A DNA stretch of 64,000 bases, taken from NCBI GenBank assembly GCA_010909165.1, contig MU008157.1:1-64000 (forward strand). Direction: 5' to 3'. A program made the position numbers and the translations under genes. Of the stretch, positions 1 to 64,000 are shown one piece after another. The notes beneath the pieces were generated by a model that had not been told where the DNA came from, ran no database searches, and saw only the letters and a program-made list of their open reading frames with translations. Origin of the DNA: Anthoceros angustus. Taxonomy: Eukaryota > Plantae > Anthocerotophyta. Within the stretch, counting starts at the first letter, position 1, and the number at the start of each line of letters is the position of its first letter.

Positions 1-880
1 CTCACGAGCACTCCCCGGGTTGAGATCCCCACGCCTCGTGGCTGGTTGGAGACGTCCCAATTAACTGAGGCGGTGTGCGAGACGCCCTAGGAATGGTCGA
101 GAGCTTGCTCCGCACCGGGAGGAGGAGGGCGATGTTTGCCGACAAAGGAGGAGGAAACCAAGGGATTGGCGCGGTCCGAGCTTGCTCAACGCCTCGCCGT
201 GACGCCTGGTTCTTCTCCTTCCCTTTTCTCGCTAGTTGTGTTCAAATTGAGGGTTGTGGATGAGTGGATGCCTCAAGGCGTAATCGAGAGAGAGAGAGGA
301 GGAGAAGATCTGGGGGAGAGATTACAATCAGACGCTGGCGCGAGGTGTGAGTGGGAAAGAAAGAGAAGAACGAAAGTGGAGAAGTCATCAATTGGTGTGA
401 AGAATCGAATCAAATGGCCGTCAAGGAAGTGCGATGGGAACGGTGGTTTCGGAGGAAATAAGGAGGTGTGGCGCCTGTGTGTGTGTGTGTGATGTGAGTG
501 AGGGAGGTAGGAACTGGTGTGAATCGTGTGTGTGTATGTGGGGTAGAACAACATCCGATCCGGGAGGGGGACAACCCCGCATGATCCGCGCGCTGATAAG
601 TCGCTAGGGTTTGGTGTGGGACCCACCCTGGTCGCACTACCCGTAGTGGTGCGGACCACCGAGTAAAACGAACGGTCGGGGAGTATCCGTGGGTAGTTGG
701 ACAAGAGGTAGTAGTGAGTTGAGATAGTGAGGGTGGTAGCAAGTAAGCCCCGACTTAGGTGAAGGGTAGATAGAAGATAGCGCCTCGCACAAACCATTCC
801 CTTGGGAGCGAATCCAAGCTACAACGATATTGAGGGTGAATGTGGACTCACTGTCTCGGACACGAGTTTACACCTCCACA
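1..880 (+). mobile_element. 3' part of an LTR of Athila-like Ty3/gypsy family C (truncated by window start)
   Basis: Ends ...CACCTCCACA at 880 and is followed by a PBS. The last ~100 bp (CCATTCCCTTGGGAGCGAATCC...GAGGGTGAATGTGG...CCACA) resemble the LTR ends of families A (32570-32655) and B. Confidence 0.8.
476..491. repeat. (TG)n microsatellite inside LTR C
   Basis: TGTGTGTGTGTGTGTG read directly. Confidence 0.9.
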
Positions 881-883
881 TTT

Positions 884-899
884 TGGCGCTGCTCGGGAA
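884..899 (+). promoter_or_regulatory. Primer-binding site of element C (degenerate tRNA-Asp type)
   Basis: TGGCGCTGCTCGGGAA follows the LTR end after a TTT spacer; it is a degenerate form of the perfect TGGCGCCGTTGCCGGGGA of element B. Confidence 0.7.
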
Positions 900-1339
900 T
901 GAAATCACCGCCAAGGACGAGGTAGAACTAACCATAGCTAAGTAGAGTCTAGCATTACTAGATTGATAGATGGATGCCTCGTGGAGACAAGCGACTGGAT
1001 CCGACTGGGGAAACGCTCGCAAGACGGCAACGCCAAGCAATGGAAAGATTGCAGAGAGTTACGAGGAGGGCGGAGATCACACTACCGGACGAGGAAGAGG
1101 AGCAGGAGTCGACTCGAACTAGGGATCGGATCTTATCCGATTCGCATTCCCAACTCTCGACTACGTGCAGACAAGGGGCCATTTTCGATCCCACCTTGCC
1201 TTTTGATCTCCGTGCCTAGATCACCGCGGGTCCCTCAAACTGTGGAATGTAGAGGCCCCGATAGTGAGGCTAACTACTAGCTGCTGGAAAGTACTACCAC
1301 GGTAGTTATGGCTGCAAGACCTGCTTGTTACTACTAAGT

Positions 1340-2300
1340 CTTACCCGCTGTATGGAGAAAAGAAGGGCCATGAGGATCCCGACGAGTTTGTCGAGCTGCT
1401 TTTGAGCACCGACGCCACAACCGTGAGGATGCGAACGTGCCCAAATGCTTTATGGAGTCTTACGCGAGCGGCCAAGTGGTACAAGCGGAGTACATAGCTT
1501 CTTCCACACCCCGCCTACCTTTGGGGCCTCAAGAGAGCTTTTGCGAAAGATCTGAGGGGTCAAGTGGAAGGGTATGTCCGTCCAAACTCGAGGGATTGCG
1601 GAGAGGAAGAAGGAGACCCCGCAGCTATGTGGAAAGGTTCCACTGCGGACCGCCCGGACCTCACTGAATTAATGGCCATCCACTGTTCGCAAGAGGTCCT
1701 CACGGAGATGGGGAAGCATGTAACGGCTCCAGCCGAGAAAGATCCGGATCGAAAGCAATCAAAGCTCGAATTCAATTACGAGGAATCCAATGCGGAAGCG
1801 CAAAAGAAATCGAACAAGGGCGTTTCAAGGACAAGAAGAGATCCAAGAAGAAGAAGAGGTACCGGCCCCTCCGATGACAACGCTCCACGGAGAAGATAGT
1901 TCCGCAGCATTTCCTGAATAGTTCCATGAAGAAGAGACCAATGAGGATTCTGAAGTGGGTTCGGTGGGTGAAGACGAACCTGGAATGCTCCGTGGGGTGT
2001 CCGAACCGCGAAACCGGACTCGAGGTCCGACTCGACTGAGACCGACCTCGAGGTCCGGGACTGACCGAGACAGGTCCCGGACTCTGACTGAGAGACCTGA
2101 CCGAGGTCCGACTCCCTGAGACCGGACTGAGGTCCCGGACTCGAAGGCCGACTCCAAGGACCGACTGTGAGGAGGAAAGGGAGAGAGGATCACCATCGCC
2201 CCACCCAAAGTGAGTACTCCGTGGACCCGCAGAGGTGGACCCACCGTTGAGTTAAGAGGAGGAGGAGGACTTGGTGGTCATTAAGGTTGCCGTGCCGCCA
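1340..2300 (+). pseudogene. gag: Frameshifted gag fragment of element C
   Basis: The peptides LYGEKKGHEDPDEFVE, KWYKREY and NYEESN match the gag of families A and B (YGEGRG..DEFVE, KWYRREY, ALNYEESN). No zinc knuckle or pol follows. End coordinate is approximate. Confidence 0.7.
2010..2165 (+). repeat. Degenerate ~30 bp tandem repeat (GAGGTCCCGGACT..GACTGAGACC), Arg/Ser/Thr-rich, in gag C
   Basis: GAGGTCCG/GAGGTCCCGGACT and GACTGAGAC motifs recur about 5 times. Confidence 0.7.
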
Positions 2301-3497
2301 CCAGAAATTAAATTCGTGTCTCGTGGAGGGAGGCCCGCGATCGCGGATCATCCGATTGCGCGCCGCAACCGGGGACTAGGGATTGGGCCATACACGCTTT
2401 GTGGAAATCGAGCCGATCACACTGGGAGTGATTTTCTAAACCATGGTCACAAAGAGGCCACATTTACCCTCTTTATCGTTGTAGACTTGAGATTCGTACC
2501 CAAGGGAGTGATTTCGTGTCAAGACAACCAAAACATAGCCAATCCAACCAAACAACATACAAAACATCTAGCGCCTGCACAAGCTACTATCCTAACAACA
2601 CTGGACTGGCTATCTTAGCCACGCGACTGTTGCTACCTTAGCAACGGACAGCTTGCTATCTTAGCAACCACCCTCTATTTTAGAGCCCATCTCGGGTTCA
2701 GGCTATTAATAGAAGGGGGGCCCACGGGGTCCAAGTGGGTAAGATTGGACACCTCTCTTATCCTTCCACAAAGTCGAGATCCACCAATCGGGTTACCCGA
2801 TCACAACCCACCTCCTTACTAACACTTATCTCTCTTTCTTCCCTCCAACCTTTCAGCTTTCCTCCCAAGCTTCATACAGTCCTCCTGTGCTCTCCCCGAG
2901 GTACCTCTCCTCTCCATACTCCCCAAGTTCCTCTGCAACCCCTTCCGCTCCTTGTTCTCACACCTCACGGCCTCATTCAATCTCCACTTTCTCACAAAAC
3001 ATCACTTACAGTCTCTCCAATCCCTCTTACTTCTCTCCACCAATCGAACTCTCCATGTCAGATTTCCACTCCTCTCACAGTTCACTTTTCGCTCACATTT
3101 TCCAAGCATACAAACCCAGGTTCCGTCTCACTTCACCTTCTCTTCCACCCACAGGCTCCCGCCTTGTCTCCTTTTCCCACATGACCTCGACACCGAAAAC
3201 TCAAACACAAGGTGAGTACTAGACAAGTCAAGAGAATGAGTAAGAGAATGGACAGCCTCCCGGCTTCACAACCCCTTCCTCTTATCCTTGGGAACTCCCC
3301 AAGGAGATCACCAGTTCCCTCCCTTGCTTTCCACCACTCTTGCGGATCCGGTCACACGATGGGCAACTTGGTAGTCTTCGGCTCCTCCTGTGACAGAGAA
3401 AGTTAGACTCAGACTGGATCCGTACCCCCAAACCCCGTGCTCACCCCCAAACACCGAGACTTTAGGCCAACATTGCTTACATTTCATCAAGAGGGGC

Positions 3498-3505
3498 CTC
3501 TTATA
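3498..3505 (-). promoter_or_regulatory. Putative TATA box of LTR B (TATAAGAG)
   Basis: The same TATAAGAG occurs at 13302-13309 and, in an equivalent position just after the LTR ORF, in all four family A LTRs. Confidence 0.5.
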
Positions 3506-3630
3506 CCCAAGATCACCACAAAAGTAGCTTGGCTACTGCCAAAAATACCAATCTCCTAGCCTACCTCCTAGAGGCCTATCTCTTAATTCTATCCACTATG
3601 AGGGAAGATTAGTCTATAACACATGGGCCT

Positions 3631-6211
3631 TCATCTATTCAGGCCACTTACCCTATTATCCCTCCCCGGGCCTCCTAGGCCGCCTAGCCCATGTTCTCCT
3701 CTCGCCTCTTGGCTGGTTGGGCAATCTCTCCCACAAAATCTCCACCTCCTCGAGGACTCTCCCTCTCTTGTGCTCGCAGCACTACTCCTCCTCGGTGAGC
3801 TCTTGAATCTGGATGGGTAAAGTCTCCGTAAGAGTCCAACCCATAGGTAGGATCCGGCCGCCAAGGCATGGATCAAGTACCTCCATGTCCCTCTGTGCCC
3901 ACAACAACATAAACTTTCGTGACAATCTTCTCACCAAGGAGAATCCAGCATGATTATCTTGATAAGCATCCTCAATCTAATGCACCATTGGGAAGTTAGA
4001 CTTAGAGCGGTGCTTACCCGCCCCCGGCCTGCTTTGTCCTCCTCCGATCTTCGTTGCCCTTTCTTCCTTCCGTGGCTTTGGTCTTGGAGCTTGTTACGTT
4101 GTTGCTTCCCTAGCAGTGCAGTGTTGCTTCCTAGCAACGGCGGCGGTTGCTTGCTTAGCAACCTCCTCTGCTAACTCGAATGATTCTTCCATAGGAGCCT
4201 CCGCCTCTCCACGGTGGCCTCCTTGCAATCCCGGCCCTCTTGGCCTCCTTCCAGCCTTTCCTAGCCTCCCCTCTCCTTCTGGCGCGTGAGGCATCCGAGG
4301 TTTCACTGCACTTGTGCATCCGAAATAACATCTGCAGCTCTCCTATGGTGCTGTGTGTCGGAGAGCCGAGCCATGAGGGCTTCTGGTCCTTAGACTCAAC
4401 TCCTGGACCTTCCCTATTTCCACTTCCAAGCGCTAGGCGTCCCTCCAAAACCTCCTTCTCCTTCTTCATCTTGGAGCTCCTCCACCGCCCCTGTTGCTTC
4501 CCTTGCTGCTACTGTAAACCTAACAAGGAGAGGACGAGCTATCTCGATCTTCCATCTCGCCCGTGCCATGAAACCAACTCCTGTAGGTGATGTTAGGTCC
4601 CGGACCTTCGGAATGGGCTCCCTCCTTCCTATCCGCGACCGCCTCACACACTTCCGGGTATACTTGAAAGCCCCGCTGAATGTAGTCTTTCTCGGATCAC
4701 GTGCCCAAGGTTGGGCTGATTCCTCCTGTGACTGGTTTCCCCCTGCTCCGGGATATTGGTGCTGCCCGCCTTGCCCTTGTCTTGCTTCCGTCTGTGTGAG
4801 CTCCTGCGCGCTCTTGTGGCTCTAGGTGTTGTTGAGTCCCCGTTGCTCCCGGCTCCTCTTGGGCCTGCTAGCCTTAGCAACAGCAAACCGCCACTCCACC
4901 ACATTCCTTTCATGGACACTTGGACTTCTCACCTTCACTCCCCACCGGAGATGGCCTCTTCCTCCGACTCCTCTTTGGGCTTCCTTCTTTCAAACACCGG
5001 CCTCCGAATGAAAGGTGAGACCATCTCCATTCCCTCCAAAGAACTGGCATGGTCAAAACGTGGATTAAGAAGGGAGATAGAGCTGAGGGGCTAGGTGATG
5101 GTAGGGTCAAGTGGTCCCTCTCCTGCACGTGTCATAGAACATCTGGCCCAATCTATCTTGGACCCTCTCACCACCTCATAGAGAAAGACAAGAAATGGTG
5201 AATGTGCTCCAGCTTCTTAGTGAGCCGAGAGCACAGGATCCACTGGCTAATCCACATGGGTCTAGCTTGTTGGTGACCCATTCTCCACTCTAGACAATGT
5301 GGGAGCAATGACCGCTTGCCTCCCGACTTTTGAGAGATGGTTTCTGAAAGGGTCAATGATTATCCCACATTCCTCTTGGTCTCTCATAAAAAGAATATTC
5401 CAGCGGGGTTGGTCCTCACGTTGCCTTCCCAATGGCCTTCTCCCTCATGCGCTCGCACACTCCAAAACCAACGTAGGGCTATTGTAGCACCACTTTTTGT
5501 CCATGAAGGACGGTGATGCTTAGCCACTAAAGACCCCTTCACTCTCCGGTGCCCCATATTGGGCCATTGATCGTAATGGCCTCAATGGCGGCCGGAGTTC
5601 TTCTTAGGTGCCATGTCCTATGACACTTTAGAGCTTACAGGAGCCCCAACACCGCTTCTGGCTCCCATTTCCGTGTTCGACTTCAGACCCGGCTCTCTGA
5701 ATTGAAACCCCACCGCCAATACACCTCCGCCTCGGCCACTGTCACCCTACCTCGGTTGTATGAGGCTTGGAGGTGTATCCTGCAACCACTAGACCCCCTA
5801 GTGCGCTTTTCCCCCGCGACCTCCCGGTGCGTGCCTGGGCACACACTCTTTCTTCCTCAGCAGTTCCACCCCCTTCACTGCCTATCCGACTTTGTTATTT
5901 CCTGCACCACGCCACCGCCTCTTCTGTGACACGCCCGATTACTCCCACCGCTGTTGAGGATTTCACCGCGCCCTCACCGCTTTCCCATTGCTGCCAGCAC
6001 TGGGCGTCTCTGCCGCGCTGGTGCCATGCCCGCTTCCCGCCCTCTCAATCTCCGCCGCCAAACCTTTGGTCTCCTCTTGGCCCGCCGCGCCACCGCGACA
6101 CCTCGCCTTGCATCCGTCCGCTCGCTCCACCACCCACGGCTTTGAGGCGCGGCGCCTCTTCACCGCTGGATTCGATGCAAATACTCTTCCGCCATCGGAC
6201 TTAATTGCCAA
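3631..6211 (-). CDS. LTR-borne accessory ORF of family B (frameshifted in this consensus), unknown function
   Basis: Minus-strand peptides WPNMGHRRVK, FMDKKWCYN, EECGIIIDPF and FLVFLYEVVRGSKIDWA are collinear with homologous peptides in the family A LTR. A charged, coiled-coil-like C-terminal half follows. Ends are approximate. Confidence 0.7.
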
Positions 6212-6555
6212 TAGGACCCCCTTACTTCCGTTTGGGTATTCCTTGTGATTCCATCGATTGGATTTTCAAGTCATTGAAAGAAACTCCAACTTGGTTGCTA
6301 CCATAGCAACAGGCTCCGAGTTGTGGTCATAGCAACAGTCTGTTAGCAACGGCCCTAGCAACGCGTAGCAACGGTCGAGCCCAACCCTCCGAGGTCATCG
6401 TGATCGTGACTAGACTCTCTTCCTCCTACTAGGCTCTAGTAGACTTTTCTTTATTTCCTAACCTACTTCACACATTCCAACTCCACACGATTCTCGCAAC
6501 TTAAACACAAAACAAAAACACTCCTTTCAGGGGTCGTACCCATGTGGTCACCACA

Positions 6556-6571
6556 TACTCCCTTCTCATTT
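6556..6571 (-). promoter_or_regulatory. Polypurine tract of element B
   Basis: AAATGAGAAGGGAGTA on the minus strand abuts the 3' LTR and is identical to the PPT of family A. Confidence 0.85.
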
Positions 6572-6585
6572 GTTGCCCCGCCAAC

Positions 6586-9500
6586 TTATTGGTAATACTT
6601 CTTCACGCGCCAACCATTGACCGGTTGTAGTCCATCAAGTTGCTGTATGGATCCATTGTCGAACACTTGCAGCACCACAGGGACCCATCCATCTAAGATG
6701 CGACTTCAAGTGCATGTACTGTCATACAAAGAACGCCAAGTCCCCGAACAACGTACTCTTGTTTTGCGCCATGCCATTCCTTCCTCTTCTCTTGACGCTC
6801 AGCCAAGGCTTGTTCCTGTCTCCATGTGCTGAACAAAGCCTATGAGCCTCTCAAGGCTCTCCTCCGTATCATCCTTATGCTCTTGGACTCTCAACGTTGG
6901 CACTTCAAACTCAATGGGCATGGTGGTGAGTGCCCATAGGTGAGGTAGTAGGGGTCTGTTGTGGTCACCTTCCGCTGTCCCATACGCCCACAACGCGAGT
7001 GAAGCTTCGGTCCCAATCGTAGGTGGTGATGGTCAACTTGTTGAGGATCCCGCAAAGCAATCCATTAGCTTTCTCCGTGAGTCCATTCGCCTTGGGGTTG
7101 TGGTCTTCCTGGCTGATGTTGAAGTACTTCACCATGTGTGAGATCACCTCGTTGATGAAATGGGTCGCTAACCAATTCCAACGGGCACCGTACCTTGTAA
7201 TGATGTACTCAACAAGAACGCCACCACATTTGTGTGTCCACGGGCAAGGCTTGAGCTTCCACCATGGGTACATGAGTCCGCTACCGTAATATTGATTTTG
7301 CTCTTGGTCTGAATCGGCCCAACGTCAATCCCCACTTTTCAAAGGCGCCAAGGATAGGGACCAATGGCCCTGGTGGTCTGGTTGGCTTTCCCAACCCTTT
7401 GACATGCATCACAACGCTTGATGAACTCCCTAGCATCTATGTGCAAGGTTGGCCACCAATACCACCGCCTCAAGATCTTCTTACAGTCACGTTGGCAGCG
7501 TAGTGACCTCCACCTCCTCCTCATGCAAGGCGCCGAGAACCCGGTCCTTTGACCATCCTTGACCCACAACCTCTCAACTCCATCCGGCCCTACCATGCCT
7601 TGTCTCCGCTTAACAGTGCCGAGAAGTATAGAAACAACCTCTCATTGTTGTCCAGTATCTGGCTAAAAGCGAAAGACCTCCTCATAGGTGGCTCGAAACT
7701 TCTCCCTCCCTTCTCATTTGGCTGTACCTGCTTTCCGATCAACTTGGCATTGGGCCTAGCACTCCTCTTCCTCCTCGAAGAAAGCTTCATCCAGGAAAAT
7801 GATCTTCTTGATCACGCTCCACCTTCTCCGTCTTCAAGCGGGACAAGTAGTCGATTCACATGCTTCTTCCCCTCACGTGTCTCCACCGTGAATGTGAACT
7901 CTTGCAATGAAGATCCAACGAGCTATGCGACGAAGATCCGCCTTGTTGACAAGATGCTTGAGAGCAAAATGGTCAACATGGAACACAAAACTCATAGGAG
8001 AGGAGATAATGACGAAACTTTCTCGAATACACCATCCCAAGGGCTTCCCTTTCGATTGTTGTGTACTTGCGCTCCGCATCGGTGAGTTGCCGCCCGTAGT
8101 AGATTGGGTAGTCCCTCTTCTTGTCATCTGGCTCAAGGCTACCAATGGCGGAAACATCTACGCACATGGAACTTCTCCCAATCCGGTCCCTTGAGGGTTG
8201 GGTGTACCAACGTGGTCCTCCTCTCCTCCCTCTCGCCCCACTCTTGATCCTTCCTCAACAAGCTGGTCAAAGGAGCATTCCTAGCAAAGTTAGGCACAAA
8301 CGCGTAGCCACCATGCCAGGAACCCCGAGTTCCTTGAGAGTTGTTGGAGCTTGGCAACAATCATCTTCACCTTATCGGATCAACCGATGCCTCGTCAAAT
8401 TACGTGCCCCAACAAAATCCCTCCGCATGCCAAAGTAGCATTTCTCGGGATGTAGGCAAAGTTGAGTTTCACGACACCGCCAAGCACCGGCAAGTGATCC
8501 GGTGCTCCTCCACACTCCCAAACACAAAAAATCATCTAGGAATACCTCCATGAACTTGTGGAGATACTCCTTGAAGATCTCAACCATGCTCCGCATGAAG
8601 GAACCGCCTCGAATCCGAACGCACTCCTCTTGTCGCGAAGGTCCCCCAATCCGTGAAGGCGTTAGAGGCAGTCACTCTCCCTCAAGTGCATGAGTACCCG
8701 CCCAAGAACGAGTACACATCTTCCGACCACCAAGTCCGGGATGTTGTCGAATGGCGAGGGAAATGGTCCTTTTGGTTGCTTTGTTGAGCTTCCTCCGCCT
8801 TGGCATACTCGAATCTTTCCGGTCGCTTCTTGAACCACAACGATTGGAGCCACCCACTCCGTGTTGACGATTGGATAGATGACGCCCGCCTTCAAGTACA
8901 ATTCAAGCTGCTCCTTCACCTTGTGAGTACTTTGGGTTCACTTGTATTGGGAATGCACGGAGTCGCTCCGGCTCCAAATCGATCCTATGCTCCCCACTTC
9001 TTGGGAATCCCTTCATATCTCACCTCGAAGGCAAACACGTCGATGAACTCAAGGAGCGTTTCATTCCTTCTTCCAACGCTGGTTCCAGTGCAAACTTCAG
9101 ACCTTCCGGGCAATACCTCCACATCCTTAATCTCGCTTGTACCCATTCTCGCTCCACGGTGCTGAACTCTCACCAAACCCTTCCTCCGGTTCACGAGGGT
9201 CCTCTTCCCTCATCCCCACTCCTAAATAGGTCCTCGAGGTGAATCGAATGGCTCACCGCTCGACTCCCCGCCCTTCCTTAGCAACTGCTCGTGAATCCCG
9301 CTTCCTTAGCAACCTTTTTGAGCCGATGCTTAGCTGCCTCGTTAGCGGCTTGTCGCCTCTCCTCACTGGTGCGGTCCTCCATGAACCAAAGCGGTCCACC
9401 AAATTGAGGGAGGGGATATCCTCCTATACTCTTCCTCCTCATCCGACCATGCGATATGTGCAAAAGGAAATTTGTCCAGTTCTCCTTCTTCCTCCAGTCG

Positions 9501-9930
9501 ATGTTTCTCCACCGATGTGTATCCTTCCGTAGGAGTCTCCCCACGAGGTATCCTGCTCCAACTCAAACAAATTCGCCTCCTTCGCCTTAATCCAATTGGC
9601 TTAAAGCCACTTCCTTCCCCAAGTCATCTTGCATCTTGAGCCATCTGCGGTCCTTCCCAATAGGATGTCCACAGGCGCCTTGTGGATAACCACATAGTCC
9701 ATGAGATAGGGAATGGTCCCTATGATGGTGGTTACTCCTTGTTCTCCTTGCATTTTGACATGTCACCAATCTCGACCTTTGTGGTATGCTCAATGTCCAA
9801 CCCAAGCTTCCTTGCTATCCGTCATGATGTTCACCCGGATCCGATCCGGGAACCCGCTTGATGACGACCCGATCTACTTGCCCGGCCCTTGGTCTATCAT
9901 GGACACTAGGTTGTCAGGAGTCAGCACCCT
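6586..9930 (-). pseudogene. pol: pol of element B (protease, RT, RNase H, integrase), frameshifted
   Basis: PR ~9930-9600; RT ~9010-8230 (YLKAGVIYPIVNTEWVAPIVVV, FMEVFLDDF); RH ~8190-7840 (QLTDAERKYTTIERE, FHVDHFALKHLVNK); INT ~7510-6586 (YWWPTLHIDAREFIKRCDACQR, HNPKANGLTEKANG, MPIEFEVP). Confidence 0.9.
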
Positions 9931-9999
9931 TGGTCTGGCTTGGGCAATCGCCTCTTCCTCTGCGCTTCTTGCAAGGCCCTCCGAACTTGTTGCTGTACG

Positions 10000-11864
10000 G
10001 GTTGTCCTTCAATAGTTGACCAAACGTGATGGCAAATTGCGATCCATGATGGCTTCAAGGTTAAATGGTCCTCGATCCCCTCCTTCTTCCCGATCGGTTG
10101 CCCCTTTAGCAACAACGCGGTTGCTTGCTTAGCAACGGCCGCCTTAGCTGGTTGCTAACGGAGGACTTCTGCGGTCTCGGATCACAGGCTCGGCGATTTG
10201 TCTTGGTCAATTCCTCCTCTATCATCTCCATGACTTCCGACGTCCGGTGGAAACTCGGTTCCCTCTCCTTTTCGGAACTTCTTTTCTCCAGATGGCCCCG
10301 GCGATTCACTCCTTGATTCTTCCTTCTCGGGGTTCTCCTTCTCAAGTGTCTCCTCTAGATCCGTTCCCTCCGGGCTTGGAGTGCTCTCTTGGACTTTGCG
10401 GTGATTGCACCTCCGTCTCTTTCTTCTTCCAGACTTCCTCCTAGCTTTTCATTCCTAGTGCGCCTGACCATGGTCACCTCTCCGTAGTAGTCTCTCCTGC
10501 ACCCCAGTCCATCTAGCTCCCGCAACACCATGGCTTCGCATCCTCCCAAGACCATAAGGGCATCCTCCACGTGCATGGCGCCAGCCTCCTTGGGATGCTT
10601 GCTTGAACCCCGCCAGGGTGGTTGAGCAATTGAGCCTTCCTGGGCAAGTGACACTCCCGCCACATGACCACATTGTTTGCGGTCTTGGCACGTTCGTAGT
10701 CACCATTGGCTGTCTTGTCGATGAGCTATTTGCATAATGACCAAAGCCCCTGGTTGTAGCACCGAACCACACCGTTGCTTGGTTAGCAACCACAGGCACT
10801 TGGTTGTTACGAATGCCACCCCATGGAATTTAGCATCGATGGATGGGCAGTCTTGGGTCTGTTGTCCTTGGGAAACCTCACGGATCGGTAGGTATCCTCC
10901 TCCGGCGATCCTCTTCCTCCTCCTCGTGGCGAGCATGTGCACCTTGGCCAAGTTGGACTTGGTGTGGCTGGCTGGCCACAAGTGGAACAAAAGTTAGCCT
11001 TTGGATGCGCTCTCCTCTTCTCATGCTCCTGTTGAGGTGAAACTTCTCGAATTTGCTCATCATTTCCTCCATCTTCATTTCTTGTTGCACCTTCTTGACT
11101 GCCCTCCCTCTTGACTTGTTCCACTTCCTTCTTAGCACTAGCGACCTCTTGTTTAGCGCCAGCTCCCTTGATCCTCGAGCCTGGTTTCTTCTTAGCGCCA
11201 ACCTTCTTCTTCTTCCTGCGTCTCGTCCGAGGATTCTTCCTCCGTCTTGCCATCCTCAGGAAGAGTCCTCCACCGAGTCTTGAGGAGTCACTCTCCTCGA
11301 AGTTCTCCTCCTCGACGAAGATCCCTTGTCCTTCTTCCCTCGCTTGGACTTCTTCTTCTTGCTCTTTCCTTCTTGTGCTTCTTCTTGTCCAAGGAGTTGG
11401 ATTCTTCGTAGTTGAGTGCCGCCTTGATGGCCTTGTCACGTCTTCTCCGCTTGCCTCACATGTCGGCCCATCTCGGGATCTAACCCCTTAGCAAACCACC
11501 GAATGGCTAAATCGAGTGAGGACCACTACGATCACGCAAGTTAAGAAACCTCTCAACATAAGCTTGCAAGGTCTCCTTCCTTCTTCTCCTCAAAACTCCA
11601 ACTTTGACAACACGTAGCCTTCTACATCTATTCCTGAACCTCTCACAAAAGGCTTTCTCGTTGGTTGCTGGGGTCTTGATGCCTTGAGGTACTCCCTCTT
11701 GTACCACTTGGCCCTCCGAAGAACTCCGTAGAAGAGTGAATCTGTGATCCCTGATTTGCAATGGTTAGTTGCTCAAAGCGTTCAACAAACTCGGATCTTC
11801 ATACCCTTCTTCTCTCCATACGGGTATGGCGCAGTAGTTATTGCAAAAGGAATCAAGTCGCCAT
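10000..11864 (-). pseudogene. gag: gag of element B, frameshifted
   Basis: ATG at 11864-11862; peptides KETLQAYVERF, AIKAALNYEESN, EEMMSKFEKFHLN; CCHC knuckles at ~10990-10660. Confidence 0.8.
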
Positions 11865-12208
11865 GATCGTCACTATCCGCTTTGTTGGTCTAGCAACAGG
11901 ATCTCTGAGCATACTGTCCAAAAGTTCTTGAGTTCACCAGTGCACAAGTTCGACGGAGGTCGAAGACAAGGATGGGTAAGGACTGTTGCTTGCTTCTTGG
12001 CTCCTCCCCAGTACGTTACTTTTGTGCTCTCCTCGCTCTCGGCGCAGCCCTTCGCCTCGCTCCACGGGAGCGTTGTCTTCTTCGGAGTCTTCTCTTCCGG
12101 AGTCGGAACTTTCAGACTCAATGGGTAGCATCCATGTATCACACTCAAGACTCCCAATACACTACTAGACAAGGTTAGTCTACTCTAAGGTCTTGACAAC
12201 AATGACAC

Positions 12209-12226
12209 TCCCCGGCAACGGCGCCA
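12209..12226 (-). promoter_or_regulatory. Primer-binding site, tRNA-Asp(GUC)
   Basis: The plus strand reads TCCCCGGCAACGGCGCCA, an 18 nt match to the 3' end (with CCA) of plant tRNA-Asp, 3 nt from the LTR. This PBS is typical of Athila-type elements. Confidence 0.9.
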
Positions 12227-13429
12227 AAATGTGGAGTGATTTTCTAAACCAAGTGGTCACAAAGAGGCCACATTTACCCTCTTTATCGTTGTAGACTTGA
12301 GATTCGTACCCAAGGGAGTGATTTCGTGTCAAGACAACCAAAACATAGCCAATCCAACCAAACACGGACATACAAAACATCTAGCGCTAGACTGCTACTA
12401 TCCTAACAACACTGACTGGCTATCTTAGCCACGCCTCGACTTTACCTTAGCACCGACAGTTGCTATCTTAGCAACCACCCTCTATTTTAGAGAGCGGGCC
12501 CATCTCGGGTTCAGCTGGCTATTAATAGAAGGGGGCCCACAGTTGGGTAAGATTGGACACCCTCTCTCTATCCTTCCACAAAGTTAGATCCACCAATCGT
12601 GGAGATCACACCCCCCACCTCCTTACTGTAACGCCTTCGGATCTCTTTCTTCCCTCCAACCTTTCAGCTTTCCTCCCAAGCTTCATAGGCCTCCCGGCTC
12701 ACAGAGGTACCTCTTGCCTCTCTCCATACTCCCAAGTTTCTCCAACCTTCCGCTCCTTGTTCTCACACCTCACGGCCTCATTCAATCTCCACTTTCTCGA
12801 AACATCACTCAGCCTTCTCCAATCCCTCTTACTTCCCCACACCAATCAAGAACTCTCCATGTCCAGATTTCCACTCCTCTCACAGTTCACTTTTCGCTCA
12901 CATTTTCCAAGCATACAAACCCACAGTGTTCCGTCTCACTTCACCTTCTCTTCCACCCACACAGGCCCCCGCCTTGTCTCCTTTTCCCACATGACCTCGA
13001 CACCTGAAAAACTCAAACACAAGGTGAGTACTAGAAAGGAAGGGAATGAGTAAGGAATGGACAGCCTCCCGGCTTCACAACCCTTCCTCTTATCCTTGGG
13101 AACTCCCCAAGGAGACCACAGTTCCCTCCTTGCTTTCCACCACTCTTGCGGATCCGGGTCACACGGATCTGGGCAACTTGGTAGTCTTCTCCTCCTCGTG
13201 GAGACGGCTAGATTACAAGACATCCGGTACCTAAACCCCGTGCTCAGCCCCAAACACCGAGACTTTAGGCCAACATTGCTTACATTTCATCAAGAGGGCG
13301 CCTCTTATACCCAAGATCACCCAGCGTCTTGGCTACTGCCAAAAATACCAACTAGCCTACCCTAGAGGCCTATCTCTTAATTCTATCCACTATGAGGGAA
13401 GATCACCTATAACACATGGGCCTTCATCT

Positions 13430-16400
13430 ATTCGTGGCCACTTACCCTATTATCCCTCCACAGGCCTCCTAGGCCCTAGCCCATGTTCTCCTCTTGCTCT
13501 CGCCTCTTGGGTTGGGCAATCTCTCCACAAAATCTCCACCTCCTCGAGCTGGACTCCTCCCTCTCTTGTGCTCGCCATAGCGCTGGGTACTCCTCCTCGG
13601 TGAGCTCTTGAATCTGGATGGTCAGAGTCTCCTCCGAAGAGTCCAACCCATAGGTAGGATCCAGTGCCAAGGCATGGATCAAGTACCTCCATGTCCCTCC
13701 GTGCCCACAACAACATAAACTGGGTGACAATCTTCTCTCCAGCCAAGGAGAATCCGGGCACATGATTATCTTGATAAGCATCCCTCAATCTAATGCACCA
13801 TTGGGAAGTTAGACTTCTTAGGCGGTTACCCTCCCCCAGCTGTTGTCCTCCTCCCGATCTTGTTGCCCTTTCTTCCTGCGTGGCTTTGGTCTTGGAGCTT
13901 ATGATTGTTTTCCCTAGAGCAGGCTGAGTTGCTTCCCTAGCAACGGCCGTGTTGCTTAGCAACCTCCTACTGCTAACTCAGATTCTTCCATAGGAGCCTC
14001 GCCTCTTCCACGGTGGCCCTCCTTGCAATCCCGGCCCTCTTGGCCTCCTTCCACCTTTCCTAGCCTCGTCCCTCTCCTTCTGTGGCCCGAGGCATCCGAG
14101 GTTTCCTGCACTTGTGCATCCGACGTGACTCTCCTATGGTGCTGTGTCGGAGAGCGAGCCATGAGGGCTTCTGGTCCTTAGACTTCCGCAACTCCTCGGA
14201 CCTTCCCTATTTCCACTTCCAAGCCGCTAGGCGTCCCTCCAAAACCTCCTTCTCCTTCTTCATCTTGGAGCTCCTCCAGCTCCCCTGTTGCTTCCCTTGC
14301 GCTTTGTAAACCTAACAAGGAGAGGACGAGCTATCGATCTTCCATCTCGCCACAGTGCGTGCCATAGCTGAAACCAACTCCTGAGGGTGATGTTAGGTCC
14401 CCGGACCTTTGCCGGGAATGGGCTCCCTCCTTCCTATCTCTGTCGTCACAACTTCCGGTATACTTGAAAGCCACCGTTGAGCAGTGTAGTCGCTTTCGGA
14501 TCTCGGCCGTGCCCAAGGGTTGGGCCGATTCCTCCTGACTGTGGTTTCCCACCCAGCTCTGGGATATTGGTGCTGCCAGCCTTGCCCTTGTCTTGCTTCT
14601 GCCTGTGTGAGCTCCCGTGCAGCTCTTGTGGCTCTAGGTGTTGTTGGAGTCCTGCTGTTGCTCTCCTCTTGGTACTGCCTTAGCAACTGCTGTTTTGTTA
14701 GCAACTGGCCGTACCTTAGCCACGGTCACATTCCTTTCATGGACACTTCGGACTTCTCACCTTCACTCCCAAAGCCACGGAGATGGCCTCTTCCTCCGAC
14801 TCCACTTGGACCCCAAGTGGCCCCACCTTCTATTAATAGCCGTGCTGAACCCCAGATGGGCCCCGCTCTCATCGAATAGAGGGTGGTTGCTAAGATAGCA
14901 ATCGGCTCGCCCGTTAAGGTAGTAACAATTGAGGGTCGCGCTAAGATAGCCACAGTGTCGAGTGTTGTTTAGGATAGTAGCTTGTCTCAGAGTCGCTAGA
15001 TGTTTTTGTATATGTTTGGTTGGATTATTATGTTTTGGTTGTCTTGACACGAAATCACTCCTCTTGGTACGAATCTCAAGTCTACAACGATAAAGAGGGT
15101 AAATGTGCGAAAGAAGAGTTAGCAACAATGAGGAGGTTGCTTAGCAACCTCCCTACTGCTAACTCCTAAGAATGATTCTTCCATAGAGCCTCTGCCTTCC
15201 ACGGTGGCCCTCCTTGCAATCCCGGCCCTCTGGCCTCCAGCCTTCCTAGCCTCGTCCCTCCTTCCCTGTGGCGCCTGAGAGGCATCCAGGTTTCAGGCTG
15301 CACTTGTGCATCCGAATAACATTCTGTGACCTCCTATGGTGCCTGTGTGTCGGAGGAGCCGAGCCATGAGGGCTTCTCGGTCCTTAGACTTCGTCAACTC
15401 CCTTCCTGGACCTTCCCCTATTTCCACTTCCAAGCCGCCATGGCGTCCCTCCAAAACCTCCTTCTTTCATCTTCCTGGAGCTCCTCCACCGCTCCTGTTG
15501 CTTTTGCCGCTCCAGAACCTAACAAGGAGAGGACCAGAGCTATCTCGATCTTCCATCTCGCCTCGGGTGCGTGGCCATAGCTGAAACCAACCTCAGAGGG
15601 TGATGTTAGGTCCCCGCACCTGCCGGGAATGGGCTCCCTCCTTCCCATTCTGTCATGACGCCACTGTCACAACTTCCTACTTGAAAGCCACCCTGCTGGA
15701 ATGGTGTAGTCGCTTTCGGATCACTGGCCGCCCAAGGGTTGGGCCGATTCCTCCTTGACTGGAGGTTTCGTACCAGTTCTCGGATATTGGTGCTGCCAGC
15801 CTTGCCCTTGTCTTGCTTCATCGCCTGTGTGAGCTCCTGGGCGCGCTGGCTCTAGGTGTTGTTGAGTTCCCTGCTGTTCTACCCTCTTGGTACTGTTAGC
15901 CTTAGCAATGAGCTGTTGTTAGCAACCTGGCCGCTACCTTAGCTACTCACATTCCTTTTCATGGACACTTCTGACTTCTCACCACCTCAAGCCACTGGAG
16001 ATGGCCTCTTCCTCCGACTCTCTTGGGCTTCCTTCTTTCAAACACTGGCCTCCGAAATGAAAGGTCGAGACCATCTCCATTCCCTCCAAAGAACTGGCAT
16101 GGTCAAAACGTGATTAAGAAGGGAGAGGGAGGGGCTAGGTGATGGTAGGGTCAAGTGGTCCTCTCCCCCTGCACGTGTGTCATAGAACCCGCCCAATCTT
16201 GGACCTCCCTCACCACCTCATAGTAGAAAGACAAGGAAATGATGAATGTGCCTTCCTTCTTAGTGAGTCGAGACACGTGATCCACTTTGGCTAATCCAAA
16301 TTACTGTGGTCTAGCTTGTTGGTGACCCATTCTCCACTCTAGACAATGTGGAGCAATGACCGCCAGGCCTCCTCATACTTTTGAGGAGATGGTTTCTAAA

Positions 16401-17460
16401 GGGTCAATGATTATCCGCACATTCCTCTTCGCTCTCATAACATCTTAAGCAAATTGAATATTCCAGCCGCGGGGTTGGTCTCACGTTGCCTTCCCCAATG
16501 GCCTTTCTCCTCATGCGCCAGACACCCAAAACCAACGAGGGCTATTGTAGCACCACTTTTTTGTCCATGAAGGATGTGATGCTTAGCCACTAAAGACCCC
16601 GCTTCACTCTCCAAGGTTCTATATTGGGCCATTGGACTGACTGTGAATGGCCTCAATGGCGACGGAGGGTTCTTCTTAGGTGCCATGCTCCTGGCCCTAT
16701 GACACAAGCTTAGAGCTTACAGAGCAAAAGGTGTCCCCACACTGCCTATGCTCTAATTTCACTTTCTCGTGAGTTGACTTCAAAGACCTCCTCCTGAATT
16801 GAAACCCCGACCGCCAATACACTCCCGCCTCGGCTGGGCCGTCTGGCCTCACCTCGGTTGTATGAGGCTTTGAGGGTGTATCCTGCAACCACTGCTGGGA
16901 TTTGGCCGACCCCTAGTGCTTTGTCTTGCCCCGCCTGGCTGACCTCCCCTGAGTGCGTGCCTCCGCCATGGGTCACCCTGCACACTTCTTTTCCTCAAGG
17001 ATTCCCATGTACCCCTTCACAGCCCATCCGACTTGCTCGCTCATAGCTTTCCTCGCGTACCACACTGAGCCGCCCGCCTAGCCTTTCTCCGTGGAGTTGC
17101 ACGATTACTCCCCACTCGCTGAGCATTTTACACTACCACTGGCTTACTCTCCGTATTGCCCTGCACGCCTGCCAGACTCAAGCTCCACTGCACCTTCATT
17201 CCGCCCGCCGCCTCGGTGCCGCCTTTCCAGCTGCCGCCCGCTTCCTCCAGCCCCTCTCAATCCTCGCCGCCAAACGGTTGGTCTCCTCACGAAAGCGCTG
17301 CTATACCGGGCAACTTCACGATCCGCCGCGACACCTCGCCTTGCATCCGTCCGGGCGCTCGCCCCTCCACCTCCACCCGCGCTGAATTCCTGCGCGCGGG
17401 CGCCGTCTTCGCTCCGCTCGATTCGATGCAAATTTTCCCATCGACTTAATTGCTAATAGG
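13430..17460 (-). pseudogene. Second copy of the family B LTR-borne ORF, interrupted by the rearrangement
   Basis: HIHHFLVFL.YEVVR at ~16250-16210 and the same C-terminal peptides as 3631-6211. Confidence 0.6.
14802..15107 (+). repeat. Inverted copy of the terminal ~0.3 kb of LTR B
   Basis: Reverse complement of ~12270-12545 and ~2460-2740 (GAGGGTAAATGTG, GTCTTGACACGAAATCACTC, CCACTTGGACCCC). Confidence 0.9.
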
Positions 17461-18213
17461 ACCCCCTGTTACTTTCCCGCTTTGGGTATTCCTGTGATTC
17501 CATCTGATTGGATTTTTCAAGTCATCGAAAGAAACTCCAACTTGGTTGCTACCATAGCAACAGCTCCCGAGTTTGCCAGGTCATAGCGACAGTCTCGCAG
17601 CAACGCTTAGCAACCGCGTTATAGCAACCGGCCGAGTACCCAACCCTCCGAGGTTCGTCGGGATCGTGACTAGACTCTTCCTCCTACTAGGCTCTAGTAG
17701 ACTTTTCTTTATTTCCTAACCTACTTCACATTCCAACTCCACACGATTCTCGCAACTTAAACACAAAACAAAAAAAACACTCCTTTCCGAGGGGGTCCGA
17801 GTACCCATGTGGTCACCACACACACGTTCGGCTGAACTCACAAAAGGAATACTTTACAATGAAGCGGGAACAAGGATATAGAGTCCAAGTCCCATGAATG
17901 GTTACAACTGTGAATAACTGTCATTAGGGTTTGCTAAAGTAATTAACCCTTGGTATATAACAATGAACCATAACTAATATAATTATTTATCAACACCCCT
18001 CTCATCAGATATACAATTAGCAAAATGGATAAACCAAATAATTGCCAAAGTCGCTAGGGTGTGAATGCCTCATAACGCCGCCGCCTTTCGCCCCGTCTGC
18101 TCTTACACTCACTGAGTTGCCTCCCGAGATCGCATACGCCTAAGCCGCTTCAATGGTCAGCCCGTGGCAGCTCCATAGATTTATCAGCTGCTGAAGATGA
18201 GGCCCAACAGGAA

Positions 18214-18795
18214 ATGAAGGACGCCTACCAAGTAGCTGTGCCTTCCTCTGGTGGTAAAGAGTCTCTTGGCATGGTTGCCCTCAGGCGCACGTTCTGCAAG
18301 TGCCCTGAAAACGCTCCTCCTTGCCCTGTCCATCCCAAGGAAAACATACGCAAGATGTCTGACCGAGGAGCTGCTAGACACTGGCAAAGGTGCCTTCAGG
18401 AGGCGAATGAAAGGGAAGCAAGACTGGTGCAGGAGATAGCTTCACTCAAGCGGACTGCTGCAACGACTTTCAGACAGCCTGCTCCCTACAACTACTGGAA
18501 CGCTAAGACACGGACTGAGAAACTGACGGAGGGGCTAGACAAGGTGGTACTCCCTGAGAACTATCAGCCCAGAGACTTCAACATGCCCCTAGGTCACCTG
18601 TACAAAATGAGGAGAGTGGTGACAGATGGAGATGGTGCTAACGACCCTATGATGCCTGAGGTCTACATCTGCCCTACATCAAAGGTGACCATGTTCCGAC
18701 AGAATTGGTGGAGATCGGGAGGACAAGACGGCAACTTTGTGTCATACTACGGTGAGTCCACAACACGCCGACATTTGCACATTATTGTGGTTTGA
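18214..18795 (+). CDS. Hypothetical protein (193 aa; may extend to 19006 across a frameshift)
   Basis: Uninterrupted ORF with ordinary amino-acid composition (CKCPENAPPCPVHP, predicted helix, NWWRSGG). An overlapping acidic ORF (18737-19006) follows in another frame. No family recognised. Confidence 0.55.
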   Translation: MKDAYQVAVPSSGGKESLGMVALRRTFCKCPENAPPCPVHPKENIRKMSDRGAARHWQRCLQEANEREARLVQEIASLKRTAATTFRQPAPYNYWNAKTRTEKLTEGLDKVVLPENYQPRDFNMPLGHLYKMRRVVTDGDGANDPMMPEVYICPTSKVTMFRQNWWRSGGQDGNFVSYYGESTTRRHLHIIVV

Positions 18796-19409
18796 CTCGC
18801 CATCGAACTCACGATGTGTTGTACAAAGGTCCAAAGAAAGGATGGCTGAAGAGGCTGGAATGGTCTGGATGGATGAAAACGAAGACGAGTCTGAAGAAGA
18901 CAACCCTGACTTTGACCCAAATTTTGTTGAACTCCAGAAGATGAACAAGAGAGGAAAATCTAAATTCCTATCCCCCTCTAGCTCCGAGGGGTCTGATGAT
19001 ATCTGAATTCTGCATCTTCTTAGGTAGGGTGTAGATTAGCAAGAAACTGAACTTGACTCCTACCTACCTGCCTCTCAGACTCTACCATCGCGAGGGGGGG
19101 CGCGGACAACAAACGTCCATCGCACCTGAGCAGACTGTGGAGATAGCGTTTTTTTTGTGTTTCGCACCTCAAGCCGCCACTAACAGGATAAGGTCCAGTT
19201 AGGTCTCGAGGCATATTGGAATCGCTACACGCGGCATACTAACTGCGTTATGATCGATCGCTGGGTTAACTTATGAATAATGATTCATTAGGTTATTACG
19301 TTATTAGGTTTTAAAATGCATACACTCACTTTTTCTTATTGTTTTATTAAACCCTAAATGCGCTTATCTTTTGCCTACCCGCACGCTCGTGCTCTCGCTT
19401 TTGCCGCTT

Positions 19410-21050
19410 CATGAGGATGGTGATGTCTTAATTCCTTTACCAAGGATCCCTCGAGGTGTTTGATCATACACCAAGGAACATGAATTTGTATTCTCTGGAG
19501 CAGAGTCCTACACAGGCGCACTCAACAAGCGGAGATTTCCTCTACATCCGTGCGTTGTTGGGGTTTGTTAAACTTGGTGGTGGCCCCCAATAATCGTGCC
19601 TTTACCTTCGAAGCTATCAACGGGTCAGTGCAGCAACCTCAAGCTACTTCCTTGACTTAATTTCTTTCAACTCTACTCCTCATTCTCCAACAAATTGCCT
19701 CAAGATCCGCCCACCACACAACTACACCTATGCCAAACATAAAATCTAACAACTACAAAACTCCTTCTTGGCACTAAAACACCTAGCACCAACAAGCCAA
19801 AGACATCAAAATCAGCCGCTACCCCACTCAAACTCGATCGGCTCTTGGCTCCCTTCATGCGAGCCTCCACTATCCGTGACAAAAAAGCAAGCCATGCCTC
19901 TTGGCAACCATGGCATCCTTGCTACAAGCATCTTCCATAACCCTAGAGGAAGAGGGTTTCCTTCTTTTCTTCTCCATCTGCACCTATCATGGCGCCTCAT
20001 CCTCATACTCCATCGCCTCCCTTGAGCGCCTATCAAGACCCACCACCGCTCCACTCCTTGGGCATCCGCCGCCCCAACACCATCTCCACTCTTGTAATGC
20101 CACCTCAGACCACCATCCGGACTCCAGGGCCACCCCTACATCGGTAGGGGCCGGCCTATTCGGTCCCTAAACCTACAAGACAACTCTGTTGGAGGGCATT
20201 AGGCCCTCACGCCCACTTACACCAACTCGGATCATCGGTCAACCACTTCCTACTCGAGGTTAGCCCCTTCTACCTAATTAGTTTTCCCTACATCCTACCT
20301 CGGAGCCAAGTTCCTACAAGATTTCCCAATTTACGCCAATGTAACCCCAAAATTAGTATTGATCGTATGACAATTCTCTTCCACTTCACTCTAGTTCTCT
20401 CGCTTTGCTCCAAATTAATCCCATCCAAAAAGTAGAAGTGCCCAAACTTTTACGTTCCACGAAACCATCCGAGCATTGAGTGGGCGATGGTGAGCCAAGA
20501 CGCCATAATTTGGTGGGTTGGGAGCCTCAAGATCGTTCTGAGCACATTGAGTTGTGCAACTGATTCAAGCTACAACTAATCTGGGAGATCTCTTGCCGAC
20601 TCTCTAAGACCACACCAATCTTGAGAAAATCTTTTCCAAGTGCATGAAATCGAGTATCTGACAAAAGCAGGGGAATATCGACGAGCAAGTCAAGAATCGA
20701 ATATACAAGCTAGTACGTATAATAAAGTATTATTAAGGGAAATGAATGGTATGTACAGTCCGAATGTTGCCACGTTAATCGAACCTCCATCACCTCTACT
20801 AGCTAGAGCGAACAATGGTAGCCAAACAACAGAATTCCTGCGTTCTTGCGCCCATGTTCCACAAAAGGAAGCGATCGTGATGGTGCTTGCAACCACCACC
20901 ATCTTGGTTGTGAAGCTCGCGATGCACCAACCCTTCTTCAATGTTGGCCGGAAGCATGCCGCTACGAGTGGCGCCATACAATAATATCATGAATATGCAT
21001 TGAAAGGACTACATACATCGAGGTTGTGGAGGATGCATCACACGGTGTCG
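19410..21050 (+). pseudogene. Decayed L1-type non-LTR (LINE) ORF2/RT fragment, unit 1
   Basis: Collinear degenerate motifs: VLIPFTK, LDLISFN, LKLD, GFPSFF..ASSS, GIR...SPLFV (compare GIRQGxPLSPLLF), FPTSYLG-like, and a GL..L...N region. Confidence 0.55.
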
Positions 21051-21064
21051 TATAGACTATAGTC

Positions 21065-21480
21065 TGAGCTTATTGATGACATTTTGTTTTGGTGATTAAA
21101 AGTAAGAAATTTAGGTGTCCAACATAACTCTAAAAAGAGAAGGTATTTCTTTTAGTACAAGCTATAGGCTAGAGCTCATTGATGACATTTTGTTTTGGTG
21201 GCATAAAAGTAAAACTTAGATGTCCAACAAATAAGTCTAAAAAGAGAAGGTATTTTTACTACATAAAGTCTTTGTTGCTCTTCATTTATAAAAGAAAAAT
21301 AAGGTATCTAGAATAGATGCATCCAACAATAACATCTAAAATGGAAGTCACCTAGATTAAAGGTGTTAAAGAAAGAAATCTAAACATGAAATTGCCTAGA
21401 TTAGAGGTGTACAAGAAAGAAAACTAAAATAAAAATTGCTTAGATTAGGCGTGTCCAAGAAAGAAATCTAGAGATTAGAA
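21065..21480. repeat. AT-rich sub-repeats upstream of CAF1 (2 x ~108 bp; 3 x ~43 bp), present in each complete unit
   Basis: GAGCT(T/C)ATTGATGACATTTTGTTTTGGTG occurs twice; C(C/T)TAGATTA..GTGT..AAGAAAGAAA occurs three times. Confidence 0.8.
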
Positions 21481-21999
21481 TGAGAAAATGCTAGAAGGTA
21501 TTTATAAGGAAAGATTACAAGAATGGAAGTAGCTTCTTAATAAAAGAGCTCTTGGAGGAGTATAAATATTAAAACCACGTCATACATTCAAACATTCATT
21601 TGTAAGATTTACCCCCCGGCATGTCTTCAAGTTAGTTGTGGACTTAGAGCTTTGCCCTTTGTATGAGATGTTCGCTTTTTTCTCCTTGAGCAAAAGATAT
21701 ATTAGATTTTATTATGATATGTGATGTAACTTACTTAACTCAAGAGAAGCTCTCGTTTGAAGTATTTCATATATTGAGATTTACTTTTGAACTAGGTCTA
21801 TTTTTGTGTCGCTTGGACCAAAGCGCATTTTATAATATTTCTTCGTTTTTCTCCTTGAAGAAAAAAAATTATTGACTTTTATTATGGTGTGTGACATAAC
21901 TTCTTGAACTTGAGGGAAGGTCTCACGCATAACAATAAGTTGCGGAGAAATCTAAAATTAATTAAAATATATATACCAAAGCATTTAGCGCTAGCCACA

Positions 22000-22789
22000 A
22001 TGACTTTGGCAGAACCACAAGTCGATGCACCTTTTATAAGACAAGTATGGGGTTACAATCTTGAGCAAGAATTAGACTTTATCCGGTTCCACATTATTGA
22101 TCAATATCGTATAATAATAAGTATGAATCTGAATTTCCGCATAGTGGTGGTGCCCGTGCGTTATTACATAAGACTATGAATACCAAATGATCAAAGGTAA
22201 TGTGGATAGACTAAGGTTAATCCAACTAGGGCTTACATTTGCCGGCGAAAATGCAAAGCTGCCTTTTTGTAAAGAAGCGAGAAGTTTGGTATGGCAATTC
22301 AATTTTAGAATCAACCTTGACCAAGATATGTATGTCAAGATAGTATAAATCTTTTTTGCATGTGATGGTATAGATTTGATCAACACAGGATAATGGGCAT
22401 AGATGTTCAATTTGACAGCTATTCAAACACCAACATATTACATAATCAAAATTTGCAATGGATTGGTTTCCACCCAACCTCGATTTTGCCTACTTGCTAA
22501 AAACCATCACAGTCAAGAATTACCGAGACAAGGCGAATTTCTTTGTTTTGTAGCTAATTATTTTCCTAATATATTTGACGTCAAATACATTATGTGTTGG
22601 ACAAGTAGTTTAAGTATATTAGCAAAAGTACTAAGGAGACGAGGACTTGTCATCAAGCGTCCAGATTCTATTGACTTTTCATGTATTTCATAAAATATGT
22701 GAAAAGTGGCCCATCTTCAAGATGGACGCTTCATGTATTATAAGGATCAATTATACGGATTAAGTCCATATAAAAATATTTTAAAATAA
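22000..22789 (+). CDS. CAF1: CAF1/POP2-family deadenylase (DEDDh), intronless, copy 1 (frameshifted as assembled)
   Basis: IRQVWGYNLEQELDFI, NVDRLRLIQLGLTF, WQFNFR, FHP..DFAYLLK, YFPNIFDVKY and LYGL are collinear with plant CAF1 proteins. Confidence 0.85.
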
Positions 22790-24087
22790 AATTATTTTAT
22801 TAATGAACTTAGTTCTATAAACATATTTTATCTTACTATCATCATGCGTATTATCTAGCATAAATTCTTCAACCCTATACGTGAAGATGCATGTGTTCAA
22901 TTGCTCTTTCTAACTCTACCATTGTCCCCAATGTGGGCATATTGATTTGGGCCCCTTTATCATTTTGATCTAGTTTGTTTCATTTTGGTTGACCCGATCC
23001 AAGGTGACCGCATCTATTAACGGGTGCTTTTTGAGCCATTTAGGGAAGTTTGGAACAAGGAGAGGAACTTAGAAGTTTCGAGGATAGGTAGACTAGTTGG
23101 TAGGATAGGAGGATGTCCTTCCCAAGTAGGTCGTAGGTCGTATGCACACTTCATGTAGCGGACTTGCGACAAAAGGACTACCTAAGGCAACCCACGAACA
23201 TAGTGTGTCCGGATTAACAAGACCAGCGGCGCGACTTATCTTAATCGGTATGCGGCGATTTCGATGCACGCCCAACTTCATGATCAAGGCGGTAGAGTGA
23301 GCTGCAGCTGATAACTAGCGATTCGCGGCGGCGCTGGGCATCCACGCAAGGCACACCTCCTATGTGTAACGCGGTGCATGCTCGCCAGCGGTGCGGACAC
23401 ACTTCACACCGCGAGATCGATCACGGATGAAGCATAAAGTTAATCAAGTCGACTCTCACAACTTCATTTCCACCATAGCCATACCATTCAGCGGGTTTGA
23501 GACGCAGTCGTCGGGAAGGGGCGGTTGCACGCCGCCTCGAAGGCAAGTTCGACCTCCTCGCCACTTTGGAGGTAGCGCGCGGGGCATCAACCAACTGGAC
23601 TTTCTCGCATCCACGGTCGAGCTTGCGATGGCTTTTCCATCTTCACGATTACGGTTGGCTCTTCCGGCAGTCAGCTTCGGAGCGCATCGAGCTTAAGGCG
23701 TAGTATGCAAAGATGCAAGCAAAATTGCGAGCAAGCTCTAGCGAAGCGAGCCGATCGGTAGCCGCATGCACAAACCATCGCGAGGGGGCGCGGACAACAA
23801 ACGTCCATCGCACTGGCGGTGGAATAAGCGTTTTTTGTGTTTTGACCTCAGCCGCCACCTAACAGGATAAGGTCCGAGTTAGGTCCTGAGGGCATATTGG
23901 AATCGGCGTTCGTTAGCACTAACTCGTGGTTATGACTCGATCGGGGTTAACTTACATGAATAATGATTCATTAGGTTATTACGTTATTAGGTTTTAAAAA
24001 CGTTACACTCACTTTTCTTTATTGTTTTATTAAACCCTAAATGCAGCTTATCTTTTTCCTACCGCGCTTCGTGCTCTCGCTTTCAAG

Positions 24088-25720
24088 GATGAGGATGGTG
24101 ATGTCTTAATTCCCTTTACCAAGGATCCTCAGGTGTTTGATCATACACCAAGGAACATGAATTTGTATTCACGTGGAGCGTAGTCCTATTGGCCACAGGC
24201 GCACTCGGAGATTTGCATCCAGATGCGTTGTTGGGGTTTGTTAAACTTGGTGGTGGCCCCCAATAATCAGGCCTTTACCTTCGCGAAGCCTATCAGCAGG
24301 CGTCAGCAACCTCAAGCTACTTCGACTTAATTTCTTTCAACCTACTCCTCATTCTCCAACAAATTGCCTCAAGATCCGCCACCACACAACTACACCTATG
24401 CCAAACATAAAATCTAACAACTACAAAACTCCTTCTTGGCACTAAAACACCTAGCACCAACAAGCCAAAGACATCAAAATCAGCTACCCCACTCAAACTC
24501 GATCGGCTCTTGGCTCCCTTCATGCGAGCCTCCACTATCCATCTGACAAGAAGCAAGCCATGCCCTCTTGGCAACCATGGCATCCTTGCTACAAGCATCT
24601 TCCATAACCCTAGAGGAAGAGGGTTTCCCTTCTTTCTTCTCCATCCGCACCTATCATGGCGCCTCATCCTCATACTCCATCGCCTCCCTTGAGCGCCCCT
24701 ATCGACCCACCACCTGGCTCCACTCCTTGGGCATCCGCCGCCCAACACCATCTCCACTCTTTGTAATGCCACCTCTCGTCACCACCATCCGGACCTCACG
24801 GAGGTAAGGCCACCCCTACATCGGTGGGCCGGCCTATTCGTCCCTACACTTATAAGATAACTCTATTGGAGGCATTAGGCCCTCACGCCCACTCACCAAC
24901 TCGGATCATCGGCCAACCACTTCCTACTGAGGGTTAGCCCTTCTACCTAATTAGTTTTCCCTACATCCTACCTGGGAGCCAAGTTCCTACAAGATTTTAA
25001 TTTCGCCAATGTAACCCCCAAAATTAGTATTGATCGTATGACAATTCTCTTCCACTTCACTCTAGTTCTCTCCGGTTTGCTCCAAATTAATCCTTTTGAT
25101 CCAAAAAGTAGAAGTGCCCAAACTTTCGTTCCATGAAGCCAGTATCTGGTGGGGCGATGGTGAGCCAAGGGCACTAATTTGGTGGGTTGGAGCCTCAAGA
25201 TCGTTCGAGCCCCATTCGGGCTTGTGCAACTTGATTCAAGCTACAAACAATCACGGAGATCTCTTGCCGACTCTCTAAGACCACACCAATCTTGAGAAAA
25301 TCTTTCCAAGTGCATGAAATACCGTATCTGACAAGCAGGGAATATCGACGAGCAAGTCAAGAATCGGAATATACAAGCTAGTCACATTATAATAAAGTAT
25401 TATTAAGGGAAATGAATGGTATGTACAGTCCTAGAATGTTGCCACGTTAATCGGAACCTCCATCACCTCTACTAGCTAGAACGAACAATGGTAGCCAAAC
25501 AACCGTAATTCGCGGTTCTTGCGCCCATGTTCCACAAAAGGAGCAGCATCATGATGGTGCGCAACCACCACCATCTTGGTTGTGAAGCTCGCGATGCACC
25601 AACCCTTCTTCAATGTGGCCTTCGCGAAGCATGCCGCCAGTGGCATGCCAATAATATCATGAATATGTTGAAAGGACTACATCATCGCCGGAGGTTGTGG
25701 AGGATGCATCACGGTGTCGT
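24088..25720 (+). pseudogene. Decayed L1-type LINE RT fragment, unit 2
   Basis: SLGIRRPTPSPLFVM at ~24725-24770 and FPTSYLGAK at ~24955-24985. Confidence 0.55.
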
Positions 25721-26671
25721 ATAGACTATAGTCTAGAGCTTATTGATGACATTTTGTTTTGGTGATTAAAAGTAAGAAATTTAGGTGTCAACATAACTCT
25801 AAAAAGAGAAGGTATTTCTTTTTAGTACAAGCTATAGGCTAGAGCTCATTGATGACATTTTGTTTTGGTGGCATAAAAGTAAGAAACTTAGATGTCCAAC
25901 AAATAAGTCTAAAAAGAAGGTATCTCATTTTACTACATAAAGTCTTTGTTGCTCTTCATTTATAAAAGAAAAATAAGGTATCTAGAATAGATGCATCCAA
26001 CAATAACATCTAAAATGGAAGTCACCTAGATTAAAGGTGTTAAAGAAAGAAATCTAAACATGAAATTGCCTAGATTAGAGGTGTACAAGAAAGAAAACTA
26101 AAAATAAAAATTGCTTAGATTAGGCGTGTCCAAGAAAGAAATCTAGAGATTAGAATGAGAAATGCTAGAAGGTATTTATAAGGAAAGATTACAAGAATGA
26201 GTAGCTTCTAATAAAAGAGCTCTTGGAGGAGTATAAATATTGCGTAAACCACGTCATACATTCAAACATTCATTTGTAAGATTTACCCCGCATGTCTTCA
26301 AGTTAGTTGTGGACTTAGAGCTTTGCCCTTTGTATGAGATGTTCGTTTTTTTTTCTCCTTGAGCAAAAGATATATTAGATTTTATTATGATATGTGATGT
26401 AACTTACTTAACTCAAGAGAAGCTCTCGCTCAAAGAAGTATTTCATATATTGAGATTTACTTTTGAACTAGGTCTATTTTTGTGTCCGCTTTGGACCAAA
26501 GCGTACTTTATAATATTTCTTCGCTTTCTCCTTGAAGAAAAAATTATTGACTTTTATTATGGTGTGTGACATAACTTCTTGAACTTGAGGGAAGGTCTCA
26601 CGCGCAACAATAAGTTATGAGAAATCTAAAAGTAATTAAAATATATATACCAAAGCATTTGCTTAGCCACA

Positions 26672-27475
26672 ATGACTTTGGCAAACCAAGTCGATGCACC
26701 TTTTATAAGACAAGTATGGGGTTACAATCTTGAGCAAGAATTAGACTTTATCCGCCATTATTGATCAATATCGATAATAAGTATAGATACGGAATTTGCA
26801 TAGTGGTGGTGCCCGATGTTATTACATAGAAGACTATGAATACCAAATGATCAAAGGTAATGTGGATAGACTAAGGTTAATCCAACTAGGGCTTACATTT
26901 GATTTTAAAATGCAAAGCTGCGCTTTTGTAAAGAACAGGCGAAGTTTGGTATGGCAATTCAATTTTAGAATCAACCTTGACCAAGATATGTATGCGTAAG
27001 ATAGTATAAATCTTTTATGAATAGTTGGTATAGATTTCGATCAACACCGGATAATGGGCATAGATGTTCAACAGCTTTGGATACTATTCAAACACCGCAA
27101 CATATTACATAATCAAAATTTGCAATGGATTGGTTTCCACCCAACCTACGATTTTGCCTTACTTGCAAAAAAACCATCACAGTGGTCAAGAATTACCGGA
27201 GACAAGAGAAATTTCTTTGTTTTGTTAGCTAATTATTTTCCTAATATATTTGACGTCAAATACATTATGTGTTGGACAAGTAGTTTAAGTATATTAGCAA
27301 AAGTACTAACAGGAGACTGGGACTTGTCATCAAGCAGGTGTCCAGATTCCTATTGACTTTTCATGTATTTCATAAAAATATGTGAAAAGTGGCCCATCTT
27401 TCAAGATGGACGCCTATGTATTATAAGGATCAATATATATCGGATTAAGTCCATATAAAAATATTTTTAAAATAA
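26672..27475 (+). CDS. CAF1: CAF1-like deadenylase, copy 2 (frameshifted as assembled)
   Basis: DTEF, QLGLTF, WQFNFR, FHPTYDFA and CHQAG motifs. Confidence 0.85.
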
Positions 27476-28764
27476 AATTATTTTATTAATGAACTTAGTT
27501 CTATAAACATATTTTATCTTACTATCATCATGCGTATTATCTAGCATAAATTCTTCAACCCTATACAAGATGCATGTGTTCAATTGCTCTTTCTAACTCT
27601 ATTGTCCCCAATGTGGAAACACATTGATTTGGGCCCCTTTATCATTTTGATCTAGTTTGTTTCATTTTGGTTCACCGATCCAAGGTGACCGCATCTATTA
27701 ACGGGTGCTTTTTTGAGCCATTTAGGGAAGTTTGGAACAAGGAGAGGAACTTAGAAGTTTCGTGATAGGTAGACTAGTTGGTAGGATAGGAGGATGTCCT
27801 TCCCAAGTAGGTCGAGGTCGATGCACACTTCAAATGAATGTAGCGGACTTTGCAGCGACAAAAGGACTACCTAAGGCAACCCACGAACGACATAGTGTCA
27901 CCGGGATTAACAAGACCATCGATCGACTTATCTTAATCAAGATGCGCCAAGAAGAACAAGATGCCCACAACTTCATGATCAAGCCACACAGTGAGTGGCA
28001 CAGTAGCTAGCAGTACTGGGCATCCACGCAAGGCACACCTCCTATGTAACGCAAGTGCATGCTCGCCAACGGTGCCGCACCGCTCACACACGCTATACGA
28101 GATCGCCCTGGATGAAGCATAAAGTTAATCAAGTCGACTCACAACTTCATTTCCACCATAGCCATACCATTGGCAGTTTGTGCGATTTAGTCGCTTGGAA
28201 GGGGCACATCCGCTCGAAGATAAAGAAGTTCGACCTCCTCGCCACTTTGGAGGTAGCGCCATTGGGGCGATCAACACGCTGACTTTCTCGCATCCTCGAA
28301 TCGAGCTTGCGCGGCTTTTCCATCTTCACGCCTGCGGCTCTTCCGGAGCCCGCTTATGTGAGCGATCGCTTAGGAGGCGAGCACGCAAAGATGCAAGCAA
28401 AATTGCGTGGCAAGCTCTAGGCAGCGATCACGCGCATGCAAACCATCGCGAGGGGGCGCGGACAACAAACGCCCATCGCACTCGAGCGCATCGTGGAGAT
28501 AGCGCTTTTTTGTGTTTCGCACCTCAGCCGCCACTACTGTGATAAGGTCCGAGTTAGGTCCGAGGGCATATTGGAATCACAAGCATGCTAAGCGACACCA
28601 ACTCGTGGTTATGACTGATCGCGGGTTAACTTACATGAATAATGATTCATTAGGTTATTACGTTATTAGGTTTTAAAACATTACTCACTTTTCTTTATTG
28701 TTTTATTAAACCCTAAATGGGTTATCTTTTGCCTACCCACATCGCTCGTGTTTTCCTCGCTCAA

Positions 28765-29045
28765 GGATGAGGATGGTGATGTCTTAATTCCTTTACCAAG
28801 GATCCTCGAAAGGTGTTTGATCATACACCAAGGAACATGAATTTGTATTCTACTGGCGTGAGTCCTATTGGCGCATAAAGACTCAACAAGCGGAGATTTC
28901 CTGATCCCATGTTGTTGGGGTTTGTTAAACTTGGTGGTGGCCCCCAATAATCGGCCTTTACCTTCGCAGTTTATCAACTGTCAGGCAAAGCAACCTCGCT
29001 ACTTCCTTGACTTAATTTCTTTCAACCTCTACTCCTCATTCCTCT
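28765..29045 (+). pseudogene. 5' part of the LINE fragment in unit 3, split by element A1
   Basis: Matches the corresponding parts of units 1 and 2 up to the insertion site and resumes at 42141. Confidence 0.55.
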
Positions 29046-29273
29046 CAGGAAGACCACATGTGCACTAACCCCGCTCCCAAGTGTCGATGAACGATTTTTT
29101 TGTTTTGGATGTGTTAGAATAGCAAAGTGCTTTGAGAATCATCTCGAGTCGTCTTTTATACGGAATGGTCCTTGGCCCTTGGAGATAATAATAATTTTTC
29201 GACCTTAGGTTTGACCCAGGGTAGAAATAGAGTCCTTGGGTATTGGGAATTTTAGAATAAAAGGTGTCTATAT

Positions 29274-31739
29274 ATGCTAGGGATGCTCACAATATGCCAC
29301 AGTAGTCAAGGGGTGGTGGCTAGTTCCACCACGGTGGCCGAGAACGGACGCATGCACTGTGGGGAATTTACAACCCTAGTGGCGGAGCGGGACTACCATA
29401 CCGGAGCGAATCGGGAGAAGGGCACACCCAAGATCATGAGGTCGCGACTTTCCGTGAGGGGCAATGGAGCGGAGTCAGCAGAAGAGGGGGCGCTGCAACG
29501 ACGCCAGCCAAATCCGCCTCACTGCAGGTGAGGAAGGCGCGACGATCGTGACAGAGGGCGGCGAGGAGAGAAATCGGGCGCCGCAAGTTCGCGAGGAGGC
29601 GTGGAAGGAGCGCGCGAGGCGGCTTCGTTTTTTTTCTCTCCACCAACTGCAGGGTAGTCGAGGTTTTGTTTTGGGAAACAACGAGAAGGAGATGGCGCCC
29701 GAGCCGCCGAAATCTCACTCACGCAGCGGGGCCCAACATGGACCATCGGAAAGTGAGAGTGGCACTGTGCGTGAGCCGGGTCAAGTTCATGGAGAAGAAA
29801 TGGTGCTACGACACCGCATTGGTGCAAGAGTGCGCCCGGCAATTAAGGACCAAGTCGCAAGAGGGTGACGCGAGGAAAAGGCCGCAGATCTGGATTTGGC
29901 CCTCTTCGAGCAAAGGTATGGGCGAGAAGCATCGAGGATGGGAGCTTGGTGATTGACCCCAAAGAAGACCTTGAGAGCAGCCGCGCATGAAGCCCGGGAA
30001 GTGAGAGTGAACAATGGGTGACTCGCCAACTCGTGTCTGTGGTGGGATTGGCCAAATGGATTTGTGTTTTTAACCTAAGGATCATATGGCGGATCACTTC
30101 TTGGTTTTTCTTCACGAGGTGGTCAAGGGTACACAAATTGATTGGGGAGGATGATTTTCAAAGAGCCTGTGAGGAGAAGGCGAATTTTACTCTCTCTTCC
30201 CTCGGCCCTCCTTGATTTCGCCTTTTCCGATTCATGTATTTGCGCATTCCGGTGTTTAACGAGTTGAAGTCGTCCGCATGGTTGGAAGCCAGGAACTCAA
30301 GGTAGAAGAGGAAGAAGAAGAAGGATTCGGCAAGGATTCCAAGCTTGGGAGTGCGCTCGGAAGGTTCTAAGAGGGTGGGGAAGTTTTCCAAGGGTAAGGC
30401 AAGGCGACACGAACGGGATCGGCGAAAAAGGGAGGACAGCAGGAGGAGGAACCCAGCCACACCTGTGGTCACCAGTCAAGACTCAGCAGAACGGTAAAGG
30501 AGGAGAAAATAAAGGAAATGGCAAGTTGCTCCTCCTGTGCAGGATGAATCGCCGCTAGGGGAGAATGAAGCGGGGAAGAGGCAAGGCGGCACCAACCCCT
30601 AGGAGAGGAGGGGTTAACTTCACCGAGACCGAACGAGCTCCGGACATTTTGGCGACATTTCACCGAACCGTCCCCGAGGTGGGGATAGGAGACACCGCGA
30701 CACGAGAATTGTTGTGGAGGCGGATGGGCAAGGGACAGCCCAATTTGGGGATTTGGTGGTTTGACTTCGCCATGGCACGACGCAGGATCTCCTCGATCAA
30801 GCCCATGGCTCTCACTGGCCGAGTGTGCAAGGCCAGGAGAAGTTGCTCAAGGAGAAGTTGGAGAGCCCGAAGGCGAGAGCAAGGCGAGGAGCGCAGACGG
30901 AGTGCGGCCTTATGCAAGGCAGAGCGGACATGTCCACTCACAGAAGCTTTAGTAAATCAGTCAAGATGCTACAATTGAAGAGCTTCAAGATGAGGTCTCA
31001 TGAGTAGGAGCAGGTGGAAGCGATGGCGCCTTGGAGAAAATTCAAGAAGCGGAGAGGTACAAGCGGAAAGAGACGGCTAGGGCCGAGTCAAGAGAGAGGT
31101 GGCCAAACCAAGAAAGGCCGAGCAGCCACCGCAGAGCCAAACAACCACCGTGGAAGTAACCACCACGGTGGCTAAACCAGCCACCGCCGTGAACGGGAAC
31201 CGAGGTGGGGAAGTCACCGAGGAGTGTCGCAGATGGAGGGATGATCCGGAGAATCAACACGCCCAGGATTGTCCACGGAGGAGAGGGTAAGGACCTCAGA
31301 CGTATGGACAGTACGGCCGGATGAGGATGCTCATGTCCTGCCGCGCATGGTGAGCGGTGCTCACTCTAAAGCATGTGGTTGTTGGGACGGAGGGGCGTAA
31401 ACCACCGGGTCAGACATCTTGACGCCACGGCTACGCTGGTTCCTTCGAGTAGGAGCGGCGCCTATCCTCCGCAAGTGGTGCCGGAAGAGATGAGCGAGGC
31501 GCAGGAGCATGGAGGAGGAGCACAGTATGGTTGTCCAAATGAGGAGGAGCGGGACAATGGACATAGAGGACAAAGGCCGCGTGGAAGGCGCGAGGGAAAT
31601 TCAGGAGAGTGAGGAGGTGGAGGTGGGGAAAATCGCTCGGATCGTAGGCGAGGCCAAGAGCGAGGGGTCCCCATGGGCCGAGGGCGAGGCAAAGAATCGC
31701 GGAGGGCAGGCTGATTTTAGGGGAGTCGCGATAGCCTAG
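29274..31739 (+). CDS. LTR-borne accessory ORF of family A (~800 codons, frameshifted in this consensus)
   Basis: GPNMDHRKVR (~29730), FMEKKWCYD (~29790), EDGSLVIDP (~29935), DHFLVFLHEVVKGTQIDWG (30092-30148), then a coiled-coil-like QEKLLKEKLES region, ending GVAIA* at 31739. Homologous to the family B LTR ORF. The start codon is uncertain. Confidence 0.72.
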
Positions 31740-31865
31740 GACCGGGTTTTTTCGAGGGAGGGGAGTTCCATCACCGTAGAGTTGTTGCTTAGATTGGTGG
31801 GGCGCCGTGGTAGGAGCTACAATTTTAGACACTAAAAGAGAAGTGAGCCGTTGGACCACGCCATG

Positions 31866-31873
31866 TATAAGAG
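31866..31873 (+). promoter_or_regulatory. Putative TATA box of LTR A (TATAAGAG)
   Basis: Also at 41293, 54135 and 63387; the same 8-mer sits in the equivalent place in family B. Confidence 0.5.
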
Positions 31874-33078
31874 ACCCTGGGTGTCTCTCAAGGCACGATT
31901 TCGTGTGTGAACTTCCGTATCGAACCGAGTGGGGTTGATTGAGACGTCAAGATCAAACGGTTCGCACCGCCTTCGTCACAAGAAGGCCGGAAGATCTCGG
32001 ATGGTCGAGAGCGGAGTGGCCAAGCTCCACTGGGTAACGGTGGCGCCACGAAAGAGGTAGGATTGCCGCGGACGGCCGAGCGGAAGGAAGGCGAATCGCC
32101 CAAGCACCGACCGGGTTTTCCCCGATCCTCTTTCCAACCGCCCACCAGTGTGTTCATTCCATGAGAGAGGGTCCGTGGTCAAGGGGTCTGTGGCCCAAGG
32201 GAAAAGGGGTCTGTGGCCCGTGAGACGAGGGAGAGTTCATTGGGAAGGGAAAGGTTCCAAGGGTAGTGAGTGCGCTACTGGGAGGGATTGTGAGAGTGTG
32301 TGAGGGAAAATCGAATGCGAGAGGAGTGGAAGCGTGGTGGATCGCAGAAATTCCTGGTGAGGCGATATAGGTATCCGTATGCCCATAGCCCCTAGGTCCG
32401 TGTTAGAGAAGCCGTAAGACTCAAAGGCGCGGCGGGCCCGCCATGTGGCGAACCGCCACCGCGGTGGCCGAGTCTACCACGGTGGTGGGTTTGGGCGGTA
32501 GCTGGAGAAGGTGGGGTAGTGAGCACGCAGGTCTAGAATCCATAGATTTAGCACACCTTGACACAACACCATTCCCTTGGGATCGAATCCTAGGACTATA
32601 ACGACATAGAGGGTAAATGTGGCCTCTTTGCCTTGGATGCAAAACCCATTCCACATTTTTGCTGCCGGGAATGAAACTGCTGGTTATAGGGGACTAACCA
32701 TAGCTTAGGTGTCTAGTTTTGGAGTGTATCTAGTTAGGTAGATGGATGCCACGGTTGAGTCGAGGGTTCGAGTCAAGTCGGACGGAAGGCCACACGAGAA
32801 GCGACAACGCCAAGCAATCGGAAAGGTTAAAAGGGTTGCAAAACCGAGTTGAGGAGGGTCCACCGGAAGACGCACCCGCTGGAAGGAGAAGGAGGTAAGG
32901 AAGCAAGGGACGGGGTCCGATCTTGTTGGAGCAAGATCCCCAACCTCGGACTTGGACGAGGTACCACCGCCAAGGAACCTAATTCCATCCACCGACCTCT
33001 CTTCCAAGTGTGCATCGCTGGAGATCAATCGACTCGCAGAACCGTTGTTGGACCAACCACGTCAATAGAACGATAGTC

Positions 33079-35000
33079 ATGACCACCACCACGTGGTCAC
33101 CACCAAGCAACCTTATCAGTATGGAGAGGGAAGGGGTATGAAGACCGATGAATTTGTTGAGCGCTTTGAGGACATTTGCAAAACCAGAAGCGGAGATGCA
33201 CAGCATTCATTGTTCTGGAGTTCTTCGGGGTCCAGTAAGTGGTATAGGCGCGAATACCTCAAGTCACCACACCTCCAAAGAACCTATGAAGAATTAAAAC
33301 CGCCTGTGAAAGGTCTGGGGCTTGACGAGGGATACGTGTTGTCCAAGCTTGAAAACCGCAGAGAGAAGAAGGAAACCTTGCAGCGTATGTGGAGAGGTTT
33401 CACACGCGATCAAGTGGCCCTCACTCGAGTTGCTGCAATACGGTGGTTCGCTAAAGGCTGGGTTCTAAGATGGGGAGACACGAAGGTTACAAGCGGAGAA
33501 GAATTTGGGCAAGGCTATCAAGGCGGCGCTAAACTATGAGGAATCCAACCCGCAAGGGAGGAGGAAGGCTAAGAAGGAGAAGAAGAAGCCTGATGGAAAA
33601 AGAAGGATTCCTCATCCTCCTCGGAAGGAAGTTCATCGGTGAAGAAAGCTCCATGAAGATTCCATGAAAGTTCCTCGGAGGAGGAAGAGGAGGAAGGCCA
33701 TCGATGAGGAGCGCCAAATGGAAAAAGAAAATGAAGGGTCGTGCACGGGACAACAAGGAGCTGGCAAGGGCAAAACAGGAGGCGATGTACGCGAAAAAGG
33801 ACGCGGAACAAGCGAGGAGGGAGGCTGAGGTGGCAGCCAAGAAAGTAGAACAACAGGGGAACAAGATGGAGGAGATGATGGCAAAATTCGAGAAATTCCA
33901 TCTTAATGCGGTCAAGGAACATGAGAGGCGGAGAGCTGTCACGAACCCACGAGCCAACCTCTTCTGTTCAACGTGTGGGCAGCAGGGACACTCCAAAGCT
34001 AATTGTCCGACGACAAGGGTACACCTGCTGGGATATGAGGAAGAGGAGGAAGAGGGTCCGGTGGAAGATACATATCAGATCCAGGAGGTTCAGCCAACCC
34101 AAGTGTACCCAAAAACCATGTACCCGGCCAACCTACGTAACTCCACGGGGTAGGCTCAGAATCACCGGGCGGGTAACAATCCAATGGGCACCGTGCTATA
34201 ATTGTCGCAACCTTGGACACTATGCATGCCCTTATCCAACTCCAAGGCAATGGAGATTTTGATAAACTATGTCAAGATTGCAGCAGGGCATTTGGGTGGA
34301 AGTGTGCTCGCCAAAGCCCCGAAAGACGGTGAGGATCGCCACCACCCGTAACGGAGTTCGCCAAACCCAAGTCCGGTCCGCCATGCATGTTGAGGATGCA
34401 CTTATGGCGGTATGGGAGGATGCCGAGATTGGAACCCCGAGGAGCTTGGAGGGATTAGACGCAGGAAGCGATTATTATGGGGAAGCCTCCGCCATGGTCG
34501 TAGAACAAGGAGCACAAAAGCAAAAGAGAGGCGTGGGGAAAAAAGAAGAAAGGAGGCGGATACGACCACGGATCGATGAGGGAGAGAGTGTCGCCACCAA
34601 TGGGAAATACCAACACCTGGAACGCCAAAGATTTAAAAAAAACAAGTCCTGCAGTGACTTGGCGGATGGACCATATGTGCAAAAGAGTGATGCGAGACAT
34701 TGAGTGTTCCAAGGAAAGGTGAATGAAGGTGCCGAAAGTCAAGGGGTGGAACCCTACCGATTTCAGAAAGTTACCGAGTTAGGGTTTCCACGGACGACGG
34801 GCGAAGTCATGGATATGATACAAGAAGAATTGGCAAGGAGGCTACGGGGAAAAGGGGGTGTCGATTTCCACCACCCTGTGGGAGTCCACCACCCCACCGG
34901 AAGGGCCACCGCACTAAGTCATGACGAAACCGGAACCCAACCAACCAAACTCGGATGGTCAAGGCCACCGCTTCTTCAATCTCGCCGAGGCCATCATGGA
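33079..35000 (+). pseudogene. gag: gag of A1, frameshifted
   Basis: DEFVERFEDIC, KAIKAALNYEESN, CSTCGQQGHSKANC, CYNCRNLGHY and a third CQDC..GHL knuckle. Confidence 0.85.
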
Positions 35001-35089
35001 CCAACATTTCATGATCACATTCGGACAACTCCTCCGAGACAATCCGATATAAATGATCGAGGGCGTTAAAAGAGGCGCAACCCAAAAGA

Positions 35090-38000
35090 GGCGCAATGTT
35101 CCTATACTTTCATGGTGAACTTGGTATCCATGGTGGATCAAGGCCCACCAACCTGTGGAAATTTCGGATGTGTCATTAAAGGAGTGCCTCTCGACACGGT
35201 CAAATATTATGACGTAAGACACGGCTAGGAAATTGGGCTTGGATATTGAACATACTACCAAGGTTTTATAGCGACATGTCCGTAATGGTGCCGGTGGGGA
35301 ACTGCTAACGACCATTGGAACCATCCCTACTTGATGGATTATGTAGTCATCCAAAGAAAATCGCTGTGCACGACGTCCTAATTGGCCGAACATGGATGTA
35401 CGATCGCAATGCACGCCAAGTGGGGGGGAAGGAAGTGGTTTTAAACTGGAATGGGATCCCAAGACCAAGGAGGAGGATGTGCCTATCGTGGAGTAAGGAC
35501 ATGTATGCGTGAAACTCCAATCAAATGTAGGGTACACTCGGCAGAGGACACGTCCGGGAGATGCAAGAGGAAGATAGGTTCCGTCGCACACATCTCATGG
35601 TCGATGAGGAGCGACTAGAGATATCCATATACAATTAACCGAGGGTCGTTACGGGTAACCGCCGAATGCTCCGGAAGGGGTCCGGGGGATTCAGCAGTGG
35701 AGAAAGCCGGAGGAGGCGACGCATTCGAAGGATTTGTTTAGGGAATGGGGCATGAGAGAAGAGGAACGGAGCCAAGAAGGATTCGGGTTAGCACCGCACT
35801 GAGAGCGCAGTGGTACAGGATGAAGTCAAGGACGTTGAGGTTCTTCCGTGGAAGGTGCTCAAATTCTCCGAACAATGGATGCGGCGTTGGAGGAAGGAAG
35901 GCGTAATTCATCGATGTTTTCGCCTGAGGTAATGACATGAAGGGATCCCCAAAGAATGGGCGAGCATAGGATTGACTGGAACCGTGGAGCAATCCCGAAG
36001 GATTCCACAAGACAAGTTAAATCCAAGTACTCCTCAAGGTAAAGGATCGCTTGGAGATGTACCTCAAGGACGTGATCTATCCTATAGTCAATACCGAATG
36101 GGTGGCTCCAATAGTGGTAGTACCTAAGAGGCACCAGCAAAATCCGAGTTTGTCGATCGGAGAAGGTTGAATAAGGTCACCAAGAAGGATCACTTTTACC
36201 CTTCATCGATAATATCCTCGGATCCGTCGCAGTGTAATGGCGATTCATTCCTAGACGGTACTGGGTATAATCACCGCACCTTAGGGAGAGCGATTGGCCT
36301 CGACCGCTTTTACAACCGACTGGGGACATATGCTTACAAGCGCAGCATTTGGGTTGACGGAGCACTGGGTCCTTCATGCGAGCCATCGTCAAAATTTTCA
36401 AGGACTTCCTCCGCGACTTTATGGAAGTTTTCCGACGACTGCGATGGTCGGGACCATCCGCCGCACCTCCGGAAGTGCTCGAGCCGCCGAGCAACGCAAT
36501 TATGCTCGCATCCAAAAGTGCTACCGCATGTCGGGAATTGCTAGCATCGAATTTCAAGCCGAGGTATAGAAGTAGATCCGGACAAGGTAAAGGTCATCGC
36601 CACCCTTAGAGCACCAACAACGCTAAAGGAACTCCGGGTTCCCGGGATGGTTATTATAGACGCTTGCTCCAAATTTCGCCAAGCGGCCGCCACTAACGAG
36701 CTTGTTAAGGAAGGATCGAGTGGGAATGGACGACGAACGGAGGAAGCATTTCGTGACTTACGCACCACATCGCTACAGCCCCACGCTAAAAGGACCGGAT
36801 CGAGTAAGAAGTTCCACGTTTTGCTGATGTTTCAAAGATTTGCAATTGGGTCACCCCCTTAGCCGGGATGAGAAGAAGAAGGATTTTCCGATCTACTATG
36901 CCGGAGACAACTAACGGACGCGAAAGTATACCACCACGGAGCCAAGCATCGGAATGGTTTACTCTGTCGTGACACTACCTCCTCTCGTATGAATTTGTGT
37001 TCCATGTTGACCACTTTGCCTTGAAACACCTTGTGAATAAACTCGACCTTTCGGACGATAGCACGCTGGATCTTGCCGTGAGTTTACCTTCACGGAAACG
37101 AGAGGGTAGGAAGCATATCAATGCCGACTTCATATCTCGATTGAAAACAGGGAAAGGTGGAAAAGGACCAGAAGACGACTTTCCGGAGACACGCTCGCAG
37201 GAGTTGCAAACCAACGAGTGAAGCCCAGTTCGGAAGGAGGAGCCAGCATCGATTGAGAAGGGAGGGTGGAAGACCAACATATCAGGAGATATACGATTAT
37301 CTTGGCACGGGCCAAATTCCTCCACATCTATCCAAGACACAGATTCAGCGTTTCACTACTCCGCACCATTCACACGGCACAATATGAATTATACCGAGTC
37401 TCCCGGACGGTGGAGCGGTTATGGGTACGCATCGGTGAGCGAGTCCCTTTACTTTAAGAAGAGGCGGAGGTCATTATGCCGCATGTCACATGCGGAAAAT
37501 TTTGAGGTCGGCTATTGGTGGCCTACAATGTACAAGGATGCCAAGGAGTTCGTGAAGCGGACGCTAAAGGGTCGGCAAGCCAACAAAGAACAACCCAATG
37601 GCCCCTTGTCCCCATACTTGCACCGCACCATTCGAGAAATGGGGAATCGATTTTGTCGCCCTATCCAAAAACCAAGGCTCGCCAAAACCAATACATCCCG
37701 TACAGACATCAGACGGATGAAGCACGGTGCACGCCAGAGATTCGGCGACGCCGTAGATTCTCTCGAGCAAATCATCACCGATATGGCTCACCGGAGCTGG
37801 CCGTGAGGAACACATTTTCCAATCGTAATCTCCAACATGACCAACCACTTCAACGCCGCCACGTGAAGTCCACGCCTTATAACCCAAAAGCCAATGCCGA
37901 AAAAGGCAAATGGCTTGTTGTGCAAGATCCTAACCAAACTCACCGCGCCTATGTATGATCGATATGAAATCGCATTCAAGACTGTGGCATCGGACCGGAA

Positions 38001-38403
38001 AGTGACAACGCAGAAACCCGTATTATCTTTACGGCATTCTCATGCCAATAGAATTCAAGTTCCCACCGAGAATACAGGAACCAAGTCGAATGCCGGTGGA
38101 GGAAAGTCGATTGGAAAAGGTTGGTGGGTTTCGAACACACGGAGGAGAGAACAAGCCCTCCAAGTTATGCGGGATGTCCAAAAAGGAGGAAGGAGTGGCA
38201 CGACAAGAGATTGAAGCGTCAATACGTTGTTCCCGGGATCCGCTTTACTATATGATAACCGATACATGCATTTTCTGTAAATTACATCTCGATGGATGGG
38301 GCCCTTCGAGTTTTAAGTTTTCACAACGGATCAATTCAACTCAAGATTTTAGTGGCTCACCCCAACGCCCAACGGTTGGCGGGTCAAGAAATATTACCAA
38401 TAA
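35090..38403 (+). pseudogene. pol: pol of A1 (PR, RT, RH, INT), frameshifted
   Basis: KGVPLDT (PR); KVTKKDHF and KIFKDFLRDFMEVF (RT); FHVDHFALKHLVNK (RH); YWWPTMYKDAKEFVK and NPKAN..EKANGLLCKILTK (INT); stop TAA at 38401-38403. Confidence 0.9.
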
Positions 38404-38421
38404 GTTGGCGAGGACGCCAAC

Positions 38422-38437
38422 AAATGAGAAGGGAGTA
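38422..38437 (+). promoter_or_regulatory. Polypurine tract of A1
   Basis: AAATGAGAAGGGAGTA directly before TGTGGAAG. Confidence 0.85.
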
Positions 38438-41400
38438 TGTGGAAGACCACATGTGCACTAACCCCGCTCCCAAGTGTCGTGATGAACGATTTTTTTTGTT
38501 TTGATGTGTTAGAATAGCAAAGTGCTTTGAGAATCGTCCGAGTCGTCTTTTATACGGAATGGTCCTTGGCCCTTGGAGATAATAATAATTTTTCGACCTT
38601 AGGTTTGACCCGAGGGTGGGGTAGAAATAGAGTCCTTGGGTATTGGGAATTTTTAGAATAAAAGGTGTCTATATATGCTAGGGATGCTCACAATATGCCA
38701 CAGTGTAGTCAAGTGGGTGGTGGCTAGTTCCACCACGGTGGCCGAGAAACGGACGCATGCACTGTGGGAATTTACAACCCTAGTGGCGGGACTACCACGG
38801 AGCGAATCGAGAGAAGGGCACACCCAAGATCATGAGGTCGCGACTTTCCGTGGAGGGGCAGGAGCGAGTGCAAGAAGAGGGGCGCGCATAACGACGCCAG
38901 CCAAATCCGCCTCACTGCGCAGGAGGAAGGCGCGACGATCGTGACAGAGCGGCGCGGAGGAGAGAAATCGGCCGCAAGTTCGCGAGGAGGCGTGGAAGGA
39001 GCGCGAGGGCGGCTCGATTTTTTTTCTCTCGACCGTAACTGCAGGGTAGTCGAGGTTTTGTTTTGGGAAACAACGAGAAGGAGATGGCGCCCAGCGGCCG
39101 AAATCTCATCACGCAGCGGCCCAACATGGACCATCGGAAAGTGAGAGCCGGCAGGTGCGTGAGCCGGGTCAAGTTCATGGAGAAGAAATGGTGCTACGAC
39201 CGCATTGGTGCAAGAGTGCGCCCGCAATTAAGGACCAAGTCGCAAGAGGGTGACGCGAGGAAAAGGCCGCAGAACTGGATTTGGCCCTCTTCGAGCAAAG
39301 TATGGGCGAGAAGCATCGAGGATGGGAGCTTGGTGATTGACCCCAAAGAAGACCTTGAAAGTCAGCCGCGCTCATGAAGCCTGGGAAGTGAGAGTGAACA
39401 ATGGTCGGGTGACTCGCCAACTCGTGTTCACAGTGGTGGGATTGGCCAAATGGATTTTGTGTTTCCTACGTAACCTAAGGATCATATGGCGGATCACTTC
39501 TTGGTTTTTCTTCACGAGGTGGTCAAGGGTACACAAATTGATTGGGGAGGATGATTTTCGAAAGAGCCTGTGAGGAGAAGGCGAATTTACTCTCTTCCCT
39601 CGGCCCTCCTTGATTTCGCCTTTTCCGATTCATGTATTTGCGCATTCCGGTGTTTAACGAGTTGAAGTCGGTCCGCCTGCATGGTTGGAAGCCGGGAACT
39701 CAAGGTAGAAGAGGAGGAATTGAAGGAGGATTCGGCAAGGATTCCAGCTTGGGAGTGCGCTCGGAAGGTTCTAAGAGGGTGGGGAAGTTTCCAAGGGTAA
39801 GAAGCGAAGGGCGACGGTCGAAGGGGATCGGCGAAAAAGGGAGGCAGAAGAGGAGGAACCCACACACCTGTGGTCACTGTGTCAAGACAGCAGAACGGTA
39901 AAGGAGGAGAAAATAAAGGGAAATGGCAAGTTGCTCCTCCTGTGCAGGGATGAATCGCCGCTAGGGAGAATGAAGCGGGGAAGAGGCAAGGCGCACCAAC
40001 CCCTAGGAGAGGAGGGTTAACTCAGCCGAGACCGACGAGCTCCGGACATTTTGGCGACATTTCACCGAACCGTCCTACGAGGTGGGGATAGGAGACACGA
40101 CACGAGAATTGTTGTGGAGGCGGATGGGCAAGGGACAGCCCAATTTGGGGATTTGGTGGTTTGACTTGCCATGGCACGACGCAGCGGATCTCCTCGATCA
40201 AGCCCATGGCTCTCACTGGCCGAGTGTGCAAGGCCAGGAGAAGTTGCTCAAGGAGAAGTTGGAGAGCCCGAAGGCGAGAGCAAGGCGGCCGAGGAGCGCA
40301 GACGGAGTGCGGCCTTATGCAAGGCACAGGAGCAAGAGGCACATGTCCACTCGCAGAAGCTTTAGTAAATCAGTCAAGGGGCGATGCTACAATTGAAGAG
40401 CTTCAAGATGAGGTCTCGCGAGTCCAGAGCAGTGGAAGCGATGGCGCCTTGGAGAAATTCAAGAAGCGGAGAGGTACAAGCGGAAGAGACGGGCTAGGGC
40501 CGAGTCAAGAGAGAGGTGGCCAAACCAAGAAGGCCGAGCAACCACCGCAGAGCAAACAACCACCGTGTAACCACCACGGTGGCTAAACCAGCCACCGCCG
40601 TGGAACGGGAACCGAGGTGGGGAAGTCACCGAGGAGTGTCGCAGATGGAGGGATGATCCGGAGAATCAGCACCGCCCAGGATTGTCCACGGAGGAGAGGG
40701 TAAGGACCTCAGATCGAAGGGCGACAGTTACGGCGTCCGGATGAGGATGCTCATGTCCTCGCCGCCGCATGGTGAGCGGTGCTCACTCTAAACGTGTATG
40801 TGGTTGTTGGGACAGAGGGGCGTAAACCACGGTCAGACATCTTGACCGCCAGCTACTGCTGGTTCCTTCGAGTAGGAGGGCGCCTATCCTCCGCAAGTGG
40901 TGCCGGAAGAGATGAGCGAGGCGCAGCGAGCATGGAGGGAGGAGCACAGATGGTTGTCCAAATGAGGAGGAGCGGGACAATGGACATAGAGGTCACAGGC
41001 AACGTCCGGGAAGGCGCGAGGGAAATTCAGGAGAGCGAGGTGGAGGTTGTGGGGAAAATCGGATCAGGTGGCAGGCCAAGAGCGAGAGGGGTCCCCATGG
41101 GCCGAGGGCGAGGCAAAGAATCGCGAGGCGGCAGCTGATTTTAGGGGAGTCGCGATAGCCTAGGACCGGGTTTTTCGTGCGAGAGGATAGGGAGTTCCAT
41201 CACCAGAGCCGGTTGCTTAGATTGGTAAGGGGCGCCGTGGTAGGAGCTACAATTTTAGACACTAAAGAGAAGTGAGTGTTGGACCACGGATGTATAAGAG
41301 ACCCTTTGGGTGTCTCTCAAGGCACGATTTCGTGTGTGAACTTCCGTATCGAACCGTGAGTGGGGTTGATTGGAGACGCCCGTCAAGATCAAACGGGTTC

Positions 41401-42140
41401 GCGCACCGCCTTCGTCACAAGAAGGCCGGAAGATCTCGGATGGTCGAGAGCGGAGTGGCCAAGCTCCACTGGGTAACGGAAGGCGGGCCAAAAAGAGGTA
41501 GGAATTGCCGGACGGCCGAGGCGGAATCCGAAGGCGAATCGCCCAAGCACCGACCGGGTTTTCTTCCCGATCCTCTTTCCAACTGCTGCCACCATGTGTG
41601 TTCATTCCATGAGAGAGGGGTCTGTGTGGCCCAAGGAGGGGTCTGTGTGGCCCAAGGGGAAAAGGGGTCTGTGTGGCCCGTGAGACGAGGGAGAGTTCAT
41701 TGGGAAGGGGGAAGGTTCCCGAAGGGGTAGTTGAGTGCGCGCTGGGAGGGATTGTGAGAGTGTGTGAGGGAAAATCGGGAATGCGTAAGAGGAGTGGAAG
41801 CGTGTGGTGGAATCGCAGAAATTCCCAGAAGTAAAGTGAGGCGTATATAGGTATCCGTATGCCCATAGCCCCCTAGGTCCGTGTTAGAGAAGTTGAAATA
41901 GACCCATGAAGGCGGCCATTGGGGACCCGCACGGCGAACCGCCACGGTGGCCGAGTCTACCACTTGGTGGGTTTGGGCAAGGTAGGAGAAGGTGGGGTAG
42001 TGAGCGACGGTAGGTCTAGAATCCATAGATTTAGCACACCTTGACACAACACCATTCCCTTGGGATCGAATCCTAGGACTATAACGACATAGAGGGTAAA
42101 TGTGGCCTCTTTGCGCCTTGGATGCAAAACCCATTCCACA
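38438..42140 (+). repeat. 3' LTR of A1 (contains a second copy of the LTR ORF, ~38675-41162)
   Basis: TGTGGAAG...TTCCACA; same peptides as the 5' LTR copy. Confidence 0.92.
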
Positions 42141-43510
42141 TTCTCCAACAAATTGCCTCAAGATCCGCCACCACACAACTACACCTATGCCAAACATAAA
42201 ATCTAACAACTACAAAACTCCTTCTTGGCACTAAAACACCTAGCACCAACAAGCCAAAGACATCAAAATCAGCCGCCACCCCACTCAAACTCGATCGGCT
42301 CTTGGCTCCTTCATGCGAGCCTCCACTATCCGTGATACAAAGAAAGCCATGCCCTTCGCAACCATGGCATCCTTACAAGCATCTTCCATAACCCTAGAGG
42401 AAGAGGGTTTTCCTTCTTTTCTTCTCTCCATCTGCACCTATCATGGCGTCATCATACTCCATCGCCTCCCTTGAGCGCCCCTATCGACCCACCACCTGCT
42501 CCACTCCTTGGGCATCCGCCGCCCAACACCATCTCCACTCTTGTAATGCCACCTCTCGCCGCACCACCATCCGGACTCACGAGGTAAGGCCACCCCTACA
42601 TCAGAGGGGCCGGCCTATTCGGGTCCCTACACTTATAAGATAACTCTATTGGAGGGCATTAGGCCCTCACGCCTCCACTTACACCAACTCGGATCATCGT
42701 CCAACCACTTCCTACTCGAGGTTAGCCCCTTCTACCTAATTAGTTTTCCTACATCCTACCTCCGGGAGCCAAGTTCCTACAAGATTTCATTTTCTCGCCA
42801 ATGTAACCCCCCAAAATTAGTATTGACACGATGACAATTCTCTTCCACTTCACTCTAGTTCTCTCTCGGTTTGCTCCAAATTAATCCTTTTGATCCAAAA
42901 AGTAGAAGTGCCCAAACTGTTCCTGAAGCCCATCCGAGCATCTGTGAGGGGCGATGGTGAGCCAAGGCACGCCATAATTTGGTGGGTTAGGAGCCTCAAG
43001 ATCGTCACGAGCGATTCAGCTTGTGCAACTTGATTCAAGCTACAACCCGAATGCAGGAGATCTCTGCGACTCTCTAAGACCACACCAATCTTGAGAAAAT
43101 CTTTTCCAAGTGCATGAAATACCGATACGGCAAAACAGGGAATATCGACGAGCAAGTCAAGAATCGTAATATACAAGCTAGTATAATAAAGTATTATTAA
43201 GGGAATGAATGGTATGTACAGTCCAAATGTTGCCACGTTAGCTTTAATCAACCTCCATCACCTCTACTAGCTAGAACGAACAATGGTAGCCAAACAACCG
43301 TAATTCTCGGTTCTTCTGCACCCCATGTTCCACAAAAGGAGGATCGTGATGGTGCCAACCACCACCATCTTGGTTGTGAAGCTCGCGATGCACCAACCCT
43401 TCTTCAATGTGGCTGAAGCATGCCGCCACAGTAGCGCCATATACAATAATATCATGAATATGCAGATTGAAAGGACTACATCGTGAGGTTGTGGAGGATG
43501 CATCACCGTG
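42141..43510 (+). pseudogene. Remainder of the LINE RT fragment in unit 3
   Basis: Continues the unit sequence CAACAAATTGCCTCAAG after the TSD. Confidence 0.55.
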
Positions 43511-44469
43511 TCGTATAGACTATAGTCTAGAGCTTATTGATGACATTTTGTTTTGGTGATTAAAAGTAAGAAATTTAGGTGTCCAACACATAACTCTAAA
43601 AAGAGAAGGTATTTCTTTTAGTACAAGCTATAGGCTAGAGCTCATTGATGACATTTTGTTTTGGTGGCATAAAAGTAAGAAAACTTAGATGTCCAACAAT
43701 AAGTCTAAAAAGAGAAGGTATCTGCTTTACTACATAAAGTCTTTGTTGCTCTTCATTTATAAAAGAAAAATAAGGTATCTAGAATAGATGCATCCAACAA
43801 TAACATCTAAAATGGAAGTCACCTAGATTAAAGGTGTTAAAAGAAAGAAATCTAAACATGAAATTGCCTAGATTAGAGGTGTACAAGAAAGAAAACTAAA
43901 AATAAAAATTGCTTAGATTAGAGGTGTACAAGAAAGAAATCTAGAGATTAGAATGAGAAAATGCTAGAAGGTATTTATAAGGAAAGATTACAAGAATGGA
44001 AGTAGCTTCTTAATAAAAGAGCTCTTGGAGGAGTATAAATATTGCGTAAAACCACGTATACATTCAAACATTCATTTGTAAGATTTACCCAGCATGTCTT
44101 CAAGTTAGTTGTGGACTTAGAGCTTTGCCCTTTGTATGAGATGTTCGTTTTTTTTCTCCTTGAGCAAAAGATATATTAGATTTTATTATGATATGTGATG
44201 TAACTTACTTAACTCAAGAGAAGCTCGCGTTCAGCAAGTATTTCATATATTGAGATTTACTTTTGAACTAGGTCTATTTTTGTGTCGCTTGGACCAAAGC
44301 ATTTATAATATTTCTTCGCTTTTTTCTCCTTGAAGAAAAAAATTATTGACTTTTATTATGGTGTGTGACATAACTTCTTGAACTTGAGGGAAGGTCTCAC
44401 GCAACAATAAGTTATGGAGAAATCTAAAATTAATTAAAATATATATACCAAAGCATTTAGCTAGCCACA

Positions 44470-45258
44470 ATGACTTTAAGTAACCACAAGTCGATGCACC
44501 TTTTATAAGACAAGTATGGGGTTACAATCTTGAGCAAGAATTAGACTTTATCCGGTTCCACATTATTGATCAATATCGTATAATAAGTATAGATACAGAA
44601 TTTCCAGGCATAGTGGTGGTGCCCGATGCAAGTTATTACATAGAAGACTATGAATACCAAATGATCAAAGGTAATGTGGATAGACTAAAGTTAATCCAAC
44701 TAGGGCTTACATTTGCCGAAAATGCAAAGCTGCCTTTTGTAAAGAAAGCAGTAAGTTTGGTATGGCAATTCAATTTTAGAATCAACCTTGACCAAGATAT
44801 GTATGCGTAAGATAGTATAAATCTTTTGCGTAATGGTATAGATTTTGATCAACACAGGATAATGGGCATAGATGTTCATTTTGGGATTCAAACATCAACA
44901 TATTACATAATCAAAATTTGCAATGGATTGGTTTCCACCCAACCTACGATTTTGCCTACTTGCTAAAAACCATCACAGTCAAGAATTACCGAGACAAGAG
45001 AGAATTTCTTTGTTTTGTAGCTAATTATTTTCCTAATATATTTGACGTCAAATACATTATGTGTTGGACAAGTAGTTTAAGTATATTAGCAAAAGTACTA
45101 AGGGGACAAAGGGACTTGTCATCATGTCCAGATTCCTATTGACTTTTCATGTATTTCATAAAATATGTGAAAAGTGGCCCATCTTTCAAGATGGACGCTT
45201 CATGTATTATAAGGATCAATTATATGGATTAAGTCCATATAAAAATATTTTAAAATAA
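44470..45258 (+). CDS. CAF1: CAF1-like deadenylase, copy 3 (frameshifted as assembled)
   Basis: In-frame ISIDTEFPGIVVVP at ~44583-44625, NVDRLKLIQLGLTF, QWIGFHPTYDFAYLLK. Confidence 0.88.
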
Positions 45259-46524
45259 AATTATTTTATTAATGAACTTAGTTCTATAAACATATTTTAT
45301 CTTACTATCATCATGCGTATTATCTAGCATAAATTCTTCAACCCTATCTAAGATGCATGTGTTCAATTGCTCTTTCTAACTCTACCATTGTCCCCAATGT
45401 GGAACGATATTGATTTGGGCCCCTTTATCATTTTGATCTAGTTTGTTTCATTTTGGTTCGACCCCAAGGTGACCGCATCTATTAACGGTGCTTTTTGAGC
45501 CATTTAGGGAAGTTTGGAACAAGGAGAGGAACTTAGAAGTTTCTCGTGATAGGTAGACTAGTTGGTAGGATAGGAGGATGTCCTTCCCAAGTAGGTCGAG
45601 GTCGTATGCACACTTCAGCCGAATGTAGCGGACTTGGCGACAAAAGGACTACCTAAGGCAACCCACAACAAAGAGTAGTGTCACTGGGATTAACAAGACA
45701 AGAAGATCGACTTATCTTAATCAAGATGCGCCAGAAGCGTCAAGATGCGCCCACAACTTCATGATCAAGGCAGCGAGTGAGCTGCAGAAGGCAGTGCAGC
45801 TTGGGCATCCACGCAAGGCACACCTCCCATGTGTAACGATGCTGCATGCTCCGCCATCGGTGCCGGACACACTTCACACGCCACACACGTAGATCGATCT
45901 GGATGAAGCATAAAGTTAATCAAGTCGACTCTCACAACTTCATTTCCACCATAGCCATACCATTCGCAGGGTTTGAGACGAGTCGTTGAAGGGGCACTTG
46001 CACGCCATCAAGATGAGTTCGACCTCGCCACTTTGGAGGTAGCGCCGCACAGCTCAACCGCTTTCGACTTTCTCTCGCATCCTCGGATCGAGCTTGCAGT
46101 GGCTTTTCCATCTTCACGCACCGCCCGACCGCTTGCGGAGCGCATCGAGCTTAGGAGGCGTGCAAAACATGCAAGCAAAATTGCTGGGCAAGCTCTAGCA
46201 GTGACACGTCGCATGCACAAACCATCGCGAGGGGGCGCGGACAACAAACGCCCATCGCACTCGAAAGGCATCGTGAGATAGCGCTGTTTTACTCAGCCGC
46301 CACTAACGGATAAGGTCCGAGTTACTGAGGGCATATTGGAATCTGCGTTACGCTATGACACTAACTCGTGGTTATGATCGATCGCGGGTTAACTTACATG
46401 AATAATGATTCATTAGGTTATTACGTTATTAGGTTTTAAAACTTACACTCACTTTTCTTTATTGTTTTATTAAACCCTAAATGATCTTTTGCCTACCCGC
46501 ACGTCGTTTCTCGCTTTGCTTCTC

Positions 46525-48150
46525 AAGGATGAGGATGGTGATGTCTTAATTCCCTTTACCAAGGATCCTCGAGGTGTTTGATCATACACCAAGGAACATG
46601 AATTTGTATTCTACCGTGAGCGAGTCCTATTGGTACAGCGCACTCAACAAGCGGAGATTTCCTCCCATCCGCAGTTGTTGGGGTTTGTTAAACTTGGTGG
46701 TGGCCCCCAATAATCGCCTTTACCTCAGTTTATCAACGCCGTGCAGCAACCTCAAGCTACTTCCTTGACTTAATTTCTTTCAACCTCTACTCCTCATTCT
46801 CCAACAAATTGCCTCAAGATCCGCCACCACACAACTACACCTAAAACATAAAATCTAACAACTAAAACTCCTTCTTGGCACTAAAACACCTAGCACCAAC
46901 AAGCCAAAGACATCAAAATCAGCCGCTACCCCACTCAAACTCGATCGGCTCCCCTTCATGCGAGCCTCCACTATCCTGATACAAAGCAAGCCATGCCCTC
47001 TTGGCAACCATGGCATCCTTGCTACAAGCATCTTCCATAACCCTAGAGGAAGAGGGTTTCCCTTCTTTCTTCTCCATGCACCTATCATGGCGCCTCATCC
47101 TCATACTCCATATCCTCTTGAGCGCCCCTATCGGCACCTGGCTCCACTCCTTGGGCATCCGCGCCCAACACCATCTCCACTCTTTGTAATGCCACCTCTC
47201 GTCGCACCACCATACGGACCTCACAGGTAAGGCCTACATCGGTGGGGGCCTATTCGGTCCTCCCATAAGATAACTCTATTGGAGGGCATTAGGCCCTCAC
47301 GCCTCACTCCACCACCAACTCGGATCATCGGTCAACCACTTCCTACTCGAGGTTAGCCCTTCTACCTAATTAGTTTTCCCTACATCCTACCTGAGCCAAG
47401 TTCCTACAAGATTTCCCAATTTACGCCAATGTAACCCCCAAAATTAGTATTGATACGATGACAATTCTCTTCCCCTTCACTTAAGTTCTCTCCAGTTTGC
47501 TCCAAATTAATCCTTTTGATCCAAAAGTAGAAGTGCCCAAACTTTTCGTTCCATGAAGCCAGTATCTGGTGGGGCGATGGTGAGCCAAGGGCACTAATTT
47601 GGTGGGTTGGGAGCCTCAAGATCGTTCGAGCCCCATTCGGGCTTGTGCAACTTGATTCAAGCTACAAACAATCACGGAGATCTCTTGCCGACTCTCTAAG
47701 ACCACACCAATCTTGAGAAAATCTTTCCAAGTGCATGAAATACCGTATCTGACAAGCAGGGAATATCGACGAGCAAGTCAAGAATCGGAATATACAAGCT
47801 AGTCACATTATAATAAAGTATTATTAAGGGAAATGAATGGTATGTACAGTCCTAGAATGTTGCCACGTTAATCGGAACCTCCATCACCTCTACTAGCTAG
47901 AACGAACAATGGTAGCCAAACAACCGTAATTCGCGGTTCTTGCGCCCATGTTCCACAAAAGGAGCAGCATCATGATGGTGCCGCAACCACCACCATCTTG
48001 GTTGTGAAGCTCGCGATGCACCAACCCTTCTTCAATGTGGCCTTCGCGAAGCATGCCGCCAGTGGCATGCCAATAATATCATGAATATGTTGAAAGGACT
48101 ACATCATCGCCGGAGGTTGTGGAGGATGCATCACGGTGTCGTATAGACTA
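46525..48150 (+). pseudogene. Decayed LINE RT fragment, unit 4
   Basis: Same sequence as in units 1-3. Confidence 0.55.
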
Positions 48151-49094
48151 TAGTCTAGAGCTTATTGATGACATTTTGTTTTGGTGATTAAAAGTAAGAA
48201 ATTTAGGTGTCAACATAACTCTAAAAGAGAAGGTATTTCTTTTTAGTACAAGCTATAGGCTAGAGCTCATTGATGACATTTTGTTTTGGTGGCATAAAAG
48301 TAAGAAACTTAGATGTCCAACAAATAAGTCTAAAAGAGAAGGTATCTCATTTTACTACATAAAGTCTTTGTTGCTCTTCATTTATAAAAGAAAAAATAAG
48401 GTATCTAGAATAGATGCATCCAACAATAACATCTAAAATGGAAGTCACCTAGATTAAAGGTGTTAAAGAAAGAAATCTAAACATGAAATTGCCTAGATTA
48501 GAGGTGTACAAGAAAGAAAACTAAAAATAAAAATTGCTTAGATTAGGCGTGTCCAAGAAAGAAATCTAGAGATTAGAATGAGAAATGCTAGAAGGTATTT
48601 ATAAGGAAAGATTACAAGAATGAGTAGCTTCTAATAAAAGAGCTCTTGGAGGAGTATAAATATTGCGTAAACCACGTCATACATTCAAACATTCATTTGT
48701 AAGATTTACCCCGCATGTCTTCAAGTTAGTTGTGGACTTAGAGCTTTGCCCTTTGTATGAGATGTTCGTTTTTTTTTCTCCTTGAGCAAAAGATATATTA
48801 GATTTTATTATGATATGTGATGTAACTTACTTAACTCAAGAGAAGCTCTCGCTCAAAGAAGTATTTCATATATTGAGATTTACTTTTGAACTAGGTCTAT
48901 TTTTGTGTCCGCTTTGGACCAAAGCGTACTTTATAATATTTCTTCGCTTTCTCCTTGAAGAAAAAATTATTGACTTTTATTATGGTGTGTGACATAACTT
49001 CTTGAACTTGAGGGAAGGTCTCACGCGCAACAATAAGTTATGAGAAATCTAAAAGTAATTAAAATATATATACCAAAGCATTTGCTTAGCCACA

Positions 49095-49869
49095 ATGACT
49101 TTGGCAAACCAAGTCGATGCACCTTTTATAAGACAAGTATGGGGTTACAATCTTGAGCAAGAATTAGACTTTATCCGCCATTATTGATCAATATCGATAA
49201 TAAGTATAGATACGGAATTTGCATAGTGGTGGTGCCCGATGTTATTACATAGAAGACTATGAATACCAAATGATCAAAGGTAATGTGGATAGACTAAGGT
49301 TAATCCAACTAGGGCTTACATTTCCGATAAAATGCAAAGCTGCCTTTTGTAAAGAAAGCAGGCGAAGTTTGGTATGGCAATTCAATTTTAGAATCAACCT
49401 TGACCAAGATATGTATGCGTAAGATAGTATAAATCTTTTGCATGTAATAGATTTCGATCAACACCGGATAATGGGCATAGATGTTCAACATTTGGACAAA
49501 TATTCAACACCTGCAACATATTACATAATCAAAATTTGCAATGGATTGGTTTCCACCCAACCTACGATTTTGCCTACTTGCTAAAACCATCAGTCAAGAA
49601 TTACCGGAGACAAGAGACTAATTTCTTTGTTTTGTAGCTAATTATTTTCCTAATATATTTGACGTTATGTGTTGGACAAGTAGTTTAAGTATATTAGCAA
49701 AAGTACTAACGGAGACGAAGGACTTGTCATCAAGCAGGTCCAGATTCCTATTGACTTTTCATGTATTTCATAAAATATGTGAAAAGTGGCCCATCTTTCA
49801 AGATGGACGCCTATGTATTATAAGGATCAATTATATGGATTAAGTCCATATAAAATATTTTTAAAATAA
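49095..49869 (+). CDS. CAF1: CAF1-like deadenylase, copy 4 (frameshifted as assembled)
   Basis: Same motifs; TCHQAGPDS at ~49722-49750. Confidence 0.85.
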
Positions 49870-51602
49870 AATTATTTTATTAATGAACTTAGTTCTATAA
49901 ACATATTTTATCTTACTATCATCATGCGTATTATCTAGCATAAATTCTTCAACCCTATACAAGATGCATGTGTTCAATTGCTCTTTCTAACTCTACCATT
50001 GTCTCCCAATGTGGAAACGATATTGATTTGGGCCCCTTTATCATTTTGATCTAGTTTGTTTCATTTTGGTTTGATCCAAGGTGACCGCATCTATTAACGG
50101 GTGCTTTTTTGAGCCATTTAGGGAAGTTTGGAACAAGGAGAGGAACTTAGAAGTTTCTGATAGGTAGACTAGTTGGTAGGATAGGAGGATGTCCTTCCCA
50201 AGTAGGTCGAGATCGATGCACACTTCAAATAATGTAGCGGACTTGTCGACAAAAGGACTACCTGGCAACCCACGACATAGTGTATCCGATTAACAAGACC
50301 ATCAAAGATCGACTTATCTTAATCAAGATGCGCCAAAGAACGATCACAACTTCATGATCAAGCCAGTAACAGCAGCTTCTAGCCCAACGCATCCATAAGG
50401 CACACCTCCTATGTAACGCACACAAATGCATGCTCGCCACGACGCTTCACACACGCATACGAGATGATCTGGATGAAGCATAAAGTTAATCAAGTCGACT
50501 CACAACTTCATTTCCACCATAGCCATACCATTCGCAGGTTTGAGACGAGTCTCGGGAAGGGGCGGTTGCCGCCGCCAAGGCGGAAGTTCGACCTCCCTCG
50601 CCACTTTGGAGGTAGCGCCTTGCAGGGGCGATCAACTGCCGACTTTCTCGCATCCTCGATCGAGCATCGGTAGCTTTTCCATCTTCACGCCTTACGGCTC
50701 TTCCGGACCCGTCGGCTTATGGAGCGATCAGCTTAGGAGGCGAGCAACATGCAAGCAAAATTGCCGAGCAAGCTCTAGCGAGCGAAAGCGATCGTAGCAT
50801 GCAAACCATCGCGAGGCGCGGACAACAAACGTCCATCGCACTGGCCCGGTATGTGGGTAGCGTTTTTTGTGTTTCGCACCTCGTGCCGCCACTAATGTGA
50901 TAAGGTCCGAGTTAGGTCCGAGGGCATATTGAATCGCATTCGTTAAGCAGAACCTCGTGGTTATGACGCTGATCGGGTTAACTTACATGAATAATGATTC
51001 ATTAGGTTATTACGTTATTAGGTTTTAAATGGATTACACTCACTTTTCTTTATTGTTTTATTAAACCCTAAATGCGCTTATCTTTTGCCTACACAGCGTC
51101 GTGCTCTCTTTTGCTCAAGGATGAGGATGGTGATGTCTTAATTCTTTACCAAGGATCCTCGAGGTGTTTGATCATACACCAAGGAACATGAATTTGTATT
51201 CTGGGCATGAGCAGTCCTACCACGACTCAACAAGCGATTTCCTGCCGTGTTGTTGGGGTTTGTTAAACTTGTGGTGGCCCCCAATAATCGTGCCTTTACC
51301 TGAAACTGTGGTGCATAAGAACCTCAAGCTACTTCCTTGACTTAATTTCTTTCAACCCTACTCCTCATTCTCGTGGAAGACCACATGTGCACTAACCCCG
51401 CTCCCAAGTGTCGGGATGAGCGATTTTTTTGTTTTGGATGTGTTAGAATAGCAAAGTGCTTTGAGAATCATCCCAGTCGGTCTTTTGGAATGGTCCTTGG
51501 CCCTTGGAGATAATAATAATTTTTCGACTAGGTTTGACCCGAGGGTGGGGTAGAAATAGAGTCCTTGGGTATTGGGAATTTTAGAATAAAAGGTGTCTAT
51601 AT

Positions 51603-54002
51603 ATGCTAGGGATGCTCACAATATGCCACATTGTGAGTAGTCAAGTGGTGGTGGCTAGTTCCACCACGGTGGCGAGGGGCACTGTGGAATTTACAACCCT
51701 AGTGGCGGGCGGGACTACAGTCGGGAGGCGCGGAGAAGGCACACCCAAGACCGAGGTCGCGACTTTCCGTGAGGGGCGGTGGCGAGCTGCAGCAAGAAGC
51801 GGCCACGCCAAATCTCGCTCACAGGAGGAAGGCGGCACGACGAGGCGGCGGAGGAGAGAAATCGGCGCCCGGCAAGTTCGCGAGGCGTGGAAGGAGGCGA
51901 GAGGCGGCTCGATTTTTCTCTTGACCGAGATCCTAGTCGAGGTTTTGTTTTGGGAAACAACGAGAAGGAGATGGCGCCCGAGTGCGGAAATCCCTGCAGC
52001 GGTGAACATGGACCACGAAAGTGAGAGGTGGCGCTGGTCAGGGGCCCAAGTTCATGGAGAAGAAATGGTGCTACTGACCACATTGGTGCAAGAGTCGCAA
52101 TTAAGGACCAAGTCGCAAGAGGGTGACGCGAGGAAAAGGCAGGCGGGATTTGGCCCTCTTTCGAGCGTGTATGGGCGAAGCATCGAGGATGGGAGCTTGG
52201 TGATTGTGAAGACCTTGAGGCTGCGGCCGCGCTCATGAAGCCTGGGAAGTGAGAGTGAACAATGGTGGGTGACTCGCCAACTCGTGTTCTGCATGGTGGG
52301 ATTTGGCCAAATGGATTTTGTGTTTCCTCTGAGCCGGGATCATATGGCGGATCACTTCTTGGTTTTCTTCACGAGGTGGTCAAGGGTACACAAATTGATT
52401 GGGGAGGATGATTTTCGAAAGAGCCTGAGGAGAAGGCGATTTACTCTCTCTTCCTCGGCCCTCCTTGATTTCGCCTTTTCGATTCATGTATTTGCGCATT
52501 CCGTGTTTAACGGTTGGGTCATGTCCGCATGGTTGGAAGCCGGTCGGGGAACTCAAGGTAGAAGAGGAGGAATTGAAGGAGGATTCGGGCAAGGATTCCA
52601 GCTTGGGAGTGCGCTCTGGAAGGTTCGGAAGAGGGTGGGGAAGTTTCCAAGGGTAAGAAGCGAAGGCGGCGGCAAGACGGGATCGGCGAAGGGGAGGACC
52701 GGCAGCGGAGGAACCCACAGCACACCTGTGGTCACCAGTCGAGACAGCAGAACGGGTAAAGGAGGAGAAAATAAAGGGAAATGGCAAGTTGCTCCCTAGT
52801 GCAGGATGAATTCGCCGCTAGGGGAGAATGAAGCGGGGAAGAGGCGTGGACCAACCCCTAGGAGGAGGGGTTAACTTCAGTGGCCAGACCACGGAGCTCC
52901 GGACATTTTTGGCGACATTTCACCGAACCGTCCTGAGGTGGGGATAGGAGACACCGCCGCACGAGAATTGTTGTGGAGGCGGATGGGCAAAGGGACAAAT
53001 TTGGGGATTTGGGGTTTGACAGCATGCAGGCGGATCTCCTCGATCAAGCATGGCTCTCACTTGGCGAGTGTGCAAGGCCAGGAGAAGTTGCTCAAGGAGA
53101 AGTTGGAAAGCACTGGAAGGCGAGAGCAAGGCGAGGAGGCAGAGAGCAGAGTCTGGCCTTATGCAAGGCACAGGAGGCTTAAGGGACATGTCCACTCGAG
53201 AAGCTTAGTAAATCAGTCAGGTCAAGGCGCATGCTACAATGAAGAGCTTCATGAGGTCTCGCGAGTCCAGGAGGCGGTGGGCGATGGCGCCTTGGAGAAA
53301 TTTGGCGGAGGTACAAGCGGAAAGAGACGAAGCTAGGGCCGAGTCAAGAGAGAGGTGGCCAAACCAAGAAAGGCCGAGCAACCACCGCAGGAGCCACAAC
53401 CACCGTGGAAGCAACCACGGTGGCTAAACAGCCACCGTCGTGGAACGGGGCGAGGTGGGGAAGTCACCGGCAGAGTGTCGCAGATGGAGGGGAGATCCCG
53501 GAGAATCAACAGCCCGGCCCAGATTGTCCACGGGAGAGGTAAGGACCTGATCGGGAAGGCGTGACTACGGCGTCCGGATGAGGATGCTCATGTCCCCGCA
53601 CGCATGGTGAGCGGTGCTCACTCTAAACGTATGTGGTTGTTGGGACAGAGGCGTAAAACTCGGGCGACATCTTGACCGCCACAGCGTTTACCTGGTTCCT
53701 TCGAGTAGGAGCGGGCGCCTATCCTCCGCAAGTGGTCGGAAGAGATGAGCGAGGCGCAGCGAGCATGGAGGGAGGAGCACAGTATGGTTGTCCAAATGAG
53801 GAGGAGCGGGACAATGGACATAGAGGCCGCAGGCGCGCAACGTCCGCGGGAAGGCGCGAGGGAAACTCAGGCGGTGAGAGTGAGGTGGAGGTTGTGGGGA
53901 AAATCGCTCGGATCGAGGCGAGGCCAAGAGCGAGAGGGGTCCCCATGGGCCGTGGGGCGGCGCAATCAGCGGCAGCTGATTTTAGGAGTCGCGATAGCCT
54001 AG
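51603..54002 (+). CDS. LTR-borne ORF, A2 5' LTR copy (frameshifted)
   Basis: MLGMLTICH start region, DHMADHFLVF, ends GVAIA*. Confidence 0.68.
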
Positions 54003-55317
54003 GACCGGGTTTCCTTTTCGAGCGAGGATAGGGAGTTCCATCACCGTAGTCATGTTGCTTAGATTGGTAAGGCGCGTGGTAGGAGCTACAATTTTAGACA
54101 CTAAAGAGAAGTGAGTGTTGGACCACGCCGGATGTATAAGAGACCCTTTGGGTGTCTCTCAAAGCGATTTGTGTGAACTTCCGTATCGAACCAGGTGTGG
54201 GGTTGATTGGACGTCGATCAAACGGGTTCGGCGCGTCTTCGTCACAAGAAGGCCGGAAGATCTGGATGGTCGAGGCGGAGTGGCCAAGCTCCACTGGGAG
54301 TGAAGGTGGCCGTGGCCAAAAGAGGTAGGATTGCGGGAGGTGAGGCGGCTAGGCGAATGCGACCGGGTTTTCTTCCGATCCTCTTCCAACTGCCACCAGT
54401 GTGTTCATTCCATGAGAGAGGGGTCTGTGGCCCAAGGAGGGTCTGTGAAGGGGGTCTGTGGCCCGTGAGGAGGGAGTTCATTGGGAAGGGAAAGGTTCCG
54501 AGAGGTGAGTCTTGGGGAGGGATTGTGAGTGTGTGAGGGAAAATCGAACGTGAGAGGAGTGGGCGTGTGGTGGATCGCAGAAATTCCAGTAAGTGGCGTA
54601 TAGGTATCCGTATGCCCATAGCCCCTAGGTCCGTGTTAGAGAAGTGTGAATAGACTCCCGAAGGCGGTGCGTGGTGGGACCCGCCACGGTGGCGAACCCG
54701 CCGCGGTGGCCGAGTCTACCAGGGTTTGGGGGTGGAGAAGGTGGGGTAGTGAGCGCGGGGTAGGTCTAGAATCCATAGATTTAGCACACCTTGACACAAC
54801 ACCATTCCCTTGGGATCGAATCCTAGGACTATAACGACATAGAGGGTAAATGTGGCCTCTTTGCGTCTTCGGATGCAAAACCCATTCCACATTTTGGCGC
54901 CGTTCGGGAATGGCTCAAGGTTATAGGGGACTAACCATAGCTTAGGTGTCTAGTTTTGGAGTGTATCTAGTTAGGTAGATGGATGCCACGGGTTGAGTCG
55001 AGGGTTCGAGAGTCAAGTCGGGACGGAAGGCCACGAGAAGCGACAACGCCAAGCACCGGAAAGGTTGAAAAGGGTTGCAAACCGCGAGTTGAGGAGGGTC
55101 CACCAAGACGCACCCGTTGGAAGGAAAGGAGGTAAGGAAGCAACTGGGACGGGGTCCGATCTTGTTGGAGCAAGATCCCCAACCTCGGACTTGGACGAGG
55201 TACCGCCAAGGAACCTCGGACCAATTCCATCCACCTCTTCCAAAAGTGTGCGCGTTGGAGATCAATCGACTCGCAGAACCGTTGTTGGACCAACCACGGT
55301 CGAATCGAACGATAGTC

Positions 55318-57250
55318 ATGACCACCACCACCGGTGGTGGTCACCACCAAGCAACCTTACCCGCTGTATGGAGAGGGGAAGGGGTATGAAGACCGATGAA
55401 TTTGTTGAGCGTTTGAGCGGTGACATTTGCAAACCAGAAGCGGGAGATGCACAGATTGTTCTATGGAGTTCTTCGGGGTCCATAAGTGGTATAGGCGAAT
55501 ACCTCAAGTCACCCACAGAACCTATGAAGAATTAAAACCGCCTCATGAAAGGTTCAGGGGACGTGGAGGGATACGTGTTGTCCAAGCTTGCGAGAGAGGA
55601 AAGAAGGAAACCTTGCAGCGTATGTGGAGAGGTTTCACGCGATCAAGTGGCCCTCACTCGGAGTTGCAGGCAATACGGTGGTTCGCTAAAGGCCTGGGTT
55701 CTAAGATGGGGAGACACGTAAGGTTACAAGCGGAGAAGAATTTGGGCAAGGCTATCAAGGCGGCGCTAAACTATGAGGAATCCAACCCGCAAGGGAGGAG
55801 GAAGGCTAAGAAGGAGAAGAAGAAGCCCAGGACTGGAAAAAAAAGAAGGGATTCCTCATCCTCCTCGGAAGGAAGTTCATCAGGTGAAGAAAGCTCCACG
55901 TAAGATTCCACAGAAAGTTCCTGAGGAGGAAAGCAGTGATTCGGAGGCGTCATCGAGATGAGGAGCGCGCCAAATGGAAAAAGAAATCGTGCACGGACAA
56001 CAAGGAGGCAAGGGCAAACAGAGGCGATGTACGCAAAAAGGACGCGAACAAGCGAGGAGGGAGGCCGAGGTGGCAGCCAAGAAAGTAGAACAACAGGGAA
56101 CAAGATGGAGGAGATGATGGCAAAATTCGAGAAATTCCATCTTAATGCGGTCAAGGAACATGAGAGGCATCACCCACCCCACGAGCCAACCTCTTCTGCG
56201 TGTGGGCGCAGGACACTCCAAAGCTAATTGTCCACGACAAGGGTACACCGGGATATGAGGAGAGAGGAGGAAGAGGGTCCGTGGAAGATACATACGATCC
56301 GGAGGTTCACCAACCCAAGTGTACCCAAAGACCATGTACCCGCCAACCTCGTAATTCCACGGGGTAGGCGTTGTAACAGGCGGGTAACAATCCAATGCAC
56401 CGTCTTGTGCTATAATTATGCAACCTTGGACACTATGATACACCCTTATCCAACTCGTCAAGGCAATGGAGATTTTGATAAACTATGTCAAGCGGCAGGG
56501 CATTTGGCGAAGTGTGCTGCCAAAGCCCCAAAAACGGTGAGGATCGCGCACCACCCGTACGGAGTTCACGCCAAACCCAAGTCCGGTGTCCGCCATGCAT
56601 GTTGAGGACGCACTTATGGCGGTATGGGAGGATGCCGAGATTGGAACCCCGAGGAGCTTGGAGGATTAGACGAGGAAGCGATTATTATGGGGAAGCCTGG
56701 TCGTTAGAACAAGGAGCACAAAAGCAAAAGAGAGGCGTGGGGAAAAAGAAGAAAGGAGGCGGATACGACCACGGGATCGGATGAGGGAGAGAGTGTCGCC
56801 ACCTGGGGGCAACACCATGAACGTTGGCCAAAACGAAAAACAAGTCCTGCAGTGACTTGGCGGATGGACCATATGTGCAAAAGAGTGATGCTGAGACTGA
56901 GTGTTCCAGTGCGGAAAGGTGAATGAAGGGGTCACGACAAGGGGTGGAACCCCTCGATTTCGAGAAAGTTACCGAACCGAGTTAGGGTTTCCACACGGAC
57001 GAAGGCGTCATGGATATGATACAAGAAGAATTGGCAAGGAGGCTACGGGGAAAAGGCGGGGTGTCGATTTCCACCACCCTGTGGGAGTCCACCACCCCAC
57101 CGGAAGGGCCACCGCACCCCAAGTCATGACGAACCGGGAACCCACACCAACCAACGGATGGCGAGGTGCGGGCCACCGCTTCTCAATCTCGAGGCCATCA
57201 TGGACCAACATTTCATGATCACATTCGGACAACTCCTCCGAGACAATCCA
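55318..57250 (+). pseudogene. gag: gag of A2, frameshifted
   Basis: KTDEFVERL, EKNLGKAIKAALNYEESN, knuckle remnants at ~56190-56520. Confidence 0.85.
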
Positions 57251-57319
57251 TGTATAGGCAACATCGGAGGCGTTAAAGAGGCGCAACCCAAAAGAGGCGC
57301 AATGTTCCTATACCGGCCC

Positions 57320-60300
57320 AGCGCTCATGAGAACTTGGTATCCATGGTGGATCAAGGCCCACCAACTGTGGAAATTTCGGGATGTGTCATCAAAGGAGTG
57401 CCTCTCGACACCTCGTGGTGTAAATATTATTATGAGAAGACACGGCTAGGAAATTGGGCTTGGATATTGAACATACTACCAAGGTTTTATGCTGCCGACA
57501 TGTCCGTAATGGTGCCGGTGGGGGCGGCTAACGACCATTGGAACCATCCCTACTTGATGGATTATGTAGTCATCCAAAGAAAATCGCTGTGGCACGACGT
57601 CCTAATTGGCCGAACATGGATGTACGCATCGCAATGCACGCTCAAGTGGCGGAAGGAAGTCGGTTTTAAACGCTGGAATGGGATCCCAAGACCAAGGAGG
57701 AAGGATGTGCCTATCGTGGAGTAAGGACATGTATGCGTGAAACTCCAAGCAAGGGTACACCTCGGCAGAGGACACGTCGGGAGATGGAGAGGAAGATAGG
57801 TTCCCGTCGCACATCTCATGGTCGATGAGGCGGGACTACCGAGATATCCATATACAATTAACCCGAGGGTCATTACGGGTAAGCCGAATGCTCACGGAAG
57901 GGGTCCGGGGATTCGGAGCAGTGGAGAAAGGCTGGAGGCGCCACGCTTCACGTCGGAGGATTTGTTTAGGGAATGGGGCATGAGAGAAGAGGCGGGAGCC
58001 GAGAAGGATTCGGGGTTAGCACCGCAAGAGAGCCGAGTGGGTGCAGTGATGAAGTCAAGGACGTTGAGGTTCTTCCAAAGGTGCTCAAATTCTCCGTAAC
58101 AATGGATGCGGCGTTGGAGGAAGGAATGAAGCAACGCTGCGAATTTATCGATGTTTTCGCCTTGAGGTGACATGAAGGGATCCCCAAAGAATGGGCGAGC
58201 ATAGGATTGACTGGAACCGTGGCAATCCCAGAAGGATTCCACGGACAAGTTAAATCAAGTACTCCCTCAAGGTAAAGGATCGCTTGGAGATGTACCTCAA
58301 GGCGGACGTGATCTATCCTATAGTCAATACCGAATGGGTGGCTCCAATAGTGGTAGTACCTAAGAGGCAGCAAAATCCGAGTTTGTCGAGAGAAGGTTGA
58401 ATAAGGTCACCAAGAAGGATCACTTTCCGTTACCTTCATCGATAATATCCTGGATCCGTCGCAGTGCGAATGGCGATTCATTCCTAGACGGGTACTGGTA
58501 TCACCGCACCTTAGGGAGAGCGATTGGCCTCGACCGCTTTGAGGGGACATATGCTTACAAGCGCGCATTTGGGTTGACGGAGCACTGGGTCCTTCATGCG
58601 AGCCATCAAAATTTTCAAGGACTTCCTCCGCGACTTTATGGACGACCAGCGTGGGGCAAGGACCATCGCCGCACTCGGAAGTGCCTGGAGCGCTGTCGAG
58701 CCACGCAATTATGCCTGCATCCAGAAAAGTGCTACTTCGGCATGTCAGAGGGAATTTGGGGCATCGAATTTCAAGCCGAGGTATAGAAGTAGATCCGGAC
58801 AAGGTAAAGGTCATCGCCACCCTTAGAGCACCAACAACGCTAAAGGAACTCCGCGGGTTCCTGGGAATGGTCGGGTATTATAGACGCTTCGTTCCAAATT
58901 TCGCCAAGCGGGCTGCCCCACTAACGAGCTTGTTAAGGAAGGATCAGGAGTGGGAATGGACGACGCAACGGGAGGAAGCATTTCAGGACTTACGCACCAC
59001 AGCTCTGCTCCACGCTAAAAGGACCGGATCGAGTAAGAAGTTCCACGTTTTCGTTGATGTTTCATTTGCAAAATTGGTCCAGGATGAGAAGAAGAAGGAT
59101 TTTCCGATCTACTATGCCGAGACAACTAACGGACGCGCGAAGTATACCACCACGGAGCGCCGGAATGGTTTACTCGGTCGAAATTGACACTACCTCCTCT
59201 CGTATGAATTTGTGTTCCATGTTGACCACTTTGCCTTGAAACACCTTGTGAATAAACCCGACCTTTCGGACGCAGCACGGGATCTTGCGCTTGAGTTTAC
59301 CTTCACGGTGGAAACGAGAGGGTAGGAAGCATATCAATGCCGACTTCATATCTCGATTGAAACAGGAAGGTGGAAAAAGGAGACGACTTTCCCGATGAGA
59401 CACCTTTAGCAGGAGTTGCAAACCAACGAGTGAAGCCATTCGGAAGGAGGGGCATCGATTGAGAAGGGAGGGGCTTCAAGACCAACATATCGAGATATAC
59501 GATTATCTTGGCACAGCCAAATTCCTCCATCCAAGACACAGATTCAGCGTTTCCACTACTCCGCACCATTCACACGGCACAATATGAATTTATACCGAGT
59601 CATCCGGACGGGAGCGGTTATGGACGCATCAAGCGGTGAGAGTCCCGAGCTCTTTACACGAAGAAGAGGCGGAGGTCATTATGCCGCGCATGTCACATGC
59701 GGGAAAATTTTGAGGTGGCTATTGGTGGCCTACAATGTACAAGGATGCCGGAGTTCGTGAGCGCTTGCCAAAGGGTCGGCAAGCCAACAACAACAATGGC
59801 CCTTGTCCCCATACTTGCACCGCACCATTCGAGAAATGGGGAATCGATTTTGTCGGTCCTATCCAAAACCAAGGCTCGCCAAAACCAATACATCCCGTGG
59901 CCAGACATCAGCGCGGATGGTAGAAGCACGACGCTGCCGTAGATTCGGAGCGTCGTGGCATTCTGTCGAGCAAATCATCACCCGATATGGGCTGCCGGAG
60001 CTGGTGGAGGAACACATTTCGTCAATCGTAATCTCCAACATGACCAACCACTTCAACGCCGCCACGAAGTCCACGCCTTATAACCCAAAAGCCAATGGGG
60101 GTGGAAAGGCAAATGGCTTGTTGTGCAAGATCCTAACCAAACTCACTATGCGTGATGATATGCATTCAAGACTGTGGGCGTCGGACCGGAAAGTGACAAC
60201 GCAAACCCGTATTATCTTACTTACGGGCATTCGCTGTCTAATAGAATTCAAGTTCCCACCCTGAGAATACAGGAACCAAGTCGAATGCCGGTGGAAGAAA

Positions 60301-60604
60301 GTCAGTTGGAAAGGTTGGTGGGTTTCGACACACGGAGAACAGAGAACAAGCCCTCCAAGTTATGCGGGATGTCCAGCAAAGGAGGAAGGAGTGGCACGAC
60401 AAGAGATTGAAGCGTCAAGAATACGTTGTTCCCGGGATCCGCTTTACTATATGATAACCGATACATGCATTTTCCGTAAATTACATCTCGGATGGATGGG
60501 GCCCGTAGTTTAAGTTTTCGACAACGGATCAATTCAACTCCGATTTTAGTGGCTCACCCACCCTTGCCAACGCCACGGTTGGCGTCAAGAAATATTACCA
60601 ATAA
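57320..60604 (+). pseudogene. pol: pol of A2, frameshifted
   Basis: GCVIKGVPLDT (PR), KVTKKDHFPLP and ELRGFLGMVGYYRRFVPNFAK (RT), STPYNPKANG (INT), stop at 60602-60604. Confidence 0.9.
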
Positions 60605-60869
60605 GTTGGCGAGGACGCCAACAAATGAGAAGGGAGTATGTGGAAGACCACATGTGCACTAACCCCGCCTCCAAGTGTCGGGTGAACGATTTTTTTGTTT
60701 TGGGTGTGTTAGAATAGCAGTGCTTTGAGAATCGTCAGTCGTCTTTTATACGGAATGGTCCTTGGCCCTTGGAGATAATAATAATTTTTCGACCCTTAGG
60801 TTTGACCCGGAGGTGGGGTAGAAATAGAGTCCTTGGGTATTGGGAATTTTAGAATAAAAGGTGTCTATA

Positions 60870-63258
60870 TATGCTAGGGATGCTCACAATATGCCACATG
60901 TAGTCAAGTGGGGTGGTGGCTAGTTCCACCACGGTGGCGAGGACGTCTGGGGAATTTACAACCCTAGTGGCGGGCGGGACTACCACTGGAGCGCAACGGG
61001 AGAAGGCACACCCAGACGCGAGGTCGCGACTTTCCGTGAGGCGGTGAGCGGAGCTGCGCAAGAGGCGCCACGCCAGCCAAATCTCGTCGCGCAGGAGGAA
61101 AAGCGGCGACGAGCGGGCGGAGGAGAGAAATCGGCCGGTTCGCGAGGCGTGGAAGGAGCGCGGGCGGTCGATTTTTTCTTCGGATCTGCGGGGTAGTCGA
61201 GGTTTTGTTTTGGGAAACAACGAGAGAAGGAGATGGCGCCCTGCGCGGCCGAAATCCCACGCACGGTGGCCCAACATGGACCATCGGAAAGTGAGAGCCT
61301 GAGTGCGGGCTGGGCCAAGTTCATGGAGAAGAAATGGTGCTACTGACACCGCATTGGTGCAAGAGTGCGCAATTAAGGACCAAGTCGCAAGAGGGTGAGG
61401 AAAAGGCCGCAGAACGGATTTGGCCCTCTTTCGAGCAGTATGGGCGAAGCATCGAAGGATGGGAGCTTGGTGATTGACCCCAGTGAAGAAGACCTTGAGT
61501 AGCCTCATGAAGCCGGGAAGTGAGAGTGAACAATGGTGGGTGACTCGCCAACTCGTGTTCTGCCTGTGGGATTGGCCAAATGGATTTTGTGTTCTGAGCC
61601 TAAGCGGATCATATGGCGGATCACTTCTTGGTTTTTCTTCACGAGGTGGTCAAGGGTACACAAATTGATTGGGGAGGATGATTTTCGAAAGAGCCTGTGA
61701 GGAGAAGGCGATTTACTCTCTCTTCCCTCGGCCCTCCTTGATTTCGCCTTTTCGATTCATGTATTTGCGCATTCCGGTGTTTAACGGAGTTGGGCGTCCG
61801 CCTGCATGGTTGGAAGCCGGGAACTCAAGGTAGAAGAGGAGGAATTGAAGGAGGATTCGGGCAAGGATTCCAGCTTGGGAGTGCGCTCGAAGGTTCTAAG
61901 AGGGTGGGGAAGTTTCCAAGGGTAAGAAGAAGGGCGGCAGTCGAGCGGGTCGGCGAAGGGGAGGGGAGCAGAGGAGGAACCCAGCCACACCTGTGGTCAC
62001 CAGTCAAGAGGCGGCGAGCAGGTAAAGGAGGAAAATAAAGGGAAATGGCAAGTTGCTCCCCTGTGCAGGATGAATCGCCGCTAGGGAGAATGGGCGGGGA
62101 AGAGGCAAGCACCAACCCCTAGAGAGGAGGGGTTAACTTGGGAGACCAAGCAGCTCCGGACATTTTGGCGACATTTCACCGCCCTGAGGTGGGGATAGGA
62201 GACACCGCGCGAGAATTGTTGTGGAGGCGGATGGGCAAGGGACAGCCCAATTTGGGGATTTGCGGTTTGACTTCCATGGCCATGCACAGGCGGATCTCCT
62301 CGATCAAGCACCATGGCTCTCACTTGGTGAGTGTGCAAGGCCAGGAGAAGTTGCTCAAGGAGAAGTTGGAAAGCCAGGCGAGAGCAAGGCGGCCGAGGCA
62401 GACGGAGGGTGGCGGCCTTATGCAAGGCAAGGAGCAGTTAAGGGACATGTCCACTCGCAGAAGCTTTAGTAAATCAGTCAAGGGGCGCATGCTACAATTG
62501 AAGAGCTTCAAGATGAGGTCTCGCGAGTCCAGGAGCGGTGGAAGCGATGGCGCCTTGGAGAAATTCAAGAACGCGGAGGTACAAGCGGGAAGAGGAGAAG
62601 CTAGGGCCGAGTCAAGAGAGAGGTGGCCAAACCAAGAAAGGCCGAGCCCACCGCAGAGCCAACAACCACCGTGGAAGACCACCACGGTGGCTAAACCAAC
62701 CACCGTGGAACGGGAACCGAGGTGGGGAAGTCACCGGCGAGTGTCGCAGATGGAGGGACAGATCCGAGAATCACAGCACCGCCCGATTGTCCACGGAGGA
62801 GAGGGTAAGGACCTCTGATCGGAAGGCGTATTGTGCTACGTCCGGATGAGGATGCTCATGTCCCGGCTTCACGCATGGTGAGCGTGCTCACTCTAAACGT
62901 GTATGTGGTTGTTGGGACAGAGGGGCGTAAACTCGGTCAGACATCTTGACCGCCACAGGCGTTTATGGTTCCTTCAGTAGGAGCGGGCGCCTATCCTCCG
63001 CAAGTGGTGCCGGAAGAGATGAGCGCGAGGCCGAGCATGGAGGGAGGAAGCAGTATGGTTGTCCAAATGAGGAGGAGCGGGACAATGGACATAGAGGCAG
63101 GCGCGTCCGCGGGAAGGCGCGAGGGAAATTCAGCGGTGAGTGGTGGAGGTTGTGGGGAAAATCGCTCGGATCGGGCGAGGCCGAGCGAGAGGGGTCCCCA
63201 TGGGCCGTGGGGCGAGGCAGAATCGCGGAGGGCGGATTTTAGAGTCGCGATAGCCTAG
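60870..63258 (+). CDS. LTR-borne ORF, A2 3' LTR copy (frameshifted)
   Basis: Same peptide blocks as the other copies; ends FRVAIA*. Confidence 0.66.
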
Positions 63259-64000
63259 GACCGGGTTTCCTTTTCGGGGGATAGGGAGTTCCATCACCGT
63301 AGAGCTGTTGCTTAGATTGGTAAGGCGCCGTGGTAGGAGCTACAATTTTAGACACTAAAGAAGTGAGTGTGTTGGACCACCGGATGTATAAGAGACCCTT
63401 TGGGTGTCTCTCAAGGCGACGATTTGTGTGAACTTCCGTGTATCGAACCGTGGGGTTGATTGGAGCGTCAGATCAAACGGGTTCGGAGCGTCTTCGTCAC
63501 AAGAAGGCCGGAAGATCTCTGGATGGTCGAGAGCGGAGTGGCCAAGCTCCACGCCTGGGGAGTAGGAAGGTGGCGTGCCGAAAAAGAGGTAGGAATTGCG
63601 CGGAGGAAGGTGGGCGGGCGAATCGAAGCACCACCGGGTTTTCTTCCCGATCCTCTTTCCAACTGCGCCACTGTGTGTGTTCATTCCATGAGAGAGGGGT
63701 CGTGTGGCCCAAGGAGGTCTGTGGCCCAAGGGGGGGTCGTGTGGCCCGTGAGACGAGGGAGAGTTCATTGGGAAGGGAAAGGTTCCGGAGTAGATGAGTT
63801 GTGGGAGGGATTGTGAGAGTGTGTGAGGGAAAATCGGAAACGTGAGGGGCGTGTGGTGGAATCGCGAAATTCCGTAAGTGAGGCGTATAGGTGTCCTGAT
63901 AGCCCCTAGGTCCGTGTTAGAGAAGCCGGTGTGAATAGACTCCCGAAGGCGGCCTGTGGTGGGCCACGTGGCGAACCCAGCTGGCCGAGTCTACCACGGT

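What the first reader, a model, noticed from the sequence alone, without database searches (positions are those of the whole stretch)
29274..31739. A conserved ~800-codon gene lies inside the LTRs of two Athila-like families, so each element carries it twice
Seen: the LTRs are very long (A ~3.6 kb, B ~4.1 kb), and pol ends only ~20-35 nt before the PPT, so there is no internal env-like region. Seen: translating the LTRs in the element's sense direction gives collinear blocks conserved between families whose DNA is otherwise clearly divergent. A vs B: PNMDHRKVR / PNMGHRRVK; FMEKKWCYD / FMDKKWCYN; EDGSLVIDP / EECGIIIDP; HFLVFLHEVVKGTQIDWG / HFLVFLYEVVRGSKIDWA. Both then run into a charged, coiled-coil-like C-terminal half and stop just upstream of a shared TATAAGAG. 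Known: Athila/Tat-group elements often carry an extra ORF, normally between pol and the PPT; LTR-resident genes are best known from retroviruses (MMTV sag, lentiviral nef overlapping U3). Inference: an accessory gene under purifying selection sits in U3, is copied into both LTRs at each replication and would survive in solo LTRs. Its function is unknown. Six copies are in this window (four A, two B).
Basis: partly seen in the sequence, partly recalled or inferred. Interest (0 to 1): 0.82.

Follow-up and report, generated by a model that had tools for sequence, protein, structure and literature searches.

The report
Accessory gene inside plant retrotransposon LTRs
Two related plant jumping-gene families carry a conserved protein-coding stretch, likely one gene of about 700-750 codons, inside their 4-kb end repeats, so each element holds it twice; each family also has its own clustered DNA motif, which the protein would likely bind to keep its own family active.

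Summary
Core observation confirmed, details corrected. Two Athila-like Ty3/gypsy families have 3.6-4.1 kb LTRs, and pol ends 16-20 nt before the PPT. Their LTRs share a sense-strand coding domain at about 29692-30345: it scores 117-150 against at most 52 in shuffles, and 21 of 29 mismatches in four blocks fall on third positions. The gene most likely runs from ATG 29692 (not 29274) to a TAG at 31739. Similarity beyond the N-terminal third rests on two short blocks. The window is noisy long-read sequence (about 9% deletions; pol is equally broken), so an intact ORF is inferred, not seen. The six copies are two insertions: A2 duplicates A1. New here: each family has its own dyad motif, clustered at four matching places (B: GTTGCTA 33 times in B, 0 in A). 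This suggests a VANC-like sequence-specific anti-silencing factor (about 40%, untested). Homologue searches were empty. Ten literature searches found no LTR-internal ORF in plants. Unchecked notes from this scan report the same layout in two other plant-type genomes.

The parts
29046..32655 (+). Family A, element A1, 5' LTR (3.6 kb as read; about 3.9 kb allowing for deletions)
29269..29275 (+). TATATAT in the 5' part of the A LTR; candidate internal promoter for the LTR gene (4 of 4 A LTRs, 0 of 2 B LTRs)
   Evidence: function inferred
29314..29337 (+). A-motif cluster 1 (CCACCR / YGGTGG), near the LTR 5' end
29692..31739 (+). LTR-internal gene, A1 5' copy: M-A-P ATG to the GCCTAG found in both families; frame broken by error-like indels
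29692..30345 (+). Conserved N-terminal domain shared by A and B (PNMDHRKV, FMEKKWCY, IDP, FLVFLHEVVKGTQIDW)
31126..31190 (+). A-motif cluster 2 inside the gene; dyad GTGGC-N7-GCCAC versus B GTTGC-N7-GCAAC, both changes synonymous (VAKPATA / VAKQATA)
31373..31395 (+). Downstream conserved block (NVYVVVGTE in A1 3' copy versus KVYVVVGTE in B; 5 of 5 mismatches at third positions)
31866..31873 (+). TATAAGAG shared by all six LTRs; likely main promoter near the U3/R border
   Evidence: role inferred
32456..32488 (+). A-motif cluster 3, about 200 nt before the LTR 3' end
32656..32675 (+). PBS, tRNA-Asp type (cleaner in A2 and B)
   Evidence: compared with the FIDEL PBS in PMC2844528
32750..38403 (+). 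gag-pol of A1 (zf-CCHC, RT, RNase H, integrase), frame-broken like the LTR gene; start approximate
34868..34911 (+). A-motif cluster 4, between gag and protease
38424..38437 (+). PPT ATGAGAAGGGAGTA, 20 nt after the pol stop, identical in A and B
38438..42140 (+). A1 3' LTR
39084..41163 (+). LTR gene, A1 3' copy
51971..54002 (+). LTR gene, A2 5' copy (A2 duplicates A1)
61233..63258 (+). LTR gene, A2 3' copy (LTR cut by the window end)
2425..6555 (-). Family B 3' LTR (4.1 kb as read)
3675..5614 (-). LTR gene, B 3' copy
13469..16686 (-). LTR gene, B 5' copy, interrupted by an inverted ~300-bp LTR-end fragment and a ~900-bp internal duplication
6294..6372 (-). B-motif cluster 1 (GTTGCT / AGCAAC); further clusters at about 4101-4162, 2629-2668 and 10108-10156

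Best explanation
These Athila-like retrotransposons carry a conserved accessory coding sequence, likely one ~700-750-codon gene, inside the LTR, likely in U3, and its protein would likely bind its own family's clustered dyad motif to counter host silencing or boost transcription. Shown: the LTR bounds, the PPT next to pol, sense-strand purifying selection on the N-terminal domain, and reciprocal family-specific motif clusters at four matching places. Inferred, origin: the usual Athila order pol - extra ORF - PPT - LTR became pol - PPT - [ORF in U3] when a PPT just behind pol came to define the LTR start. Reverse transcription then copies the gene into both LTRs, and solo LTRs would keep it. 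Inferred, expression: the gene lies upstream of the main TATA, so it needs its own promoter in the first ~600 nt of the LTR, or splicing from the genomic RNA. Inferred, function: a dimeric or oligomeric nuclear protein recognises GTTGC-N7-GCAAC in B and the GGTGG/CCACC arrays in A, working like VANC of VANDAL transposons. My odds: real coding gene in the LTR about 85%; in U3 about 80%; this DNA-binding function about 40%.
For: Frameshift-aware alignment of single copies, LTR 640-1300: sense 150, 142, 117 against antisense 91, 82, 74; 0 of 100 shuffles reach the sense scores (maximum 52). The sense/antisense contrast resembles gag (693/413) and pol (793/355). Four DNA-defined collinear blocks: mismatches 4/4/21 by codon position, p 1.9e-5 (1.6e-3 after frame choice), pN/pS 0.14 over 41 codons; the matching antisense frame has stops in 3 of 4 blocks. 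Frame breaks look like read errors: gaps outnumber substitutions 1.6-2.8 fold in the ORF, gag, pol and the tandem unit alike, and short-read contigs differ at 527 indel places over 13.2 kb. Contigs of run X2 (RNA is a guess) cover 29563-29759, 30514-30755, 31085-31278, 39177-39864, 40184-40467 and 40674-40815; one 1690-nt contig is collinear through the gene. Motifs: GTTGCTA 33 in B (expected 1.8), 0 in A1, A2 and the flanks. Clusters of 3 or more: A motif 8 in A1, 7 in A2, 0 in B; B motif 8 in B, 0 in A; shuffles give at most 2. Nine GTTGC-N7-GCAAC dyads in B. Precedent: VANC proteins bind family-specific motif arrays (PMC5735166); VANC resembles MAIN and the Athila domain is predicted to oligomerise like VANC (PMC13547354).
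Against: No intact frame was seen in any copy. No family assignment: Pfam gave only sub-threshold noise (1 of 88 stretches; 2 of 18 frames), homologue searches were empty, the one representative hit was a spurious repeat protein, PDB gave 0. Middle and C-terminal regions align at shuffle level. The codon model was weak: the tandem-unit control reached z 2.9 and one antisense window reached z 5.0. The blocks were selected for DNA similarity, which lowers pN/pS. Motifs and landmarks were chosen after seeing the data, so the co-location p of 4e-4 is optimistic; LTR duplication inflates the counts (19 distinct GTTGCTA sites). The A motif is also frequent, unclustered, in B (33) and the tandem units (28). 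VANC motifs are same-orientation arrays in non-coding DNA; these are dyads and two clusters lie in coding DNA. B lacks the upstream TATA. Nothing here links the protein to the motifs directly.
Confidence: 0.4

Rival explanations
1. The gene is real and in U3, but it is a relocated Athila env-like or structural accessory factor acting on particles, RNA or nuclear import; the motif clusters are bound by host factors or act as RNA hairpins.
For: Same orientation and same order relative to pol as the Athila extra ORF (PMC7264820, PMC2410132). The two in-gene clusters fold better than most shuffles (z -1.9 and -2.65), and the A/B dyad change is compensatory, as a stem would require.
Against: The other 4 of 6 clusters fold no better than shuffles (z -1.28 to +0.52). 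The best 19-residue hydropathy in any raw frame is 1.83 and under 1.7 in five of six copies, so no clear membrane span, though frames are broken. Reciprocal family specificity is easier to explain with an element-encoded reader.
Confidence: 0.27
2. Only the N-terminal ~220 codons form a gene, or the gene has decayed in these copies, and the rest of U3 is non-coding.
For: Only LTR 640-1300 beats shuffles; stop depletion downstream is mild (O/E 0.74-0.84 sense) and the A copies are not independent.
Against: The NVYVVVGTE block 1.7 kb downstream has 5 of 5 third-position mismatches; gag and pol give O/E 0.71-0.74 and antisense is 1.06-1.20; one X2 contig runs collinearly to 31278.
Confidence: 0.15
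3. The main transcript starts upstream of the gene (near TATATAT at 29269), so the ORF lies in R/U5 and behaves as a 5' extra ORF like those of Ogre or Tekay.
For: TATATAT is in 4 of 4 A LTRs; an X2 contig reaches upstream to 29563.
Against: B has no such box, while TATAAGAG is in 6 of 6 LTRs at a matching distance from the likely stop. R plus U5 would be over 3 kb rather than 0.8-1.1 kb (inference).
Confidence: 0.13
4. The similarity is chance or plain non-coding DNA conservation in noisy sequence.
For: The window has about 9% deletions; permissive frameshift alignment extends through unrelated sequence.
Against: With stricter penalties only the N-terminal domain survives and 0 of 100 shuffles match it; the non-coding 74-nt LTR-end block shows no third-position excess (best frame 3/4/6).
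Confidence: 0.05

Closest known systems
Athila clade (OTA, Ty3/gypsy) and its 3' extra ORF (PF03078 ATHILA; PF20167 Transposase_32 in sunflower Athila 14, PMC11728184)
   Same: tRNA-Asp-type PBS, 5-bp TSD, 13-14 kb size, domain order, a sense extra ORF downstream of pol under purifying selection (PMC2410132).
   Different: The ORF lies downstream of the PPT, inside the LTR, so it is present twice; no Pfam match could be shown.
Diaspora of soybean (PMC1142308)
   Same: Athila-lineage element with pol close to the PPT (128 bp), a long LTR (2.5 kb) and a tRNA-Asp PBS.
   Different: Described as lacking an extra ORF; the authors found no long ORF in the other frames of their consensus.
VANC anti-silencing proteins of VANDAL Mutator-like transposons (PMC5735166)
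   Same: An element-encoded accessory gene together with dense, family-specific short motifs that differ by one or two bases between related families.
   Different: VANC is in DNA transposons of eudicots, with same-orientation tandem motifs in non-coding DNA and proven activity. Here: a retrotransposon LTR, dyads partly in coding DNA, no homology or activity shown.
Maize Grande gene23 (as cited in PMC7264820)
   Same: Accessory gene with its own promoter inside a Ty3/gypsy element.
   Different: Antisense, internal, one copy per element.
MMTV sag and lentiviral nef (recalled, no call)
   Same: Coding sequence in or overlapping U3.
   Different: Vertebrate retroviruses, shorter and unrelated proteins.

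Membership tests
Athila clade | PBS complementary to tRNA-Asp (72% of Athila, PMC6317226 file 5) | tested here: met
   B TTTTGGCGCCGTTGCCGGGGA and A2 TTTTGGCGCCGTT match the FIDEL PBS; A1 is noisy. 37% of TatII also use tRNA-Asp.
Athila clade | 5-bp TSD, TG..CA LTR ends | tested here: met
   TTCTC and GTGTG; empty sites occur in the same window
Athila clade | gag-PR-RT-RH-INT order, no chromodomain | tested here: met
   Pfam zf-CCHC, RT_RNaseH, Integrase_H2C2 in 5 of 130 stretches; motif order; pol ends at the PPT
Athila clade | No additional RNase H (separates it from Tat) | tested here: inconclusive
   Only 505-522 nt between the RH and INT motifs, which leaves little room; but basal Tat groups of non-seed plants also lack it (PMC13468544)
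Athila clade | Placement in the Athila clade on an RT-RH-INT tree | not tested
   No reference set was available; 'Athila-like' rests on the features above
Athila 3' extra ORF (PF03078 / PF20167) | Located between pol and the PPT | tested here: not met
   16-20 nt between the pol stop and the PPT
Athila 3' extra ORF (PF03078 / PF20167) | Profile match to the family | tested here: inconclusive
   No match, but the queries change frame every few codons and only 7 of 166 LTR and internal stretches... see full report; pol RT itself gave no RVT_1 hit
VANC-type anti-silencing system | Family-specific short motif at high density in the cognate element | tested here: met
   (motifs chosen post hoc)
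VANC-type anti-silencing system | Motifs as same-orientation tandem arrays in non-coding DNA of a VANDAL transposon | tested here: not met
   Dyads in an LTR retrotransposon, two of four clusters in coding DNA; so at most 'works like', not a member
VANC-type anti-silencing system | MAIN/PMD-like fold | not testable with these tools
   No unbroken natural protein was available to fold
VANC-type anti-silencing system | Binds the motif and demethylates cognate copies | not testable with these tools
   Needs EMSA, DAP-seq and bisulfite data

The most novel reading that the evidence does not exclude
Each LTR of this non-seed-plant Athila-like clade, solo LTRs included, is a self-contained anti-silencing cassette: its own promoter, a ~750-codon sequence-specific DNA-binding protein, and the dyad sites that protein reads, with protein and sites co-evolving per family. 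It would be the first VANC-like system in an LTR retrotransposon, and one that survives the host's main way of deleting such elements.
Probability: 0.3. Interest if true: 0.86.

Novelty: new variant of a known kind. Interest (0 to 1): 0.62.

Why it matters
Plant LTRs are treated as non-coding, and extra ORFs are catalogued as upstream or downstream of gag-pol. A long gene inside the LTR would be duplicated at every transposition and kept in solo LTRs, so LTR-LTR recombination would not remove it. The function of Athila-type extra ORFs has been open for two decades. Two sister families with a shared protein domain and reciprocal, family-specific dyad motifs give a direct two-by-two binding test. 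If it holds, it adds a new source of sequence-specific chromatin effectors.

Tried and rejected
No whole genome is held. Pfam on 88 stop-free LTR stretches: 1 sub-threshold hit; on 18 raw frames: 2 noise hits. Homologue searches with one 112-aa stretch (37 candidates) and a 3-row alignment (3518 candidates): none at E 10; only longer proteins were searched. PDB sequences 0. Viral contigs 0 of 19 candidates. Metagenome pattern scan: 1 hit, L001, a chance match. Rfam 0. No RNA holder listed. X2 has zero depth over 34292-38260 and 31646-32527 and 0 of 30 bins over 2400-22399, where X1 covers 30 of 30; this would fit separate transcription of the A gene, but absence in contigs is no evidence and X2 being RNA is a guess. 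Frameshift penalty 10 aligned everything on both strands and was dropped. The codon model and the exact-block test did not discriminate well (blocks closed in all three sense frames 2 of 37 in the gene, 2 of 36 in gag-pol, 2 of 8 upstream, 2 of 12 downstream). A relic PPT after the stop: the purine run in A1 5' is not kept in the other A copies. Splicing to an acceptor-like CAG at 29650-29652: an X2 contig runs through it unspliced; not excluded. Start at 29274: rejected. No structure was predicted because no unbroken protein was available. A resemblance of 'FL..V.KG..IDW....PSLI' to PF20167 is recalled, comes from no call, and was not confirmed.

Full report
Layout. Self-comparison and end analysis show three LTR elements. 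B lies on the minus strand (about 2425-17820, TSD GTGTG). A1 spans 29046-42140 (TSD TTCTC) and is inserted in a 4.7-kb tandem unit whose empty site occurs three times in the window. A2 (51372 to the window end) has the same insertion site inside a 22.4-kb duplication, so it is a copy of A1. The six LTRs therefore represent two insertions. LTRs read 3.5-3.7 kb (A) and 4.1 kb (B 3'; the B 5' LTR is rearranged). All have TG..CA-type ends, followed by a tRNA-Asp-type PBS or preceded by the same PPT. The pol stop is 20, 20 and 16 nt from the PPT, so there is no internal extra ORF. Pfam found gag, RNase H and integrase pieces in 5 of 130 stretches. The elements are Athila-like by features; no tree was built. 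The host is likely a hornwort according to an unchecked scan note (e1-10596208); I did not test this.

Sequence quality. No whole genome is held. One run, X1, holds the DNA (share 0.25) and may be the source sample. Its contigs differ from 29000-42200 at 527 listed or counted indel places. Six pieces of X2 contigs are 8.8% longer than the window stretches they match. Between copies, gap events outnumber substitutions in the LTR gene (86-149 against 32-70), pol (136/81), gag (126/48) and the tandem unit (80/39). The longest open sense stretch is 139-231 codons in the four A gene regions and 119-214 in pol. Frame breaks are thus mostly read errors, and intactness can be neither seen nor excluded here.

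Is it coding? With a frameshift-aware aligner on single copies, LTR 640-1300 of A against B 3' scored 150, 142 and 117 in sense (three A copies tested of four) and 91, 82 and 74 in antisense; 0 of 100 shuffles reached the sense scores. Gag and pol show a similar sense excess. Pairs with the rearranged B 5' LTR, and A2 5' with B 3', did not recover the domain as best local alignment. Upstream, middle, C-terminal and post-TATA regions were at shuffle level. DNA-only matching gave 14 segments for A1 5' against B 3' and 16 for A1 3' against B 3'; I took four collinear ones at offsets +289 to +311 and left out the off-diagonal ones and the motif block. Their 29 mismatches fall 4/4/21 on codon positions (p 1.9e-5; 1.6e-3 after frame choice), pN/pS 0.14 over 41 codons (the figure of 22 typed into one search was a miscount). 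One of these blocks lies 1.7 kb downstream of the start. The antisense frame with the same phase has stops in 3 of 4 blocks. Stop triplets downstream of the domain are at 0.74-0.84 of expectation in sense and 1.06-1.20 in antisense (gag and pol 0.71-0.74), but 0.86-0.95 in the domain itself and 0.85-0.88 upstream, so this test is weak; the codon model was noisy.

Bounds. All six copies have ATG-GCN-CCN (M-A-P) at the matching place, and B has an in-frame stop shortly before it in both copies. All six have GCCTAG 126-169 nt before TATAAGAG, which occurs six times in the window, once per LTR. The span is 2026-2080 nt in A and 1940 in B 3', or about 700-755 codons after correction. That this TAG is the stop is inferred. 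The gene probably lies in U3, with 0.8-1.1 kb of R and U5 behind the TATA.

Expression. Contigs of X2 (RNA is a guess; same sample as X1) cover six pieces inside the A gene and its leader, one contig of 1690 nt being collinear from 39177 to the equivalent of 31278. A 287-nt contig spans 29563-29759 without a joint at the acceptor-like site. A has TATATAT at 29269 in 4 of 4 LTRs, B in 0 of 2. An internal U3 promoter is the simplest reading, but it is not shown.

Protein family. Unassigned. Pfam, two homologue searches, the representative search, PDB, viral contigs and a metagenome pattern scan gave nothing real. The queries change frame often and even RT gave no RVT_1 hit, so these blanks show little.

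Motif clusters. An unbiased 7-mer scan ranks GTTGCTA first in B (33 seen, 1.8 expected, 0 in A) and CTCGGCC and ACCACGG first in A1 (17 and 13; 3 and 0 in B). Clusters of three or more are reciprocal: A motif 8 in A1, 7 in A2, 0 in B; B motif 8 in B, 0 in A. They sit at four matching places: near the LTR 5' end, inside the gene 630-770 nt before the TATA, about 200 nt before the LTR 3' end, and between gag and protease. B has nine GTTGC-N7-GCAAC dyads; the in-gene dyad of A is GTGGC-N7-GCCAC, a compensatory change that is synonymous at both codons. Four of six clusters fold no better than shuffles; the two in-gene ones give z -1.9 and -2.65. The motifs were chosen post hoc and LTR duplication inflates the counts.

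Mechanism. Most likely an Athila-type extra gene came to lie in U3 when a PPT behind pol set the LTR start (inference). The family-specific clusters suggest that its product reads its own family's DNA, as VANC does in VANDAL transposons. This last step is an analogy (about 40%); rivals are a structural or RNA-level accessory role, a shorter or decayed gene, and a position in R/U5.

Literature seen. [quoted passage not shown] Passages only: PMC2410132, PMC1142308, PMC2844528, PMC5408684, PMC13547354, PMC11728184, PMC12844716, PMC3601003, PMC13468544, 10.1101/2022.12.06.519325, 10.64898/2026.09.17.752431. PMC5735166: abstract and passages. PMC11963269: a term search with no hits. Ten searches turned up no description of a gene inside plant LTRs; subscription papers such as Steinbauerova 2011 and Wright and Voytas 2002 were not seen, and MMTV sag and nef are recalled. 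This scan's unchecked notes report the same layout in two other plant-type genomes (e1-10633543, e1-10590809) and in two other genomes, one called fungal (e1-7552734, e1-7556810); none came up for the motif clusters. The anti-silencing idea arose here, before I saw those notes.

Verdict. A real LTR-internal coding sequence in two sister families, a new variant of the extra-ORF theme, with a concrete and testable functional lead. Interest 0.62.

Noticed in passing
window 19084-29045 and 42141-51371: A ~4.7-kb AT-rich unit repeated head to tail, with a ~600-bp GC-richer segment and short 44-bp and 107-bp arrays. Element A sits at a fixed site in it; empty sites are at 19685, 24354 and 46801. No Rfam hit; no Pfam hit in the stretches scanned. 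Identity unknown.
   Followed up: partly
window 19677-41963 versus 42135-63997: A 22.4-kb higher-order duplication (tandem units plus element A) at 87% identity with error-like differences; a real tandem amplification or an assembly artefact.
   Followed up: partly
window 13951-16020: The B 5' LTR holds an inverted ~300-bp copy of the LTR end (14802-15107) and a ~900-bp internal duplication; possibly a chimeric read.
   Followed up: no
window 38401-38433, run X2 loose ends: A contig shares the pol end and PPT but continues into a different LTR start, which points to a third family with pol next to the PPT.
   Followed up: no
window 32557-32630 versus 2450-2523 (minus): A 74-nt block at 82% identity just before the LTR 3' end is the only clear DNA-level match between the A and B LTRs; likely a replication or packaging signal.
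   Followed up: partly
window 29629-29652; B 5620-5650 (minus): Splice-acceptor-like sequence shortly before the ATG in both families (pyrimidine tract plus CAG in A, CTCTAA..CATAG in B).
   Followed up: partly
window 33083 and 55322: An extra A-motif cluster near the start of gag, without a B counterpart among clusters of three or more.
   Followed up: no
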